64,000 nt of DNA from contig CBDCSU010000005.1 in NCBI GenBank assembly GCA_965221775.1, forward strand, positions 32,001-96,000. Reading direction: 5' to 3'. This DNA is from Candidatus Latescibacterota bacterium (GTDB lineage: Bacteria; Latescibacterota; UBA2968; UBA8231). Positions 1 through 64,000 of the stretch are shown one piece after another (position 1 is the stretch's first letter; each line of letters begins with the position of its first letter). Position numbers and translations under genes: made by a program. Below the pieces are notes generated by a model that did no database searches, was not told where the DNA came from, and saw only the letters and a list, made by a program, of their open reading frames with translations.

Positions 1-795
<795 letters not shown>

Positions 796-925
796 CGTTC
801 CGGTCCCGGCTGCCGTGGGGAATGCGCTCCGCGGGGAGGTGTCCGCAGATGGGCTTGGGGTATTCGCCGGGACAAGGGGTCAAATCCGCCGTGCGCAAGC
901 CCCGTGCGGCGGGCGGCCGGAGAAG

Positions 926-991
926 TTTATATAATTATTTTCTCTTTTTGCAATTATTTTCCTTGACACAGCGGCTTTCGCGCCCTATATC
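926..991 (+). promoter_or_regulatory. Strong sigma70-like promoter with AT-rich UP element
   Basis: TTGACA (963-968), 17 bp spacer, TATATC, preceded by an A/T tract at 926-960 in otherwise ~70% GC DNA. Confidence 0.65.
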
Positions 992-1426
992 GGCCCCGTC
1001 AACGCCCGAAGTGCGCCTGCGGCGGCCGGCCGACGCCCCCGAAAAAAGAAGCAAACGAAGAACCAGGCGGGAACCTGCCCGCTTTCCGGCCCGCCGCCGC
1101 CGATCGGCCATCCGATCGGCCATCCAATGCGCCACCCTGTGCGCCGGCGGGGCTTGACGGCCGGACCCCGTCCGGTTCGACCCTCCGATTCCGCCGGGCC
1201 ATGCTGCCCGGCGGTGCCGCCCCCGGTGTCGACCGGCGCTCCTGCACGGCCGGGAGGCTGGAAAATTTCCTATCAGGATCAGTTTTGCGCATTCCCGATG
1301 GGCATCTTTCCAATGATTCCAAGGGGTTATGACCGCGCCGCGCAAAAAAACATACTATATGGAACGGTCTGTCCAATACCCAAAACAGAGCGATTTCAAC
1401 GACTTAGGGAAGCTCATATTGAATAA

Positions 1427-2044
1427 TCATTCAAAATCCGGCCGCTTTCCGGCCTCCGGCGCGACCAGCGCCGCCACCCTTGCCCGCAGGTCGGGCAGGA
1501 GTTCGGCCTCGAACCAGGGGGTGCGGGCGACCCAGCCGCGGGTGCGCCAGCTCGGGTGCGGGGTCGGCAAGTAGGCGGGCAGGAAATCGCGCCAGCGGGA
1601 AACGGTTTCGGTCAGCGTCCGGCCGCGCCGGCCGCCGAGATAATGCGCTTGGGCGTAGCCGCCGACCAGCAGGGTCAGCTCCACCGCCGGCATCAGCGCC
1701 AGCAGGGCGGCGTGCCACTGCGGCGCGCATTCCGGCCGGGGCGGGGCGTCGCCGCCGCGCGGCAATCGTCCCGGATAGCAGAAGCCCATCGGCACGATGG
1801 CGATGCGCCGCCGGTCGTAGAAGGTCTCCCGGCCGACCCCCATCCAGCCGCGCAGCCGGTCGCCGCTCGGATCGTTCCACGGCACGCCGCTCTCATGGAC
1901 CTTCGTGCCCGGCGCCTGGCCGACGATCAGCAGCCGCGCGGTCGCCGAGGGCCGCAGCACCGGGCGCGGGCCGAGCGGCAGGTCGGCGGCGCACAGGGTG
2001 CAGCCGCGCACCTCGTCCCACAGGGCGTCCAGCGCGTCGCTCAA
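1427..2044 (-). CDS. Uracil-DNA glycosylase family protein
   Basis: CTLC...LLIVGQAPG...WNDPSGDRLR...MGFCYPG...PHPSWR motifs; TTG start overlaps the cobB stop. Confidence 0.9.
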   Translation of the reverse strand: MSDALDALWDEVRGCTLCAADLPLGPRPVLRPSATARLLIVGQAPGTKVHESGVPWNDPSGDRLRGWMGVGRETFYDRRRIAIVPMGFCYPGRLPRGGDAPPRPECAPQWHAALLALMPAVELTLLVGGYAQAHYLGGRRGRTLTETVSRWRDFLPAYLPTPHPSWRTRGWVARTPWFEAELLPDLRARVAALVAPEAGKRPDFE

Positions 2045-2766
2045 AATCCTTCTTCGAGGACGCGCGCGACCCAGGCCGGCACGACCTCGGTCGCCGGGCC
2101 GTAGACCGTCTCGGCGAACATCGTCGCGCCCTCGCTCGGCTCCATGTTGAGCTCGACGGTGTGGGCGCGCGCCGAGAAGATCGCCTCCTGCACGAAGCCG
2201 GCGGCCGGATAGACGTTGCCGGAGGTGCCGATGGAGACGAACAGGCTGCATTGCGCCAGGGCGCGGGAAATCCGCTCCATCTCGAACGGCATCTCGCCGA
2301 ACCACACGACATGGGGCCGCATCCCGCCGGCGCGCTCGCAAGCCGGGCAGACGGTTTCGATATCCATGTCGCCGGTCCAGCCGTGCACGGCGCCGCACAG
2401 GTCGCAGCGCGCCTTCAGCATCTCGCCGTGCATGTGGATCAGGTTCTTCGAGCCGCCGGCCTCGTGCAGCGCGTCGATATTCTGGGTCACGACCAGCACG
2501 TTGTCCGGCCATTCGGCCTCGAGCCGGCCGAGGGCGACATGGGCCGCGTTGGCCCGGACGTTGCCGGATTGCAGCTCGCGCCGGCGGTGGTTGTAGAAAT
2601 CGTGGACCATCTTCGGGTTGCGGGCGAAGCCCTCCGGCGTCGCGACATCCTCCAGGTTGACCCGCGACCACAGGCCGTCGGCGTCGCGGAAGGTGTCGAG
2701 CCCGGATTCCTTCGAGATGCCCGCCCCGGTAAGGACGACGATATTGCCCGATTTTCTGCCCCGCAT
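2041..2766 (-). CDS. cobB: NAD-dependent protein deacylase (sirtuin)
   Basis: LTGAGISKESG..TFR, TQNID, HMHG, Zn-binding CxxC pairs, RPHVVWFGE, GTSGNVYPAA. Confidence 0.95.
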   Translation of the reverse strand: MRGRKSGNIVVLTGAGISKESGLDTFRDADGLWSRVNLEDVATPEGFARNPKMVHDFYNHRRRELQSGNVRANAAHVALGRLEAEWPDNVLVVTQNIDALHEAGGSKNLIHMHGEMLKARCDLCGAVHGWTGDMDIETVCPACERAGGMRPHVVWFGEMPFEMERISRALAQCSLFVSIGTSGNVYPAAGFVQEAIFSARAHTVELNMEPSEGATMFAETVYGPATEVVPAWVARVLEEGF

Positions 2767-2774
2767 GGCCGGCT

Positions 2775-2999
2775 CTACTCCCGCTCCGTGCCGCGTCGCT
2801 GCGCCGGGTGCCGATTATCGCGGGCGAGCGCCGCCCGCGCCACCTTCTTCATCACGCTCGGCAGGGCCTGCCGGTCGAGGCGCGACGGATCCTCCCAGAC
2901 CGCCGCGCCGGCGGACCCGCCCGTCCGGTCTTCGGTCCGGGCCGTGCGCACGGCGAGTTCGAGCCGGAAATGGGTGAAGACATGGCCGACCGTGCCGCG
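2775..2999 (-). pseudogene. mutY: C-terminal fragment of the A/G-specific adenine glycosylase MutY, truncated at an apparent contig join
   Basis: Minus-strand translation GTVGHVFTHFRLELAV...LDRQALPSVMKKVARAAL matches the MutY C-terminal NUDIX-like tail; no MutY catalytic domain upstream. Confidence 0.75.
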
Positions 3000-3001
3000 C
3001 C

Positions 3002-3898
3002 TGGCTCCACCTGCCCGCCCTGGCCTGGGCGGTGACCGTGGAGGCCGCCGGCTGGATCTGCCCCCTGACGCCGCTGGAGCGGCACCTGCGCCTGGCCGCG
3101 GGAGAGACGGCCTACGCCGGAGGCTTCGTCGAGCATTACATCCTTCCCGTCCTCTATCCCGGCTCGCTGACGCGGAACATCCAGCTCCTGCTGGCCATGG
3201 CCCTGCTGCTGTTCAACGCGGTCGTCTACGGAGCCGGCTGGCGGCGGCGGGAGCGGACGCCGGAAGGCCGGGACCGGACGGCCCGGGCCGGTCCCGCCGG
3301 CAAGGGCGGCGACAGCCGCTCGGAGCCCGATCTCTTGTCGCCGGGAGGAATGTTCCTCGCCGCCGCGGGGGTGCAGGGCGCCGTGCTGCTGCTGGCCCTC
3401 GGCGCCGGCCCCCTGCTCGGGGCGCCGCCCCTTCGCGGCCTGCACCTCTCCCCGGCCGAGGTCTGGCTGGGGCTGGCGGCGGCCCTGCCCCCGACGGCGG
3501 CCGTGGTCCTCGCCGTGCACCACGGGGTCCCCTGGGCCCGGCGGCTGGCCGAATCGGTAGAGGAGGTACTGAAGCCCCTGCTGCTCAACTCGCCGGCGCG
3601 CCTCGCCCTGGTGGCGGGCCTCGCCGGCCTCGGCGAGGAGGCCTTGTTCCGGGGTGTGCTGCAGTCCGCCCTGGCCGCTGCCGCCGGCCCCTGGGCCGGC
3701 CTGCTGGCGGCGGCCCTGCTCTTCGGCGCCGCCCATTCCGTGAGCCTCGCCTACGCAGTCCTCGCCACCCTCTTCGGCCTCTACCTCGGCGGACTCTACC
3801 TGTGGTCCGGCAACCTGCTGGTGCCCGCCGCGGTCCACGCCGCCTACGACTTCGTCCTGCTCCTCTACCTGCGGCGCAGGGTCCGTCTCAGGGCCTGA
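3002..3898 (+). CDS. 5'-truncated DUF2784-like membrane domain in frame with a CPBP (Abi/CAAX) intramembrane protease
   Basis: WLHLPALAW..WICPLTPLE..LR..GGFVEHY (DUF2784-like), followed by GLGEEALFRG, FGAAH and HAAYD (CPBP motifs); in-frame stop at 2975-2977 with no plausible N-terminus. Confidence 0.7.
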   Translation, partial: WLHLPALAWAVTVEAAGWICPLTPLERHLRLAAGETAYAGGFVEHYILPVLYPGSLTRNIQLLLAMALLLFNAVVYGAGWRRRERTPEGRDRTARAGPAGKGGDSRSEPDLLSPGGMFLAAAGVQGAVLLLALGAGPLLGAPPLRGLHLSPAEVWLGLAAALPPTAAVVLAVHHGVPWARRLAESVEEVLKPLLLNSPARLALVAGLAGLGEEALFRGVLQSALAAAAGPWAGLLAAALLFGAAHSVSLAYAVLATLFGLYLGGLYLWSGNLLVPAAVHAAYDFVLLLYLRRRVRLRA

Positions 3899-4721
3899 GG
3901 CCGGACTCCTCCAGGAAGGCGTCCAGATCCCGCCAGAAGCGGCCGAAGTCCGGGGGGGTATCGCCGTGGCCGGAGTCGTAGCTGATCAGCCGGCCCCGCG
4001 GGGCCGCCCGCGCCAGACGCTCGCCGTGGGCGTGGGAGATCAGACCGTCCCGGGTGCCGTGGACCACGAGCACGGGGCCGGCAAAGGAGCGCAGGACCGC
4101 GGCGTTGTCGTAGCGATCGCGCACGAGGAAGGACGGAGCCAGGTAGCGGTGCGCCATGGAGGGCAGGTCGGCGAAGGCCGCCACCAGGACGAGGGCCTGC
4201 AGGGGCCTGCGCGAGGCCAGGGCGCAGACCGCGGCGCCTCCGAGGGACTGGCCGAGGGCGAGGACGCGGTCCCCGTCCACGTCCGGACGCGAGACCAGGG
4301 AGTCGTAGGCCGCGGCGAAGGTCTCGGCCACGCTCTCCAGCGACGGCTTGCCGTCGGAGGACCCGTACCCCGGGTACTCCACCAGCAGGAGGCCGAAACC
4401 GCGCTCGCGGAAGCCCAGGAACCCCTCGGGCATGGTGTCGATCAGGTCGTTGTTGCCGTGGGCGAGGATCACCGCCGGCGCCGGTCCCGCGGGGCGGCTC
4501 TCCCGGGCCGGAGGCAGGTACCAGGCCTCCACCCGCCCGAAGCTGGTCTCGAGCCAGACCACCTCGCGGCCGTCGTGCGCCGGTTGCGGCCCCGGGCGCT
4601 CGCGCAGGTGGGTGCCGGGATAGACCATGGTGGACTGCGTCGCCCAGAGCAGGGCGAGGTAGCCGCCGTAGAGGCCGACAATGGCGAGCAGGCTGAGCAT
4701 GGCGGTCCGAACCTCGGGCAT
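3888..4721 (-). CDS. Alpha/beta hydrolase (ABHD13/Bem46-like) with N-terminal membrane anchor
   Basis: AHGN, EYPGYGSS, GQSLGG nucleophile elbow, HGTRD, GH. Confidence 0.88.
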   Translation of the reverse strand: MPEVRTAMLSLLAIVGLYGGYLALLWATQSTMVYPGTHLRERPGPQPAHDGREVVWLETSFGRVEAWYLPPARESRPAGPAPAVILAHGNNDLIDTMPEGFLGFRERGFGLLLVEYPGYGSSDGKPSLESVAETFAAAYDSLVSRPDVDGDRVLALGQSLGGAAVCALASRRPLQALVLVAAFADLPSMAHRYLAPSFLVRDRYDNAAVLRSFAGPVLVVHGTRDGLISHAHGERLARAAPRGRLISYDSGHGDTPPDFGRFWRDLDAFLEESGLRP

Positions 4722-4770
4722 TCGCTCGACCCGGTTGCGGGCGCCGGCGGCGGCCCCCGGCCGCGCCGCC

Positions 4771-5937
4771 TCAGCGCCCGAAGATGATCCGCTCCTTCTC
4801 GAAGAGCCGCGCCGTGATCTCCACGCAGACCAGACCGAGGAGGGCGGAGGACAGGACCACCGCCAGGCAGGCCCCCACCCGGACCGGCTCCCCGCCGAGG
4901 ACGTCGGTGAGCAGCACGTACTGGCCCAGGGCCGGGATGGCGAACATCCACCAGGCGTCTCCGAGGCTCCACAGGGAGGCGATGAAGTGGGGGACCATGG
5001 GCAGGAGGATCAGCAGCGAGAGGTAGGTCTGGGCCTCCTTGTAGGAACGGGCGAAGGTGGAGAAGGTGACCTGCAGGCCGGCGGCGAAGAACGCCAGAGG
5101 CAGGGTCCCCACCAGCAGCCAGGCGGCCTCCCGGCCGCCGATGTGAAGCTCCAGGCCGAGCTGCTCCAGGGGCACCCGGCTGAGGGCGAAGAGCAGGGCC
5201 ACCAGGGTGAGCCCGACCCCCGCCCCCGAGAACGCCGAGGCCGCCAGCCACTTGCCCAGGACCAGCGTCCGCCGCGGCACCGGGTTGACGAGGAGCGGCT
5301 CCAGGGACTGGCGCTCGCGCTCGCCGGCGGTGGCGTCGATGGCCAGGTTCATGCCTCCCATGAAGGCGGCGAGGATGACGAGCATGGGGATGAAGGTGAA
5401 CCAGCTCGCCGCCCGCTGCCGGGGGCTGGCCACATCGACGTCGTCGATGGTGACGGCGCGGCCCAGCCCGGGGCTGACGCCGCGCGCCATGAGGCGCAGG
5501 TTGCCCACGACCTTGCTGTAGCTTCTCACCAGGCCGCGGACGCGGCCCACGGCCTGGGCCGCCTCCTTGCGCGAGCCGTCGTGAACCAGCTCGACGGCGG
5601 CGCGGCGGCCCTCGGCGAAGTCGGCGGCGAAGTCCTCGGGCACGACCAGGACGAAGTCGAGGTCCTGGGCCCGCACCGCCTCCTGCGGGTCGGCGGGCCC
5701 GTCGACGACGGCGTATCCCCGGCGCCCGAACCAGTCCACCAGGTCGGGGGCGCGCTCGGCGCCGACCACCGGGATGTCGATATCCAGCGACTCCCGGTCG
5801 CGCTCCAGCATGGTGTGGAAGATGATCGGCAGGAGGAAGGGCATGGTCAGGGGGAAGATCAGCGTCGCCAGGACCGACCGCCGGTCGCGGATCCCATCGA
5901 CCAGCTCCTTGCGCAGAATCGCCGGCAGGACCCTCAC
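4771..5937 (-). CDS. ABC transporter permease (NatB-like)
   Basis: KELVDGIRDRRS, AIDATAGERERQSLEPLL, FARSYKEAQ, multiple TM helices. Confidence 0.9.
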   Translation of the reverse strand: MRVLPAILRKELVDGIRDRRSVLATLIFPLTMPFLLPIIFHTMLERDRESLDIDIPVVGAERAPDLVDWFGRRGYAVVDGPADPQEAVRAQDLDFVLVVPEDFAADFAEGRRAAVELVHDGSRKEAAQAVGRVRGLVRSYSKVVGNLRLMARGVSPGLGRAVTIDDVDVASPRQRAASWFTFIPMLVILAAFMGGMNLAIDATAGERERQSLEPLLVNPVPRRTLVLGKWLAASAFSGAGVGLTLVALLFALSRVPLEQLGLELHIGGREAAWLLVGTLPLAFFAAGLQVTFSTFARSYKEAQTYLSLLILLPMVPHFIASLWSLGDAWWMFAIPALGQYVLLTDVLGGEPVRVGACLAVVLSSALLGLVCVEITARLFEKERIIFGR

Positions 5938-6665
5938 GGCTCCACCTCGTCGAGGCCGCTCAAGGCGACGAAGGCGTCCTCCAGGTTGGCGTGGCCGGTG
6001 CGGGCCCGCAGCTCGTCAGGCGTCCCCTCCGCCGCCACCCGGCCCTCGGCGAGGATGACGATGCGGTCGCACAAGGCCGCCACCTCCTGCATGATGTGGC
6101 TCGAGAACAGCACGCAGCGGCCCTCCTCGCGCATGCGGCGGATCAGGCCGCGCACGGCCCGCGTGCTGCCCACGTCGAGGCCGTTGGTGGGCTCGTCCAT
6201 GAGCACCGTGCGGGGATCGTGGACCAGCGCCCTTCCGAGGGAGACCTTGGTCCGCTCGCCGTGGGAGAACCCCTGGGCCCTGCGGCCGGCGATGGCGCCC
6301 ATGTCGAGGAGCTCCACCAACTCGTCGACGCGGCGGTCGAGGGCGGCGCCGGCCAGCCCCCGGAGCTGTCCGAAGTAGCGCAGGTGCTCGCGGGCGGTGA
6401 GCCTCTGGTAGAGGCCGTGGGCGTCGGGCAGGACCCCCATCCGGGCGCGGGCGCCGGCGGGGTCGGCGGCGGCGTCGACGGCATCCACGGCGATGCGCCC
6501 GCCGTCGGGCCGCATCAAGCCGTAGAGCATGCGCAGGGTCGTCGTCTTGCCGGCGCCGTTGGGGCCCAGCAGCCCCGTCACCTCGCCGTCCCGCGCCGCG
6601 AAGGAGACGCCGTCCACCGCCGTGACCTCGCCGAAGCGCTTGCTCAGTCCCTCGACGGAGATCAC
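5934..6665 (-). CDS. ABC transporter ATP-binding protein (NatA-like)
   Basis: GPNGAGKTT Walker A, FSHGE signature, MDEPTNGLD Walker B, SSH switch; GTG start overlaps the upstream stop. Confidence 0.93.
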   Translation of the reverse strand: MISVEGLSKRFGEVTAVDGVSFAARDGEVTGLLGPNGAGKTTTLRMLYGLMRPDGGRIAVDAVDAAADPAGARARMGVLPDAHGLYQRLTAREHLRYFGQLRGLAGAALDRRVDELVELLDMGAIAGRRAQGFSHGERTKVSLGRALVHDPRTVLMDEPTNGLDVGSTRAVRGLIRRMREEGRCVLFSSHIMQEVAALCDRIVILAEGRVAAEGTPDELRARTGHANLEDAFVALSGLDEVEP

Positions 6666-8161
6666 TCGGCGCCTCCCGCCGCCGCCTCTGCGGCCTGCGC
6701 CCCGACCCGCGGACCGGTGAAGGAGCGGAAGTACATGGGCCGCCGGAGATCGTCGACACAGCCGGCGTCGAGGTTGTCGACGCCGGCGTCCTCGAGGAAC
6801 CGGGCGATGAGCCTGGGCACGCAGCCGTGGACCGAGGCCCCGTGGGCGGCGCCGGGCACGACCACGTGGAGCGAGTTCGACAGGTGCCGGGCCACCGACT
6901 CGCCCCAGCGCGGCGGCGTCACCGGGTCCAGCCGTCCGGACAGGACCAGCACCGGCTTGTCGGAGACCACGGGGTCGTGGTAGCCCGGGGGCAGCTCCCC
7001 CCGGGGCCAGAAGTCGCACACCGGCCCCCACATGTCGAGGACCGCCGGGCCCAGGAAGGGCTCGGCGGCGACCCCGCGGCGGTCCTCCTCGGTCAGCCAG
7101 GCCACGTCCTCGGCGCACAGGACCGAGAACAGGAGGGGCACGTTCATCTCGCTCACGCCCTCCATCAGCGGCTCGGAGAGGGCCAGCAGGGGCGCGTAGT
7201 CGCCGCCGTGGGCGCGCTCGATCACCAGCGGCAGGAGGCGCGTCGTCTCGGCGTCGTACAGGGCCGCGCGCAGGAGGAACAGGACGTGCCGGCGCCCCAG
7301 CTCCAGCTCGACGACCTGCCCGGTGCGGGGGTGGGGCACCGCGACCTGCTCGGGGGCCTCCTCGAGCCGGGCGAGCAGCTCCTCGTAGCGGCTCCGCACC
7401 CGGGGGAAGGCCTCGGCGCAGTCGGGGTCGGCCTCGCAGTCGGCGAGCATCAGCTCCACCGAGCGCCGGGCGTCCTCCCCGATGTGCAGGGGCATGCGCA
7501 TCCCCGTGGGCGCGACGCCGTCGAGGACGACGGCGCGCACGCGCTCCGGGTGGCGGCGCAGGTAGACCAGGGCCGCGCGCGTGCCGTACGACCCCCCCCA
7601 CAGGTTGATCCGCTCGTAGCCGAGGGCGCGGCGCACGTCGTCGAGATCGTCCATCGCCGCCGGGGTGGTGTACCGACTCGGGTCGGCGTCGAAGGACTCC
7701 AGGCAGCCGCGCAACTGCTGCACGGGGAGGTCCAGGTCGAAGCTGAAGTAGGTGGAGTCGGCGTCGATGTCGTCGCAGCGGAGGGGGCTCAGGTCGCCGG
7801 TGCCGCGCTGGTCGACGAGGACGATCTCCCGGCGCTCGCGCACCCGGCGCAGGCCCGCTTCGGCGACGCGCGCCAGGGCGCTGGCCGGCATCCCCGGCCC
7901 GCCGGCCAGGAGGAAGAGGGGGTCCGGCGCCGCCCCCCGGCCGAGGGCGGGAAGGACGATCACCTTCAGCTCGATGGTGCGTCCCCGGCCGGACTCCCTG
8001 TCCTCGAAGACCTGGAGACGGCCGCACTCGGCGCCGCTCACGTCGACCTCGTCGGAGCAGGGCCGCAGCTCCAGGGTGCGCTCCGCGGCGCCCACGGGAG
8101 CGGCGACGAGCAGGGCCGCCAGCAGCGCCGGCAGCCGTCTCGCCGGGGTGGGCCGCGACAC
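6662..8161 (-). CDS. Secreted alpha/beta hydrolase, TAP-like peptidase
   Basis: Signal peptide, LAGGPG, DQRGTG, GGSYGT, LDPVTP and AHG motifs. Confidence 0.88.
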   Translation of the reverse strand: MSRPTPARRLPALLAALLVAAPVGAAERTLELRPCSDEVDVSGAECGRLQVFEDRESGRGRTIELKVIVLPALGRGAAPDPLFLLAGGPGMPASALARVAEAGLRRVRERREIVLVDQRGTGDLSPLRCDDIDADSTYFSFDLDLPVQQLRGCLESFDADPSRYTTPAAMDDLDDVRRALGYERINLWGGSYGTRAALVYLRRHPERVRAVVLDGVAPTGMRMPLHIGEDARRSVELMLADCEADPDCAEAFPRVRSRYEELLARLEEAPEQVAVPHPRTGQVVELELGRRHVLFLLRAALYDAETTRLLPLVIERAHGGDYAPLLALSEPLMEGVSEMNVPLLFSVLCAEDVAWLTEEDRRGVAAEPFLGPAVLDMWGPVCDFWPRGELPPGYHDPVVSDKPVLVLSGRLDPVTPPRWGESVARHLSNSLHVVVPGAAHGASVHGCVPRLIARFLEDAGVDNLDAGCVDDLRRPMYFRSFTGPRVGAQAAEAAAGGAE

Positions 8162-8163
8162 GC

Positions 8164-9597
8164 TCAGCGCCAGCCGCGCTGTCCGGAGAGGCCGCGGTTC
8201 GGCGCCGGCCTCACGTCGCGGTCGGGCTCGCCTTCCAGGCGGCCGCCGCGCACCCAGCGCTCGTCCGAGCCGTAGAGCTCGCCCAGCAGCCGGCGCGTGA
8301 GGTCCTCGCGCACGCCGGCGTGGGCGGGATCCTCGGAGAGGTCGCGCATCTCCATCGGGTCCCGGTCGACGTCGAACAGCTGCAGGCGGTTGCCCACGGG
8401 GTACCAGATCAGCTTGTGGGAGCCGCAGCGGACCATGCGCATCGACTTCTCGTCCTCGAAGTGCTCGCAGTAGAGGTGCTCCCGGCGGCTGTCGGAGACC
8501 AGCGACAGGCCCTCCACCGTCTCCGGCGCCGGCAGGCCGCACAGGTCCAGAAGGGTGGGCATCACGTCGCGCAACTCGGCCAGCCGGCCGTCCCGCCGGC
8601 CGGGGCCGCCGCGCTCGCAGCCGGCGGCGGGCATGAGGATCATGGGGACCTTCGCCGACCACTCGAACATGGGCGGCTTCGCCCACAGGCCGTGGTGGCC
8701 GAGCATGTCCCCGTGGTCGGAGGTGAACATGAGGATGGTGTCGTCGAGGAGGCCCTCCTCGCGCAGGCAGCCGACGAGCAGCCGCAGCTGGTGGTCGATG
8801 TAGGTGCACTGGCCGTAGAAGGCCTGCCGCGCCAGGCGGATCCCGGCCTCGCCCATGGGCTGCACCTTGGCGTGGTGCAGGCGCAGGGCGCAGGGCAGCC
8901 GCTCGGGCTCCGCCGCCCATTCGGCGACGACCGGATCCTCGACGCCCAGCCGCTCGTAGAGGTCGTAGTACGCCTGGGGCGGCACCACCGGCGGATGGGG
9001 GGTGATGAAGGAGCAGTACCAGAAGGCCGGGCGCGTCGGGTCGCGGCGCTGGATGGCGCGGCTCATCTCGCGCACCGTCCAGTTCGTCGGGTGGCAGTGC
9101 TCGGGCAGGTGCCAGGGCCGGGTGGTGTAGACGTTGTTGCCCATGGCGTGGGTGAGCTCCTGGCCGGGGTAGCCCTCCTGGCGCAGGAAGCGCTCGAAGT
9201 CGTCGTCGTCGCCGCCGAGGTGGTGGCGCCCCTCCTCGCAGAGGATGACCTCGTCGAAACCGATGCGGTCGCGCTGCGGATAGACGTGCAGCTTGCCCAC
9301 GGCGTAGGCCTGGTAGCCGTTGTCGCGGAAGACCTGCGGCATGGTCGGCAGGTCCGGGCTCATGGGCCGGCCCTCGTCGAAGACGCGGTCGCCGTGGGTC
9401 CGGGCCGTGGTCCCCGTCATCAGCGCCCGCCGCGCCGGGATGCAGGTCGGCGTGGCGGTGTAGGCCTGGGTGAAGAGGGTGCCGTTGGCGGCCACCTGGT
9501 CGAGGGTGGGCGTGAGGATGCGCTCGTGGCCGGCGGCCCCCAGCAGGGGCCCGGGCCAGTGGTCGGCGCAGATCAGCAGGACGTTGGGCTGCGGCAA
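8164..9597 (-). CDS. Sulfatase (Cys-type formylglycine, arylsulfatase-like)
   Basis: PNVLLICADH, CIPARRALMTG (CxPxR), GKLH, PHPP, SDHGD; TTG start with a GGAGG RBS. Confidence 0.93.
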   Translation of the reverse strand: MPQPNVLLICADHWPGPLLGAAGHERILTPTLDQVAANGTLFTQAYTATPTCIPARRALMTGTTARTHGDRVFDEGRPMSPDLPTMPQVFRDNGYQAYAVGKLHVYPQRDRIGFDEVILCEEGRHHLGGDDDDFERFLRQEGYPGQELTHAMGNNVYTTRPWHLPEHCHPTNWTVREMSRAIQRRDPTRPAFWYCSFITPHPPVVPPQAYYDLYERLGVEDPVVAEWAAEPERLPCALRLHHAKVQPMGEAGIRLARQAFYGQCTYIDHQLRLLVGCLREEGLLDDTILMFTSDHGDMLGHHGLWAKPPMFEWSAKVPMILMPAAGCERGGPGRRDGRLAELRDVMPTLLDLCGLPAPETVEGLSLVSDSRREHLYCEHFEDEKSMRMVRCGSHKLIWYPVGNRLQLFDVDRDPMEMRDLSEDPAHAGVREDLTRRLLGELYGSDERWVRGGRLEGEPDRDVRPAPNRGLSGQRGWR

Positions 9598-9611
9598 GAG
9601 ACGCCTCCCCC

Positions 9612-10601
9612 CTACTCCTCGGCCACCATCTCGTCGTAGAAGGCGACGAGGTCGCTTCGGTTCTCGGCGTTGAAGGCCATGCCGGAGCGCGGGTGCTCGT
9701 TGAGGATCCCCGTGACCATGTACGGATGGTCGTAGCCCCACATCAGCTCCTGGCGCATCGGCTCGATGTGGTTCTGGATGCACTCGAGGACCGGGCGCAG
9801 GTGGTACTTCGGGTTGTGCAGGAAGCTGAGGAGCAGCTCCAGCTGGCAGTTGCCGGCGCCCCGCCCGAGGCCGGCGACGCTGGCGTCGAGGAAGTTGGCG
9901 CCCTTGATGATCGCCTGCACGGTGTTGGCGAAGGCCAGCTGCCGGTTGTTGTGGGTGTGGATGCCGACCTCCTTGCCGCTGCCCCTGGTCACGGCGAGGA
10001 ACTTCTCCACCAGCGCCTCCACCTGCTCCGAGTAGAGGAACCCGAAGCTGTCGACCACGTAGATCACGTCCACCGGCGACTCGACGAACAGCTCGACCGC
10101 CTCGTCCAGGTCGCGCTCCTGCACCTTGGAGACGGCCATGAGGTTCACCGTCGTCTCGTAGCCCTTGTCGTGGGCGTCCTTGATCATGCGCAGGGCCAGG
10201 GGGATCTGGTGGATGTAGGTGGCCACCCGGATCATGTCGAGGACGCTCTCCTCTCGCGGCCGCACGTCCTCCACGTAGTCGCTCTTCTCGGCGTCGGCCA
10301 TGGCCGACAGCTTGAGCCCCGTGTCGTTGCCGCCGACGATGCGGCGAACGTCCTCCTCGGCACAGTGCTTCCAGGGTCCGAACTCGTTGACCGGGAACTG
10401 TTTCCGCGAGTTGATGTAACCGATCTCCATATAGTCGATGCCGGCCGCCACGCAGGCCTGGTACACGCCCCGCACGACATCGTCGTCGAACTGGTGGTCG
10501 TTCATCAGCCCGCCGTCGCGGATCGTCGCGTCCAGGACCTTGATCTCCTCCCGGTACGAGATCCAGCGCTCGGCGGCGGTGTGCTCCTCCCGCTCCGTCA
10601 T
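9612..10601 (-). CDS. DRE-TIM metallolyase / HMGL-like aldolase (4-hydroxy-2-oxovalerate aldolase-like)
   Basis: LDATIRDGG, VDSFG, HTHNN, GLGRGAGN. Confidence 0.85.
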   Translation of the reverse strand: MTEREEHTAAERWISYREEIKVLDATIRDGGLMNDHQFDDDVVRGVYQACVAAGIDYMEIGYINSRKQFPVNEFGPWKHCAEEDVRRIVGGNDTGLKLSAMADAEKSDYVEDVRPREESVLDMIRVATYIHQIPLALRMIKDAHDKGYETTVNLMAVSKVQERDLDEAVELFVESPVDVIYVVDSFGFLYSEQVEALVEKFLAVTRGSGKEVGIHTHNNRQLAFANTVQAIIKGANFLDASVAGLGRGAGNCQLELLLSFLHNPKYHLRPVLECIQNHIEPMRQELMWGYDHPYMVTGILNEHPRSGMAFNAENRSDLVAFYDEMVAEE

Positions 10602-10785
10602 CTCTCTTCCCTGCTGTGCCTGGTGGTTGCCGAATGCGGTCCGCGGCCCGTCTTGCGGGTCGTCCCGCGGGCTGAGACGGGCCTGGGCCCAAAGGGGCCC
10701 GGACAGCGCGCCAAAGGTCGACACTCGAGGCCGGTGGCGCCAGTGCCGGCGCCGCCCGGCGTGGGCGCCATGGGCGAAGTTGTGC

Positions 10786-10834
10786 TTGACACCCCGGTCC
10801 TCCCCTCTATCTTCGTGGGTTTGGCATGCCAAAC
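10786..10834 (+). promoter_or_regulatory. Sigma70-like promoter followed by a perfect 16-bp palindromic operator
   Basis: TTGACA (10786-10791), N16, TATCTT; GTTTGGCATGCCAAAC at 10819-10834. Confidence 0.75.
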
Positions 10835-10896
10835 TGATGCATGGATTATAGATCATCCGGTTGGTGTCAGAATCACATGTATTGCTCAGATTCCGA

Positions 10897-12171
10897 ATGA
10901 TGGCCCGGCCAACCAGGGGTCCTGCGCGGGGCTCCTCGACCGCGGCCGTGGCCGCTCTCCTCTGTCTGGTGACGGTCCGCGGCTCGGCCTCAGGCGAGTC
11001 CCCCGGGGAGACGCCCTTCCAGCTGAGCGGGTACGGCGAGATCAACTACTGGCGGTTCGACTACGGCCCCGACCAGAAGAGCCGGCCCGAGGGCTCGGCC
11101 CCCGACGACCGCGCCCTGATCGACGTGACCCGCCTGGCCCTGGAGCTGGAGGTCGAGCTGCTGCCCCGGGTCGAGCTGGAGGCGGAGGTCGAGTTCGAGC
11201 ACGGGGGGACCGGCGGCGCCATGGAGCTGGAGTACGAGGAGTTCGGCGAGTTCGAGCAGGAGGTCGAGAAGGGCGGCGAGGTGATCCTGGAGGAGCTGTA
11301 CGTGAAGCGCTCCTTCGGCGATCTCCTCGAGCTCGGCGCCGGGCACTTCTACGTCGCCGTGGGGTGGATCTCCAGCCTCTACCAGCCCCTCGATCACTAC
11401 GGCACGGTGCGCCCCGAGGCCGAGACGGCGGTGATCCCCGCCCTGTGGCACGAGACCGGCGTCGAGGCTTCGGGCCGCCTGCGGCGGTGGCGCTGGCGGC
11501 TGCAGCTGATCAACGGACTCGATGCGACCGGTTTCAGCTCCCAGCGGTGGGTCGCCGGCGGCCACCAGCTGCGCTTCGAGCAGGTCCGGGCCGACCGCCT
11601 CGCCATGGTGGGCCGGGTGGACTTCGAGCCCGTCCGCGGTGCGCTGGTGGGCGTCTCCCTCTACCGGGGCGACAGCGCCGGCAACCGCCCCAAGCCGGAC
11701 CTCAAGGGCACCGATGCCCACGTCACCATCGCCGAGGTGCACGCCCGCCTCGACCGGGACCGCCTGCGGGCGACGGGACTCTTCCTCCGCGGGCATCTGG
11801 AGAACGCCGCCGCCGTGAGCGCCCGCAACCGCACTCTCTCCAACAACCTCGAGGTGCTGCGCAGCCCCGTGGCCAGCGCCGCCCACGCCCTCTGGCTCGA
11901 GGCCGGGTACGACATCCTGCCGTGGCTGGCCGCCCGCCCCGGCGAGCGCCTCGACCTCTTCGCCCGCCTCGACGACTACGACACCATGGCCGAGGTGCCG
12001 GAGGGGTTCTTCGACAACCCCCGGTTCGACCGGCGGGTGTACACGGTGGGCCTCAACTACGCCGCCGCCGGCAAGCTGGTGCTCAAGGCCGACTACGCCA
12101 TGCGCCGGCTCGGGGCGGCGCGTTTCAACGACGAGAACACCCTGGGCCTGGCCCTCGGATTCCAGTTCTGA
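10897..12171 (+). CDS. Outer-membrane porin-like beta-barrel associated with imelysin
   Basis: Signal peptide, GYGEINY, EVEFEHGG, C-terminal beta-signal LGFQF; first gene of the imelysin/DHOR operon. Confidence 0.8.
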   Translation: MMARPTRGPARGSSTAAVAALLCLVTVRGSASGESPGETPFQLSGYGEINYWRFDYGPDQKSRPEGSAPDDRALIDVTRLALELEVELLPRVELEAEVEFEHGGTGGAMELEYEEFGEFEQEVEKGGEVILEELYVKRSFGDLLELGAGHFYVAVGWISSLYQPLDHYGTVRPEAETAVIPALWHETGVEASGRLRRWRWRLQLINGLDATGFSSQRWVAGGHQLRFEQVRADRLAMVGRVDFEPVRGALVGVSLYRGDSAGNRPKPDLKGTDAHVTIAEVHARLDRDRLRATGLFLRGHLENAAAVSARNRTLSNNLEVLRSPVASAAHALWLEAGYDILPWLAARPGERLDLFARLDDYDTMAEVPEGFFDNPRFDRRVYTVGLNYAAAGKLVLKADYAMRRLGAARFNDENTLGLALGFQF

Positions 12172-12202
12172 AGCAGACTCACCTCAAACGGGAGAGCATC
12201 CC

Positions 12203-13276
12203 ATGGCACATCGCCTGATCCACCTCGCCCTCACGGCGGCCCTCGTCCTCGGTCTGGCGGCCTGCGGCGACGACGACGACGACGTCGTCGGCCCCGGCAG
12301 CGAGGCGTACGACTTCGGGCCGGTCCTGTCCGACTTCACCAACAACGTGGTCATCCCCACCTACCGGGACCTCGATGCCGCGGCGGGGGCCCTGGCCGAT
12401 GCCGTGGCCGCCCTGCGGGAGAACCCCGGCGACGCCACCCTCACCGCCGCCCGCGACGCCTGGGTCGCCGCCCGCATCCCCTGGGAGGCGAGCGAGGGCT
12501 TCCTCTTCGGCCCCGTCGACTTCAACGGCTACGATCCGGCCCTCGACAGCTGGCCCGTCAACCGCACCGACCTCGACGGCGTCATGGCCAGCGACAACGA
12601 CCTCGGAACCGAGTACGTGGACGGCCTCGACGGCACCCTGAAGGGCTTCCACACCATCGAGTACCTGCTGTATGACGAGGGCGGCAGCAAGACCGCCGCC
12701 GATTTCACCGGGCGCCAGTTCGACTACCTCGTGGCCAGCACCCGGCTCCTGGCGCAGACGGCGGAGGCCCTGCACTCCAGCTGGGTCCCCTCGGGCGGGA
12801 ACTTCGGGGCCAAGGTCATCGAGGCCGGCTCCGGCAGCGACGTCTACCCCTCGCAGCGGTCGGCGGCGCAGGAGATCGTCAACGGCATGGTCGGGATCTG
12901 CGACGAGGTGGCCAACGGCAAGATCGCCGATCCCTTCACCGAGCAGGACCCCCGGCTCGTGGAGTCCCAGTTCAGCTTCAACTCCCTGGCCGACTTCCAG
13001 AACAACATGCGCAGCGTCTGGAACGCCTATACCGGCGACTACGGCGGCAACGACGGCCGCGGCCTCGACGAGTTCGTCGCCTCGCGCGACAGCGCTCTCG
13101 ACAGCCGCCTGAAGAGCGAGATCCGGGCGTCGATCGACGAGATCGGCCACATCAGCAACCCCTTCCGCGACGCCATCGCCACCGACGCGGCCCAGATCGA
13201 GACGGCGCAGCAGGCGATCGCCAAGGTGCAGCAGACCCTCGAGGGGGATGTCCTGCCCCTGGTGCTCGCCGAGTAG
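12203..13276 (+). CDS. Imelysin/IrpA-like (M75) iron-regulated lipoprotein
   Basis: Lipobox LAAC, LDSWP, GFHTIEYLL (GxHxxE), ESQFSFNS. Confidence 0.9.
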   Translation: MAHRLIHLALTAALVLGLAACGDDDDDVVGPGSEAYDFGPVLSDFTNNVVIPTYRDLDAAAGALADAVAALRENPGDATLTAARDAWVAARIPWEASEGFLFGPVDFNGYDPALDSWPVNRTDLDGVMASDNDLGTEYVDGLDGTLKGFHTIEYLLYDEGGSKTAADFTGRQFDYLVASTRLLAQTAEALHSSWVPSGGNFGAKVIEAGSGSDVYPSQRSAAQEIVNGMVGICDEVANGKIADPFTEQDPRLVESQFSFNSLADFQNNMRSVWNAYTGDYGGNDGRGLDEFVASRDSALDSRLKSEIRASIDEIGHISNPFRDAIATDAAQIETAQQAIAKVQQTLEGDVLPLVLAE

Positions 13277-13281
13277 AGGGG

Positions 13282-14688
13282 TTGGTTGTTCCCGGGGGGC
13301 GGCCATCGGGCCGCCCCTGGTACGCCGGCGCCCTCCTGTTGCTGGGCGCCTGCGGCGACGGCGGCCCCTCCGGACCGGAGCCGGACCCGGCTGCGGACAA
13401 GGCCCTGTCCGGGGGGGCCGCCACCGTCTTCGACGCCGCCAGCACCGCCTTCGAGAACCCACTGCCCGGTCTCGACGGCGAGCAGTTGTCCCGCTTTCTC
13501 GACGGGGACGCCGACTTCGAGGCGATCTTCGTCAGCGCCCCCGCCGAGGTCAACGGCGGCCTCGGTCCGGTCTTCAACCAGACCTCCTGCGCCGGCTGCC
13601 ACGGCCGCGACGGGCGCGGCCGCTCGGGGTTCGGAGCGACCTCGCCCTTCATCGGCTCCTCCCTCATGCGGGTCAGCCTTCCCGGCGCCGGCTCCGAGCA
13701 TCCAGGCGCCCCGGCGCCGGTGCCGGGGTTCGGCGTGCAGATCGGCGACCGGGCGATCTTCGGGGTCACTCCCGAGGCGCGCGTGGAGGTGAGCTACTTC
13801 GAGGAGCAGGGCCGCTTCGACGACGGCGGGACCTACACCCTGCGGCACCCGACCTACCACATCATCGACCCCTACACGGAGTGGCCCGCGGGGGTGCTCA
13901 CCTCGGCGCGCATGGCGCCTCCCGTCTTCGGCCGGGGCCTGCTGGCGGCGGTGGAGGAAGCCGAGATCCTGGCCCTCGCCGACCCGGGGGACGCCGACGG
14001 GGACGGCGTCTCGGGGCGCCCCAACCACGTCTTCGACGTGGCCGCCGGGCGCACGGTCCTCGGCCGCTTCGGGTGGAAGGCCAACAACCCCACCCTGCTG
14101 CAGCAGGTGGCCGCCGCCTACAGCCAGGACATGGGCATCACCACCCCTTACTTCCCGCGCGAGTCGGCCGCCGGCCAGCCCCAGGCCGACGGCCTCACCG
14201 ACGACCCCGAGCTGCCCCGGGAGATCCTCGACGACGTCGTGTTCTACATCGCCACCCTCGCCGTCCCCGCCCGTCGCGGCCTGGACGACCCCGAGGCCCT
14301 GCGCGGCGAGGAGCTGTTCGAGACCGCCGGCTGCGCCACCTGCCACGTGCCCACCCTGCGCACCGGGCCGGACGAAGTCGCCGACCTGTCGAACCAGGTC
14401 ATCCATCCCTACACCGACCTGCTGCTCCACGACATGGGGGACGAGCTGGCCGACGACCGCCCCGACTACGAGGCCGACGGGCGCGAGTGGCGGACGCCGC
14501 CCCTGTGGGGCATCGGCCTGACGGCGACGGTGAACGGCGTCCCCGCCTACCTCCACGACGGCCGCGCCTCCACCCTCATGGAGGCGATCATGTTCCACGG
14601 CGGCGAGGGCGAGAAGTCGAGAGAGGCGGTGAGGCGGATGAGCGCCGCGGAGCGCAAGGCGCTGATCGCCTTCCTCAACTCGTTGTAG
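13282..14688 (+). CDS. Di-heme oxidoreductase (DHOR/DUF1111) lipoprotein
   Basis: GLGPVFNQTSCAGCH, GRFGWKA, CATCH, YTDLLLHDMG, WRTPPLWG, LHDGRA. Confidence 0.92.
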   Translation: MVVPGGRPSGRPWYAGALLLLGACGDGGPSGPEPDPAADKALSGGAATVFDAASTAFENPLPGLDGEQLSRFLDGDADFEAIFVSAPAEVNGGLGPVFNQTSCAGCHGRDGRGRSGFGATSPFIGSSLMRVSLPGAGSEHPGAPAPVPGFGVQIGDRAIFGVTPEARVEVSYFEEQGRFDDGGTYTLRHPTYHIIDPYTEWPAGVLTSARMAPPVFGRGLLAAVEEAEILALADPGDADGDGVSGRPNHVFDVAAGRTVLGRFGWKANNPTLLQQVAAAYSQDMGITTPYFPRESAAGQPQADGLTDDPELPREILDDVVFYIATLAVPARRGLDDPEALRGEELFETAGCATCHVPTLRTGPDEVADLSNQVIHPYTDLLLHDMGDELADDRPDYEADGREWRTPPLWGIGLTATVNGVPAYLHDGRASTLMEAIMFHGGEGEKSREAVRRMSAAERKALIAFLNSL

Positions 14689-14776
14689 GCTGGGAGGATC
14701 AGCGCCGCTCGGGGCGTGATCCCGAGCCTGGGCCAGGGCGGAGCGTGCTCCCGCCGCGTCTGCAGGGCCCGCGGTG

Positions 14777-15508
14777 TTACCGGGGCGGCAGGGAGACGCG
14801 CAGGTGGCCGGGAGCCCCGAAGTGGGGCGAGGCCTTCAACCCGAGGCCGAGGAACAGCCCCTGCCGCGCCCAGAAGACCAGGGGCCCCGCCTCCGGGGTG
14901 CGCAGGTCCACGCCCCGCGCGTAACCCCGCCCCGGCGCGGGGAGGGTATCCGGGCCCCTCGACTCGGGAAGCCCCGGGGAGCCGTACTCCCACGGGGCGC
15001 GGGCGACGCCGGTGACCACCACCTCTCCTCCCAGCCGCGCGATCCACAGGGACAGCCGCAGGGTCGGGTGCAGGCGCTCCCACTCGCCGCGCAGCTCCAG
15101 GGTCCGGAACCCCGCCTCCGGGAAGTGGGTCACCGACAGGCACCCGGCGGCCACCAGCAGGATGGGGACCGCCGCCATGAGCAGCAGGGCCCGCCGCGGG
15201 GAGGGCAGGCCGAAGGCCAGGCAGAGGGCTCCGGAGAGCGCCAGACCTCCGGCCAGCAGCCCGCCCGCCAGCGCCATCCACTCGGCCTCCGGGTAGCGCT
15301 GCAGGATGGCCAGCTGCACGCGCCCGGTGACCACCAGGGCCGCCGCCAGTCCCAGGCCGAGGCGCACCAGGCACCCGGGCAGGCGGGCCAGCGCGACGAA
15401 GGGGGCCGCGCTCCGGCGCCGCGCCGGCGGGGCCGGGTCGAAGCCGCGGGCGGATCCGGCCTCCGGGAGCTCCCCCGGGGCCGGACGCACCTCCTCCACG
15501 GCGCTCAC
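14777..15508 (-). CDS. Membrane protein with a probable degenerate M15/DD-peptidase-like C-terminal domain
   Basis: Three hydrophobic segments, then LHPTLRL...GVDLRT...GHLRVSL; GTG start overlaps the upstream stop. Confidence 0.55.
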   Translation of the reverse strand: MSAVEEVRPAPGELPEAGSARGFDPAPPARRRSAAPFVALARLPGCLVRLGLGLAAALVVTGRVQLAILQRYPEAEWMALAGGLLAGGLALSGALCLAFGLPSPRRALLLMAAVPILLVAAGCLSVTHFPEAGFRTLELRGEWERLHPTLRLSLWIARLGGEVVVTGVARAPWEYGSPGLPESRGPDTLPAPGRGYARGVDLRTPEAGPLVFWARQGLFLGLGLKASPHFGAPGHLRVSLPPR

Positions 15509-16914
15509 GAGCCGCTCGCGGGCGGGGGGTCGGTCCCCTCGCGGTGGCGGGAATCGATGCGGTCCAGCTTCTCGCTCAGGGCGATCATCACGTCCTGGGT
15601 GTCGGTCATGCGCGACTCGAGGGCGGCGAGGCGGTCCGTGAGGCCCGGGGGGTCCGGCTGGGTACGGCGGCGGACCACGTAGACCGCCCCCAGGCCGACG
15701 GCCAGCCCCAGCAGGCATCCTCCGAGGAGCACGAGCCAGTCGTCGCGTCCGGAGTCCCCCCGCAGTTCCCGCCGCAGGGCCTGCAGCAACTCGTCCTCAC
15801 GAGGACCGGCGTCCGCACCCATGGGACCGCCGGGCGATCCCCACGGAACCGTCCGGTGGTCCCAGGTGGCGGGACCCGGCGCATCGGTCCCGAGCATCCG
15901 CGCATCGGCCCGGGAGATGGCCCCCGCCGCCTGCTCCAGCCTCCGGGCCAGGGGATGGGAATGCGGTCGGGACTGCCTGGCCGCGGCTCTCTCGATCGCC
16001 GCGATCCAGACATCCGGATGCTCTCTCAGCCAGGTCTCCAGGTAAGCCTCCATCGCCTCGGCGTCGAACCCCGCCGACCAGTCCTCCGGCGCCAGCACGA
16101 GACGGCCCACCCGGTCGTCGCCCACCATCTTGATCGACCGCGGGGGCCCCCAGGGCACCCAGGAGGCGGTCTCCTCACAGCAGGCGGTCGGAGTAGGAGA
16201 GACCACGGAACCCCGGGGCGGCCCGTCGCCGTCGACGACGACCACGTCGAAACCGATCATCCCGCCGCCCTCGAGGCGGACCGCCCGGCCGGGGTCGGGG
16301 TTCATCGCCGTATAGCCGTGCCTCGGATCGGTCCGCGGATCGGCCGGCAAGCCGGAGCGCACCTGCACGCCCCACTCGTAGGTGGTGATCCTGCCGTCGC
16401 GGCGCAGCCAGGCGCCGCGGGACCTCCTGTCGACCCGGAGGTTGCGGTGGACCCCCCTGCGGTCGAAGCTGGTATAGGTGACCCGCCCCGGCACGAGGGC
16501 GTACTGGATCGGAGTGTGGTCCGACGACACGAGCCCGGAGACGTAGATCTCGCAGGCGTCGGTCTGTGACACCATCCAGTCCGAATAGAGGATATCGTCG
16601 CGCACCTCCACGGCCACGTAGAGCAGCTGCTCCTCCGGGTCGTACCCCACCCGGAAGGAGGGGCTGAGGTCCTGGCTGGTGTCGAGGTTCGTCGCCTCGG
16701 TGTCGGTGGGGCCGTAGGCGCCGAACTCGTTGCGAATCGGCAGGGACGGCATCTCCGGCGGCCAGTCGGACAGATCCCCGTCGACGGTGATGCCGGAGAG
16801 GGGCAGGGCCAGGGCCAGGTGGTCGGGCAGCTCCGCCCGCGCCAGGGGCGGTCCCGCAAGGCTCAACCCCGCCAGGACGACGGCGAGATGCAGGGGCGGG
16901 CAGGGTCGAGGCAT
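15505..16914 (-). CDS. CBM9/DOMON-like sugar-binding domain protein with C-terminal TM helix and cytoplasmic coiled coil
   Basis: Signal peptide, ITVDGDLSDW, YVAVEVRDD, IGFDVVVVDGD; TM WLVLLGGCLLGLAVGLGAVYVV. Confidence 0.7.
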   Translation of the reverse strand: MPRPCPPLHLAVVLAGLSLAGPPLARAELPDHLALALPLSGITVDGDLSDWPPEMPSLPIRNEFGAYGPTDTEATNLDTSQDLSPSFRVGYDPEEQLLYVAVEVRDDILYSDWMVSQTDACEIYVSGLVSSDHTPIQYALVPGRVTYTSFDRRGVHRNLRVDRRSRGAWLRRDGRITTYEWGVQVRSGLPADPRTDPRHGYTAMNPDPGRAVRLEGGGMIGFDVVVVDGDGPPRGSVVSPTPTACCEETASWVPWGPPRSIKMVGDDRVGRLVLAPEDWSAGFDAEAMEAYLETWLREHPDVWIAAIERAAARQSRPHSHPLARRLEQAAGAISRADARMLGTDAPGPATWDHRTVPWGSPGGPMGADAGPREDELLQALRRELRGDSGRDDWLVLLGGCLLGLAVGLGAVYVVRRRTQPDPPGLTDRLAALESRMTDTQDVMIALSEKLDRIDSRHREGTDPPPASGS

Positions 16915-16931
16915 AACTGTTCTCCGGGGGG

Positions 16932-17300
16932 TCAGGCCAGGTGTCCGTAGCGGCGCCGGTCCAGCTTGTCGGCCATATCTATCATGACTCCCTGAAGATC
17001 GGTCAACTGCCGGTCGATGCGGTCCATGCGGCCCCGCAGCTCCTCGGACCGGGATCCGGCCGCCGCCTCGGCCGGCATCCACGCCGAGAGCCGCAGGCCG
17101 CCGGCGTCGGTGAAGGCCCCGCAGAGGATGAGGATCAGGTCGATGAGCGACCAGATGCCGAAGCCTCCGAGGGTGAGCACCATCAACAGGCCGGTGCCCA
17201 TCTTGCCGACGTAGAACCGGTGCGCGCCGATCCAGCCGAGGAAGAAGCAGAGCAGCGCCGCCGCCAGGCGCGAACGAGTGGAGTGCTCGGAGCCGGTCAT
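16932..17300 (-). CDS. TM2 domain membrane protein
   Basis: SRLAAALLCFFLGWIGAHRFYVGKMGTG...WSLIDLILI. Confidence 0.92.
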   Translation of the reverse strand: MTGSEHSTRSRLAAALLCFFLGWIGAHRFYVGKMGTGLLMVLTLGGFGIWSLIDLILILCGAFTDAGGLRLSAWMPAEAAAGSRSEELRGRMDRIDRQLTDLQGVMIDMADKLDRRRYGHLA

Positions 17301-18028
17301 CGGGAACCCTCCCCTGTCTTTTCGCCGCGCGGGCGCAGGGCGGCCAACTCTTCATCGACCCGCCGGCGCATCTCGAGTTCCTCGAAGCGGCGCCCGAGGA
17401 CGCCGTCCTCCCCGAGAAGGGTGCGGCGCGCCTCGGCCGAGGCCTCCCCTGCCACCTCGGCCAGTTCCAGGCGCTGGCGCATGCGGTCGAACTCGCTGCG
17501 GTTGTGCTCCAGGCGCTGCCCCAGGCGGTCGAACTCGGCCGCCGGATCGCCTTCGAGATCGTCGCGCCGGAAGCCCACCTGGCGGCTGGCGCGGATGCGC
17601 GCGATCAGGGCGGCCTGGCGGTTGCGGGCCTCCTCCAGCTCCTGGCGCAGGGTCACCAGCTGACCCCGCAGCTGCGACGCCGTCCGGCGCCCCTCCTCGA
17701 GGGCCGGCTCGATGTCGTCGGCCGCCTGGTCGCTGAGCACCTTGCGGGCCAGCACCTGGCGGGCCAGCTCCTCGTCGCCGGCATCGAGGGCCTGGCGGGC
17801 CCGGCGCTCCAGCCGGCGGCTGCGCTCGCGGTGCTCCTCCTGGTCCTTCTCCAACCGGCGCTGGCCGGCCACGGCGGCGCCGGTGGCGCTGACGACCCGG
17901 TCGACCTCGGCCTCCATGTCGCGCACCATCTGGCGCACCATCCTCTCCGGGTCCTCCAGGTGATCGAGCAGGTCGTGGACGTTCGACCTGACGATACCGG
18001 AGATCCGGGACAACGTCGATTTGACCAT
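17297..18028 (-). CDS. pspA: PspA/IM30 (ESCRT-III-like) phage shock protein
   Basis: LSRISGIVRSNVHDLLDHLEDPERM...ALDAGDEELAR...VDEELAAL; GGAGG RBS before ATG at 18028. Confidence 0.9.
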   Translation of the reverse strand: MVKSTLSRISGIVRSNVHDLLDHLEDPERMVRQMVRDMEAEVDRVVSATGAAVAGQRRLEKDQEEHRERSRRLERRARQALDAGDEELARQVLARKVLSDQAADDIEPALEEGRRTASQLRGQLVTLRQELEEARNRQAALIARIRASRQVGFRRDDLEGDPAAEFDRLGQRLEHNRSEFDRMRQRLELAEVAGEASAEARRTLLGEDGVLGRRFEELEMRRRVDEELAALRPRGEKTGEGSR

Positions 18029-18071
18029 CTCTGCCTCCAGTTCGCTCCCGAGGGGTTTGCTTGCTTCCTGA

Positions 18072-18087
18072 TGCAATCCGGGTGCCA
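18072..18087 (-). promoter_or_regulatory. Sigma54 (-24/-12) promoter of the psp operon
   Basis: TGGCAC-CCGGA-TTGCA, a consensus match. Confidence 0.88.
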
Positions 18088-18198
18088 TCGCCTCCCCCAT
18101 TGGGGAAGACGAGACTCAACTTGCTGTCATACAGTCCATTGCAGGGAAAACCGCATGCTTGTCGGAAGGTGGCGGACCGGCTGGATCCGCCATCTCGA

Positions 18199-18213
18199 TG
18201 GCGGATTTCGCCA
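18199..18213. promoter_or_regulatory. Candidate enhancer (UAS) for a PspF-like activator
   Basis: Imperfect palindrome TGGCGGATTTCGCCA about 110-125 bp upstream of the sigma54 promoter; a second dyad at 18168-18194. Confidence 0.5.
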
Positions 18214-18318
18214 CCGGCGGACAGCGGATGGGGGAGCGAGGCCGCCCCGGGGTCTCGCCTCCGAGGCTTCCTCCTCGGGCCGCCCCTCCCCGCGCCGGCA
18301 GCCGATCCCGCGCAGGGA

Positions 18319-18553
18319 TCAGCCGGGGTACCCGGCCTCGCACAACCCCTGTCCGCCCCCGGTGACGGCCGGGGCCGGACCCAGGGTGCCCCGCGCCCGC
18401 CGCTTCTGCACCCAGGGCGTCTCCACGCCGTACTTGCGGCACAGCCGTCCGAAGCTGCGCAGGGTGATGCCGAGGGCGGCGCAGGCCTCCTGGGTTGCTC
18501 TTGTACATGCGGGCGACGCGCTCGATCGTCGCCTTGTCGAATCCCCGATTCAC
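18319..18553 (-). pseudogene. Small Fis-like HTH protein with a +1 frameshift
   Basis: MNRGFDKATIERVARMYKSN / QEACAALGITLRSFGRLCRKYGVETPW; removing one C from the run at 18492-18494 joins the frames; RBS AGGAGGGAG. Confidence 0.65.
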
Positions 18554-18618
18554 GGCTCCCTCCTGGTGAAGGATGGACGCCGGGGCCGGTCCCCGGCGAC
18601 TGAGGTCGAGGACGGTAC

Positions 18619-18634
18619 AGCAACCCTCGTGCCG
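18619..18634 (-). promoter_or_regulatory. Second sigma54 promoter, upstream of the small HTH gene
   Basis: CGGCAC-GAGGG-TTGCT. Confidence 0.7.
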
Positions 18635-18762
18635 GCCGCCGCGGGAAGCCTGCCTCAGAGAGCGGACCGGGAAGGAGCCTTCGGAGAGCGTTGCAGCGGT
18701 GGCCGCATCCGCCACCGTCCGGCGGCAGCCGCCGGAAGCGGGAGGGTTCCGCGAAGGGTCTC

Positions 18763-19998
18763 TTAGAGGAGGATCTCTCGCCCCTGGAGGAAGACGCGCT
18801 CCACGCGGAGCCCCTCGTCGAGGACGAGCAGGTCGGCGGTCTTGCCCGCCTCGAGGCTGCCGACGCGGGCGTCGATCCCGAGGATCCGCGCCGGCGTGAG
18901 GGAGGCCATGCGCACCACCTCGGCCAGGGGCGCGCCGGTCAGTTGGCGGAAGGTCCGCACCATGTGGTCCATGCCCTGGCACGACGAGGCCGGACCGCCG
19001 CCGTCCGGCGTCAGGCAGACGTCGCCGCGGCGCACGAAGGGCTCGCCGCCGGCCTCGGGGCCGAAGCGGTACTCGCCGTCGGGCCGGTCGAGGGCGCGGT
19101 TGCAGTCGGTCACCAGGGCGAGGCGCTCCGGCCCCTTGATCTTGTACGCCAGGCGCAGGAGTCCGGCGTCGAGATGGACGCCGTCGGCGATCACCTCGGT
19201 GGACAGCCCGTCGAGGAGCAGGGCCGCCTCGAGCACGCCGGCGCGCATCGGCCAGGGCTCCCGGCGGCGCAGCTTGGTCTTGTCCGACATGGCGCAGAAC
19301 AGGTGGTCCACGTGGGCCACACCCCAGGGCAGGCTGGCCTCCACCTGCGCCAGGGTGGCGTTGGAGTGGCCGGCGTGGAGCCGGATGCCCCGCCCCCGGG
19401 CGGCGCGGGCGAAGGCCTCGGCGCCGGGCAGTTCCGGGGCCACGGTGGCGCAGGCGATGGCGCCGCCCTCGGGCAGCCCGCCGAAGGCGAGATACGCCTC
19501 GAACTCCCCCGGCCGCGGCGGGCGCAGAGGGCCGGCCGGGTGGCAGCCCTGGGCCCCGGGGCCGAAGTAGGGGCCGTAGAAGTGGGCCCCCGCCACGCGG
19601 CTGCCGGCGCCGGAGCCTTCGCCGAAGAGACCGAATCCGCCGCTCGCGGCGGCCCGGGCGCAGACCCGCAGGGCCGCGAGGATCTGCTCGTGGAGGGCCA
19701 CTGTCGTCGTCGGAGCCACGGTGGTGGTGCCGTGGCGCAGATGGGCTCGCAGGACGGTGCGGAAGGCCGCGGCGGTGCCGTCCATGAAGTCGGCGCCCCC
19801 GCCGCCGTGACAGTGGAGGTCGACGTACCCGGGGGCGACCAGCCGGCCGTCGAGGTCGATCTCGGCGGCTCCCCTCGAGGCCTCCTTGTCGGCGGCGGGA
19901 CCGGCGGCGGCGATACGGCCGGCCGCGTCGACGAGGAGGCCGCCCTCCTCGACGCGGTCGGGCAGGATCAGGGAGCCGCCGCGCAGCAGCGAGGGCAT
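18763..19998 (-). CDS. nagA: N-acetylglucosamine-6-phosphate deacetylase-like amidohydrolase
   Basis: PGYVDLHCHGGGG, TVAPE, GHSNAT, HLFCAM, IADGVH, VTD, ASLTPA. Confidence 0.78.
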   Translation of the reverse strand: MPSLLRGGSLILPDRVEEGGLLVDAAGRIAAAGPAADKEASRGAAEIDLDGRLVAPGYVDLHCHGGGGADFMDGTAAAFRTVLRAHLRHGTTTVAPTTTVALHEQILAALRVCARAAASGGFGLFGEGSGAGSRVAGAHFYGPYFGPGAQGCHPAGPLRPPRPGEFEAYLAFGGLPEGGAIACATVAPELPGAEAFARAARGRGIRLHAGHSNATLAQVEASLPWGVAHVDHLFCAMSDKTKLRRREPWPMRAGVLEAALLLDGLSTEVIADGVHLDAGLLRLAYKIKGPERLALVTDCNRALDRPDGEYRFGPEAGGEPFVRRGDVCLTPDGGGPASSCQGMDHMVRTFRQLTGAPLAEVVRMASLTPARILGIDARVGSLEAGKTADLLVLDEGLRVERVFLQGREILL

Positions 19999-19999
19999 C

Positions 20000-21196
20000 T
20001 CAGGCGAGGCCGCAGAAGCCGGCCGCCGCCAAGGCGTAGACGCGGGCGCAGCGGCCCAGCTGCGCCGCCGAGACGCGCTCGCCGTCGGAGTGGGCGGTCT
20101 CGTGGGCGGGCCCGTAGTAGACGGTGGGCACGCCGCCGTCGTTGGCGTAGAGATTGGCGTCCCCCACCAGCCCCATGCCGACGGTCTCCGGTCGTTCGCC
20201 GTTGACGCTCTCGCCGGCGCCGAGGAGGGCCTCCACCACCGGGTGCCCGGCGGGCGTCTCGAAGGGCTCCCGGTCGTTGGTCAGCTCCACCTCGAAGCGC
20301 AGACCCGAGGCGGCGGCCAGCTCACCGCAGACCGCCGACAGCTCGGCCTCGGCCTCGGCGCGGGTGGTGCCCGGCATCCACCGGAGGGTGCCGGTCACCT
20401 GCCACTCCACCGGCAGGCGGTTGAACCAGTCGCCGGCGCGCACCATGCCGACGTTGAGCTGCTGGCGGCCGCACAGGGGGTGGTGGCGCCCGGCTTCGTA
20501 CCCGGCCTCCAGGCGGTCCAGCTCCGACAGCAGGGGGCCGAGCCAGCGCGCCGGGTTCTCCCGCCAGGGGACCTTGATCGTGTGGACCGGCTCGCGGTCG
20601 GCGAAGGCCCTCACCGTGAACAGGGCCGAGCCGAGGCTCGCCGCCCACACGGCGAAAGGCCCTTCCACGATGATCACCGCCTCGGCCGGCACGCGGCCGG
20701 AGCGGAAGTGCTCGATCAGCCGGCGCGGCCCCTCCTTGCGGCCCACGGGCGTCTCGTGGCCGACGACGCCGGTGAGCCACAAATCGCCGGCGAGCCCGAC
20801 CCCGGCGCGGCGCAGGGCGGCGGCGCCGTGGACCATGGCCGAGAGGCCGCCCTTCATGTCCTCGGCGCCGCGGCCGAGGATCCAGCCGCCGTCGCGTCCC
20901 GGGCCGTGGCAGCCGCCCACGGGGATCGTGTCGGTGTGGCCGTTGAAGGCGAGGGTGCGTCCGCCGCCGGCTCCCTCGAGGCGCGCGTACACGTTCGGCC
21001 GGCCGGGGAGGAACTCGTCGACCTCGACCTCGAACCCCTCCCGGCGCAGCAGACCCTCGAGGAAGCGGCTCCCCTCCCCCTCCTCCCCGGTCTCGCTCAC
21101 CACCTCGATGAAGGCCAGGGTGTCGGCCGCCAGGGCCTCCTCGTCCACGGCGGCGGCGACGGCGGCCTGCTGCCCGGGCGTCAGGGAGTGGTTCAC
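20000..21196 (-). CDS. M20 family metallopeptidase/deacylase (ArgE/DapE-like)
   Basis: FNGHTDT, GRGAEDMKGG, GHET, YGP...AHSDGE. Confidence 0.88.
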   Translation of the reverse strand: MNHSLTPGQQAAVAAAVDEEALAADTLAFIEVVSETGEEGEGSRFLEGLLRREGFEVEVDEFLPGRPNVYARLEGAGGGRTLAFNGHTDTIPVGGCHGPGRDGGWILGRGAEDMKGGLSAMVHGAAALRRAGVGLAGDLWLTGVVGHETPVGRKEGPRRLIEHFRSGRVPAEAVIIVEGPFAVWAASLGSALFTVRAFADREPVHTIKVPWRENPARWLGPLLSELDRLEAGYEAGRHHPLCGRQQLNVGMVRAGDWFNRLPVEWQVTGTLRWMPGTTRAEAEAELSAVCGELAAASGLRFEVELTNDREPFETPAGHPVVEALLGAGESVNGERPETVGMGLVGDANLYANDGGVPTVYYGPAHETAHSDGERVSAAQLGRCARVYALAAAGFCGLA

Positions 21197-21924
21197 GCCG
21201 GCCTCCCGGCCCCGTGCGGGGCTCCTGCGCCCGGCGGGCGACGGCGGCGCGCCGCCTCGAAGCGGGCGACGATCTCGTCGCTGCCGTTGATGCTGCCGCG
21301 CAGCCAGCGCAGGAGCAGCTCCTCGCGCTCCGACTCTCCCAGGCGCCACTCAGCGGCCCCCAGGCGCAGCCGGCGCGTCAGCTCGCGCAGCACGAGGGCG
21401 GCGCTCACCGAGATGTTGAGGCTCTCCGTGAAGCCCACCATGGGGATGCGGACCCGCTCGGCGCAGCGGCCCAGGGCCTCCTCGGTGAGCCCCTCCAGCT
21501 CGGTGCCGAAGAGCACCGCCGCCGGCCCCGCGCAGGGGTCGAAGTCGTCCACCGAGGCCGCATCCGCCGCCGGCGTGGCCGCCACCAGCCGGTAGCCCCG
21601 CGCCGCCAGCGCGTCGCAGCAGCGGCCGATGGCCGCGCCTTCCCCCGCCTGCCAGCGGACCACGTCGAGCCACCGGGCGGCGCCGAGGGCGACGTCGCGG
21701 CTGACGCGGAACTCGTTGCGCTCCTCCACCACGTGCACCTCCTGGACGCCGAAGCACTCGCAGGAGCGCAGGACGGCGCTGGCGTTGTGGGGCTGGTAGA
21801 CCTCCTCGAGGACGGCGGTGATCCAGCGCGTGCGCCCGGCCAGCACCGCCCGCATGCGGCGCAGGCGGCGCGGGGTGACGTGCCGCGAGAGATGCTCCAC
21901 CAGCCCGGCGCTCTCGGGTGCCAT
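21193..21924 (-). CDS. trmH: tRNA (guanosine-2'-O)-methyltransferase, TrmH/SpoU family
   Basis: PHNASAVLRSCECFG, FGTELEG, IPMVGFTESLNISV. Confidence 0.88.
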   Translation of the reverse strand: MAPESAGLVEHLSRHVTPRRLRRMRAVLAGRTRWITAVLEEVYQPHNASAVLRSCECFGVQEVHVVEERNEFRVSRDVALGAARWLDVVRWQAGEGAAIGRCCDALAARGYRLVAATPAADAASVDDFDPCAGPAAVLFGTELEGLTEEALGRCAERVRIPMVGFTESLNISVSAALVLRELTRRLRLGAAEWRLGESEREELLLRWLRGSINGSDEIVARFEAARRRRPPGAGAPHGAGRPA

Positions 21925-22013
21925 GGCAAGAGAGTAGGCAACCGCCGGAGGGTCACCAACCGGGGGGCGGGGCCTGCTGGCCGCGCCCCTCATCGGCCGT
22001 TATGGTACCTGTC

Positions 22014-22721
22014 ATGTGCGGGCGCTTCACCCTCCACCACGGTACCGAGGAGCTGACGGAACGGTTCGCCGTGGAGCAGGCCCTGCTGGACCTGAAGCCG
22101 CGCTACAACATCGCCCCCAGCCAGCCGGTGGCCGCCGTGATCCAGCGCGAGAGCCGGGTCCTGGTGGAGCTGCAGTGGGGGCTGGTGCCGTCCTGGGCCC
22201 GGGACCCGGCCGTGGGCCACCGCATGATCAACGCCCGCGCCGAGTCGGCGGCCACTCGCCCCGCCTTCCGCAACGCCTTCGCCCGCGGGCGCTGCCTGAT
22301 CCCGGCCAGCGGCTGGTTCGAGTGGAAGCGCCGGGGCCGCCAGCGCATCCCCATGCTGCTGCGGCGGCGGGGCGGCGAGCCTATGGCCCTGGCCGGGCTC
22401 TACGAACGCTGGAAGAGATCGGACGACGCCGTCCTGCGCACCTGCGCCATCCTCACCACCGGGCCCGAGGAGGTGGCCGCCGCGGTCCACGACCGCATGC
22501 CGGCGGTGCTGACGCCGGAGGCCTGCGAGGTCTGGCTCGACCGCCAGATCGAGGACGCGGAGAGCCTGGCGCGCCTGCTGCGGCCCTACCCCCTCGGCGA
22601 CCTGGTGGCCCACCCGGTGTCACCGCGGGTGAACCGGCCCGACGAGGACGACCCCTCCCTGATCGAGGAGGTGGAACCGCCGGCGGCCGAGGACCACGGC
22701 CAGCTCGCCCTGGGGCTGTAG
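22014..22721 (+). CDS. SOS response-associated peptidase (SRAP/YedK/HMCES), abasic-site crosslinking protein
   Basis: MCGRF N-terminus, RYNIAPSQ, WGLVP, INARAE, HDRMP. Confidence 0.95.
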   Translation: MCGRFTLHHGTEELTERFAVEQALLDLKPRYNIAPSQPVAAVIQRESRVLVELQWGLVPSWARDPAVGHRMINARAESAATRPAFRNAFARGRCLIPASGWFEWKRRGRQRIPMLLRRRGGEPMALAGLYERWKRSDDAVLRTCAILTTGPEEVAAAVHDRMPAVLTPEACEVWLDRQIEDAESLARLLRPYPLGDLVAHPVSPRVNRPDEDDPSLIEEVEPPAAEDHGQLALGL

Positions 22722-22727
22722 ACCGCC

Positions 22728-22868
22728 ATGCCCGCGATCCTGGACCACCCCGTCGTCGTCTTCCTGGCCGCCCTGCTCGTGGGCTGGTTCCTGCTGCGGG
22801 ACACGGTGGGCGCCATCCTCGGCCTGGTCCGGTCGGCCTGGCGGACCTGCTTCCGTTCCCGCCGCTGA
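22728..22868 (+). CDS. 46-aa single-TM small protein
   Basis: MPAILDHPVVVFLAALLVGWFLLRDTVGAILGLVRSAWRTCFRSRR; starts 6 nt after the SRAP stop, GC3-rich codons. Confidence 0.55.
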   Translation: MPAILDHPVVVFLAALLVGWFLLRDTVGAILGLVRSAWRTCFRSRR

Positions 22869-22939
22869 GAGCCGCCCCGGGCCGGCGGTCCACCCGCCCG
22901 GACCCCGCCCTCGTCGTCAGGGGCGGCGTCCGCCCCGCG

Positions 22940-23413
22940 TCACTGGGCGGCGCCGACCAGGGCCTTGATCCGCGCCCAGGCCGCCCTGTGGACAGCCGTG
23001 GACACCGCCTCGGGAGGGTGGCTCTCCGGGTCGGCGGGATCGGTGACCAGGGCGGCGTCGCCGGGGGGATCGTCCCCGGCCGTCCAGCTCCCTTCGGGAT
23101 CGCCGAGCTCCTCGCCGTTGGTGAAGCCGTCGCCGTCGGAGTCGAGGGCGGCCAGCTCCGGCGTCCAGAAGACCTCGCGGCCGTTGACCGTGACCAGGGC
23201 CTCCACGTCGAGGCCGAACCCGTTGCGCGGGCTGCCGCCGCCGGAGAGGTGGCAGAGGTTGCAGCCGGCGCCCACCGCCTCGGCGTTGGGCAGCATGTTG
23301 CCCCGGAAGCCGCGGGCCTCGGCGGCTTCGGTCCACGGGCCGCCGGACCACAGGCCGGCGGCCGCGAGGACGGCCGCCAGCAGAGCGGGGATTCTCCTGC
23401 TTCCTGGATTCAT
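22940..23413 (-). CDS. Secreted temptin-like protein with a CxxCH motif and C-terminal 'STAV..W..IK' tail
   Basis: Signal peptide; LPN...[18 protein letters not shown]...[24 protein letters not shown]. Confidence 0.72.
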
Positions 23414-24075
23414 GACTCCTCCTCCTGTCGGGCGGCCCACAGAAGGCCGCGGCGCTGGATCTCCCGGGCCTCGGGCACCTCGAAGTCGGCGGCCACGTGC
23501 CCCAGGGATGAGAAGAACACCCTCCCTTCGCCCCAGACCCGCTTCCAGACCACGGGCATCACCGTGCCGTTGACCCAAGGGGCGCTGCGGGTGTCGAAGG
23601 TCGTCGTGGCCAGCACATCGTTGCCGGGATCGACGTGCATGTAGTACTGCTCCGAGTGCATGCGGAAGTCGCCGAGGCCGCGGACGACGGGATCGTCCGG
23701 GGCGGTGATGTCGACGGTGTAGTCCTTGACGCCGTCGGGATGGCCGACGAACTGGCCCCCCGTCATCATCTGGTAGCCGCAGTTGTTGCGGAAGGCGTCG
23801 CACATGCCGCCGTGCCAGCCCCCCAGGCCGACGCCGCCCTCCACCGCCTGCAGCAGCCCCCTCTCCTGATCGCCGTCGATGTCGCCCATCGTCCAGCAGG
23901 GCACCACGAGGCTCAGCGAGCCCATGAGGTCGGCGTCGAGGTAGCTGTCCATGGTGTCGGACAGGATCACCTCCAGGCCGGCCTCCTGCAGCAGCGGCGC
24001 GAAGATGTCGACGCACTCCTTCGGCTGGTGACCGTTCCAGCCTCCGTAGACCATCAGGACCCTGGCCTGGGGCAT
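23410..24075 (-). CDS. ThuA-like (trehalose utilization) domain protein
   Basis: [47 protein letters not shown]. Confidence 0.9.
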
Positions 24076-24134
24076 CCGAGCTTCCTCCTGTTACGGATGG
24101 TGCGGTTGGGCGACGGGCCCGTCGCCCCGCCGCT

Positions 24135-25958
<1,824 letters not shown>

Positions 25959-25963
25959 CGTCC

Positions 25964-27409
25964 TCACCCGGCGGCCGCCACGCCCCGCCTCTCCTCGAGC
26001 TGCCTGCGGACCTCGTAGGCCTTCTCCTCGGTGAGGGTGTGGGTGGCGATCGCCCAGATGGCCAGCGCCGAGCTGACCATGGGCACGATCACGTCGAAGA
26101 GGCGCATGAGGAAGATGGTGCGCGCCGTCTGCGCCCCCTCGAGGGCGACGTCGAAGCCGGTGGCGTTGAGCAGCACGCCGCCGCCGGCCAGGGCCAGGGC
26201 CATGCCCAGCTTCACCACCCACCAGAAGATGGAGCCGAACATGCCCTCGCGGCGCTCGTGGGTCTCCAGCTCGTCGAGGTCGCAGACGTCGGCGATCATC
26301 GACGGCATGACGGTGAACAGGCAGCCGAGGCCGAAGGCGATGAAGGGGGTGGGCAGCAGCAGCAGCATGGGATGGGCCGGGTCGTAGCAGACCCACTTCA
26401 TCCCGTAGCCGAGGATGGAGACGCCGATGCAGACGAAGAAGGTCTGACGCTTGCCGATGCGGGTGCCGAGCCAGGTGACGAAGGTGATGACCACGAAGGT
26501 CGAGACCGCCGCCAGGGTGCCGGACCAGCCCGCGTATTGAGCGCCCAGGGACTGGTCCCCGGAGAACACGTAGTAGATGATGACGTAGGCCTGGAAGGAA
26601 GCGACCAGGATGAAGCCGTTGAAGACCAGGAAGGTGGCGGCGCAGAGCTTGAGGAAGGGCCGGAACTTCAGGGTCGCCAGGAAGCCCTGGAAGAACCGGG
26701 CCATGCTGTGGCGGAATCCGGAAGCCCCCTCCTCCGCCTCGGCGGCGGCGACCTCCTTGAAGCGCTCGCGCAGGAAGATCGCCGGCAGCACGCCGACGGC
26801 GATGGTGAACACGCCGATCGCCACCGACAGGCCGGCGGCGCCGGCCACCAGATCGTCGAAGAGCGGCTCGTACTGCATGACCCACAGGAACCACGGGGTC
26901 ACCACGTAGGCGAGCTGACCGATGAAGTTCTGCACCCCCATGAGGCGGGTGCGCTCGTGGTAGTCGGGGGTCAGCTCGTAGCCGAGGGCGACCCAGGGCG
27001 TGGCGAAGATGGTGTACCCGAGGTAGAACAGCAGCGAGCCGACGAGGAAGTAGACGAAGTAGAAGCCCTCGCTCTGGCCCCGGGGCAGCTGCCACAGCAG
27101 GATGAAGAGCAGCCCGGCGCCGATCGCCCCGGCGAAGATCCAGGGCCGGCGCCGGCCCCAGCGCGACCGGGTGTGGTCGGTGATGTAGCCCATGAGCGGG
27201 TCGGTGAGGGCGTCGGTCAGCCGCGGCAGGGCGCCGAGGAGGCCCACGAGGGCGGGGTTCATGCCCAGGCCGAGGTTGAGGACGATGGTCATGCCGCCGA
27301 TCGCCCCGGCCAGCAGGTTGTTGACGAAGGCGCCGAGGCCGTAGGCCACCTTCTGGGGGAAGGGGATCCGGTCTTCCGGCGCCGTCCGGCGGTGTGGCTC
27401 GGCGCTCAT
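25964..27409 (-). CDS. MFS glycoside-pentoside-hexuronide (GPH) sugar transporter
   Basis: KVAYGLG, DALTDPLMGYITD, WGRRRPW, SMIADVCD, RREGMF. Confidence 0.93.
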   Translation of the reverse strand: MSAEPHRRTAPEDRIPFPQKVAYGLGAFVNNLLAGAIGGMTIVLNLGLGMNPALVGLLGALPRLTDALTDPLMGYITDHTRSRWGRRRPWIFAGAIGAGLLFILLWQLPRGQSEGFYFVYFLVGSLLFYLGYTIFATPWVALGYELTPDYHERTRLMGVQNFIGQLAYVVTPWFLWVMQYEPLFDDLVAGAAGLSVAIGVFTIAVGVLPAIFLRERFKEVAAAEAEEGASGFRHSMARFFQGFLATLKFRPFLKLCAATFLVFNGFILVASFQAYVIIYYVFSGDQSLGAQYAGWSGTLAAVSTFVVITFVTWLGTRIGKRQTFFVCIGVSILGYGMKWVCYDPAHPMLLLLPTPFIAFGLGCLFTVMPSMIADVCDLDELETHERREGMFGSIFWWVVKLGMALALAGGGVLLNATGFDVALEGAQTARTIFLMRLFDVIVPMVSSALAIWAIATHTLTEEKAYEVRRQLEERRGVAAAG

Positions 27410-28230
27410 TCCCCGGCTCGCTGGTAGACGCGCACGTAGTCGACGAGCATCGTGCTCGGGAACACGGTGGCGGCGTCGGGATCGCCGACGAAGCCGCCGC
27501 CCACGGCGACATTGAGGAGGAGGAAGAAGGGGTGGTCGAAGACCCACTCGGCCCCCTCGGGCAGGTCCGCCGGGGTCACCTCGTGGTACTGGAAGTCGTC
27601 GACGTACCAGCGGATCCGGTCCGCCTGCCAGTCTACGGCGAAGAGGCGGAAGCGCCCCGCCAGGCCGCCGCCGACGGCGGTCTCCGTGCCCACGCCCCCC
27701 GCCCCCGAGTAGCCGGGCCCGTGGACGGTGCCCAGCACCACCGCCGGATGCTGGCCGCGGAACTCCATGACGTCGATCTCGCCGCAGGCCGGCCAGCCGG
27801 CCGAGTCGATGTCGTTGCCGAGAAGCCAGAAGGCCGGCCAGATCCCCTGGCCCTCCGGCAGCAGGATGCGCGCCTCGAAGCGGCCGTACGCCGCCTCGAA
27901 CAGCCCCTGGGTCTTGATCCGCGCCGAGGTGTAGCGGTTGCCGCCGAAGCTCTCCCGCCGGGCGGTGATGGCCAGGCGGCCCTCGCCGTCGAGGGAGGCG
28001 TTCTCGGGCCGGCCGGTGTTGTGCTCGAGCTGCTGGTTGCCCCAGCCGTGGCCGCCGACGTCGAAGCGCCAGCGCTCCGGATCGGGAAGGGTGCCCGCCG
28101 GGCCCTCGAACTCGTCGGACCAGACCAGCTCCAGGGCCGCTTCGGCGCCGCCGCCGGCGGACGGGCCGGACTCGCCGGCGCAGGCCGCCAGGACGGCGGC
28201 GGCGGCCAGGGTGAGGTTCCTGCGGACCAT
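27406..28230 (-). CDS. GH16 beta-1,3-glucanase (laminarinase-type) lipoprotein
   Basis: Lipobox LAAC, WSDEF, YTSARI, GIWPAFW, GEIDVME catalytic motif, LLNVAVGG. Confidence 0.95.
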   Translation of the reverse strand: MVRRNLTLAAAAVLAACAGESGPSAGGGAEAALELVWSDEFEGPAGTLPDPERWRFDVGGHGWGNQQLEHNTGRPENASLDGEGRLAITARRESFGGNRYTSARIKTQGLFEAAYGRFEARILLPEGQGIWPAFWLLGNDIDSAGWPACGEIDVMEFRGQHPAVVLGTVHGPGYSGAGGVGTETAVGGGLAGRFRLFAVDWQADRIRWYVDDFQYHEVTPADLPEGAEWVFDHPFFLLLNVAVGGGFVGDPDAATVFPSTMLVDYVRVYQRAGE

Positions 28231-28259
28231 GGGCGTAAGGGCTTGCGGTCCGCCGCGGG

Positions 28260-29426
28260 CTACTCGGAGATGTAGACGCCGTCGACGAGGACGAAGTCGC
28301 CGGCCGCCGCCTTCGGACCTCCCAGCGACAGGGGCGAGGTCACCGCCGAAAGGTCCAGCCCCCGGGCGGCGAAGTCGGCCAGCGGGATCCGCAGGGAGTG
28401 CCACTCCCCGTCGGCGGCGTACCCGTAGTCGCCGGCGGGAACGATGTGGCGGTCGTCCGAGGCGCCGTTCATGCCGACTTCGATGACGGCGAAGCTCTCG
28501 GAGCGGAAGCTCACGTGCAGGCTCTTCCACCCGGACAGGTCGCGCGGCTCGCTCCAGTGCACGCCCATCCCCCACCAGTCGCCGCCGGCGTGGACCAGGC
28601 GGTGGGCCGCCTGTCCCTCCAGGGCTTCGTCGGTCTCCTGCATCGAGACCGTGTTGTCGTAGAGGTAGAGGTTCGCCGTGGTGTTGTCGATCTCCACCAC
28701 CTCCGAAGAGCTGCCCTCGTAGAACACGCCGATGCTCAGGCGGCGGCCGGCCTCCGCCGCGGCCGTGGTCCCCGGCGTCAGGTCGAAGTAGAGGTTGTCG
28801 ATGAGGACGAAGTCGCCGGCCTCCGCCTTGGCACCTCCCAGCGACAAGGGCGAGGTCACCGCCGCCAGGTCCAGCCCCCGGGCGGCGAAGTCGGCCAGCG
28901 GGATCTGCAGGGTGTGCCACTCGCCGTCGGCGGCGTACCCGTAGTCGCTGGCGCGCACCACGTGGCGGTCGTCCGACGCGCCGTTGAGGCCGATCTCTAC
29001 CTCGGGGAGACTCTCGGAGCGGAAGCTCACGTGCAGGCTCACCCACCCGGACAGGTCCCGGGGCTCGCTCCAGTGGAGGCCCATGCCCCACCAGTCGCCG
29101 CCGGCGTGGACCAGCCGGTGCGCCGCCCGGCCCTCCAGGGGCTCCTCCACCTCCTCCACCGAGACCGTGTTGTCGTAGAGGTACATGTGGGAGGTGGTGT
29201 TGTCGATCTCCACCAGCTCCGAGGATCCTCCCTCGTAGAAGGCGCCCACGGCCAGGCGCTGCTCGCCGGCCTCGAAGGGATCCGGCCCCGGCAGTCCGGG
29301 CTCCTCGCCGTCCACGGGGGTCACCGCCAGGTCGAAGCTCTCCTGGGACTCGTAGTCGGAGTCGTCCAGCCCCGACCGGCAGGCCGCCAGCAGCAGCAGC
29401 AGGAGCGCCAGGGCGCGGGCCGTCAT
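28260..29426 (-). CDS. Lipoprotein with two tandem carbohydrate-binding-like (galactose-binding fold) domains
   Basis: Lipobox LAAC; duplicated WWGMG.HW...DLSGW..LHVSFRS...DGEWH.L.IPLADF...D..Y. Confidence 0.75.
   Translation of the reverse strand: MTARALALLLLLLAACRSGLDDSDYESQESFDLAVTPVDGEEPGLPGPDPFEAGEQRLAVGAFYEGGSSELVEIDNTTSHMYLYDNTVSVEEVEEPLEGRAAHRLVHAGGDWWGMGLHWSEPRDLSGWVSLHVSFRSESLPEVEIGLNGASDDRHVVRASDYGYAADGEWHTLQIPLADFAARGLDLAAVTSPLSLGGAKAEAGDFVLIDNLYFDLTPGTTAAAEAGRRLSIGVFYEGSSSEVVEIDNTTANLYLYDNTVSMQETDEALEGQAAHRLVHAGGDWWGMGVHWSEPRDLSGWKSLHVSFRSESFAVIEVGMNGASDDRHIVPAGDYGYAADGEWHSLRIPLADFAARGLDLSAVTSPLSLGGPKAAAGDFVLVDGVYISE
28270..29261 (-). repeat. Intragenic tandem duplication, period 516 nt (172 aa)
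   Basis: Long identical blocks 516 nt apart, e.g. AGGACGAAGTCGCCGGC at ~28288 and ~28804. Confidence 0.9.
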
Positions 29427-29992
29427 CGCCTCACCGCCTTGTCGTTGCCGTGCGGGTCCTGGACCAGCAGCCAGCCGGCGGCGGGGGGCCCCCCGAGGTC
29501 GAGGATGCCGCGGTACGCCGCGGTCACCAGCTCGAAGGAGAAGGTGCCGGTGGCGTCCCAGCTGGCCGCGTCGGGGAAGTTGTCGAGGACCGACTGGTAG
29601 GCGGCCAGGGCCATCTCGCGCACCGCCGGCAGGTCCTGCTGCCGGGCCAGGCCCCGCGTCCAGATGCGGCCGAGGTTGACGGCGACGTAGTACTGGTGCT
29701 CGCCGGTGGGCTCGTTGGCCAGCCAGGTGGCCCAGCTGTAGTAGGCGGCCACGGCGTTTCCCGTGCTCTCGATGGCCCACTTGGTCTCCGGCCCGCTGGA
29801 GGCGCGGGCGAAGGGGTTGCCGGGGTCGTCGAGGACGGCCTTGCTCGGGTGGATGCCGGCGCTCTCGTCGAAGAGCCGCAGCGGCTCCTCGCTCATGGGG
29901 CTGCCGTAGCGGAAGGGGCCCGGCTCGGAGCAGCCGGCAGCCAGCAGCACCGGAAGAAGGGCCAGCAGCGGGATGGCGCTCGTGGGTCTCAT
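29423..29992 (-). CDS. Lipoprotein of unknown function in the glucan locus
   Basis: Lipobox AAGC; GIHPSKAVLDDPGNPF, WATWLA.EPTGEHQYY. Confidence 0.75.
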   Translation of the reverse strand: MRPTSAIPLLALLPVLLAAGCSEPGPFRYGSPMSEEPLRLFDESAGIHPSKAVLDDPGNPFARASSGPETKWAIESTGNAVAAYYSWATWLANEPTGEHQYYVAVNLGRIWTRGLARQQDLPAVREMALAAYQSVLDNFPDAASWDATGTFSFELVTAAYRGILDLGGPPAAGWLLVQDPHGNDKAVRR

Positions 29993-29999
29993 GCTCGCC

Positions 30000-32900
30000 T
30001 CACAGGCCGACGTGGACGTAGAGGCCGACCTCGACCTCGGCGCCGGTGGCTCCGGGATCGCCGGGATCGGCCACGTACTCGGGCGAGTTCTCGTCGAGGG
30101 TGCGCACCTGGGCCCGCAGGCCGAAGCGCGTCGAGGCGCCCTCCAGGCCGGCCGGCTTCAGCCCGTACGAGACGTCGCCGTACCACTGCAGCGGGTAGGT
30201 CAGGTTGAAGTCCCGGTGGAAGTCGTACGGCCCCCAGTCGTCGAGGCGCAGACGGGTGCGCGCGTCGACGGTGTGCCACCACAGGCGCAGGTCGCCGCCG
30301 TAGCGGCGGATGCGGCGCGGGTCGTCCCCCCGGGGCTCGCCTTCGCCCGCCAGCAGGGTGGCCGCCAGGCGCAGGCCGCGGCCGGGGTTGTGGACCGTGT
30401 GCAGCTTCGCCTCCCACTCGTCGCCGGCCGGGGGCGTCTGCCCGAAGGGCACGACGGCGCCGTTGGCCAGGGTGAAGGTGTGGGCGTCGCGGCGTTCCGG
30501 GTGGTGGCGGTACCACAGGTCGAGGGCGGCGACGAAGGGGGCGTCCTCGCGGATGTCGCGGTCCCAGGTGTGGAACCAGGTCCCCGGCGTCGGATCGTAG
30601 ACCAGCAGCAACTCGCCGGCGGCGGTCTCGCGGTTGTCGAGGACGACGAAGGGGTCGTCGAGGATGTTGCGCGGCCGGACGGCGGGATAGTAGAGGCCGG
30701 TGCGGCTGCTGTAGTGATCGTCGATGCGCGGGTTGGCGGGCAGGACCGGCTTCTGGTAGAGGACCTGCGGCGAGATCTCCAGCAGCCCCAGCCGGTACGA
30801 CGCCCCCGACGAGAGCGCCCAGTGGTTGCCGCGTCCGCTCTCCTTCAGCGACCAGCCGGTGAGCAGGGTGGCGCCCGAGTAGCCGCCGTCGGCGACGAGG
30901 CCTTGCAGGCTGCCCTGGCCGTACCAGCGCACGGCGCCCTCCCAGGTCAGGCGCACGCGGCCGCCGAAGGTGTCGCCCCACTTGACCTCGTCGTCGATCA
31001 CCTCCCAGCCGGAGTCGAGGTAGCCGCGGCCCGAGGTCTCCCGGACCCAGGTGAAGGCGTCGCCGACCTTCGGCGAGCCGGAGAAGATGCCGCCCGCCTC
31101 GAGGGTCAGGGGCCTGGCGTCCCAGGAGAAGTAGAGGGTGGTGCGCCGGTTGAGCTGCTCGGGCACGGCGAAACTGGTCTGCGCCCCCGAGGCCTCCGCC
31201 AGGTCCTCGTGGTGGATCACCGACCAGCTCCAGGCCCCGACCGCGCGCTGGTACTTGGCCAGCACCGCGGCGTTGGCCCCCCACCACAGCTCCGGCCCGA
31301 CGGCGACCTTCCAGCCCTGCCAGGGGCCCTTGCCGGTGATCTCGAAGCCGTTGGGCGCCTGGCCGTTGTAGGTGTCGAGGTTGGGCCCGTAGTTGGCCTC
31401 CGGGTAGAGGCCGAAGAAGTCGCCCTCGTAGCCCCAGTGGAAGTGGCCGGTGCGGAAGAAGCCGTCGAGGGTGAAGCGCGGCCGCTCGATGGTGAACTCG
31501 ACGGCATGGACGGCGAAGCGGTCGACCACTTGCCGGGGCTCGCGCGAGGGCGCCTGTCCCGGCGCCGGCACGACCCGCTCGAGGGCGCGGTTCTCGTAGA
31601 AGATGTTGTCGAGGCGGTTCTGGCCCACGGCGCCGACGCCGTGCAGGGAGAGGCGGCCCCGCAGGTCGCCGCTGTCGACCTCCAGGTCGGTCCAGAACGA
31701 CTCGGTGTGGCCGAAGCGCTCCTCCTCGCCGCGCTCGGTGCGCTCGTCGCCGCTGCTGATGCTCGACTCGTAGCGCATGCGCACGTCGCCGAGGCGCACG
31801 GCGCGCAACTGCTTCACCTCGTCGAGGGCGCGGCCGGTGGCGTAGCGGTGCGAGTAGTCGGAGAGCCGGATCTGGCCGAAGCTCCGGCGGATGACCTCCG
31901 CCGTCGTCGCCTCGGCGTAGGGGTCGAGGCGGAAGGCCCGCTGCAGGACGTAGTAGGAGGTGCGCGGCGTCACCGGGATGAAGCCGCGGTCGTCGGAGGG
32001 GCCCTTGGCCGCGATCCCCCACCACTCCTCGTTCATGTTGTTGCGGCCCTCGACGAAGTCGTGCACGTAGGCGCCGGTGGCCCAGCTGGCGTTGGTGTCG
32101 TGGACGTCGAGGTTCTCCTCCTGGCGGAACTTCCACCAGCCGTCCGACCACTGGAAGATGAAGCCGCCCAGGGCGGTGCCGGCGCCGCCCTTGCCGTAGG
32201 ACTGCTCGTAGATCTCGCGCCACTGGCCGAGGAGGTAGTCGGCCTGGGCGACATCGTCCTCGCGGTCCCTCTTGGCGTCGTAGGCGTCGGCGCCGAACTC
32301 GGTGTAGACGAAGGGCACCCCCATCTCGTCGCGGACGCGCCGGAAGAGGTCGCCGCTGCTGACCCCGCGGTAGACGTTGGCGCCCATGATGTCGACCTCG
32401 GGGCAGGTGCGGGCGATGACGTCGAGATAGTTGATGTCGCCGTTGGCCAGGGCCACCGGGTGGCGGTCGTCGAGGCCGCTGACCAGGGCCGCGCCCTCGC
32501 CCATCAGCGTGTACAGGTACTCGGCGCGCGGATCGTCGGCCTCCTCGGGCAGGTCCTCGATCTCGAAGCTGGTCCACGACAGGCCGTAGTTGTTCTCGTT
32601 GCCGAGGAGGTACATCAGCACGCCGCGCGTGTCCCGGTAGGCCTCGACGGTCCGCTCCAGGTCGGCGAGGATCGCCCGGCGCGTGGTCTCGTCGCTGTAG
32701 TCGGTCTCGGGCACGAAGCGGCCGTTCACCTCGAAGCCGTAGCGCCCCATCAGGTGATTGACGGCGGTCATGATGCCGTACTCGTCGTAGATGTGCTCCA
32801 CCCAGCGCGGCGGAATCTCGGAGAACAGGCGGATGGCGTTGACGCCCATCTCCCGGAGCATCGACATCTCGGCGTCGAGGGCCTCGACGATGAACTCGTC

Positions 32901-33116
32901 GGGCTGGTCCCACAGGGAGTAGCGGTAGTTCTCGCCCACGGGGATGTAGCCCCAGTTCATGCCGAAGACCATGAAGTCCTCGCCGTCGACCTGGAGCTTC
33001 CAGCCGCGCTCGTCCTCGACGACGACCACCTGGTTCGCCTGCGCCTCCGCCCGCGGGGCGAGCCCAACGGTCAGCGCCAGGAGCAGGACGGGGAACAGGA
33101 TCCGCCGAGTCTTCAT
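30000..33116 (-). CDS. Clan GH-A (GH2-like TIM barrel) glycoside hydrolase fused to a predicted outer-membrane beta-barrel
   Basis: Signal peptide; GMNW, MGVNAIR, LLGNENNYGL (acid/base), TEFGAD (nucleophile); C-terminal ~550 aa of alternating aromatic beta-strands ending EVGLYVHVGL. Confidence 0.8.
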   Translation of the reverse strand: MKTRRILFPVLLLALTVGLAPRAEAQANQVVVVEDERGWKLQVDGEDFMVFGMNWGYIPVGENYRYSLWDQPDEFIVEALDAEMSMLREMGVNAIRLFSEIPPRWVEHIYDEYGIMTAVNHLMGRYGFEVNGRFVPETDYSDETTRRAILADLERTVEAYRDTRGVLMYLLGNENNYGLSWTSFEIEDLPEEADDPRAEYLYTLMGEGAALVSGLDDRHPVALANGDINYLDVIARTCPEVDIMGANVYRGVSSGDLFRRVRDEMGVPFVYTEFGADAYDAKRDREDDVAQADYLLGQWREIYEQSYGKGGAGTALGGFIFQWSDGWWKFRQEENLDVHDTNASWATGAYVHDFVEGRNNMNEEWWGIAAKGPSDDRGFIPVTPRTSYYVLQRAFRLDPYAEATTAEVIRRSFGQIRLSDYSHRYATGRALDEVKQLRAVRLGDVRMRYESSISSGDERTERGEEERFGHTESFWTDLEVDSGDLRGRLSLHGVGAVGQNRLDNIFYENRALERVVPAPGQAPSREPRQVVDRFAVHAVEFTIERPRFTLDGFFRTGHFHWGYEGDFFGLYPEANYGPNLDTYNGQAPNGFEITGKGPWQGWKVAVGPELWWGANAAVLAKYQRAVGAWSWSVIHHEDLAEASGAQTSFAVPEQLNRRTTLYFSWDARPLTLEAGGIFSGSPKVGDAFTWVRETSGRGYLDSGWEVIDDEVKWGDTFGGRVRLTWEGAVRWYGQGSLQGLVADGGYSGATLLTGWSLKESGRGNHWALSSGASYRLGLLEISPQVLYQKPVLPANPRIDDHYSSRTGLYYPAVRPRNILDDPFVVLDNRETAAGELLLVYDPTPGTWFHTWDRDIREDAPFVAALDLWYRHHPERRDAHTFTLANGAVVPFGQTPPAGDEWEAKLHTVHNPGRGLRLAATLLAGEGEPRGDDPRRIRRYGGDLRLWWHTVDARTRLRLDDWGPYDFHRDFNLTYPLQWYGDVSYGLKPAGLEGASTRFGLRAQVRTLDENSPEYVADPGDPGATGAEVEVGLYVHVGL

Positions 33117-33141
33117 GGGATCGCCTCTGGCCGGCCGCGGT

Positions 33142-34110
33142 CTACCGGGCCAGGACCACGCGCTGGGTCCGGGTGAAGTCGCCGGCGGTCATCCGGTAGA
33201 TGTAGACGCCGCTGCCGGCGGGGGAGCCGCCGTCGTCGACGGCGTCCCAGGTCACGGCGTACTCGCCGGCGGCGTGGAACCCGCTCACCAAGCTCCGCAC
33301 CCGCTGGCCGAGGCTGTTGTAGACGGCCAGCTCCACGTCGCCGGAGGAGGGCAGGGAGAAGTGGATCGTCGTGACGGGGTTGAAAGGGTTGGGATAGGCG
33401 AGGCCGAGGCTCCAGGCCGCCGGCGCCCGCGCCAGCCGCGTCACCGCCGTGGACGCCTGGGGGGCGCCGCTGGTGAAGAGGATGTCGTCGAAGTCGACGA
33501 GGACATCCGTCGCCGCTCCCCCCTCGACACCGGAGATGACGATGACGACTTCGTCCACGCGGCCGTCGAAGGTGCCGTCGCCGCCGGTCTGCAGGTCGGT
33601 CAAGGAGGCCAGGGGCGCGCTGACCTGGCGCCAAGTGTCGTCGGCGTCGGAGCTGTCGAAGGAGAGGATGTGCTGGAAGGAGTCGTCCTCGCCCTCCTCG
33701 TAGCCCTCGCCGTCGGTGTCCTCGCGGACGGTGAGCTCCACCGAGAAGCGGTCGACGGTGGTGCCGGTCTGGACGAGGACCCACAGGCTCAGCCACGGGT
33801 CCTCCGGCAGGGTCAGCTGCGCGTCCTCGGGGAGATTGCGGAAGAACCCGCCGTAGAACACGCTCTCGCTGCCGGCGCCGCCCCAGCCCGTGTCCAGGTA
33901 CCAGGAGCCTTGCGCCGGACGGTCGCTGGCGGCGCCGCCGCCGCCGCCGGCCTCGTTGCCCCCGAAGAAGATCCAGTCCGAGGCATCGCCGTCCTCGAAG
34001 TCGTCGAAGGTCACCTGCCCGTGGGCGGCGGCCGGTCCCAGCAGGAGCAGGGCCAGGGTCAGCATCGCCGCGCCCAGGGAACCGGTGGTGGCTGGCATGG
34101 GAACTCTCAT
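33142..34110 (-). CDS. Secreted CBM11-like domain protein with FlgD-Ig/T9SS-like C-terminal domain
   Basis: Signal peptide; FDDFEDG...W..V..P...L...DDI; YPNPFNP..TI.F...VYNSLGQ.V...WD......SGVYIYRM. Confidence 0.8.
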   Translation of the reverse strand: MRVPMPATTGSLGAAMLTLALLLLGPAAAHGQVTFDDFEDGDASDWIFFGGNEAGGGGGAASDRPAQGSWYLDTGWGGAGSESVFYGGFFRNLPEDAQLTLPEDPWLSLWVLVQTGTTVDRFSVELTVREDTDGEGYEEGEDDSFQHILSFDSSDADDTWRQVSAPLASLTDLQTGGDGTFDGRVDEVVIVISGVEGGAATDVLVDFDDILFTSGAPQASTAVTRLARAPAAWSLGLAYPNPFNPVTTIHFSLPSSGDVELAVYNSLGQRVRSLVSGFHAAGEYAVTWDAVDDGGSPAGSGVYIYRMTAGDFTRTQRVVLAR

Positions 34111-34188
34111 GGTCGGTCTCCTGATTGTCTCCGAATCGTGGGACGTGCCGGGAGCGGCCCTCGCCGCGGCCCGTCCGCCCCTTTCCAG

Positions 34189-34204
34189 TGCAATTGGCGG
34201 GCCA
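34189..34204 (-). promoter_or_regulatory. Sigma54 promoter of the beta-glucan operon
   Basis: TGGCCC-GCCAA-TTGCA (GG-N10-GC) about 80 bp upstream of ATG at 34110. Confidence 0.75.
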
Positions 34205-34377
34205 GGCTCTCCGGGAATCGGAGAGAACCGGCCTAACTCGTTGGCCCACAGTGAAATCAAAATGCAGTGGACGCCGCAAGAGGGGTTCCACCCGCTCCTC
34301 GTCCGGGGCGAAATGTCCACTCCGGAAGCCCTGGACTGTAACCTATCCTGTTGATCTGGATCGAGTTACAGCGTATT

Positions 34378-34411
34378 GAGCGATATTTCGCTCGCGGGCG
34401 AAATATCGCCC
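34378..34411. promoter_or_regulatory. Candidate enhancer: two inverted GCGAWATWTCGC sites
   Basis: GAGCGATATTTCGCTC and GGGCGAAATATCGCCC about 180 bp upstream of the sigma54 promoter; no U-tract, so unlikely to be an intrinsic terminator. Confidence 0.6.
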
Positions 34412-34418
34412 CCGGGAC

Positions 34419-37400
34419 TCAGCGGGGCCTCTCCAGGCCGAGCTTCTTCATGCGGCTGCGCAGGGTGGAGGGCGGAAGCCCGAGGGCCGCGGCCGCGCCT
34501 CCCTCGCCGCGGACGAGCCAGTTCCTCGACTCCAGGACGCGGCGGATGTAGCGGCGCTCGAACTCCTCCAGGGGCAGGACCTCGAGCTCGCCGGGCGGCG
34601 GCGGCGCCGCCTTCAGCCCCAGGTCGGCGGCCGTGATCCGGGGGCCGCGGCAGGCGATGACGGCGCGCTGCAAGGTGTGCTCCAGCTCGCGCACGTTCCC
34701 CGGCCACGGCTGCGCCCGCAGGACCGCCACGACCTCGGGCGTCAGGGGGCCGATGCGCTTGTCCAGGTGCGAGGCCATGCGCTCCTTGAACAGCTCCGCC
34801 AGGGCCGGCACGTCCTCCTGGCGGTCGCGCAGCGGCGGCAGGCGGACGGGCAGCACCTGCAGGCGGTAGTAGAGGTCCTCGCGGAAGTCGCCGTCGCGCA
34901 CCATCTGCTCCAGGTCGCGGTTGGTGGCGGCCACCACCCGGGCGTCGGCCCTCAGGGTGCGGCTGCCCCCCAGGCGCTCGAAGGTGCCGTCCTCCAGGAG
35001 CCGCAGCAGCTTCACCTGCGCCTCCAGCGGCATGTCGCCGATCTCGTCGAGGAACAGGGTGCCCCCCGCCGCCAGCTCGACCTTGCCGAGCTTGCGCGCC
35101 AGGGCGGTGGTGAACGACCCCTTCTCGTGACCGAAGAGCTCGCTGTCCACCAGGGTGGCGGGCAGGGCGCCGCAGTTGACGTGGATCAGGGGGCCGCCGC
35201 GGCGCCGGCCGAGGGCGTGCAGGATCCGGGCCGCAAGTCCCTTGCCCACCCCCGTCTCGCCGAGGATGAGCACGGTGAGATCGGCCTCCGCCGCCTCCAT
35301 GAGCCGCGTCTGCACCCGCTGCAGGGCGGCGCTGCGGCCGGTGAACTCGACCCCCGGGGCCTGGCCGCCGAGGGCCTCGGTCAGGGCGGCGATGCGCGGG
35401 TCGGGCTCGACCGAGACCGGGACCTCGGCGATCTCCGAGTAGTTCAGGTCGCGGTCGACGGCGCGCACCTGGAAGGTGTACTCCCCCTTCGGCAGGTCGC
35501 GGTAGTGGGCCCGCATGTTCCGGGTCGCCGGCCCCCAGTCGCGCTCGTGGCCCTGGAGGCGGACCACGTAGAGCATGTCCCGGGGATGGGTGGAGAAGCT
35601 CACGCCCTTGTACTCGAAGATCACCGGCTGGCCGGCGGACAGGACCACCGCCGACGGCGACTCGAAGACCTGGTCGGCCACGACCTGGTCGAGGCGCACC
35701 CGCGGCGGGTTGCGGCCCGGCCGGTAGCGGACCAGGGTGCCGAGGGCGGTGCCGAACCAGAACGTGCCCTCCCGGTCCTCCAGGATCTGCAGGACCGGCC
35801 CCGCCGGGGGCAGCTTGATCGTCTGGAAGAGCCGGCCGTCGTGGTGGGCGACGCCGCCGTCCGTGCCCAGCCAGAGATGCCCGCGGCGGTCCTCGAAGAG
35901 GCAGCGGACGCGGTTGCTCGGCAGGCCGTCGTCGGTGGTGTAGTTGTGGAACCGGCTGCCGTCGAAGCGGCTCAGGCCGTTCTGGGTGGCGATCCACAGG
36001 TGGCCGGAGCGGTCCTGCAGGAGATCGACCACGCGGTTGTCGGGCAGGCCGTCGTCGGTGGTGTACAGGGCGGCGCCGCGCTCGGGGTGCCAGCGGCCGA
36101 TCCCCTTGCCCCGGCCGAAGGGGTTGTGGGTCCCCAAGGCGTACCACAGCTCGCCGTTGCGGGCCGCCACCAGGGCGCCGATGTGGTTGAAGGGGTCCTC
36201 CTTGTCCTCCTCGCGGAAGACGGTGACGAAGCCCTGCCCCTGGCGGCGCACGATCTGCAGGGGGCTGGCGAAGAGCTCCTCCCTGCGGGCGGTGGTCCCG
36301 TTCACCCACTGACCCACCAGCAGCCGGCCGTCCCGGTCCTGGGCCACGGCGCTGACGCCGGCCTCGACGAAGCCGGCCTCGGCGCCGACCCGCTCGAAGC
36401 GGGCGCCGTCGTAGCGGAACAGCCCGTTGCCGCCGCCGAACCACAGGCCGCCGCCGCCGTCCTCGTAGATGGCGAAGCAGCTGTTGAGGTCGAGGCCCTC
36501 GCCGGCGCCGACGAACTCGTAGCCGCTGCCGTCGAAGCGGGCGACGCTGCGCGCCGTCAGGCTGAGGAAGGGGGTGGAGAACCCGATCCAGATGCGGCCC
36601 CCCCGGTCCTGCACCATCCGCGAGATCTCCGCCTCCCCCTCGGGGTAGTCCTCGGGGCGCTCGAAGAGACCGACGCCGAAGGCGTCGTAGCGGGCGACGC
36701 CGCCGCCCCAGGTGGCGAACCAGTGCTGGCGCTCGGGGTCCTGGAAGACGGCGTTGACCACCGGATAGGGCAGGCCGTCGGCGGTGGTGATGCGATCGAA
36801 GCCGTCTCCCGCCTGGTAGAGCGCCCCTCCGGAGGTGCACAGCCACAGGCGGCCGTCGCGGTCGCACTGGATCTTGCGGAGATGGCCGGGCAGGTCCACC
36901 GCCACCGGGTCGAAGCAGCGGCCGTCGAACCGCCAGATCCGCTGCCGCTCGCCGGCGCGGCCGATCCACAGGCCGCCCCCCGGGTCGCGGCCGACGACAT
37001 AGCAGCTGGCGTCGGCCGGCAGGCCCTCGGCCTCTCCGTAGCGGTGGAAGTCGCGGCCGTCGAAGCGGACCAGGTGGTCGAAGGCGAACCACAGGTCGCC
37101 GCGGGTGTCCTGGGTGATCCCCCAGCACTGGTTGGTCCAGCGCGGCGACGGCGGCTCTCCGTAGCGCTCGGCGTAGGCCGGCGCCAGGTCGCGGAACTCG
37201 CCGCCCTGGAACCAGCCCAGGGTCCCGGTGCCGGCGCACCAGAGGCGGGACTGGTCGTCCTCGAAGAGGGACTGGACGGGGCGGCCGGCGATGCCCTCGC
37301 CGACGGCGGGATGGAACCTGCAGCCGTCGTGCCAGCAGACGCCGCTGAGGGTTGCGAACCACAGCCGGTCGCCGCCGTCGCGGAGGATGGAGAACACGCG

Positions 37401-37598
37401 GTCCCCGCACAGGCCGTCGCCGCCGGTGTAGCTCTGGAACCGGTCGCCGTCGAAGCGGCTGACGCCGTTGTCCCAAGTGGCGAACCACAGATCGCCGCGG
37501 CCGTCCTCGGCGATCTCCTCGGCGCGCGCCCCCGCGAGCCCGTCGGCGGGACCGAAGGTGCGCCACGTGCCTCGGCGGTCCAGCGCGCCGGTGGGAAT
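34419..37598 (-). CDS. Sigma54-dependent activator with N-terminal Reg_prop beta-propeller repeats, YYY domain, AAA+ and Fis-HTH
   Basis: Repeated D..G.LWF.T..G...FDG; Y..LP.G.YTFQVRA; [45 protein letters not shown]; probable ATT start at 37598 (first canonical start is GTG at 37397). Confidence 0.9.
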
Positions 37599-37672
37599 GA
37601 GGGGGGCTCCCTCCGCCGTTGGGTCGGCGGTGCGCGGGGGTTATCGTTGGCCGCGTCAAGGTAGCCCGACCC

Positions 37673-39310
37673 GTGCCCCCCCGCCATATCGCCCGCCATG
37701 GATGGGCCCGCCGGCTGCAGGCCGCCAGCCGCCGCCTCGGACGCGCCCTCGACCCGCCCGGCACCGAGTACCGCCTGGCGCGGTGGCTGTTCCTGCGCCT
37801 CCTCGGGCTGGTCTACGCCACCGCCTTCCTGGTCTCGGCGCGCCAGGCGGGACCGCTGATCGGCGACGGGGGGCTGCTGCCGGCGCGCCTCTACCTCGAA
37901 GGCGCCGCGGCCGCGGCCGCCCTGCCGTGGCTGGATGTCCCGACGCTGATGTGGATCAGCACCGCCGACGGCTTCCTCGCCGGCCTCGCCTGGCTCGGCT
38001 TCGCCGGGGCGCTGCTGCTGGTGGCCGGGTACGCCTCCGCTCCCCACCTGCTGGTCCTTTGGGTCCTCTACTCCTCCTTCGTCAACGCCGGCCAGTTGTT
38101 CTACGGCTACGGCTGGGAGATCCTCACCCTCGAGACCGGGTTCCTGGCCGTCTTCCTGTGCCCCTTCGGCCGCGGCGGCCGGCGCCACGCCGTCGCCCCG
38201 GACCGCGCCGTGGTGTGGCTGCTGCGCTGGCTGCTGTTCCGCGTCATGTTCGGCGCCGGGCTCATCAAGCTGCGCGGCGATCCGTGCTGGCTCGACCTGA
38301 CCTGCCTGTTCCATCACTACGAGACCCAGCCGATCCCCAACCCCCTGAGCCCGTACCTGCACCTGATGCCGGGCCTGGCGCACCGCGCCGGCGTGCTCTT
38401 CAGCCACCTCGTGGAGGTCGGCGCCCCCCTGCTGCTCTTCGGCCCGGTGCGCCTGCGCCGGCTCGCGGGGCTCCTCATCCTCGCCTTCCAGGTGCTGCTC
38501 ATCGCCAGCGGCAACCTCTCCTGGCTCAACTACCTGACCATCGCCCTGTGCCTGCCGTGCTTCGACGACGCCTGGCTCCGGCGCATCGCGCCCCGGCCCT
38601 TGAAGGCCCTCCTCGCCAGGGAGGAGGCAGCCGCCCGCGCGCCGGGCCGGGGACGCCGCCTCGCCGTGGGCGCGCTGACCGTGGTGGTGGTCCTGCTCAG
38701 CGCCGCGCCCGCGGCCAACATGCTCTCCTCGCGCCAGGTGATGAACACCTCCTACGACCGCCTGCACCTGGTCAACACCTACGGCGCCTTCGGCCACGTG
38801 GGGAAGGTGCGGCGCGAGGTCGTCCTGCTGGGCACCCTCGACGAGCCGGGACCGGGCGGGGCCCGGTGGCGGGAGTACTCCTTCCACTGCAAGCCCGGGG
38901 ATCCCTCCCGCCCGCCGTGCGTGGTCTCGCCCTACCACTACCGCCTCGACTGGCAGATCTGGTTCGCCGCCATGGCCGACTACCGGACCCAGCCGTGGCT
39001 CGTCCACCTCGTGTACAAGCTGCTCCACGCCGACCCCGGGGCCCTCTCCCTGCTCGCCGGGGATCCCTTCGACGGGAGGCCGCCGCGCCGCATCCGCGCC
39101 GACCTCTACGAGTACGAGTTCGCCCCGGCCGGTGAAGAAGGCTGGTGGCGGCGGCGCCGTCTGGGCGAGTACCTTCCCGCCCTGTCCGCCGGCGATCCGG
39201 CCCTGCGCCGCGTCGTCGAGGGATTCGGCTGGCCGCTGCTGCCGGGGCCGCCCCGCACTGCCTCCGCCAGCCTGCCGCGGGGGCAAGGATGCCCTTGCGG
39301 CGCCGGCTGA
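37673..39310 (+). CDS. Lipase maturation factor (LMF1) family membrane protein
   Basis: LFLRLLGLVY, YGWEILTLETGFL, FGAGLIKLRGD, HYETQPIPNP, YHYRLDWQIWF; start uncertain. Confidence 0.92.
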   Translation: MPPRHIARHGWARRLQAASRRLGRALDPPGTEYRLARWLFLRLLGLVYATAFLVSARQAGPLIGDGGLLPARLYLEGAAAAAALPWLDVPTLMWISTADGFLAGLAWLGFAGALLLVAGYASAPHLLVLWVLYSSFVNAGQLFYGYGWEILTLETGFLAVFLCPFGRGGRRHAVAPDRAVVWLLRWLLFRVMFGAGLIKLRGDPCWLDLTCLFHHYETQPIPNPLSPYLHLMPGLAHRAGVLFSHLVEVGAPLLLFGPVRLRRLAGLLILAFQVLLIASGNLSWLNYLTIALCLPCFDDAWLRRIAPRPLKALLAREEAAARAPGRGRRLAVGALTVVVVLLSAAPAANMLSSRQVMNTSYDRLHLVNTYGAFGHVGKVRREVVLLGTLDEPGPGGARWREYSFHCKPGDPSRPPCVVSPYHYRLDWQIWFAAMADYRTQPWLVHLVYKLLHADPGALSLLAGDPFDGRPPRRIRADLYEYEFAPAGEEGWWRRRRLGEYLPALSAGDPALRRVVEGFGWPLLPGPPRTASASLPRGQGCPCGAG

Positions 39311-39398
39311 GCGCCAGACCGACCGGCCGGCGCCCCCTTCCCGCGGGGCCGGATCTCATCCCGGCCTCACTCACACCTGCTTTGACGGAGCCCACCAC

Positions 39399-40265
39399 AT
39401 GCAACTGACCGAGCAGCAGACGCGGTTCTTCGACGCCTTCGGATACCTGGTCGTTCGCCAACTGCTCAGCCCGGAGGAGGTCGAGCGCGTCATCGAGGGT
39501 TTCGAGTGGTCGATCCGCAACTGGGGCGGCGGCCAGGACCACGACGGCACGAAGCGCACCATGTTCGGCGGTCCCATCGAGCATGCGCCGGAGATGTGCG
39601 CCATTCTCGACCACCCGGGCGTGCTCGGCCTCATCGGCGGCGTCATCGGCGACGACTTCAGCTACTGCGGCGGCGACGGCAACTACTACGTGGGCGACAC
39701 CCACTGGCATCCGGACGGCAACTGGGGCCGCCTGTGGGCGACCAAGACCGCCTTCTACCTCGACGAGGTGGACGCCGGCAGCGGCTGCCTGCGGGTGATC
39801 CCGGGCAGCCACCGCCCCGGCCACTACCTGCGCGCCGAGGGCGTCAATCCGCGCGAATCAGAGGACCTCTTCGGCGTGCCGCCGAGCGAGTTCCCGGGCA
39901 GCGTGGCCCTGGAGTCGAGCCCGGGCGACGTGGTGATCTTCAACCACGACCTCTACCACGCCTCCTTCGGCGGCGGCCGGCAACGGCGCATGTTCACCAT
40001 GAACTGCACCCGCCGCGCCGCGACCCCGGAGGAGCACGAGCTGGCCCGCCAGTACATCTCCGTGCACTCGCCGGGCGGGTACGGCGTCGATACCGGCGCC
40101 GGCATGTTCTTCCCCACCATGCTCGACACCGCCGGCGAGGGGCGCATGCAGCACCTGCGCCAGCCCGTGGAGATCCACGACGAGCTGTTTCCGCAGTTCG
40201 CCCGCGGCGGCGGCGGGCGGGACCCGCACCGGGGGGTGATGAGGCAGTACAAGAGAAAGGGTTGA
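39399..40265 (+). CDS. Phytanoyl-CoA dioxygenase (PhyH) family 2OG-Fe(II) oxygenase
   Basis: FDAFGYLV, WHPD, GCLRVIPGSH, PGDVVIFNHDLYH. Confidence 0.9.
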   Translation: MQLTEQQTRFFDAFGYLVVRQLLSPEEVERVIEGFEWSIRNWGGGQDHDGTKRTMFGGPIEHAPEMCAILDHPGVLGLIGGVIGDDFSYCGGDGNYYVGDTHWHPDGNWGRLWATKTAFYLDEVDAGSGCLRVIPGSHRPGHYLRAEGVNPRESEDLFGVPPSEFPGSVALESSPGDVVIFNHDLYHASFGGGRQRRMFTMNCTRRAATPEEHELARQYISVHSPGGYGVDTGAGMFFPTMLDTAGEGRMQHLRQPVEIHDELFPQFARGGGGRDPHRGVMRQYKRKG

Positions 40266-40273
40266 AACAAGAA

Positions 40274-40302
40274 GACGCGGAGCAGACCCGCTGCTCCGCG
40301 TC
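40274..40302 (-). terminator. Intrinsic terminator between convergent genes
   Basis: 12-bp perfect stem GACGCGGAGCAG/CTGCTCCGCGTC with a 5-nt loop, followed by TTCTTGTTTC on the minus strand. Confidence 0.75.
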
Positions 40303-40328
40303 GTGAGGAATCCTGCAGGAACCGCCGC

Positions 40329-40970
40329 CTACCGCTTGCCGCGCCAGCCTCTACCGCCGCCGTAGAACGCCTCGTCCTTCATCGTTTCGAGCTTGTCGCG
40401 CTGCTCGTCGGTGAGAACTCCCTCCAGCGCCTTGCGGTGATCCTGGCGAGTCTCGCGCATCTCCGTGCGGTGCTCGGTGCGCAGTTCCCCGAGCCGTTGC
40501 TTCTGCTCGTCGGTCAGGTCCAGCCTTGAGAACGGGGACTTGCCTCCGCGCGGAGCGTCGTGCCAACCCCTGGCACCGCGTCGCATGTCCCACCGATCCT
40601 TGCCCTTGTCGCCGCGCCGCATGTCCCAGCGATCCCGGCCCATGCCGCCGCGCCGGTCGAGGAACCGGCCGCGCATCTCCTTCAGGGTCTCCTGCTGCTC
40701 CTCGGTGAGGATCCCCATCACGGCCTCGCGCTGCTCTCTGCCCATGGCAACCATGGACTCGCGCTGCTCGCGCCGGGCCTTCTGGTGCTTCGCGCGCATC
40801 TCCTGCAGTTGCTCCTGCTGCTCGTCGGTCAGGTCCAGACGCTCCAGGATCCGGGCCCTGAGCGGCCCGTGCTCCCCCATCCTCTTCTCTCCACGCTCGG
40901 CCACGGCCACGGTGGCCGCCGCGCCGAGGGTTAGTGCGATTCCGCCGGCGATGATCCATCTCTTCTTCAT
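40329..40970 (-). CDS. Spy/CpxP family periplasmic chaperone (LTXXQ repeats)
   Basis: Signal peptide and four LTDEQ/LTEEQ motifs. Confidence 0.85.
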   Translation of the reverse strand: MKKRWIIAGGIALTLGAAATVAVAERGEKRMGEHGPLRARILERLDLTDEQQEQLQEMRAKHQKARREQRESMVAMGREQREAVMGILTEEQQETLKEMRGRFLDRRGGMGRDRWDMRRGDKGKDRWDMRRGARGWHDAPRGGKSPFSRLDLTDEQKQRLGELRTEHRTEMRETRQDHRKALEGVLTDEQRDKLETMKDEAFYGGGRGWRGKR

Positions 40971-41041
40971 GCTGCGCTCTCCGTGTTGGAGTGGTCGATG
41001 GGCTCTCTGCTCTCGCCCATTTGACCACCCCATCGATCGTT

Positions 41042-42544
41042 TCATTCCGCCGCCGGCTCCCCGAACCAGAAGGAGAACAGCTCCGCCTGCCACAGGTGGA
41101 AGCGGACCTGAAGGCTGCGGCCCCGCAGCGCCGACAGATCGGAGCCGCCCTCCCACGACAGGACCTCGTCGATGCGGTCCGCCATCATCGGCCGGCAATC
41201 CCCGCGCGCGAACCCGTCGATGGGCTCGGCAGTGCCGGGGTCGAGGAGCTCCGCCTGCACGCGCCCGCGCCAGGCGTCGGCGTTGACGTGGAGCGCCGCC
41301 CCGTCGACCTCCATGGGCCTCGAGGTGACCGAGCCCCACTCGACGCCGCCCTTGAGGCCGACGAAGCCGTCGATCCGCATCCGCGCCAGGCAGACGGCCG
41401 AGGCGTCGAGGGTCCCGCGGTGGGCCTCGTCGTGGAAGCTGAGGCTGCGGTGGCGCAGGCCCGTGTAGTAGAACCACAGCTCGTCGTTGCGCCGCACGGG
41501 GCCGTTGGTCACCACCACCTGCCCCGTGTCATACGCCGACCCGTCTCCCACCGGCGACAGCTCCATGAAGGGGGCGCGGCCGGCTACCCGCTGCCATTGC
41601 CTGAGGTCGCGGCTGCAGGCCAGCTCCACCGTCTTGCGGCTGTCCACGTTCTCGTATCCCGGCGGGTGCTTGCCGATCCAGTGGTGCATGACCGGCAGCG
41701 CCAGGTAGAGCCCCTCGTAGGGGAAGAGGGGGAAGTTGTACACGTCGGTGCGCCACTCCTCGGGGCGGTTGAAGACCGGCGCCAGGTACGCGGGATCGTC
41801 GAGGAACCGGCGCACGCGCGCGAAGCCGTTCTCCTGGTCCTGCTGGTCGGCGTGGAAGATCAGCTCCGGCTCGGTCCAGGTGTCGAAGTCGCGGCTCGTG
41901 GACAGGGCGAAGGAGCGCCCGTACGGACCGTGCCGCTTGGGGGTGGCGATGAACAGGCCGCGGGCGGCGTCGTGGGTGAGGTGGGCCTCGTCGAAGCTGG
42001 GCACGGCGGCGCCCTCGAGGTCGCGCCAGTGGATGCCGTCGGCGGAGACGGAGGCCTGCAGGGAGCGGGCGTCGTTGCGCATGCCCTTGAACCGCCGCCC
42101 GGGGTCCGGGTCGGCGGCGTCGTGGATCGGCCCCTGGAGCATCCCCTTCGCCGTGGGCAGGATGTTGTTGGCGGTGCCCAGGGGGCGGCCGGCCCAGTCG
42201 CGGCCGCCGTACTCGAACAACCCCAGGTCCGGCTTCTCCCAGTTGACGCCGTCCTCGGAGAAGGCGCAGCAGGCGAAGCTCTCCCCTCCCTGCGGCGCCC
42301 AGGGCGAGCGCGGTTCCGGCGAGTCGGCATCGGGGGCCTCGGCGGCGGCCTGGTAGATCAGGTGGAAGCGCCGCGCCTTCGGGTCCCACGCCGGCGTGGT
42401 GCGGATCTGGATGGCGCAGTTGTCCCAGCGCCGGTCCGGCCGCAGCACGGCGTTGCCGTGGAACTTGCGCGGCGGGTGCAGGACGCGGGCCAGGTTGTCG
42501 ATGCGGTCGACGTCGCCGTCGTCGATGAAGAGTCTTCGGGTCAT
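41042..42544 (-). CDS. Hypothetical beta-propeller glycoside hydrolase-like protein (GH32/43/130 clan-like)
   Basis: RLFIDD, SEDGVNWEKP, SADGIHW, SRDFDTW, SRDLRQW Asp-box repeats, R.DGF. Confidence 0.7.
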   Translation of the reverse strand: MTRRLFIDDGDVDRIDNLARVLHPPRKFHGNAVLRPDRRWDNCAIQIRTTPAWDPKARRFHLIYQAAAEAPDADSPEPRSPWAPQGGESFACCAFSEDGVNWEKPDLGLFEYGGRDWAGRPLGTANNILPTAKGMLQGPIHDAADPDPGRRFKGMRNDARSLQASVSADGIHWRDLEGAAVPSFDEAHLTHDAARGLFIATPKRHGPYGRSFALSTSRDFDTWTEPELIFHADQQDQENGFARVRRFLDDPAYLAPVFNRPEEWRTDVYNFPLFPYEGLYLALPVMHHWIGKHPPGYENVDSRKTVELACSRDLRQWQRVAGRAPFMELSPVGDGSAYDTGQVVVTNGPVRRNDELWFYYTGLRHRSLSFHDEAHRGTLDASAVCLARMRIDGFVGLKGGVEWGSVTSRPMEVDGAALHVNADAWRGRVQAELLDPGTAEPIDGFARGDCRPMMADRIDEVLSWEGGSDLSALRGRSLQVRFHLWQAELFSFWFGEPAAE

Positions 42545-43161
42545 GGGTCCCGTGCCTCCGTTACGCCGATCATGCTGTCGCGGGTAACCAGCGCCGCCAG
42601 CGCCTCCTCGGACAGGCCCTCGGCGCCGGGCGGGCGTCGCGGCAGCACGAGGTAGCGCAGGTCGGCGGTGCTGTCGATGACGCGCACCTGCACGCTCTCG
42701 CCGAGGTCGAGTCCGAACTCGCGCATCACGGCGCGCGGCTCGGCGACGGCCCGCCGTCTGTAGGGAGCGCTCTTGTACCAGTCGGGGGGCGGCCCCAGCA
42801 GGGCGGTGGGGTAGCAGGAGCACAGGGTGCAGACCACGAGGTGATGGACGCTCTCCGTGTTCTCCACCACGGCCAGCTCGGCGTCGCGGGTGAGGCTCAG
42901 GCCCAGCTCGCCCACGGCGGACCGGGCGTCGGTGAGCAGGCGCGACTTGAACTCCGGATCGACCCAGGCCCGGGCCACGACCCGGGATCCGTCCGAGAGG
43001 GAGCGGGACTGGATGCGGCGGGCCTGCTCCTCCACCTCTCCAGCCGCGATCACCTCCTTGTCGACGAGCAACTCGTGGATGGCCAGGGCGCGCCGGGCCC
43101 TGGGGCCCAGATCCTCGTCGGGCCGGACTCCCTTGTGCGGCTCGTGATGGCCGGGGCTCAT
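42541..43161 (-). CDS. Cobalt nitrile hydratase alpha / thiocyanate hydrolase gamma subunit
   Basis: VVARAWVDPEFK, HLVVCTLCSCYP (Co-type CTLCSC), PPDWYKS, LVTRDSMIG. Confidence 0.93.
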   Translation of the reverse strand: MSPGHHEPHKGVRPDEDLGPRARRALAIHELLVDKEVIAAGEVEEQARRIQSRSLSDGSRVVARAWVDPEFKSRLLTDARSAVGELGLSLTRDAELAVVENTESVHHLVVCTLCSCYPTALLGPPPDWYKSAPYRRRAVAEPRAVMREFGLDLGESVQVRVIDSTADLRYLVLPRRPPGAEGLSEEALAALVTRDSMIGVTEARDP

Positions 43162-43517
43162 GTCGCCTCCTCCTTGCTGTCGATGATCCGTGGCGGGCGC
43201 TCGTATCCGGCGGCCGCCTCCAGCCACTGCTCGTACAGGTCCATGAGCAGCAGGTCTGCCCGCCCCTCCCGGCAGCGCTCCGCCCAGACCTCCGCCTGGC
43301 GGAACTCCACCTGGTACAACAACCGCCGGGGCTCGCCGGTGCCGCCGTGGGCCCGGCTCTCCGGGTCGAGGAAGGGGCCGCTCACGGCGCGGACCCGGCC
43401 GCGCTTCCCCTTGATGAAGGCGGGCGTGCGGTGGTGGTGGTCCACCGTTTCGGTCCGCACGACGACGCAGTCGCCGGCGCGGAAGCGGCCCGGGCGGGCG
43501 CAGAAGACTACCCCCAT
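43158..43517 (-). CDS. SH3-like NHase beta C-terminal half / thiocyanate hydrolase alpha-like subunit
   Basis: RFRAGD.V.V...HHRTP.FIKGKRG...LYQVEF...W...DLYEQWLE. Confidence 0.85.
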   Translation of the reverse strand: MGVVFCARPGRFRAGDCVVVRTETVDHHHRTPAFIKGKRGRVRAVSGPFLDPESRAHGGTGEPRRLLYQVEFRQAEVWAERCREGRADLLLMDLYEQWLEAAAGYERPPRIIDSKEEAT

Positions 43518-43810
43518 CGCGCCTTCACCTCGGCGGCGCGGGCGTCGATCTCGGCGGGGGTGAGGACGCCCTTCTCCACCAGCAGGGTCTCGAGGGAGGC
43601 CGCCCAGCGCTCGTAATAGCCGCAGGCCTCGTACTCCTCCGGGGCCATGGCCTCGATGCCGCGGCGCAGCTCGTCGACGTTGATCACGCCGCGATGGCGC
43701 AGCACCCCCACCAGGGCGTTGGTCAGGCGCTCCCAGTCGGCCAGCTCGTGGTCGGACCGGTCGATGCGCTCCTCGCTCGGTTGTCCGCCCATGTCGTGAA
43801 CCCCTGCCAT
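43508..43810 (-). CDS. NHase beta N-terminal half / thiocyanate hydrolase beta-like subunit
   Basis: MAGVHDMGG, WERL, VDELRRGIE, YYERW, LLVEKGVL. Confidence 0.88.
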   Translation of the reverse strand: MAGVHDMGGQPSEERIDRSDHELADWERLTNALVGVLRHRGVINVDELRRGIEAMAPEEYEACGYYERWAASLETLLVEKGVLTPAEIDARAAEVKARWG

Positions 43811-43974
43811 GGAGTGCGAATAAATGGGCGCCCCCAGTCGGGTCAACCGGCTTCGGTCAAGGACGGACTCGTCCCGGGCGCGGCGCGGCGAGCGGTTTGA
43901 GCAGGAACGGCAGGTCCCCTTTCTTCGGGCGCGCCTCCAAGACGGCTCGAGATCCGCAAACGAAGGAGCATGCC

Positions 43975-44763
43975 ATGCCCGATCCACACTCGCTGAAGGG
44001 GAAGAAGGCCCTCGTCACCGGCGGCAAGCGCCGCATCGGCCGGGGGATCGTCCTGGCCCTGGCCGAGGCCGGCTGCGACGTGGGCGTCAACGACCTGGAG
44101 CTGGACGCCGACGGCGAGGAGACCCTGCGCCTCGCCCGCGCCCGCGGCCGCCAGGCCGAGTTCTTCGCCGCCGACATCTCCGACAGTGCCCAGGTGGAGG
44201 CGATGTTCACCGCCTTCCTGGACCGCTTCGGCCGCATCGACATCCTGGCGAACAACCCCTTCGGCGGCACCGGCCAGCCCTTCCTGGAGCTCACCGAGGA
44301 GAACTGGGACGCCAACCTCGACATCGGCCTGAAGGGGTTCTACCTGTGCAGCCAGCAGGCGGCGAGGGCGATGGTGAAGCAGGGGGACGGGGGGTGCATC
44401 GTGAGCACCTCCTCCGTGCACGCGCAGCGCGCCTGGAAGGCGGACACCGCCTACGGCACGGCGAAGGCGGGCATCCTGCGCCTCACCCAGAGCATGGCCG
44501 TCGACCTCGGCGAGCACGGCATCCGCTGCAACGCCATCATGCCCGGGTACATGGACACGGACCACGTCATCGGCACGCCGCCGCCGGAGCGCGGCAGCAT
44601 CCGCGAGGAACTGTTCGACGGCGTGCCCCTGCGCCGGCCCGGCACGCCGGAGGACATCGGCCGCGCCGCGGCCTTCCTGTGCTCGCCGGCGGCGGGCTGC
44701 ATCACGGGGGTCTCCCTCCAGGTCGACGGCGGGCTGCTGGCGGCCTCGCCGGGGGTGCCGTGA
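43975..44763 (+). CDS. SDR family oxidoreductase
   Basis: ALVTGGKRRIG, YGTAK (YxxxK), NAIMPG, VDGG. Confidence 0.92.
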   Translation: MPDPHSLKGKKALVTGGKRRIGRGIVLALAEAGCDVGVNDLELDADGEETLRLARARGRQAEFFAADISDSAQVEAMFTAFLDRFGRIDILANNPFGGTGQPFLELTEENWDANLDIGLKGFYLCSQQAARAMVKQGDGGCIVSTSSVHAQRAWKADTAYGTAKAGILRLTQSMAVDLGEHGIRCNAIMPGYMDTDHVIGTPPPERGSIREELFDGVPLRRPGTPEDIGRAAAFLCSPAAGCITGVSLQVDGGLLAASPGVP

Positions 44764-45863
44764 TGGCAGAGAAGTACCGAGTCGGCATCATCGGCTGCGG
44801 CAGCATCGCCCACTACCACGTGCGCGGCTGGGACGGGGTGGACCGGGTCGAAGTGGTGGCCCTGGCCGACCCGGTGGCGGAGGCGCGGGAGGAGTTCGGC
44901 GAGCGCCACGGGATCGCCCAGCGCTACGAGGACTTCCGCCGAATGCTCGACGACGAGGCCCTCGACATCGTCTCGGTCTGCACCTGGCACAAGCTGCACG
45001 CGCCGATGACGATTGCCGCCTGCGCGCGCAAGCCCAAGGCGGTGCTGTGCGAAAAGCCCATGGCGACCAGTCTGGGCGAGTGCGACGACATGCTGATCGC
45101 CGCCCGCCGCAACCGCGTCAAGCTGGCCATCGCCCATCAGCGCCGCTTCAATCCGGCGTGGACCCTGGCCAGGGAGTTGGTGGCGGAAGGGGCCATCGGC
45201 GAGGTGCGGCAGGTCAACGCGCGCGGTGGACAGGGCCTCCTCAACGACTGCTCGCACCTGTTGGACATGATGCGCTACGTGATGGGCGATCCCCGGGCGG
45301 TGTGGGTCATGGGCAACATCGAGCGCAAGACCGAGCGCTTCGAGCGCGGCGTCCCCATCGAGGATCGCAGTCTGTGCGTGGTGCAGTTCGACAACGGGGC
45401 CATCGGCCAGATCCTGCAGGAGCTGGCCGGTCCGAACTACCAGGGCGGCGTCTTCTACGGCTCGGAGGGCATCATCGAGCTCGACGAGAGCAAGGTGCGG
45501 CTCCTCAACAGCCGGACGGGCACCTGGGAGGAGCATCCGGGCGAGGGCGAGGACCCCAGCGTCGGGCAGCAGCGCGAGATCGTGGAGTGGATCGAAGACA
45601 AGGTCGAGCACCGCGGCCAGGCGGAGAACGGCCGCGCGGCGGTGGAGATCATCATGGCCACGTACGAGTCGGCGCGCCTGCACGAGGTGACGGCGCTCCC
45701 GTTGCGGACGATGGCCTCGCCCCTGGAGGTGATGATCGAGGCGGGGGATCTGCCGGTGGAGCGGCCGGGCCGCTACGACATCCGCGCCTTCCTGCTGCGC
45801 GGCGAGGAGATGGAGCCCGAGGGACCGAGCGGCGGTTCAGAAGGCCAAGGTGGCGGCGGCTGA
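44763..45863 (+). CDS. Gfo/Idh/MocA family oxidoreductase
   Basis: GIIGCGSIA, CEKPMA, HQRRF, DCSHLLD. Confidence 0.93.
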   Translation: MAEKYRVGIIGCGSIAHYHVRGWDGVDRVEVVALADPVAEAREEFGERHGIAQRYEDFRRMLDDEALDIVSVCTWHKLHAPMTIAACARKPKAVLCEKPMATSLGECDDMLIAARRNRVKLAIAHQRRFNPAWTLARELVAEGAIGEVRQVNARGGQGLLNDCSHLLDMMRYVMGDPRAVWVMGNIERKTERFERGVPIEDRSLCVVQFDNGAIGQILQELAGPNYQGGVFYGSEGIIELDESKVRLLNSRTGTWEEHPGEGEDPSVGQQREIVEWIEDKVEHRGQAENGRAAVEIIMATYESARLHEVTALPLRTMASPLEVMIEAGDLPVERPGRYDIRAFLLRGEEMEPEGPSGGSEGQGGGG

Positions 45864-45883
45864 GAACCCCCTTCTCGGTACGA

Positions 45884-47050
45884 CTACGCCGCCGGTTCCA
45901 GGCGAACGTCGCCCGTGTGATACGCGCGCAACGTGCGCTCGCCATCCGGTTCTCGGCAGAAGACGATAGACTGTCGCCGTGACTCGTCCGTGACGGCCTC
46001 AGATGCTTCAATCCACCGCTTGATGCGCGCCTGGACCGAGTTGAAGTCCCTGCGAATGGCCCGGACGTTCCACACGGTCGTGGCCAGTTCTCCACCAAGA
46101 GGGCGACGCAAGCCACGCGGAAGGTGGGTCCACAGTGACTTGCCCAAGGCTCCCTTGAGCTTCCTGTGGTAGGCCCCAACGTGGTCGTTGTCGAGAACCT
46201 GCCGGAAGTCCTCGCCGTAGCGTTCGATCTTCTGCCGGAGCCGTGACTGGCGGGACTCAACAACATCAGGATCGTCTTGGAGCGCAAGGTACAACTGGAG
46301 CACGTCGATCTGAATGTCGTAGACACTTGCCAAGAAGAACCGATTGAGATCCGACAGCGCCTCCTTGGCTTGCTCCTCGGAAAGCACCTCACCAGTCACC
46401 ATGAGTCCGTACTTGGAACGCAGAAGGCTCACATCGCGGTCGACCCCTGACAGCTTGGCCGGCACGTCGCTGGCGAATCGCCGGCAGCGTTCGAATTCGG
46501 ATCGGATCTCGTCGATTTGTTCCGCCGCGGTCTCGAACCGGGCGTAATCTTCAGCGTCCAGGAGGCGGCGTACGCGTTCCACCACTTCGAAGAGTCGGCC
46601 GAGAGTCCTCTGCGCCCGGTCGAGGCGTGCGCACATCATCACGGACGAAACGGTCGTGAAGAGCATCAATGGAGCCACGACCGGTATAAGGGCACTGCTA
46701 GCGGCAACGAACGGCGCTTGTGCGACGATCCCCGTCGGGCCCATGACGGCTGAACCGACCCCTGTACCGATGGTCATCAACGTCCCAGGATTGGCCGTCG
46801 CCAGGAACACGTTACCGGCGAGCAGGGACGATGTAGCCGTGCTCCCGGCGCCGAGCATCGGTAGCAGCCAAGCGCTCTCGATGACTCCGCCGGTCTCGAA
46901 CGGGCGATCCGTAGGCCAGGATGCTCTCAATGACTCACTGGCCTCCTGACCCAGGTCGACCAAGGCAATCGACTGTCCCTCGTGCGTCAGGATCTGTCCC
47001 ACTGGATCGCACGCCTTCCGCCAAGTCTCCAGTGTTCTGCGGCTCTGCAT
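45884..47050 (-). CDS. Hypothetical protein (hydrophobic Gly/Ala/Ser-rich N-half plus helical C-half), atypical codon usage
   Basis: 388-aa ORF with a GGAG RBS; many A/T-ending codons compared with neighbours. Confidence 0.7.
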   Translation of the reverse strand: MQSRRTLETWRKACDPVGQILTHEGQSIALVDLGQEASESLRASWPTDRPFETGGVIESAWLLPMLGAGSTATSSLLAGNVFLATANPGTLMTIGTGVGSAVMGPTGIVAQAPFVAASSALIPVVAPLMLFTTVSSVMMCARLDRAQRTLGRLFEVVERVRRLLDAEDYARFETAAEQIDEIRSEFERCRRFASDVPAKLSGVDRDVSLLRSKYGLMVTGEVLSEEQAKEALSDLNRFFLASVYDIQIDVLQLYLALQDDPDVVESRQSRLRQKIERYGEDFRQVLDNDHVGAYHRKLKGALGKSLWTHLPRGLRRPLGGELATTVWNVRAIRRDFNSVQARIKRWIEASEAVTDESRRQSIVFCREPDGERTLRAYHTGDVRLEPAA

Positions 47051-47319
47051 GGTCGTAGTCTCCACGCGTAAACCTCGCGCGGTCGAACCAACCGGGCAAG
47101 GGGTTCAGCCGCAGGGGTGGGCATGGTCGCCACCTACCGGCTATCAGGCTTCGGGGCTGATCCTGTCCAGTGACCCTTCCGGCCCATTCGGCCGAATGTG
47201 GCGTTTGGGGAGTGGCCGTATTCTGCTCAGAGCCTGGGTGGAGTACGGGGTACCGCCGCGCGCTCCGGCGGGGTGGGAGAGACAGAGTAGCGGGTGGGCA
47301 CCCGCTCGGAACGTGGGGG

Positions 47320-48075
47320 TCAGGGCCCGTGGGCACGGTTTCGCGGCGACCGGGACCGGATCATGCAACCCGATGCTGGGCATCGACGAGCAAGCCCTCG
47401 TGGACGAGGGCACAGTCGACCGTGTCGGTGTCCCACATGTCCTTCCAGGGTGGCGGTGTGGAGACCGCCGTCGACCGACCACAGCCTGGCCGTGCCGTCG
47501 GCGCTGCCGCTGGCCAGCGTCCTCCCGTCCGGCGAGAAGGCCACGGAGACCACATCCCACCGGTGGCCCGCGAGGGTGGCTTCGTGGCGGGCGGTCGCCA
47601 CGTCCCACAGCCGGATGCGCTTGTCCTCGCCCCCGGTGGTGGCCAGGGTGGCCCCGTCCGCCGAGAAAGCCATGGCGAGGACCTTGCCCCTGTGCCTCTC
47701 GGGAGTGTCCTTGTAGCTGCCGCTCGCCACGTCCCACAACCGCACCCGACCGTCGCTGCCGCCGCCCGCCAGGATGGAGCCGTCCGGGGAGAACGCCAGG
47801 CTCCTGCGGATACCGTCCGCGGCACCTCCCAGCCGGGCGATTTCCTCGCCCGTGTGCCCGTCCCGGAGCCAGAGGCCGTACTGGCTGGTCACGGCCAGCC
47901 GTGTGCCGTCGGCCGAGAGGGCCGCCTTGCCCCATACCTCTCCCCTGCCAAGGCGGGCGATGCTGCCTTCGGGCAGCGGCACCATTTCGCCGCCGGCGAT
48001 TCCGTCCCGCGCCAGCAGGAGACAGAGGCCGACGAGGGCAACGGTGAACGGCGGATCTGGCGTTGGTCGACGCAT
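47320..48075 (-). pseudogene. Truncated secreted WD40-repeat protein
   Basis: LPEGSIARLGRG; three clear WD40 repeats (AFSPDG..LA.G..D..VRLWD) plus a degenerate one; similarity breaks after ATLEGH at ~47440. Confidence 0.65.
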
Positions 48076-48120
48076 GGGCTGGCCACCCTCCCGGGAGTTG
48101 GTCCGGCCTTCCCCGGCGGG

Positions 48121-49029
48121 TCAGAACCGCAGCGCGGAGGCCGCCGAGAATCCCCTTCCGGGAGTTGGCGACAGACCGAAGGTCAGGCGGCGGTCTTCAG
48201 GAGAGTTGCGGAACCGCTCGGAAGCAAGCGTGGCGAATACCGCCGGAGTCCCGAATAGCGCCGCCGAGTACAGCTCCCAGTAATCCCCTGGATCCCCGTC
48301 GCTCAGCGTGAAATAGCCAACCAGCGCACCACAGATCCCGACCAGCCCCGCAACACTGCCACCCAGGGCAGGCACATACCGGGCCCTTGGGTCCGACGTG
48401 CTCACGCCGGCCGCGGTCCCGAGGGCAAGCCCCGCCAGCCCGAACAGGACGGCAGACTCCGGTACACAGAGTGGCTCCTCACTCCCGGAGCACTGGCCGG
48501 CCCCGAGAATGCCACCCATTGAAAACCCTGCGTACGCCCCGAAGACTCCTCCCAAGACACCCACACCCAGCTTCCGGAAGATTCGTGCGCCCTCGTCCTC
48601 CCTTCTTGCCACCTCGAAGCGGAGGTGTCCCGGCGGGGGTCTGCCCTTCCCGGCCCACGGATTGTTGATCGCCGAATGCCCGGAAGGCGCCCCCTTCATG
48701 ACCACCCTCTGAATTCGGTCCAGGGAGATCCGCTCCTGCCGCAGATCCCCTTCCCGCGCCAGAACCAGCTTCGACCCATCGACAGCCTGCACGTAGCCCG
48801 CCAACGTGTCCACCCGCGCCCACTTCCCCGAGACCGGATGCCGCTCCCCCCGCCCATGGACCACCACCACCCGGGCGCCCGCCGCCACCGTGCGGCTGTC
48901 GATCTCTCCCGCTTCCAGCACCACCTCCGCTTCTGGCGCTCCGACCTCTGCGTACGCGGACGCAGCGCACCCGGGACTCACCACCGAGAGCACGAGGATC
49001 AGCCCTCGAACGATCCGGGTCCTACCCAC
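48121..49029 (-). CDS. Hypothetical secreted/membrane protein with Gly-zipper-like helices
   Basis: Signal peptide, Gly-rich hydrophobic C-half, C-terminal ALRF. Confidence 0.65.
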   Translation of the reverse strand: MGRTRIVRGLILVLSVVSPGCAASAYAEVGAPEAEVVLEAGEIDSRTVAAGARVVVVHGRGERHPVSGKWARVDTLAGYVQAVDGSKLVLAREGDLRQERISLDRIQRVVMKGAPSGHSAINNPWAGKGRPPPGHLRFEVARREDEGARIFRKLGVGVLGGVFGAYAGFSMGGILGAGQCSGSEEPLCVPESAVLFGLAGLALGTAAGVSTSDPRARYVPALGGSVAGLVGICGALVGYFTLSDGDPGDYWELYSAALFGTPAVFATLASERFRNSPEDRRLTFGLSPTPGRGFSAASALRF

Positions 49030-50389
49030 TCTCCCTCCTCTCCTCCGCCCGCAGTCGCCGGTGCATCCACGCCAGCGCCACGAAGGAGGTGACCAGCCCC
49101 GAGGCGGCGAAGGAGAGCCACACCGTCTCCAGTCCGAGGTGGAAGACCCGCGTCAGGGTCCACGCCAGGGGGACGGAGATCAGCAGCACGCGTAGCGAGG
49201 TCAGGACCAGTCCCGGCAGGCCGCTGCCGAGCCCGCGGAAGACGCTGCCGGAGACGATGCCCACGGCGATGAAGGGGAAAGCCCAGGTGAGGACGCGGAT
49301 GTAGCCGACGGCGACGTCGACGATCGCCGGCTCGGTGGTGAACAGGGCGGCCAGGCGCGGCGCGAAGATCCAGAACAGGACGCCGATGGCCACGGCGAAG
49401 GCGACGCTGCGGGTGAGGGCGTAGCGGACGGTGGAGCGGATCAGGTCGACGCGGCCAGCGCCGAGGAACATGCCCACGACGGTGACCATGCTCGTGGCCA
49501 GGGCGATGACGGGGAGGAAGAACACGGCGTCGAGGCGGCCGCCCACGCCGAGACCGGCCACCGCGTCGGAGCCGAAGGCGGAGACGATGCGGTTGTAGAA
49601 CATGCCGCCCGCGGCCATGAGCACCATCGACGCCGACGACGGCAGGCCGACGCGCAGCAGGCCGGAGGCGGTGGCCGCCGAGGGCCGGAACCGGCGGAAG
49701 CGGAACTCCACGTAGCTGCCGCGGCGCACGAAGAGGTGGACGAGGAAGGCGCAGCAGACCAGGGCCTGGCTGACCACGGTGGCCACGGCGGCGCCCCGGA
49801 TCCCCATGCCGGCGGCGAAGATGAAGACCGGGTCGAGGCCGATGTTGAGCAGGGTGCCGGAGCCCTGCAGGGCCACGGGGGTGCGCGTGTCCCCCTCGCC
49901 GGCGAGGATGGCGTGGAAGGTCCCGTTGAGCAGGACGAGGACGAAGCCGGGCGCCAGGATCCCGAAGTAGCGGGTGGCCAGGCCCAGGGGCTCGCCCCGG
50001 GCGCCGAGGGCGCCGAACAGGTCGACCTGGAAAGCGACCGCCGCCGCGGCCGCGACGAGACCGGTCGCCAGGGCCAGGAGGACGGCGTGCTCGGCGGCGT
50101 GACCGGCGCCCGCGCGGTCGCCGGCCCCGAGGTGGCGCGCCACGGCGCTCGTCGCCCCCGCGCCGAGACCGAAGGCGATGCCGGTGGCGAGAAAGACCAG
50201 GGGCATGCTGAAGGTCAGGGCCGCCACCGAGGCGCCCCCGAGGCGGCCGACGAAGGCCATGTCGGTGAGGTTGTACAGGGTCTGCACGCCGATCCCGGCC
50301 AGGATCGGCAGGGCCAGCCGCCACACCGCCCGGCGCGGGTCGGCCAGGACCTCGGCGACCCGGTCGCCTCCGGCCTGCCGCTGGGTCAC
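49022..50389 (-). CDS. MATE family efflux transporter
   Basis: LALP...YNLTDMAFVGRLG, GDTRTP, NIGLDPVFIF, GAAVAT, ~12 TM. Confidence 0.94.
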   Translation of the reverse strand: MTQRQAGGDRVAEVLADPRRAVWRLALPILAGIGVQTLYNLTDMAFVGRLGGASVAALTFSMPLVFLATGIAFGLGAGATSAVARHLGAGDRAGAGHAAEHAVLLALATGLVAAAAAVAFQVDLFGALGARGEPLGLATRYFGILAPGFVLVLLNGTFHAILAGEGDTRTPVALQGSGTLLNIGLDPVFIFAAGMGIRGAAVATVVSQALVCCAFLVHLFVRRGSYVEFRFRRFRPSAATASGLLRVGLPSSASMVLMAAGGMFYNRIVSAFGSDAVAGLGVGGRLDAVFFLPVIALATSMVTVVGMFLGAGRVDLIRSTVRYALTRSVAFAVAIGVLFWIFAPRLAALFTTEPAIVDVAVGYIRVLTWAFPFIAVGIVSGSVFRGLGSGLPGLVLTSLRVLLISVPLAWTLTRVFHLGLETVWLSFAASGLVTSFVALAWMHRRLRAEERRESG

Positions 50390-50566
50390 GTCTTGGTCCG
50401 GGCGAGGCCGCCCGTCAGTGGACCGGCGGGACCGCCGCCCTCCCGGCTCGTCACGGTGCTTGCGGCCGCGGTCGAGCGTCCGCAGCCCCCTCGGCCGGTC
50501 ACGGTACCTGCGGCCGGGGGTGAGCGGCCGCCGCCAGGCCGGCGGGACCTTCCCTCTCCGCGCCGG

Positions 50567-51187
50567 TCACGTCACCGGCCCCCGGCGGCCGCCCTCGAGG
50601 CGGACGTACTCGAAGGCGCCGGGCTCGCGGGCGCGGGCGGCGAGATAGTCCTGGCGGCGGACGGCGTACTCCTCCTTGTCGTGGTGCGAGTCCCACTTGG
50701 GCACGAAGTGCAGCCGCCGGCGCTGGTGGCGCATGCCCAGCTTGCGCAGCACGCTGCCGGAGCGCGGGTTGTGGCTCAGGTGGGAGGCGGCGATCTGCTC
50801 CAGGCCCAGCTCCTCGAAGCCGAAGGCGACGACGGCGCGACCCCCCTCGGTGGCGTAGCCGCGGCCCCAGTGGCGCCGCCCGAACCAGTAGCCCATGCCG
50901 GCGTGGGTGTCGCCGCCGCCCAGGGTCACGAAACCGGCCAGGACCCCCGTGTCCCGCACATCCACGGCGAAGCTCAGGGAGCCGGAGGACTCGTAGCCCG
51001 GGCCATGACGGGCCAGCCAGCGGCGGGCCATCTCTTCGGTGTAGGGATACCGCACCGCCACCAGGGTGGAGGCGACCTCCCAGTCCCCCACCAGGCCCTT
51101 GACCTCGGCGGACTCGGCCGGCGAGAAGGGCCGCAGGCGAAGGCGCGGGGTCTGCAGGACGGGGAAGGCGGAGGAGACCTTCCTCAT
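50567..51187 (-). CDS. GNAT acetyltransferase (RimJ/RimL-like)
   Basis: LQTPRLRLRP, MGYWFG..HWGRGYATE, NPRSGSVLRKLG. Confidence 0.9.
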   Translation of the reverse strand: MRKVSSAFPVLQTPRLRLRPFSPAESAEVKGLVGDWEVASTLVAVRYPYTEEMARRWLARHGPGYESSGSLSFAVDVRDTGVLAGFVTLGGGDTHAGMGYWFGRRHWGRGYATEGGRAVVAFGFEELGLEQIAASHLSHNPRSGSVLRKLGMRHQRRRLHFVPKWDSHHDKEEYAVRRQDYLAARAREPGAFEYVRLEGGRRGPVT

Positions 51188-52428
51188 GCCGGCCCGAAGA
51201 ACGAGCCCTCGGCCTGGGCGCGCGCGTAGAGGCGGGCGAACTCCTCGGAGCCGTCGTCCTGCCGCAGCTCGAAGCGGTGGCCGCGGATCAGGCCCTCCTG
51301 GAAGCCCATCTCGCGCTCGAGGTTGGGCGGCCCCACCGAGTAGAGGGTGCGCCCCCCGGCGAAGCGGGTCACGCCGAGGACCCGCGGCATCCGGTAGGGC
51401 TCGCGCTCGGCCAGGCGGGTCAGCTCGTCCTCGCGGACCTCGACGCCGAGACCCGGTCCCTCGGGCACCGGCGAGCAGCCCTCGACGACGGGGATGCGCT
51501 CGGCCGCCAGGTCCTCCTCGTAGTTGTCGTCGAGGGTGATGGTGTGGGCCACCCGCGGCAGCACCGCCCCGAGGTGGAGGGCGAAGGCGGTGGCCAGGGA
51601 GCCGCCGGTGAGCTGGATCACCGAGGGGATGTTCGCCTTGGAGTAGGCGAAGCCGCGGTGCAGGGCGTCGCCGAAGCCGCCGCAGTACTCGCCGATGATG
51701 TAGCCGTCGGCGAGGCCGTGGATCATCTCCTGGAGGCCGCCGAGGGGCGGCACGTGCATGTAGAGGGGGATCTCGGTCTTCTCGCGCAGGCGCCGCCAGC
51801 CGTCGATGTCCCTCAGGTCCAGGGGGTCCTCGATCGAGCCCACGACCCACGACTTCTCCAGGCGCTTGATGATCGGCAGCACCACCCCCACGGAGCGGTT
51901 GTGGTTGAAGTCGTACTGGATGCGGAAGCGCTCCGGCGCGCTCTGCTCCACCGCCTCGTTCTGCTCGAAGACGTCGTAGTGGTGGCAGGTGTGCATCTTG
52001 AAGAGGTTGTAGCCCTGGTCCACGGCGCGGCGGATCTCGCGGCTCAGGACCTCGGGCGGCGCCGACCGCGTCCAGGCGGCGACGGCGACGCGGTCGCGGA
52101 GCTTGGTCCCCATCAGCTTGTACGCCGGGATCTCCAGGTGCTTGCCCATGGCGTCGTAGAGGGCCGCCGACAGGCCGAGGCACCACTGGCTCAGGCCGAT
52201 GTTGAGGTCGTGGTTGATGAAGTCGAAGGGGTTGCGCCCGATGAGGGGCTCCACGGCGGAGCGGTCGGGCGCGTAGCAGCGGTACTCGCCGTACCCGGTG
52301 ACGCCGTTGTCCAGGCTGACCTTGAAGACGACGCGCTGGTGGAGCTGCGCCATCGGCGGCAGGTAGTCGGGCAGATGCGGCCCGACCGCCGGCTCGACGC
52401 AGAAGACCTCGATGTCCTCGATTCTCAT
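51184..52428 (-). CDS. Mandelate racemase/muconate lactonizing (enolase superfamily) enzyme
   Basis: GVTGYGE, ALYDAMGK...P.YKLMG, FKMH, YDFNH, IEDP, PEGPGLGVE. Confidence 0.88.
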   Translation of the reverse strand: MRIEDIEVFCVEPAVGPHLPDYLPPMAQLHQRVVFKVSLDNGVTGYGEYRCYAPDRSAVEPLIGRNPFDFINHDLNIGLSQWCLGLSAALYDAMGKHLEIPAYKLMGTKLRDRVAVAAWTRSAPPEVLSREIRRAVDQGYNLFKMHTCHHYDVFEQNEAVEQSAPERFRIQYDFNHNRSVGVVLPIIKRLEKSWVVGSIEDPLDLRDIDGWRRLREKTEIPLYMHVPPLGGLQEMIHGLADGYIIGEYCGGFGDALHRGFAYSKANIPSVIQLTGGSLATAFALHLGAVLPRVAHTITLDDNYEEDLAAERIPVVEGCSPVPEGPGLGVEVREDELTRLAEREPYRMPRVLGVTRFAGGRTLYSVGPPNLEREMGFQEGLIRGHRFELRQDDGSEEFARLYARAQAEGSFFGPA

Positions 52429-52495
52429 GGAGCCTTCTCCCTCGGTTGCGGATTGCGGTTGCCCAGGCTGAGGAGCTGCGCCTCCGGGCCGTTCC

Positions 52496-52915
52496 TCACG
52501 GGTTGGGCGGCGAGGTGCAGATCAGGATCACCAGGGTCTCGCGGCCCGTGTTCTCGACGCCGTGCTCGCACCAGGGCGGCAGGTAGATGAAGTCGCCCTT
52601 GCTCACCTGGCGCTGCGAGTCGGCAAAGGTCATCCGCCCCTCGCCCTCGAGAACGACGTAGGTCTCCTCCGTCGGGTGCGATCCCGGCTCGAGGACGACG
52701 TGGGGCGGCACGTAGAACAGGACGAGGCCCAGGTTGCTCGCCGGCGCCTTGTCGTTGGCCGGATGCACGACGCGCACGCCGACGCCGTGGCACCCGGGGT
52801 AGACCACCGGCACCCCGTCGGCGACGCTGACGATCATCGGGTCCGGCGACTTCTCCGGCCGCGGCGGGCCCGTGGGCGGGCCGTCGTATCCCTTGAACTC
52901 GGTGATCTTCGCCAT
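52496..52915 (-). CDS. Cupin domain protein
   Basis: GSHPTEETYVVLEGEG, GDFIYLPPWCEHGVEN. Confidence 0.88.
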   Translation of the reverse strand: MAKITEFKGYDGPPTGPPRPEKSPDPMIVSVADGVPVVYPGCHGVGVRVVHPANDKAPASNLGLVLFYVPPHVVLEPGSHPTEETYVVLEGEGRMTFADSQRQVSKGDFIYLPPWCEHGVENTGRETLVILICTSPPNP

Positions 52916-53051
52916 GCTCTCTTCCTTCTCCTCGGGTGATGGTCGGGTCCGGCGGCCGGGGAAGGTACGCAAGGCGCCCCCGCCTCGCCGGAGCCGGGCG
53001 CGGTGACTACATTGCGCCGCTCCCGAACCCGAGACAGGAGACCCCGCCGCA

Positions 53052-53882
53052 ATGATGAAGCTTGGCTGCATGTCCCTGAGCTACAAGGACGAGTTCACCG
53101 CCGGACGCCTCGACCTTCAAGGGTTCATCGACCTCGCCCACGAGCTGCGCCTCGACGGCATCGACCTGCACACCCGCGCCTTCGGCTCCGAGAGCCCCGG
53201 GTACCTGCGCAACATCCGCATGCACGCCCTCAAGCGGGGCATCGCCCTCTCCTACATCGGCGTCAGCTCCAACTTCGGCGTGCCCGCCGGCGAGCAGCTC
53301 GACGAGCAGGTGAGCGGCGCCAAGCACTGGATCGACGTGGCCGAGTTCATGGGCATCCCCCTGGTGCGCGTCTTCGCCGCCTGGATCCCCGAGGGCGAGA
53401 CCGAGGAGGCCGTGTGGGCGCGCATGATCCCGTGCCTGAAGGAGGTGGCCGCCCACGGCCGCGAGAAGGGGGTGGTGGTGGGTCTGCACAACCACAACCA
53501 CGGCTGCGTCACCCGCACCGGCCGCGACGTGCGCCGCATCATCGAGGAGGTCGACGACCCCTACTTCTCGCACATCCTCGACACCGGGCAGTACGTCGGC
53601 TCCCCCGGCGCCAGCGGCCAGCGGGGCCATGAGGACCCGTCCCTGAACTTCTACGGATCCATCGCCGAGACCGCCCCCCTGGCGGTGCACGTGCGCTGCA
53701 AGATCTACCGGATCCAGTCGGGGACCGAGGAGTGGCTCGACTATCCCCGCATCTTCGAGATCCTGCGCGGCGTCGACTTCAACGGCTGGTGCTCCATCGT
53801 CTACGAGGGCCAGGACGTGGAGGCCGAGACCACGGCGGTGCCCAAGGCGGTCGCCTACCTGCGCGGCCTGATGAACGCCTGA
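53052..53882 (+). CDS. Sugar phosphate isomerase/epimerase (xylose isomerase-like TIM barrel)
   Basis: LGCMSLSY, RVFA, LHNHNH, LDTG, SIVYEG. Confidence 0.85.
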   Translation: MMKLGCMSLSYKDEFTAGRLDLQGFIDLAHELRLDGIDLHTRAFGSESPGYLRNIRMHALKRGIALSYIGVSSNFGVPAGEQLDEQVSGAKHWIDVAEFMGIPLVRVFAAWIPEGETEEAVWARMIPCLKEVAAHGREKGVVVGLHNHNHGCVTRTGRDVRRIIEEVDDPYFSHILDTGQYVGSPGASGQRGHEDPSLNFYGSIAETAPLAVHVRCKIYRIQSGTEEWLDYPRIFEILRGVDFNGWCSIVYEGQDVEAETTAVPKAVAYLRGLMNA

Positions 53883-53886
53883 GGCT

Positions 53887-55080
53887 TCAGGCCCTCTCCC
53901 AGCCCTGCACGAAGCCCTCCAGGGTGATCTCCGCGGGCAGGCTCTCGAAGCGGTAGCTCATCGGCCCGGACTGGTACCCGGGCACGTACTCCTCGCCGCC
54001 CGGGGCCTTCAGCATGTCGTCGAGGGGCTCGAACCGCCGCCACAGGGCTTCCAGCTCATCGCCCGTGAAGCGCGGCTTCAGCTCCCGGTCCTGGGTGAAG
54101 TCGCCGCCGTAGCCCGGGCGCTCGGGGTGGCTGCCGCGGGCCAGCTTGCGGGCCAGCTTCGACAGCAGGACGAGGCAGACCTCGCGCATCGATTCACCAG
54201 GGTGCAGGCGCGCCACGGCCGCGAGGAAGGCCGGCGCGTCGGCGGCGATGGCGGCGCGGAAGGCGGATTCCATCAGGTCGCACTCGGCGTCGTAGAGGTC
54301 GCGGTGCCGGCGCCAGGCCTCCCGGTGGGAGTCACCGAGGAAGGGGGACGGGTCGCCGCGCCGGTGCAGGCCGGCCACGTAGGGCAGCAGGTCGCCGCCG
54401 AGGCTGCGGTGCCCGAAGTGCACGGTGCGCCGCCGCCTGCGGCTGTAGTCGCTGCCCCAGTGCAGGATCAGGTTGGTGTAGACGACGCCGTCGCCGGCGG
54501 CCAGCTCCACCCGCACGCCGCCCGGCAGCGGCCGCCGCGGATCCTCGGCGAGGGCCGCGTTCTCGGCGGCGGTGTTCGGCCGCCGGTGGCTGCCGGGCAC
54601 CACCCACAGGAGATCGTCGTCGTGCAGGGGCAGGTTCCACTGCAGGTACCCGGGGCCGTTGGCCAGCAGGTCCCGCTGCAGGCCGGTGATCGGCGCCTGA
54701 TCGATGGGATGGATGTCCCGGTGCCAGGCGGCGGGACCGTGGTCGCGCACCGGGTTGCACATCATCATGAACTGGGTCGGCGCCGCCTCGGCTCCCATGA
54801 TCCGGCGGCTCACCTCCAGGGGCCGGCCGAGGAGCAGCTCCACCGCCGCCGCGGACTCGCCGTCCACCAGCCCCTCGTAGCCGACCAGCCGCGGCTGGGG
54901 TGACGTCTCCCAGACGCCGCCCGGCGGGTCCTCCGGGCCCCGCTCGCGGCGCCAGATCTCGCGCTGGCGGTCGACAAGGCCCTCGAAGACGCCGCGCAGG
55001 CGGTCCAGCTCCGATGGCGGGACGGCGTTGCGGACGATGCAGAAACCGTTCTCCAACAGCTCTGCCCGGAGATCGCTCAT
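53887..55080 (-). CDS. PhyH family dioxygenase
   Basis: ENGFCIV, WHRDIHP, WVVPGSH, AGDGVVY..LILHWG. Confidence 0.85.
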   Translation of the reverse strand: MSDLRAELLENGFCIVRNAVPPSELDRLRGVFEGLVDRQREIWRRERGPEDPPGGVWETSPQPRLVGYEGLVDGESAAAVELLLGRPLEVSRRIMGAEAAPTQFMMMCNPVRDHGPAAWHRDIHPIDQAPITGLQRDLLANGPGYLQWNLPLHDDDLLWVVPGSHRRPNTAAENAALAEDPRRPLPGGVRVELAAGDGVVYTNLILHWGSDYSRRRRRTVHFGHRSLGGDLLPYVAGLHRRGDPSPFLGDSHREAWRRHRDLYDAECDLMESAFRAAIAADAPAFLAAVARLHPGESMREVCLVLLSKLARKLARGSHPERPGYGGDFTQDRELKPRFTGDELEALWRRFEPLDDMLKAPGGEEYVPGYQSGPMSYRFESLPAEITLEGFVQGWERA

Positions 55081-55207
55081 GGCCGGCGGTCCTGTGAGAG
55101 GGGGTGAGTGGCTCGCGCGCCCCCGCAGGGGCACGCCGAGTGAAGCCCCTCGATGGCCGGGGCGCAACCGGGGCCATTCCGGCCCCGGGCCTCGGGGTTC
55201 TCGCGCG

Positions 55208-56098
55208 CTAGGGGATCCCCAGCTCGGCGCGGAATCCCTCGTCCTCCAGCGACTGCAGGTTCCAGTACGGGCGCCGCACCGAGGCCAGCAGCTCGCCGCT
55301 GGCGCCGGAGGAGTCCTGCCAGCGCAGGATCCGGTGCGGGTACTCGGTGTCGACCCACACGGTCTTCTGCCGCTGACCGTAGCTCCAGGTCCACGGCACG
55401 GCCCCCCGGCTCCGGCCCTGCACCTCCACCTGCTCCCGCCGGCCCTTGCCCAGGACCGCCTCCACCAGCGCCCGCGGGCGGTGACGGAGGCGCAGCTCCC
55501 ACAGGCCGGGCAGCAGCATCACGCCGCGGCTCTCCCCCTCCTCCATCAGCGGCCCCCGCAGCTCGCGGATGCGGATCAGCAGGTTGTCCTCGCTGACGAA
55601 CTCCGGCGGCCGGTCGAGGCGCCAGGACTCGCGCCCCACGCCCTCGAAGTAGCTGAACAGCTCCCCGTGGACGGCGCCGCCGCGCACCTGCGCCTCCTCG
55701 AAGACGTGGCCGCACCACTCCTGGGCGGTGAAGGTGATGCGCAGGGGCTCGAAGGGCCGGCCGCCGGCCCCGGGCTCCACGGCGCTGAAGACGGAGGTCA
55801 TCATCGAGTAGTCGTAGATGCCGGTGGTGAAGCGCAGCATCCGGTTGAGCTTGAGGGCGTAGATGCGGTCCGACTTGGGCGTGTCCGGGCTCTCCACCTT
55901 GATGCGGGTCCCGGCGTGCACGTCCTCGGTGACGAAGACGAGGACGGCATGGCCCTCGCGGGGCTCGCCGTAGCGCGGCTGCACCACGCGGTAGCCGGAC
56001 AACTCGGCGCGGCCGTCGGCCCAGTGCCCGTAGAAGTCCTGGGCCCGGGCCGGCGCCGCCGCCGTCAGCAGGGCGAGGGCCAGAGTCGTTGCTCTCAC
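55208..56098 (-). CDS. Conserved secreted hypothetical protein
   Basis: Signal peptide; W.DG.AELS.Y...QPRYGE.REG.AVLVFVTED, KLN....FTTGIYDYS, QEWCGH. Confidence 0.8.
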   Translation of the reverse strand: MRATTLALALLTAAAPARAQDFYGHWADGRAELSGYRVVQPRYGEPREGHAVLVFVTEDVHAGTRIKVESPDTPKSDRIYALKLNRMLRFTTGIYDYSMMTSVFSAVEPGAGGRPFEPLRITFTAQEWCGHVFEEAQVRGGAVHGELFSYFEGVGRESWRLDRPPEFVSEDNLLIRIRELRGPLMEEGESRGVMLLPGLWELRLRHRPRALVEAVLGKGRREQVEVQGRSRGAVPWTWSYGQRQKTVWVDTEYPHRILRWQDSSGASGELLASVRRPYWNLQSLEDEGFRAELGIP

Positions 56099-56303
56099 GT
56101 CGGTTCCTCCCCGAAGAGGGCCCGCCATCGGCGGGGCCCGGGTGATGAAGGGCCGGTGACGCCGGCATCCACGCGGGTCGAGGCCCGCGCGGCCCGGCGG
56201 GCGCAATGTAGGTGCAGCCCCCGGAGAGGATAAAGCCCCGGGCCGGGCGTGCACCCGCGGCAACGGAGCCTCCAGCTCCCCTGCGCCGGCCCGGGATTCG
56301 CCG

Positions 56304-56385
56304 TTGCATTGTGGCCCGGCGTGGCTATATTTGGGCGCACCGATCATCCGTTAGGCATGCCATACACCGCTTCGATAGCCCAAAC
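56304..56385 (+). promoter_or_regulatory. feoA promoter with three tandem operator-like boxes
   Basis: TTGCAT-N16-TATATT; TTGGG-N4-CCGAT (56331), TTAGG-N4-CCATA (56351), TTCGA-N4-CCAAA (56371), 20-bp period. Confidence 0.65.
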
Positions 56386-56397
56386 GGCGGAGGCGCC

Positions 56398-56685
56398 ATG
56401 AGAGCCTTTCTGGAGTGGTTCCAAGGGAGCGCGGAAGGGGATCTTCCCGAGAAGGGCCGCCTCTCCGAGTGGCGGCGCGACGCCGAGGCCGTCGTCGTCG
56501 ACCTGCCCGGGACCGACCGCCTGTCGGCGCGGCTGCGCGAGTTGGGGATCCTGCCCGGCGTGCGCCTCCGGGTCCTGCGCACCGGCAGCCGCCTCGTGGT
56601 GCAGATCGGCGAGGACCGTTTCGCCCTCCGACGCGCCGACGCCGCCGCCATCGTCGTGAGCGCCGCCGGACCCGCGGCGGCGTGA
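56398..56685 (+). CDS. feoA: Ferrous iron transport protein A
   Basis: RLRELGILPG..LRV....R.ALRR..A; GGAGG RBS; directly upstream of feoB. Confidence 0.88.
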   Translation: MRAFLEWFQGSAEGDLPEKGRLSEWRRDAEAVVVDLPGTDRLSARLRELGILPGVRLRVLRTGSRLVVQIGEDRFALRRADAAAIVVSAAGPAAA

Positions 56686-58847
56686 CGGTTTCGGTCGGCC
56701 TCGTCGGCAACCCCAACACCGGCAAGTCCACCCTCTTCAACGCCCTCACCGGTCTCTCGCAGCGGGTCGGCAACTACCCGGGCGTGACCGTCGAGCGCAA
56801 GGCCGGCTCCCTGCGCCTGCCCGACGGGGCCGAGGCCGAGCTGGTCGACCTTCCCGGCGTCTACAGCCTCTCCGTCGACGCGCCCGACGAGCGCATCGCC
56901 GCCGAGGTCCTCCTCGAGGGCCGCCGCGACGAGATCGACGCGGTGATCGCCATCGTCGACGCCGGCAACCTGCGGCGCAACCTCTACCTGGTCTCCCAGC
57001 TCCTCGAAGGGGACCTCCCCGTCATCGTCGCCCTCAACATGTGCGACGTCGCCGAGGCCCGGGGGGTGCGGATCGACGCCGCCGGCCTCGAGGCGCGCCT
57101 GCGGACGCCGGTGGTGCCCATGGTCGCCAATCGAGGCCGGGGGATCGATGAGCTGCTCCGCCGGCTGGCCGAGGCGCTGAAGGAAGGGCGCCCGACCCGG
57201 CAGCCGCCTCCCCTGCCCCCGGAGCTGGCAGGCCCGGTCGACCGCCTGCTGGCCGCCTCCGCGGAGGCGGGCGCGGCCCCGACCCGGCAGCAGGCGCTGC
57301 GCGCCCTCGTCGACGAGGGCGGCCCCTCGGAGCAGCGGCTGATCGAGGCCCGGGGCGACGGCTTCCGGCGACGGCTCTCCGACCTGCGCAACGGCGCCGG
57401 CGTCTCCGCTCCCCTCTCGGCGATCGAGTCCGAGGCCCGGTATGCCTGGATCGGGAAGGTCCTCGACGGCTGCGTCCAGGAGGAGGACCCCCTGGGCCGG
57501 AGCCACTCCGACCGCATCGACCGCGTCCTCACCCACCGCGTCTTCGGGCTGGCCGCCTTCCTCGGGGTCAGCGCCCTCCTCTTCCAGGGCATCTACGCCT
57601 GGGCGACACCCGCCATGGACCTGGTGGAGACCGCCGTCTCCACCCTGGGTGCCGCCCTTGGCTCCTCGCTGCCCGCGGGCCCCCTGCGGAGCCTGCTCGT
57701 CGACGGCGTCGTCGCCGGCGTGGGCGGCGTCCTCGTCTTCCTGCCCCAGATCGCCCTCCTCTTCCTGCTGATCGGGATCCTGGAGGACTGCGGCTACATG
57801 GCTCGCGCCGCCCTGCTCATGGACCGGCTCCTCGGCCGGCTGGGGCTCTCCGGACGCTCCTTCATCCCCCTGCTCTCCAGCTTCGCCTGCGCCGTGCCGG
57901 GAGTGATGGCGGCGCGCACCATCGCCGACCGGCGGGACCGCTTCGTCACCGTCCTCGTGGCGCCGCTCATGAGCTGCTCCGCCCGGCTGCCGGTGTACGC
58001 CCTGTTCATCGCCGCCTTCATCCCCGAGCGCGCCCTCCTCGGCGGCTGGCTCGGGCTCCAGGGCCTGACCCTGCTGGCCATGTACTGCCTCGGCGCGCTG
58101 GTGGCCGTGCCCGTCGCCTGGTTGCTGCGCAGGACCCTCCTGCGGGGGGAGTCGAGCCCCTTCCTGCTGGAGCTGCCGGCCTACAACTGGCCGACGCCGC
58201 GCACCGTGCTGCTGCGCGTCTACCAGGCCAGCCGCGCCTTCGTCGTGCGCGCCGGCAGCGTCATCCTCGCCGCCACCATCGTCATGTGGGCCCTGGCCTA
58301 CTACCCGCGGTCGTCGGAGATCGGGGCCCGCTACGAGGTCGAGCGCGCGGCCGCCGCGGTCCTGGCGGAGGAGGCAGCCCGCGAGTCCCGGCTCGCCGAC
58401 ATCGACCGGTCCGAGGCCGCCGACTATCTGCGGTCGAGCTACCTCGGGCGCGCCGGCCAGAGCCTGGAGCCGGTCTTCGAGCCCCTGGGCTGGGACTGGC
58501 GCCTCGGCATGGCCGCCCTCGCCTCCTTCCCGGCCCGGGAGGTGGTGATCTCCGCCCTGGGGACCATCTACAGCCTCGGATCCGACGTGGACGAGACCTC
58601 ACCGGACCTGCGCGACGGGTTGCGCCGGGCCACCCGGGCCGACGGCAGCCCCGCCCTGAACGTGCCCGTGGCCCTGTCGGTGATGGTGTTCTTCGCCCTC
58701 TGCGCCCAGTGCATGTCCACCCTCGCCGTCATCCAGCGCGAGACCTCCAGCTGGGCCTGGCCGGTCTTCTCCTTCGTCTACATGACCGCCCTGGCCTACG
58801 CCGGCGCCTTCGGCACCTACCGCCTGGGCGTGTGGATGGGCTGGTGA
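56682..58847 (+). CDS. feoB: Ferrous iron transport protein B
   Basis: GNPNTGKS, GNYPGVTVE, DLPGVYSL, NMCD, LEDCGYMAR, SCSARLP, REVVIS. Confidence 0.97.
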   Translation: MTVSVGLVGNPNTGKSTLFNALTGLSQRVGNYPGVTVERKAGSLRLPDGAEAELVDLPGVYSLSVDAPDERIAAEVLLEGRRDEIDAVIAIVDAGNLRRNLYLVSQLLEGDLPVIVALNMCDVAEARGVRIDAAGLEARLRTPVVPMVANRGRGIDELLRRLAEALKEGRPTRQPPPLPPELAGPVDRLLAASAEAGAAPTRQQALRALVDEGGPSEQRLIEARGDGFRRRLSDLRNGAGVSAPLSAIESEARYAWIGKVLDGCVQEEDPLGRSHSDRIDRVLTHRVFGLAAFLGVSALLFQGIYAWATPAMDLVETAVSTLGAALGSSLPAGPLRSLLVDGVVAGVGGVLVFLPQIALLFLLIGILEDCGYMARAALLMDRLLGRLGLSGRSFIPLLSSFACAVPGVMAARTIADRRDRFVTVLVAPLMSCSARLPVYALFIAAFIPERALLGGWLGLQGLTLLAMYCLGALVAVPVAWLLRRTLLRGESSPFLLELPAYNWPTPRTVLLRVYQASRAFVVRAGSVILAATIVMWALAYYPRSSEIGARYEVERAAAAVLAEEAARESRLADIDRSEAADYLRSSYLGRAGQSLEPVFEPLGWDWRLGMAALASFPAREVVISALGTIYSLGSDVDETSPDLRDGLRRATRADGSPALNVPVALSVMVFFALCAQCMSTLAVIQRETSSWAWPVFSFVYMTALAYAGAFGTYRLGVWMGW

Positions 58848-59058
58848 ATCCGGTGGACTGGCAGACTCCCCTGACCGTCCTTCTCGCCGCGGGCTGCGCG
58901 GTCTTCCTCCTCCGTGGCTGGCTGCGCCCCTTGTTCTCCCGCGTGGCCGGCGCCTGCGGCGGCTGCCACAGTTGCGGTCACGACGAAGAGGAGGGAGATC
59001 CGGGACTCGTGCAGATCGACACTGGCGAGGTGTCCGGCAAGAACGGGGCCTCCGCCCG

Positions 59059-59062
<4 letters not shown>
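58844..59062 (+). CDS. FeoB-associated Cys-rich membrane protein
   Basis: TM helix followed by CGGCHSC; GTG overlaps the feoB stop. Confidence 0.8.
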
Positions 59063-61650
<2,588 letters not shown>

Positions 61651-61755
61651 CGTTCCTCCTCGGCGGATTCGGTGATGACGGCGCGGACGTCCGACGGCCC
61701 TCGGCCCCCGGCTGCCGGGACCTTGGCGGTGCGGGATCGGATCCGGCCCATGGGG

Positions 61756-62679
61756 CTAGGCCTCCAGGGTGGAACGGTACGCGAGACCGGCGGCGACGGC
61801 GAAGGCGCCCGGCGGACGCCCGCTGCGCTCCAGCCCCCGGGAGGCCTCCGGCCGGCGGTCCAGGCCGCTGAAGGGGTCCAGGACGGCGACGCTGTCGGCG
61901 AGACCGGCCAGCCCCTCGGCGTGGGCGGGACCCTCGGGCCCGCTCAGCCACAGGGCGCGGGGCGGCTCTGCCCCGAGCTCTTCCTCCAGCATCTCCCCCA
62001 GGGGTCCCGCCAGGCCCTCGCCGCCGCGGCCGTCGGCTGGCAACACCCTCTCGGCCTCGTACTCCCCTTCGTGCAGCAGGACCGCCCGCGCCTGCCGGGC
62101 CTCGCCGTGGACGATGAGGTCGACGCCCTCGGCCGCCGACGGGCGGCTGCCCTCCAGGGCGTGGCACAGGGCGAAGGAGGCCATGTCGAACCCGGGGGCG
62201 TCGACGCCGGACTCCTCGCAGAGGGCGTTCCAGCGGGCCAGGAGCTCCCGGTGCGCCGCGGCGACGAAGCCGTGGCGCCGGGTCACGAGGTAGTCGACGA
62301 CGTAGTCGTCCAGGTCGTCGCCCAGGAGCTGACCCGCCTCCCAGCGCAGGTGGTCCCGGCTCGGCGCCTCCGCCCCCGGCAGCACCGGGCGGCGGCGGAG
62401 AAGGGTGGCCGCACCGCCCAGGGGGAGATAGGGCCGGCCCCGCGGCAGGCCGAGGTCCCGCAGCTGGCGCAGGGCCCCGGCCAGTCCGCGGCGGGCGTCC
62501 TCGTCGGCCAGGTCCTCCGGGAGGCGGGGCGCCTTCTCCAGGGCGGCGGCCGAGCAGTGGGTCAGGGACAGCCGGCCCCGGCGGCGGGTCAGCCCCACGG
62601 CGTACACGGCGTCGGCGCCGAAGTGGATCCCCGTGTGGTGAGTCGTTGCGCGCCAGCCGCGCACGGGAAGGGCCCTCAA
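61756..62679 (-). CDS. PilM-like (actin-fold) protein
   Basis: GIHFGADAVYAV N-terminus, D..SFAL, LWLSG, DPF, FAVAAGLA C-terminus; ATP-binding motifs degenerate. Confidence 0.6.
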   Translation of the reverse strand: MRALPVRGWRATTHHTGIHFGADAVYAVGLTRRRGRLSLTHCSAAALEKAPRLPEDLADEDARRGLAGALRQLRDLGLPRGRPYLPLGGAATLLRRRPVLPGAEAPSRDHLRWEAGQLLGDDLDDYVVDYLVTRRHGFVAAAHRELLARWNALCEESGVDAPGFDMASFALCHALEGSRPSAAEGVDLIVHGEARQARAVLLHEGEYEAERVLPADGRGGEGLAGPLGEMLEEELGAEPPRALWLSGPEGPAHAEGLAGLADSVAVLDPFSGLDRRPEASRGLERSGRPPGAFAVAAGLAYRSTLEA

Positions 62680-63053
62680 TCCGCCGTCACCAGGGGGCGG
62701 AGCCGCTCCACCGTGCGCGGCCCGATCCCCTTGACCGCGGTGAGGTCGTCGACGGCGGCGAAGGGGCCGTTGGCCTCGCGGTGGGCGATGATCGCCGCGG
62801 CCGTCTTCGGCCCGATGTGGGGCAGGCTCTCCAACTCGGTTCGGGTGGCCTGGTTGATGGAGACGATGGGCGGCGGGAGGTGGACGACCGACTCGGGAGC
62901 CGCGGGCGGCACTTCCACCGCCTGCGGGACGACGTGGAAGTCCTCGAGACGGTCGGGGCTGTGGTGATCGACGACGGCCACCGCCGAACCGACCAGCAGG
63001 GCGCCGCAGAGGAACAGCACCGCCACCTGCTCCTGGCGATTGAGGTGTATCAC
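62676..63053 (-). CDS. comEA: ComEA-like helix-hairpin-helix DNA-binding protein
   Basis: TM anchor; SINQATRTELESLPHIGPKTA..II..R...GPF..VDDL..VKGIG. Confidence 0.9.
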   Translation of the reverse strand: MIHLNRQEQVAVLFLCGALLVGSAVAVVDHHSPDRLEDFHVVPQAVEVPPAAPESVVHLPPPIVSINQATRTELESLPHIGPKTAAAIIAHREANGPFAAVDDLTAVKGIGPRTVERLRPLVTAD

Positions 63054-64000
63054 CTGAAGAACAGGGTCCCCCCCACCTTGACCTCGCGGACCTTGCGCGT
63101 TCGGCCGTTGTGGGGCTCGCGGTTTTCGAGGCGGATCAGGCCGGTGCCCCGGAAGCTCTCGCTGAAGTTGTAGGTGCCGTCGAGGCGCACCTCCCAGCGG
63201 TCGGTGGAGTCGAAGGGCACCAGCTCCTGCTCGCCCGTGGCGTTCTCCCGGGCCTGGCTCTCCAAGGTGAGGGCGAGCTTGAGGTCGAGGTTGCTCTTGA
63301 GGGTGCCGATGAGGGGCAGCTTCCGCGGCCTCAGCTTGTAGCGGGTCTCGAGGTTGGTGGAGCGCCGCTCGTTCACCCCGCGGCCCCGCAGCGGCGGGAG
63401 CTCGTCGGGGGAGGCCTGGCCGGCGGAGACGTCGGCCAGCTCGTAGTTGACCGACTCGTCCCGGCTCCGGCGCATCTCCAGGCGCGTCGTCGGGCCGATC
63501 CGCCACTGCCCGGTCCACGAGACGTTCCACTCCCGCTTGGTGCTCTCCTCCATCAGGTTGGCGGGATCGAGGCTGCCCTCGGCCTGCTCGGTCCGCGTCG
63601 ACTGCATGCGCACGTTGACCTGGGCGCTGTTGAGGTAGCGCCGCAGCAGCGGCACCCGGTCGGCCCTCGACCAGGACACGGCGAGGCCGGGATAGGTCAG
63701 TGAGCGCTCGACGCGGAGCCGGTTCTGGCTGCTGCCCGAGCGCCACGACACCTGCTCCTTGAAGGTCGGCTTGACGCTGAAGCCGAGGGGCAGCCGCAGC
63801 CCCGAGCCCAGGTCGGTATTGGCCGAGCGGTTCCAGCTGTCCGTCCGCGTCAGCCCGACGGCGCGCTGCTCGACGAGGAGGCTGTCCCCGAAGCCGAGCT
63901 GGTAGGCCAGGGGCGGACGCTCCACCAGGTTGTAGTTGCGGGCGTCGGTGTTGCGCCGCCAGGTGTAGCTGAAGGGCTCGACGTACGACGACGAGAAGTG
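63050..64000 (-). CDS. sprA: C-terminal part of a large beta-barrel, SprA (T9SS translocon)-like
   Basis: Open frame to the window edge; RPPLAYQLGF and amphipathic strands ending YNFSESFRG...VREVKVGGTLFFR, resembling SprA C-termini of non-Bacteroidota FCB bacteria (recalled, not searched). Confidence 0.6.
   Translation of the reverse strand, partial: HFSSSYVEPFSYTWRRNTDARNYNLVERPPLAYQLGFGDSLLVEQRAVGLTRTDSWNRSANTDLGSGLRLPLGFSVKPTFKEQVSWRSGSSQNRLRVERSLTYPGLAVSWSRADRVPLLRRYLNSAQVNVRMQSTRTEQAEGSLDPANLMEESTKREWNVSWTGQWRIGPTTRLEMRRSRDESVNYELADVSAGQASPDELPPLRGRGVNERRSTNLETRYKLRPRKLPLIGTLKSNLDLKLALTLESQARENATGEQELVPFDSTDRWEVRLDGTYNFSESFRGTGLIRLENREPHNGRTRKVREVKVGGTLFFR

Follow-up and report, generated by a model that had tools for sequence, protein, structure and literature searches.

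In the window, by which we mean the whole 64-kb stretch of DNA analysed here, a sigma54 promoter on the minus strand is followed by four closely packed genes, which encode PspA, a TM2-domain protein, a single-pass membrane protein of CBM9 fold and a protein with three transmembrane (TM) segments (Table 1). The genes are joined by ATGA and GTGA start/stop overlaps, plus one 17-nt gap. The gene order given by the original prediction was borne out by Pfam and, for the CBM9 fold, by an AF2 model searched with Foldseek. The promoter is the sole perfect match to the sigma54 pattern in the 64 kb; the predicted sigma54 promoter thus exists, but its best site is this one and not one at the upper coordinate of the predicted region (18634).

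Table 1. Features of the pspA locus, listed in the direction of transcription (positions in the window; all on the minus strand)
Feature	Position	Strand	Details
Second, weaker sigma54-like site CGGCACGAGGGTTGC	18620..18634	(-)	One mismatch; 5' of the small helix-turn-helix ORF, not directly 5' of pspA
Small helix-turn-helix (HTH) ORF	18319..18553	(-)	5' of pspA; reading frame broken in the window by an additional C in the run 18492-18494
sigma54 -24/-12 promoter TGGCACCCGGATTGC	18073..18087	(-)	Perfect TGGCAC-N5-TTGC, 44 nt 5' of the pspA ATG (18028)
pspA	17297..18028	(-)	243 aa; ATG at 18028 after GGAGG; stop overlaps the TM2 gene start (ATGA)
TM2-domain protein with tail	16932..17300	(-)	122 aa; TM2 domain, residues 8-56 (17133-17279)
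Tail of the TM2 protein LRGRMDRIDRQLTDLQGVMIDMADKLDR	16956..17039	(-)	Residues 88-115; translation exactly as quoted in the original prediction
CBM9-fold single-pass membrane protein with tail	15505..16914	(-)	469 aa; leader, beta-sandwich (residues ~30-280, 16075-16827), TM helix (391-418, 15661-15744), RRR, tail
Tail helix of the CBM9-like protein	15538..15642	(-)	One continuous helix, residues 425-459 (AF2); originally predicted 28-mer, 15559-15642, translation likewise exactly as quoted
Fourth gene, 3-TM membrane protein	14777..15508	(-)	243 aa; C-terminal alpha/beta domain, no tail; GTG start overlaps the CBM9-like stop (GTGA)

The four genes and their surroundings

The window PspA matches Pfam PspA_IM30 (E=1.7e-31; 110 bits, cut-off 33.9) and, below their cut-offs, the NCBIfam PspA equivalog models; its orthologues are 96% (related loci L001 and L002) and 95% (L004) identical to it. 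The second gene product matches Pfam TM2 (E=1e-19; 70.9 bits, cut-off 27.9). Used as phmmer queries, E. coli PspB, PspC and PspD gave zero matches at E<=1 among all six-frame window ORFs of at least 30 aa, and the PspB and PspC families were absent from a Pfam scan of the 52 called window genes, in agreement with the predicted lack of pspB and pspC. The same scan revealed no PspF-type activator adjoining the operon, which is without an activator of its own; the sole sigma54 activator in the window lies 16 kb off and carries a Reg_prop/Y_Y_Y sensor domain.

The CBM9-like protein begins with an N-terminal hydrophobic leader. Its AF2 model (mean pLDDT 74.6, from a 32-sequence alignment) was matched by Foldseek to the CBM9 modules 1i82_A (E=2.9e-9, TM-score by target 0.77) and 7nwn in the PDB. 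According to this model the ectodomain has a CBM9 fold, as had been predicted, with a putative glycan ligand. The window protein itself is sub-threshold for Pfam CBM9_1 (16 bits against a cut-off of 23.4), which its orthologues pass (40.5 bits for that of L020). Given the leader, the extracytoplasmic-type fold, the single TM and the RRR following it, the tail of this protein is most probably cytoplasmic.

No family was matched by the fourth protein in Pfam or NCBIfam scans. Its AF2 model (pLDDT 78.5) has three TM helices, and the best meaningful fold matches were Hedgehog N-terminal (LAS-fold) domains at merely E=0.16-0.4. The small HTH ORF, for which Pfam gives weak HTH matches only, is unbroken (62-64 aa) in L001-L004; in the DNA alignment, the window reads AGCAACCCAGG against AGCAACCAGG in L001, L002 and L004. 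At the position of the weaker sigma54-like site, which forms the upper boundary of the region originally delimited, these three close relatives read GGGCACGGGCCTTGC.

A shared C-terminal helix

A BLASTP comparison of the whole TM2 and CBM9-like proteins yielded a single match, that between their tails, with 12 of 28 residues identical and 20 of 28 positive (E=2e-4 with compositional adjustment). The alignment is ungapped, precisely as first noted for these otherwise unrelated proteins. At the level of families, hhalign of the TM2-tail family (A1) against the CBM9-like family (A9) also aligned only the tails (35 columns, probability 94.3%, E=1e-7). When an HMM of the two tails was run over all 809 six-frame window ORFs, it found just these two copies, the next match having E=5.

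The tail, of consensus R-L-x-x-I-E-x-R-L-T-D-x-Q-D-V-M-I-A-L-S-E-K-x-D-R, is a single helix soon after the last TM. Hydrophobic residues at columns 7, 11, 14, 18, (21), 25, 28, 32 and 35 of alignment A4 give it a four-heptad pattern, in which columns 11, 14, 18, 21, 25, 28, 32 and 35 are the a/d positions. Conserved residues are found on all helix faces (T19, D20, Q22, D23, V24, I26, S29, E30, K31, D33 and R34, same numbering), and the N-terminal half (R-L-x-x-I-E-x-R-L) is generic. Among 32 CBM9-like homologues, the tail is the best-conserved segment (its columns average 0.83 in conservation, those of the ectodomain 0.60 and those of the linker 0.23), and TDTQDVMIALSEKLDR is retained in homologues with only 36-41% overall identity. 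The corresponding values for 24 TM2 orthologues are 0.75 for the tail, 0.54 for the linker and 0.81 for the TM2 domain. Neither Pfam nor NCBIfam has a model of the tail, which is a distinct, unannotated module: one amphipathic helix, some 30-35 residues long, that lies anywhere from a few to a few dozen residues beyond the last TM.

An exhaustive search with the tail profile, along the lines that the original prediction had suggested for finding other domain partners, returned 214 clusters at E<=1e-3, of which 99 reach E<=1e-10; those listed are mostly small proteins with the tail at their end, the others being CBM9-like or TM2 proteins. The tail occurs in at least five different membrane-protein architectures, C-terminal and after the last TM. 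Among the matches listed, it is present in 68 of 120 TM2 homologues (i-E<=1e-3) and in 35 of 51 CBM9-like homologues, the rest of which have the same domains without it. Single-tail proteins account for 131 of the 143 newly listed profile matches, and in 129 of these the tail lies within 25 residues of the C-terminus; the other 12 are repetitive coiled-coil proteins that cover profile positions 2-24 only. Most of the listed single-tail proteins (116 of 131) are shorter than 190 aa, with a hydrophobic stretch preceding the tail in 76; many of the small proteins listed have one or two hydrophobic segments before the tail, with basic residues directly after the TM. The remaining 15 are 231-466 aa long, and 13 of them match CBM9_1 at E<=0.01. 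The pspA-adjacent, tail-bearing TM2 sub-family was found, among the matches listed, only in records labelled Gemmatimonadota or Latescibacterota.

Linkage of the tail to pspA

Tail peptide patterns alone were used to fetch 20 loci from 10 assemblies. In 16 of the 20, pspA lies 5' of the tail gene on the same strand, a co-occurrence for which the original prediction had suggested a search. These 16 loci fall into two different sigma54-driven pspA operon types, which differ in their pspA paralogues (40-42% identity to the window PspA). From the pspA ORF to the first tail the gap is 230-308 bp in nine window-type loci; it measures 574 bp in L018, and loci of the second type have 708-735 bp. The fourth gene stands 3' of the tail genes in nine of the ten window-type loci; L001 ends before reaching it. 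In every one of the 15 related loci whose upstream DNA was covered, a sigma54 -24/-12 element precedes pspA (13 perfect, two with one mismatch). Across both strands of the 20 loci (502,750 nt) there are 14 perfect sites, and 13 of them are those 5' of pspA. The other four loci (L005, L006, L007 and L015) have a lone CBM9-tail paralogue, no PspA in the fetched flanks (HMM E<=1e-3) and no perfect sigma54 site. The tail is thus strongly linked to pspA; since the 16 loci come from 10 related assemblies and only two operon types, they count as roughly two independent associations rather than 16.

Two or three tail-bearing ORFs occur in 14 of the 16 pspA-linked loci. The tails of one locus differ, a canonical TDTQD being accompanied by a variant with a hydrophobic core residue (TDLQG in TM2 proteins, RDVLD in the second small protein). 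Small tail members were seen in genomic context just in the second operon type. In L014, an operon of this type, pspA is succeeded by the gene of a 2-TM protein that weakly matches a winged helix, then by those of two tail proteins, of a kinase combining TPR with HATPase_c and, lastly, of a regulator with Response_reg, Sigma54_activat and HTH_8; E. coli PspF as query matches the activator in five of the six second-type loci (L012, L013, L014, L016 and L017).

Comparison with known systems

PspB and PspC are described in the introduction of PMC9239133 as signalling units that engage PspA. The window operon resembles the proteobacterial PspF-ABC system in that the genes of two different membrane partners adjoin each other, with small inner-membrane partners encoded directly 3' of a sigma54-dependent pspA; furthermore, the small tail proteins are laid out like PspB, with an N-terminal TM ahead of a charged cytoplasmic helix. 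It differs in having no adjacent PspF-type activator and in that large sensor modules (TM2, CBM9 fold) can carry the tail helix too. With hhalign, the profiles of the tail and small proteins matched E. coli PspB and a 14-sequence PspB alignment at a probability of 3-11%, and PspC at 0.4%. Among 57 small tail members, Pfam PspB matched one, below its cut-off, and NCBIfam matched two with PspB and two and one with two PspC models, all far below cut-off. The small members have a PspB-like layout, but the tail shows no detectable homology to PspB or PspC.

SHOCT and SHOCT-like modules, as described in PMC11237479, are likewise short, portable, often terminal helical modules on disparate domains; that source places them in Psp neighbourhoods and proposes that they assemble membrane-associated complexes. 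There, however, SHOCT is bi-helical and SHOCT-like domains are mostly not beside TM segments, whereas the CBM9-like tail is modelled as one continuous helix. SHOCT was absent from Pfam scans of the tails (E<=10) and was not among the best 25 of 90 families matched by the 57 small proteins. In the PghK-type sensor kinase, an inner-membrane-anchored periplasmic CBM9-like/DOMON-like domain is described as sensing peptidoglycan damage (bioRxiv 10.1101/2023.05.05.539549). Both proteins would use a CBM9-like periplasmic domain with a putative ligand as an envelope sensor feeding a cytoplasmic response; PghK has its output, a histidine-kinase domain, within one polypeptide with the sensor, and the window protein has only a tail of ~35 residues. 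The window TM2 protein has the full domain of TM2-domain proteins (Pfam PF05154; YozV/'NINE protein' type), and its relatives are named 'TM2 domain-containing protein' where sources name them, but 52 of the 120 homologues among the matches listed are without the tail.

A putative model and its alternatives

We tentatively propose, at slightly less than even confidence, that the tail proteins are the PspBC-like membrane arm of a non-canonical Psp system, with a portable docking or assembly helix whose most likely partner is PspA. Encoded directly 3' of sigma54-driven pspA, they would work like PspB and PspC without being homologous to them. The tails of two or three co-encoded membrane proteins would assemble via the heptad face and would offer the remaining, equally conserved faces to a single partner common to them in the cytoplasm, most likely PspA. 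In this way, different sensors would feed into the same PspA membrane-repair response. It is gene order that suggests binding of a tail to PspA or to another tail, and the candidate partners could be PspA, other tails or the TPR kinase. The model places all tails in the cytoplasm. The N-flank, inter-TM loop and C-flank of the TM2 protein each have about two basic residues, an ambiguous charge distribution; its tail could therefore be periplasmic.

C-terminal coiled coils hold some bacterial channels together, and the tail may be an oligomerisation element only, a cytoplasmic coiled coil that joins the co-encoded membrane proteins into homo- or hetero-oligomers while PspA is co-expressed and makes no contact with it. 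The hydrophobic pattern across four heptads, the multiple tails in most pspA-linked loci, the pairing of a canonical tail with a hydrophobic-core variant, and the nearest PDB sequence match, which is to the C-terminal part of a bacterial ion-transport protein and non-significant (E=1.3), are consistent with this idea. We nevertheless regard it as unlikely, if a serious contender, given that conservation extends over all faces including b, c and f, beyond the needs of a two-stranded coiled coil, and that four of the 20 loci have lone tail proteins. Distinctly less probable is docking of a regulator instead of PspA, with the tail as membrane input to the TPR histidine kinase, which would in turn activate both sigma54-driven pspA operons. 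The kinase and sigma54-activator response regulator after two tail proteins in L014, the PspF-matching activators of the second type, the sigma54 promoter common to both types and the lack of an own activator in the window operon point in this direction; against it, window-type operons have tails but no kinase nearby, and the TM content of the kinase was judged by eye alone.

A membrane-surface amphipathic helix that senses or stabilises a stressed or curved bilayer beside its TM anchor, with no protein partner, would suit the position directly after the TM, the five-residue apolar run V-M-I-A-L between charged residues and the triggering of PspA systems by membrane stress (PMC9239133, introduction). 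The polar T, D, Q, D, S, E, K, D and R hardly vary, however, the tail is strongly acidic and basic all round, and a proline/glycine-rich break separates it from the TM in the CBM9-like protein. Membrane-surface helices usually tolerate sequence drift, and we consider this explanation very improbable. Scarcely credible is the idea that two charged coiled-coil segments resemble each other by chance, with no common origin or function: the tails are indeed short (28 residues) and compositionally biased, and the motif's first half picks up unrelated repetitive coiled-coil proteins too, but chance is contradicted by the composition-corrected BLASTP and hhalign E values, by the same 16-residue core in the 131 single-tail representatives listed, C-terminal in nearly all, and by the adjacency of pspA.

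In summary, the tail is a real, homologous and portable module rather than a generic coiled coil. Gemmatimonadota carry it on the TM2 domain, on two kinds of CBM9-fold ectodomain and on several kinds of very small protein, and in this group it marks a family of membrane proteins linked to PspA that had not been described.

Results

All genes of the operon are encoded on the minus strand of the window, which has a G+C content of about 73% (Table). The sigma54 element is located 44 nt upstream of the pspA ATG at 18028, and a GGAGG precedes this start codon. In the long ORF, the Pfam PspA_IM30 match runs over residues 30-257 and takes up positions 3-216 of the 220-position profile, corresponding to the full helical domain. 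The pspA stop and the start of the TM2 gene overlap as ATGA, and the gene beyond the fourth operon gene is convergent. The sigma54 promoter of the original prediction is present, and its position had to be revised: the proposed site at 18620-18634 carries one mismatch and precedes a small HTH ORF (18319-18553, minus strand), and the best site is the one directly upstream of pspA. This HTH ORF is intact (62-64 aa) in four related loci (L001-L004) and broken in the window by one extra C in the run 18492-18494, which is either a homopolymer sequencing error or a real pseudogene. The predicted lack of pspB and pspC was confirmed, as PspB, PspC and PspD were undetected in the window in any frame (phmmer, E<=1) and by Pfam on the 52 called genes. 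Within 14500-18800, no sigma70 promoter was found, and the one terminator-like site lies inside the TM2 gene at chance level.

Features of the operon in the window and of the related loci retrieved via the tail
Feature	Position or loci	Strand	Description
sigma54 -24/-12 element	18087..18073	minus	TGGCACCCGGATTGC; perfect TGGCAC-N5-TTGC, sole perfect match in the window
pspA	17297-18028	minus	Pfam PspA_IM30 (PF04012), 110 bits against a cut-off of 33.9
TM2-domain protein, 122 aa	16932-17300	minus	Pfam TM2 (PF05154) at residues 8-56, 70.9 bits against a cut-off of 27.9
CBM9-like protein with tail, 469 aa	15505-16914	minus	starts 17 nt after the TM2 gene
Fourth gene, membrane protein, 243 aa	14777-15508	minus	start overlaps the stop of the CBM9-like gene (GTGA)
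Window-type loci	L001-L004, L008-L011, L018, L020		order pspA, TM2-tail, CBM9-tail, 3-TM protein
Second-type loci	L012, L013, L014, L016, L017, L019		sigma54-driven; span L014:6604-11561
Lone CBM9-tail genes	L005, L006, L007, L015		PspA absent from the fetched flanks

The TM2 protein and the CBM9-like protein have homologous C-terminal tails. The two tail peptides are exact translations of 16956-17039 and 15559-15642, and BLASTP of the whole proteins reproduced the alignment claimed for them, which is gapless with 12/28 identical residues and 20/28 positives (composition-corrected E=2e-4). Over the full length of the two proteins, the tail stretch alone matches. Likewise, comparison of the TM2-tail family alignment (30 sequences) with the CBM9-like family alignment (32 sequences) aligned the tails alone, over 35 columns with a probability of 94.3% and E=1e-7 (hhalign). 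By these pairwise and family-level comparisons, the similarity is real and exceeds chance. When the 809 six-frame ORFs of the window were searched with a two-tail HMM, no further copy came up.

The tail is the most conserved of three parts compared in the CBM9-like family, with a mean column conservation of 0.83, against 0.60 for the ectodomain and 0.23 for the linker. The residues T-D-T-Q-D-V-M-I-A-L-S-E-K-L-D-R are kept in homologues with an overall identity of just 36-41%. The hydrophobic residues of the tail follow a four-heptad a/d pattern, and the polar residues on the remaining faces are equally conserved. The tail falls outside all Pfam and NCBIfam models, searching the tails alone against Pfam at E<=10 gave nothing meaningful, and no tail-like sequence was found in the PDB (best E=1.3). 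Matches in the ESM Atlas, which we treat as leads only, are clusters named 'hypothetical protein', most often from Gemmatimonadota, with scores of 0.88.

The tail is portable among carriers. At i-E<=1e-3, it was detected in 68 of the 120 TM2 homologues listed, the other 52 being TM2 proteins without it, and in 35 of the 51 CBM9-like homologues listed, the other 16 being fragments or different architectures. When 1.84 billion cluster representatives were searched with a profile built from 23 tails, 214 proteins matched at E<=1e-3, 99 of them at E<=1e-10. Among the best 150 of these 214 matches, 7 were known from prior searches and 143 were new. Twelve of the 143 are coiled-coil proteins of repetitive sequence whose match is limited to the first, generic half of the motif; each of the other 131 carries a single tail, which lies no more than 25 residues from the C-terminus in 129 cases. 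Most of these listed single-tail representatives (116/131) are shorter than 190 aa, with a hydrophobic stretch before the tail in 76 of the 116, and the remaining 15 are 231-466 aa long, 13 of them with a CBM9_1 match at E<=0.01. In the source records, which are Gemmatimonadota or Latescibacteria MAGs, these proteins are named 'hypothetical' or 'TM2 domain-containing'; the relatives throughout are uncultured MAG records.

The coiled-coil matches comprise a protein of 4853 aa (P0172) and 11 other giant or repetitive representatives, with up to 36 matching stretches that cover profile positions 2-24 only; the R-L-x-x-I-E-x-R-L half is therefore generic. Judged from these profile matches, the specific part of the motif is T-D-x-Q-D-V-M-I-A-L-S-E-K-x-D-R. 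Separately, one TM2 protein of 133 aa (P0113) has an equal length and layout and a different C-terminal helix (…E-R-V-D-F-M-E-R-V-L…). It matches the tail HMM weakly (i-E 4.1, 14 residues) and was left out of the tail-bearing count. Apparently, C-terminal helices other than the tail have also been acquired by the TM2 domain.

The AF2 model of the 469-aa protein (32 homologues, mean pLDDT 74.6) begins with a hydrophobic helix at the N-terminus, followed by a beta-sandwich (about residues 30-280) that is predicted with confidence for the most part. A linker of poor prediction quality then leads to a TM helix at 391-418. After the TM helix and a short Pro/Gly break, the tail forms one continuous helix at 425-459. 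The block-mean pLDDT of the sandwich reaches 98 and falls to 53-61 near residues 61-70, 191-200 and 231-250. Foldseek superimposed the sandwich on solved CBM9 modules (1i82_A, E=2.9e-9, TM-score by target 0.77; 7nwn at 7.7e-9; also 7nwo), whereas haem-binding DOMON-type relatives matched much more weakly (2ivf_C, E=8.7e-4). The window protein scores 16 bits against Pfam CBM9_1 (PF06452), below the cut-off of 23.4, which is passed by orthologues and paralogues such as L020 (40.5 bits) and P0245 (38.5 bits). As modelled, the ectodomain fold is CBM9-like, with putative glycan binding.

In the model of the fourth gene product (pLDDT 78.5), three TM helices are accompanied by an alpha/beta domain at the C-terminus. 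Hedgehog N-terminal domains are its best meaningful matches by fold (Foldseek E=0.16-0.4, probability 0.85-0.96, TM-score by target about 0.43). Distant orthologues (L008:9060-9785 and L020:9827-10606) contain the motifs G-Y-A-H-A-x-D and D-H-L-H-V, which are putative metal ligands as in LAS-fold zinc peptidases (lysostaphin, D-Ala-D-Ala peptidase, Hedgehog N-domain). The window protein has Y-A-R-G-V-D and G-H-L-R-V instead; here and in the closest relatives, Arg replaces two of those His, and catalytic activity of the domain may therefore be absent from this lineage. Assignment to a known enzyme was rejected, since even the distant orthologues have no Pfam match and the LAS/Hedgehog fold match is non-significant. 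A peptidoglycan-peptidase-like periplasmic domain, as hinted by the model, is a lead and no more.

Tail genes are linked to pspA and to sigma54 elements. Scanning one genome per species with two peptide patterns built from CBM9-type tails only, which could miss loci with only TM2-type or divergent small-protein tails, yielded 20 loci of three kinds from 10 assemblies, with 36 tail-bearing ORFs in all. The co-occurrence with pspA expected in the original prediction was borne out: 16 of the 20 loci have pspA upstream on the same strand, which amounts to about two independent operon types in one phylum, and 14 of the 16 contain two or three tail ORFs. Since the loci were chosen via the tail rather than via pspA, this linkage is not built into the search. 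All 15 loci with DNA available upstream of pspA have a sigma54 element there, 13 of them perfect; these account for 13 of the 14 perfect sites in the 502,750 scanned bases of the loci.

Within the window-type loci, L008, L010 and L020 have an extra tail-bearing CBM9_1 gene. Upstream of the operon, L001-L004 share an amidohydrolase homologue, and HTH ORF matches occur in L001-L004 and L008. The first CBM9-like gene of L010 (L010:3-563) is a fragment in which the ectodomain start (D-G-D-L-S-D) runs straight into the tail, with ectodomain and TM absent, owing to either a deletion or an assembly artefact; the identical junction occurs in a 99-aa representative (P0181). In the second operon type, as seen in L014, a pspA paralogue is followed by the gene for a 2-TM protein that weakly matches a winged helix. 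Next come two small tail proteins, a TPR histidine kinase and a response-regulator sigma54 activator. Its PspA is 40-42% identical to that of the window, and in L012 just one tail was detected. Each of the window's four closest relatives carries both operon types; thus the genome of the window probably has the second type elsewhere. Membership of the lone CBM9-tail paralogues in the psp regulon was rejected, as their upstream DNA contains no perfect sigma54 site.

Discussion

PspA/IM30/ESCRT-III proteins function in membrane repair in all domains of life, and what is understood of their recruitment comes mainly from proteobacterial PspB/PspC and from a small number of Gram-positive systems. 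Like the classical PspF-PspABC system, the window operon has a sigma54 promoter directly upstream of pspA. However, it encodes neither PspB (PF06667 / TIGR02976) nor a PspC-domain protein, and it has no adjacent receiver-less activator of the PspF type. The activator in the second-type operon of the relatives possesses a receiver domain, unlike PspF. The sole Sigma54_activat protein in the window (34422-37397, minus strand) has Reg_prop/Y_Y_Y sensor domains and adjoins a cluster of GH3, GH16, MFS sugar transporter and FlgD_ig proteins. Near the start of its neighboring gene are two one-mismatch sigma54-like sites (34190-34204 and 34276-34290, minus strand). This arrangement suggests that sigma54 controls a cluster for glycan use that has no relation to the psp operon.

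In layout and position, the small tail proteins are similar to PspB: their genes come after a sigma54-driven pspA, and a charged cytoplasmic helix follows the TM. No homology to PspB was detected for the tail and the small proteins, with hhalign probabilities of 3-11% against E. coli PspB or a PspB alignment; as that alignment is shallow (14 enterobacterial sequences, 84-92% identical), a very distant link could have escaped detection. Nor was homology of the tail to PspC detected (hhalign probability of 0.4% against E. coli PspC). Among 57 small members, all matches to known Psp models are below threshold: Pfam PspB in one (19.5 bits, cut-off 25.6), NCBIfam PspB in two (best E=1.8e-4), PspM in two, and the PspC models in two and one. 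SHOCT-like modules are described in a survey text as bi-helical Psp-associated tethers (PMC11237479), whereas the tail is a single continuous helix in the AF2 model. No SHOCT match was found for the tails with Pfam, nor among the 25 of 90 families listed for the small proteins. A CBM9-like periplasmic domain has been put forward, in a preprint on the kinase PghK, as a sensor of envelope damage (bioRxiv 10.1101/2023.05.05.539549). Our literature search found no relevant account of PspA with a TM2 domain, of CBM9/DOMON with phage shock, or of Gemmatimonas PspA, and the main texts of two Psp surveys (PMC11237479, PMC9239133) do not mention TM2, Gemmatimon or CBM.

We propose, with slightly less than even confidence, that the tails are the membrane arm of a non-canonical Psp system, assembling membrane proteins and engaging a shared cytoplasmic partner, most likely PspA. 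The heptad face would assemble the co-encoded membrane proteins, and the other conserved faces would be offered to the shared partner. We infer that every tail is cytoplasmic; the CBM9-like and small proteins show this location clearly, and the TM2 protein leaves it ambiguous. A predicted complex of PspA and the tail, computed from the family alignments, scored 0.01 against a mark of 0.32, which counts neither for nor against binding.

The heptad pattern would suit a tail that serves for oligomerisation only; the conservation extends to the polar residues on the other faces, and we consider this explanation rather unlikely. That the tail docks the TPR kinase, or some other regulator, is improbable. 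The kinase gene does follow the small tail genes in the second operon type; the window-type order consists of pspA, the two tail genes and the 3-TM protein. Still less probable is a helix lying on the lipid surface, for which the position after a TM segment might speak; the equally conserved polar residues have to be set against it. Chance similarity is hardly credible. The generic half of the motif does recur in coiled-coil proteins; the pairwise (E=2e-4) and family-level (E=1e-7) matches of the tails speak against chance. Besides the membrane-arm model that we favor, a bolder version is possible though on the unlikely side, namely that the tail is a universal adaptor helix of a lineage-specific Psp system, gainable by any membrane or periplasmic sensor and binding PspA directly. 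Its carriers would be the TM2 domain, a CBM9-fold sensor of glycan or peptidoglycan, and minimal TM stubs.

What is new here is a set of candidate partners that share a single short helix of very high conservation. They belong to a phylum for which no Psp description was found in the literature. The tail helix is a concrete candidate peptide for PspA binding, and a CBM9-fold periplasmic domain and the TM2 domain become linked to envelope stress. More than 200 clusters of 'hypothetical' small proteins are probable members of one system. If the tail is merely coiled-coil glue, it still provides a new family annotation, of modest reach. If the adaptor version is true, bacterial membrane repair would have a modular, plug-in input layer whose origin is independent of PspB/PspC, and the widespread and functionally obscure TM2 domain would gain its first physiological context.

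Follow-up and report, generated by a model that had tools for sequence, protein, structure and literature searches.

The gene at 30000–33116 of the window (the whole 64,000-nucleotide stretch of DNA analysed) encodes a 1038-aa secreted protein in which a clan GH-A glycosidase, predicted to be an endo-beta-1,3-glucanase, is joined to a C-terminal domain that is probably an outer-membrane beta-barrel of about 24 strands. The best explanation for the whole is that the glucanase and the barrel together would allow TonB-independent entry of glucan coupled to its cleavage, a reading to which we give a probability of roughly 45%. The gene and its parts are as follows:

30000..33116 (-), whole gene: GH-A glycosidase, linker and ~600-aa beta-rich C-terminal domain, stop codon included
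33042..33116 (-), signal peptide, residues 1–25, Sec/SPase I type, cut between AEA and Q, no lipobox Cys, read by eye from the translation
31917..33035 (-), clan GH-A glycosidase domain, residues ~28–400, probable endo-beta-1,3-glucanase, from profile and conservation; stand-alone homologues cover 25–400
32595..32600 (-), N173-E174, the Asn and predicted general acid/base Glu of a GNEN motif, aligned to GNE of 6pal_A
32298..32300 (-), E273, predicted catalytic nucleophile in YTEFG, aligned to TEWG of 6pal_A
31797..31916 (-), linker, residues 401–440, probably helical, from the sequence
30003..31796 (-), C-terminal domain, residues 441–1038, 24 amphipathic beta-segments in a next-neighbour antiparallel meander, probable outer-membrane beta-barrel, from co-variation
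30003..30038 (-), last strand, residues 1027–1038 (EVEVGLYVHVGL), with the conserved end E-x-E-...-Y-x-x-hydrophobic-x-hydrophobic, from homologue C-termini

This is a real gene, not a chance ORF. It runs on the minus strand from an ATG at 33116–33114 to a stop codon at 30000–30002, which corrects the strand of the first-pass annotation. The 1038-aa ORF is a real coding sequence because its GC content is 0.98 at third codon positions, against 0.68 at first and 0.46 at second positions, in a window of ~72% GC. The plus-strand ORF at 29973–33176, though longer, is a low-complexity shadow frame that failed the codon-position filter. A Sec signal peptide, as expected for a protein with an outer-membrane beta-barrel, was read by eye at the start of the translation (MKTRRILFPVLLLALTVGLAPRAEA followed by Q, beginning MKTRR), and the Por_Secre_tail sorting domain of the type IX secretion system (T9SS) was absent from the protein in Pfam and NCBIfam. 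Literature searches found no published description of the 1038-aa protein.

The first module (residues ~28–400) is most likely a retaining clan GH-A glycosidase and a predicted endo-beta-1,3-glucanase. The motifs reported in the first-pass annotation are intact in the translation, LLGNENNYG (N173, E174) and YTEFGADA (E273), and correspond to the Asn-Glu acid/base after strand 4 and the Glu nucleophile after strand 7 that mark the clan. All three residues were invariant across 44 homologues; in a set of 80 that reaches down to 27% identity, their conservation was 90% or higher. The family profile matched 6pal_A (BuGH158) with an E value of 1e-6 over profile positions 131–323, spanning both catalytic motifs and stopping at chain residue 250 of 407; a second GH158 entry matched at 1.9e-6 and GH2 beta-galactosidases from 2.3e-6, and the likeness to GH158 is one of profiles only, its E values being no better than that for GH2. 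Both catalytic Glu residues align with the pair E137 and E220 of BuGH158, which the published account gives as the catalytic residues of that laminarin-degrading enzyme (PMC7157763), and the earlier assignment to an N-terminal GH-A glycosidase is upheld. Membership of GH2 found little in its favour, with PF02836 (Glyco_hydro_2_C) reaching 10.9 bits in the target against a cut-off of 21 and no further GH2 domain there; PF02836 is precomputed on some homologues. These comparisons suggest that the domain is only distantly related to the GH158 laminarinase and to GH2; its likeness to TIM-barrel families is one of sequence. Its substrate would be a beta-1,3-glucan of the laminarin type. In one homologue (P0159), a CBM_4_9 module stands ahead of the GH domain.

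The linker fills the stretch from where GH-only homologues stop to where the first strand begins in stand-alone homologues of the C-terminal domain. The amphipathic C-terminal part, previously put at ~550 aa, is indeed beta-rich, but it is ~600 aa long (441–1038) and follows this ~40-aa linker (401–440). A full-alphabet mean-field co-variation analysis of 422 sequences (Meff 343) yielded 24 segments, all of them amphipathic, with the hydrophobic face the more variable one in 15 of the 24. For every one of the 22 interior segments, the top two antiparallel partners were its two sequence neighbours. Adjacent pairs (n = 23) had a median score of 15.8 and a minimum of 9.3, and non-adjacent pairs (n = 252) a median of 6.0 and a 95th percentile of 8.9; these scores are biased toward neighbour pairing, as the segment limits were drawn from the same map that was later scored. 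Connections between segments were alternately short (≤8 aa) and long, and hairpin arms reached ~27 residues (e.g., 670–697 with 700–726). Because co-variation gives 24 amphipathic strands paired with their neighbours, an even-numbered antiparallel set whose segments were defined on that same map, residues 441–1038 are read as a probable ~24-stranded outer-membrane beta-barrel.

The conservation pattern points the same way. In the GH domain, hydrophobic columns were more conserved than polar ones (1.20 versus 1.73 bits, rho -0.18, p 7e-4), whereas no difference was found at residues 531–1038 (2.09 versus 2.14 bits, rho -0.04, p 0.43), so that the link between hydrophobicity and conservation typical of soluble proteins is present in the first domain and lost in 531–1038 in the same sequences. 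Within the C-terminal domain, conservation is strongest in long connections that hold many aromatic and charged residues, with the motifs HWGYEGDFFGLY, GPELWWGAN, DDWGPYDFHRDFNLTYP and RPRN..DDPF, a pattern suggestive of a functional interior or cap. The first and last segments (A and Z) did not co-vary: their ladder scored 5.8, rank 136 among the 252 non-adjacent pairs, the first strands being poorly conserved and poorly aligned. The last strand was coupled to segment X (12.8) no less strongly than to its neighbour Y (11.6), and a search for its partners returned weak pairs alone, 541–1034 (z 5.3) and 447–1028 (z 3.6). A closed barrel is therefore not demonstrated by the map. The outer-membrane barrel proposed in the first-pass annotation has indirect support from the 24-strand meander, the lost hydrophobicity–conservation link, stand-alone homologues with a signal peptide and an aromatic C-terminus, and named taxa that all have two membranes, but its closure is not visible in the map. 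A reduced-alphabet co-variation run was noisy (207 ladders over threshold) and was set aside, as was an apparent long-range pair, 523–1019, which sits in indel-rich loops. Co-variation between the GH and C-terminal domains was noise, with 267 of the top 949 pairs scattered between domains after a gauge fix and an earlier run dominated by indel loops.

The C-terminal domain of the target had no match in Pfam, NCBIfam or, in a profile search of its chains, the PDB, and no Pfam outer-membrane family matched 58 C-terminal domains at E ≤ 10. DUF6882 appeared in 12 of the 58 (Pfam, E ≤ 10; best E 0.0021) and was taken as noise, and hhalign of the domain profile against one CBM9+DUF5916 protein gave a probability of 0.4%. 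One source names a fragment (P0369) 'TonB-dependent receptor-like be...'. The language-model neighbours of two homologues, which serve as leads only, were unnamed clusters, DUF6029 (0.93) and an SlpA beta-barrel (0.91); DUF6029 is termed Wzi-barrel-like in a published source (PMC9603273).

The C-terminus had been described as resembling a beta-signal. Its sequence, EVEVGLYVHVGL, is present, but the final residue is Leu, not the textbook aromatic residue. Among 155 stored sequences of at least 950 aa, a set that includes the shadow ORF P0002, the final residue was most often L (98), followed by M (17), F (12), I (6), Y (4) and W (2), and 16 of 55 locus copies carried one or more extra residues beyond the last strand. 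Five stand-alone homologues of the domain, 580–615 aa long, end in F, F, F, Y and F; in one of them (P0269), a signal peptide immediately precedes the first strand. The stand-alone homologues branch outside the fused clade (SH-aLRT 97–99 in a quick tree). The C-terminal domain is an autonomous module, and its family also occurs as stand-alone secreted proteins without the enzyme.

The gene lies in a co-directional run ordered as a T9SS-sorted protein, the target, two lipoproteins, GH16, an MFS/GPH transporter, GH3 and ThuA, with gaps of at most 59 nt. Its neighbourhood contains the following features:

34419..37397 (-), sigma-54-dependent activator with Reg_prop/Y_Y_Y sensor repeats
34380..34409 (strand not assigned), palindrome with 15-nt arms, 93% complementary, between the activator stop and the promoter candidate
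34190..34204 (-), sigma-54-type -24/-12 candidate TGGCCCGCCAATTGC, ~80 nt upstream of the gene that opens the operon, by pattern
33142..34110 (-), secreted protein with a T9SS type A C-terminal sorting domain, upstream of the target (TIGR04183, 42.4 bits, cut-off 23)
29423..29992 (-), lip1, a lipoprotein of 189 aa (LAAGC) whose family is unnamed, 7 nt downstream of the target, in 18 of 80 loci
28260..29426 (-), lip2, a lipoprotein (LLAAC) with two Exop_C-like (galactose-binding-like) repeats, the domain being in 57 of 80 loci
27406..28230 (-), GH16 glucanase with a lipoprotein signal
25964..27409 (-), MFS_2/GPH-family sugar:cation symporter, inner membrane
24135..25958 (-), GH3 beta-glucosidase
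23410..24075 (-), ThuA-family protein, final gene of the run

This gene content supports the reading of the locus as a beta-1,3-glucan (laminarin-type) utilisation operon. The lip2 start overlaps the lip1 stop, and a frameshift in a single downstream gene was rejected in favour of two overlapping lipoprotein genes, the same layout occurring in a related locus (L001). Profile searches of the PDB with lip1 and with lip2 returned no match, and a likeness between the T9SS-sorted protein and lip2 was rejected (E 0.62). A sigma-54-type element like that of the window lies at 8916–8930 of L001; the pattern is not enriched across the window (45 matches versus 49.8 expected). The palindrome is possibly an activator binding site or a terminator. 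A sigma-70 promoter scan found none, and a terminator scan found 3 against 2.1 expected.

The beta-glucan context was conserved in related loci across many phyla. Among 66 flank proteins of 12 loci, GH16 was found in 6 loci and MFS_2 in 6, alongside GH3, GH30, GH17-like, GH1 and T9SS-tail proteins, and a GH149 beta-1,3-oligosaccharide phosphorylase (6hq6, E 0) was present in 28 of 80 loci. The laminarin setting suggested at first pass is borne out by the operon genes and by these flanks (GH16, GH3 and the GH149 phosphorylase), and the ~1050-aa 'GH2 TIM barrel' proteins of laminarin loci mentioned there agree with source names and contexts. TonB-dependent receptors were rare (one in the 52 large ORFs that flank 32 of the loci), and jackhmmer found a TonB-dependent transporter in 1 of 80 loci and none in the window. 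The family is large: of 8000 candidates scored, 2348 proteins had E ≤ 0.001; matches were found to 1868 cluster representatives out of 1.84 billion; and when species genomes were scanned, a relative was encoded in 585 of 591 candidate stretches. The named taxa comprise Latescibacterota, Myxococcota, Gemmatimonadota, Bacteroidota, Ignavibacteriota, Fibrobacterota, Rhodothermota, Krumholzibacteriota, Eisenbacteria, Delongbacteria, Spirochaetota and proteobacterial bins; all of these source-named taxa are two-membrane bacteria, most matches carrying no name.

In the proposed working, the operon would be transcribed under sigma-54 control and the barrel-enzyme made together with its operon partners. 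Laminarin-type glucan would be captured and cut by surface proteins, and the barrel would offer the chains or oligosaccharides a TonB-independent route across the outer membrane. The tethered glucanase would cleave at one channel mouth, in the default topology the periplasmic one, making entry irreversible, and the products would be trimmed by GH3 and taken in by the symporter. The channel function, the coupling of hydrolysis to passage, the substrate and the side of the enzyme are plausible but putative parts of this scheme. In a standard even-stranded barrel, the N-terminal domain starts in the periplasm, and for that reason an enzyme on the outer face would need a hypothetical step of autotransporter-like threading. 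Because the locus encodes further candidate surface glucanases, the enzyme module could also act independently of transport. More tentatively, the family may form a widespread import core, in which a ~24-strand channel with its own endo-beta-1,3-glucanase drives one-way laminarin entry by cleavage at its mouth, has lip1 and lip2 as partners and replaces SusC/SusD from Bacteroidota to Myxococcota and Spirochaetota without TonB; this broader version is possible but doubtful.

The barrel evidence applies equally if the barrel merely holds the glucanase at the envelope, whether by autotransporter-like surface display with the linker through the lumen or as a periplasmic tether, and oligosaccharides cross by other porins. 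Type Va autotransporters have this order of enzyme, helical linker and C-terminal barrel, and the CBM_4_9 module of P0159 is usual in enzymes that meet polymer outside the cell; BuGH158 is likewise a predicted cell-surface enzyme (PMC7157763). Some 600 aa and ~24 strands nevertheless go far beyond the needs of an anchor. Autotransporter barrels have 12 strands, the conserved long connections with their aromatic and charged residues hint at an interior or cap with a function, relatives of the barrel are also seen without any enzyme, and the related loci lack another outer-membrane transporter, so that we regard an anchor alone as rather unlikely. We consider it quite improbable that the whole protein is periplasmic or secreted, with residues 441–1038 forming a soluble glucan-binding sandwich array, a propeller or a long sheet. 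The undetected closure, the lack of an outer-membrane Pfam match and the predominance of L or M as last residue would fit such a protein; however, Ig, CBM and propeller Pfam families also gave no match in the target or the 58 C-terminal domains, and pairing is unbroken over 23 neighbour pairs, with no domain or blade gaps. Hairpin arms of ~27 residues, hydrophobic positions that, in contrast to those of the GH domain, are not the conserved ones, named records all from two-membrane bacteria and stand-alone homologues finishing in F or Y also speak against solubility.

The barrel might instead export polysaccharide, the tethered glycosidase trimming or releasing a self-made beta-glucan, on the model of the hydrolases beside the porins of synthase-dependent exopolysaccharide systems. 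Export porins with periplasmic N-terminal domains are known (PgaA, BcsC), and the nearest named language-model neighbour, DUF6029, has been linked to polysaccharide export barrels (PMC9603273). Against this, the window operon has no glycosyltransferase or synthase gene, and the sole Glycos_transf_1 ORF in the scanned related-locus flanks (L034:77-2305) is on the strand opposite the target, ~6 kb away. The partners have catabolic roles (GH16, GH3, GH1, GH30, the GH149 phosphorylase and MFS or ABC importers), and export is very improbable.

In the sea and in soil fungal necromass, laminarin ranks among the largest flows of carbon, and models of its uptake by two-membrane bacteria currently rest on TonB-dependent SusC/SusD-type transporters. 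The present family, counted in at least 585 genomes of species by a single scan and in thousands of clusters of proteins, is found in beta-1,3-glucan loci without such transporters, and its ~600-aa C-terminal domain is in neither Pfam nor the PDB. Since an enzyme fused to a probable barrel sits in a beta-1,3-glucan operon without the usual uptake channel, it may represent an undescribed sugar import route. If the domain is a channel, genome-based forecasts of glycan use overlook loci of this type when they count SusC/SusD pairs, the enzyme module would stand for a clan GH-A family as yet unassigned, and the covalent enzyme–channel pair would be a simple system for coupling hydrolysis to passage without an energy source.

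Among known systems, BuGH158, the GH158 endo-beta-1,3-glucanase from a Bacteroides uniformis locus for beta-1,3-glucan use (PDB 6PAL; PMC7157763), shares the GH-A core with its aligned NE acid/base and E nucleophile, and a locus with GH16 and GH3 whose likely substrate is laminarin. It differs in its length of 407 aa, a C-terminal Ig-like domain on the TIM barrel and a surface location of the lipoprotein type (PMC7157763). In place of these, the window protein has a ~600-aa barrel-like domain, in a locus of its own without a SusC/SusD pair. The sugar-specific porins LamB, ScrY, ChiP and CymA are TonB-independent barrels. These porins and the Wzi/DUF6029 barrels resemble the target in their independence of TonB and in conserved aromatic-rich inward loops that bind glycans; they differ in that no family of theirs matched the target in Pfam and none is known to bear a glycosidase domain. 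Enzymes of the type V autotransporter class, among them the esterase EstA and the patatin-like PlpD, are likewise single polypeptides that begin with the enzyme, continue with a linker and end in an outer-membrane barrel. Their barrels have 12 strands, or 16 together with POTRA, against ~24 here, no autotransporter beta-domain of Pfam matched the target, and the catabolic context and free-standing barrel relatives are particular to the present family. GluM (EGB) is presumably a homologue of the TonB-receptor-like Oar without a GH-A domain. It is described in two reviews as a myxobacterial outer-membrane beta-barrel protein with glucanase activity (PMC10800785, PMC13604645), which would place barrel-borne glucanases in a phylum that carries the target family. 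SusC/SusD import shares the co-regulated surface binders, endo-glycanases, periplasmic exo-glycosidase and inner-membrane importer, and a gene for a large outer-membrane barrel followed by one for a lipoprotein. However, no Plug, TonB_dep_Rec or SusD match was found in the target (E ≤ 1) or in the 58 C-terminal domains (E ≤ 10), and here the enzyme is covalently joined to the probable barrel, in a family that reaches far outside Bacteroidota.

Since the window has a G+C content of approximately 72%, long ORFs occur in all frames. The target ORF lies on the minus strand, which the first-pass annotation had left unstated, at positions 30000–33116 (1038 codons), with a GC content of 0.68, 0.46, and 0.98 at the first, second, and third codon positions, respectively. 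A plus-strand ORF at 29973–33176, though longer, had a low-complexity translation and did not pass the codon-position filter. The target translation has a typical Sec signal at its N-terminus, MKTRRILFPVLLLALTVGLAPRAEA|Q (judged by eye), includes LLGNENNYG and YTEFGADA, and ends in EVEVGLYVHVGL; thus, the GNEN and TEFG motifs and the C-terminal sequence that had been reported from the sequence are present. The beta-rich C-terminal part reported with them was also recovered, although it was placed at residues 441–1038 rather than over approximately 550 amino acids.

The target is a member of a large family whose architecture is constant. Of 8000 candidates scored in a word-seeded search, 2348 proteins reached E ≤ 0.001, and among the 120 matches listed from it, the lengths were 969–1157 amino acids and the query coverage was 91–100%. 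Exhaustive comparison with 1.84 billion cluster representatives yielded 1868 matches (272 at E ≤ 1e-30), including full-length relatives down to 29% identity. Relatives were encoded by at least 585 of 591 candidate stretches (one genome per species), and the best-matching locus (L001, 92% identity) lies on a Candidatus Latescibacterota chromosome, making this very probably the phylum of the window as well. The named records were from Myxococcota, Gemmatimonadota, Bacteroidota, Ignavibacteriota, Fibrobacterota, Rhodothermota, Krumholzibacteriota, Eisenbacteria, Delongbacteria, and a few proteobacterial bins, and Spirochaetota was added by a third search, which started from a family member of 34% identity. 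Cultured bacteria with homologues include Myxococcus, Corallococcus, Flavobacterium, Algoriphagus, and Flavilitoribacter. Every taxon among the named records has two membranes, most matches carrying no taxon name. The locus titled Comamonas sp. KCTC 72670 was the same as that of Myxococcus sp. Y35 and grouped within the Myxococcaceae in the tree; this record is probably mislabelled or contaminated. Relatives of the N-terminal part only (e.g., P0182; 424 amino acids, query 25–399) and of the C-terminal part only (P0203, P0212, P0254, P0266, and P0269; 580–615 amino acids) were also found.

The only Pfam match of the N-terminal module was Glyco_hydro_2_C, at 10.9 bits and below the cut-off of 21, and the NCBIfam models gave nothing useful. 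A profile built on 44 homologues matched 6pal_A at E 1e-6 (profile 131–323, chain 73–250), a second GH158 entry at 1.9e-6, and GH2 beta-galactosidases from 2.3e-6, the last of these over the first half only. In the available text of PMC7157763, 6PAL is BuGH158, with catalytic residues N136, E137, and E220 and laminarin as its preferred substrate. Because the GNEN and TEFG motifs of the target family align with GNE and TEWG of 6pal_A, and N173, E174, and E273 are invariant in all 44 homologues and at least 90% conserved among 80 sequences with identities down to 27%, the module is predicted to be an intact clan GH-A retaining glycosidase. The profile matches do not assign it to either GH158 or GH2.

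For the C-terminal domain, the Pfam and NCBIfam searches returned no match, none of 58 such domains matched a family of outer-membrane, Ig, CBM, or propeller type even at E ≤ 10, and no PDB chain matched profiles of 13 or 58 sequences. The language-model neighbours of two homologues were unnamed bacterial clusters, DUF6029 (0.93), and an SlpA beta-barrel domain (0.91, on just 143 shared features); DUF6029 resembles the Wzi barrel according to the accessible part of PMC9603273. In one source, the fragment P0369 bears the label "TonB-dependent receptor-like be...". We treat these neighbours and this label as leads for the fold. The five stand-alone homologues aligned with the domain from the first strand through the end, and one of them (P0269) has a signal peptide a few residues ahead of the first strand, which means that the module is autonomous. 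Their ends are aromatic in every case (VLSF, YFF, HKF, ISY, and YKF). A quick maximum-likelihood tree, built on 58 C-terminal domains, placed the stand-alone forms outside the fused clade (SH-aLRT 97–99), and the fused proteins grouped largely by phylum, with Bacteroidota forming one clade of 12 (support 100) and the phylum label changing 13 times, against 27.8 in shuffles. This branching and grouping fit a single old fusion of a glycosidase onto a pre-existing secreted beta-protein.

Mean-field direct-coupling analysis (full alphabet, 624 columns) of 422 distinct sequences aligned to the family HMM (effective number 343 at 80% identity) gave a map of the C-terminal domain that reads as a chain of antiparallel hairpins, in which the following 24 segments were delimited.

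Segments of the C-terminal domain from the co-variation map (target residues)
A, 441–455
B, 467–480
C, 484–497
E, 531–544
F, 547–557
G, 586–596
H, 601–611
I, 614–626
J, 628–641
K, 653–667
L, 670–697
M, 700–726
O, 728–741
P, 760–775
Q, 778–790
R, 825–848
S, 853–881
T, 887–906
U, 915–928
V, 934–947
W, 950–960
X, 974–986
Y, 993–1004
Z, 1027–1038

Residues 499–512 are a probable helix. When all segment pairs were scored, on the same map from which the segments had been drawn, the best partners were both sequence neighbours in 22 of 22 interior segments; the 23 neighbour pairs had a median score of 15.8 (minimum 9.3), compared with 6.0 for the 252 non-neighbour pairs (95th percentile 8.9, maximum 12.8). 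The pairing contained neither propeller-type breaks every four strands nor sandwich-type non-neighbour pairings, and some hairpin arms were approximately 27 residues long. Short connections of at most eight residues (E–F, G–H, I–J, K–L, M–O, P–Q, R–S, T–U, V–W, and X–Y) alternated with long ones (F–G, 30 residues; O–P, 20; Q–R, 35; W–X, 14; Y–Z, 22), matching the periplasmic turns and external loops of outer-membrane proteins. The barrel-closing A–Z pair left no signal (score 5.8, rank 136 of the 252 non-neighbour pairs), a possible reason being the weak conservation of the first strands, and Z was coupled equally strongly to X and Y.

Each of the 24 segments is amphipathic; in 15 of them, the hydrophobic face varies more than the opposite one. 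In a comparison run on the same 326 sequences, with the glycosidase domain as an internal control, hydrophobic columns were better conserved than polar columns in that domain (1.20 vs 1.73 bits; Spearman −0.18, p = 7e-4), whereas residues 531–1038 showed no such difference (2.09 vs 2.14 bits; Spearman −0.04, p = 0.43), as expected of lipid-facing residues. Among 155 long sequences, which include the plus-strand shadow ORF, the last residue was L in 98, M in 17, F in 12, I in 6, Y in 4, and W in 2, and 16 of 55 locus copies, mostly from Bacteroidota and Ignavibacteriota, had at least one residue past the last strand; the mostly leucine terminus and these extra residues do not fit the textbook beta-signal. 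Taking all of these indirect lines together, we consider it quite likely that the C-terminal module is an outer-membrane beta-barrel. A soluble beta-domain, with which the silent A–Z pair and the atypical ends could be reconciled, is improbable beside the neighbour-only pairing and the conservation pattern.

The target lies in a minus-strand operon with gaps of at most 59 nt and two start/stop overlaps, in one of which the ATG of lip2 overlaps the stop of lip1.

Genes of the operon and its upstream activator
34419–37397 (−), sigma-54 activator with Reg_prop and Y_Y_Y repeats, AAA+, and HTH_8, upstream of the operon
33142–34110 (−), protein with a T9SS type A sorting domain (TIGR04183, 42.4 bits, cut-off 23)
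30000–33116 (−), target, between the T9SS-sorted gene and lip1
29423–29992 (−), lip1, 189-amino-acid lipoprotein
28260–29426 (−), lip2, lipoprotein with two tandem Exop_C-like repeats
27406–28230 (−), GH16 lipoprotein
25964–27409 (−), MFS_2/GPH symporter
24135–25958 (−), GH3
23410–24075 (−), ThuA

Reg_prop/Y_Y_Y repeats are the kind of sensor used by hybrid two-component systems of Bacteroides. Because no signal peptide or membrane helix was obvious in its translation, the activator may sense sugars in the cytoplasm; its copy in L001 is 74 amino acids longer at the N-terminus, so the start of the window copy is uncertain. A 30-nt palindrome (34380–34409) lies directly past the activator stop, between the activator and the operon, and a sigma-54-type element, TGGCCC-N5-TTGC, lies upstream of the operon at 34190–34204 (−) and at the same place in L001 (8916–8930). 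A further match with one mismatch was found at 34276–34290, and the pattern was not enriched across the whole window. Elsewhere, the exact sigma-54 consensus TGGCACCCGGATTGC occurs at 18073–18087 (−), at the start of a PspA/IM30 gene (ORF 17297–18100); this is consistent with a phage-shock-type gene under sigma-54 control, the true start of which probably lies further downstream than annotated. No tRNA genes or Rfam matches were found in the window, which also contains the following genes.

Other genes of the window
37619–39310 (+), lipase maturation factor (LMF1) homologue
42541–43987 (−), nitrile hydratase alpha and beta subunit genes
47320–48075 (−), WD40-repeat protein

Among 66 flank proteins from 12 diverse related loci, GH16 and MFS_2 each occurred in six loci, and GH3, GH30, GH17-like, and GH1 proteins, T9SS-tail proteins, and Reg_prop/Y_Y_Y regulators were recurrent; a Big_2/Exop_C-type protein of 470–505 amino acids usually came next after the target homologue. 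Lip1 itself had no family match in Pfam or NCBIfam and no PDB match. Its homologues, detected with jackhmmer immediately downstream of the target homologue in 18 of 80 loci (Latescibacterota and Myxococcota), form a family of approximately 190 amino acids with the invariant motifs NPF, GE.Q.Y, and FP, and all 14 with a settable start have a lipobox cysteine; lip1 is a candidate partner of the barrel. The lip2-type domain occurs in 57 of 80 loci, in many of them encoded by the gene that follows the barrel gene, and its repeat is also present in T9SS-tail proteins of Bacteroidota loci; lip2 is probably a surface glucan-binding protein. A recurrent 1150-amino-acid protein, which had no Pfam match, is a GH149 beta-1,3-oligosaccharide phosphorylase (6hq6, E 0), encoded in 28 of 80 loci (e.g., L075, 15586–19044) and absent from the window. 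The 52 further large flank ORFs of 32 loci included no SusC/SusD-like proteins and one TonB-dependent receptor (L060; Oar-like, on the opposite strand), which, as a jackhmmer seed, recovered itself alone in the 80 loci and nothing in the window. Given this conserved glucan-enzyme context and a TonB receptor in one locus, these are beta-1,3-glucan loci; their oligosaccharides have to enter the periplasm and cytoplasm, and the target is the only large outer-membrane candidate. From the same context, the substrate of the glycosidase would be beta-1,3-glucan.

DUF5916 proteins were encoded a few kilobases upstream of the target in four loci (L039, 1709–3925; L044, 7354–9702; L068, 6420–8798; L069, 6223–8817), joined to CBM9_1 in L039 and L068. 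They may represent another instance in which a sugar-handling domain is joined to a large domain of unknown fold; in an hhalign comparison, one CBM9–DUF5916 protein was unrelated to the target C-terminal domain. A single 1106-amino-acid ORF with MFS_2 and GH3 domains (L052, 1385–4705, minus strand) is either a transporter–glycosidase fusion or a gene-calling artefact of the simple ORF picker.

If the barrel has 24 strands and its C-terminus is periplasmic, strand A would begin at the periplasmic face, and the glycosidase domain would therefore be periplasmic by default, unless the linker of approximately 40 amino acids threads the lumen as in autotransporters. In whole-protein co-variation for the placement of this domain, indel-rich loops dominated at first and the corrected run gave noise. 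One homologue has a CBM_4_9 module ahead of the glycosidase domain, which hints at contact with the polymer.

The first-pass annotation had proposed that hydrolysis is coupled to a channel. Our leading reading, to which we give a probability of roughly 0.45, is that an outer-membrane barrel passes glucan without TonB while a tethered glucanase cuts at its mouth. The target would be inserted into the outer membrane via the barrel; laminarin chains or fragments, once captured, would cross it without TonB; the tethered endo-glucanase would cleave laminarin at one mouth; and GH3 and the symporter would perform the final steps, replaced in other lineages by a binding-protein ABC importer with GH1 or by GH149. 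The most conserved positions of the C-terminal domain lie in long connections rich in aromatic and charged residues, which may form a glycan-binding constriction. A barrel that serves as an anchor only would equally hold the glycosidase at the membrane; with such connections, and with the target as the only large outer-membrane candidate of its loci, we regard this as unlikely, though a serious competitor. An export porin with a trimming hydrolase would likewise join an enzyme to a pore, and seems very improbable.

GluM of Corallococcus is an Oar homologue. In the available portions of PMC10800785 and PMC13604645, it is described as an outer-membrane beta-barrel beta-1,6-glucanase. No description of the target family or architecture was found in open-access full text, and the family is absent from the accessible text of a review on bacterial glycoside transporters from 2026 (PMC13543919) and of a GH149 gene-cluster paper (PMC5827456). 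The target enzyme would work like BuGH158, although its profile matches to GH158 are no clearer than those to GH2. Similarly, the locus would work like a SusC/SusD locus, but the defining SusC/SusD domains were searched for and not found in the target. The polypeptide layout of the target is that of autotransporter enzymes, whereas its predicted barrel is unrelated to theirs and twice the size.
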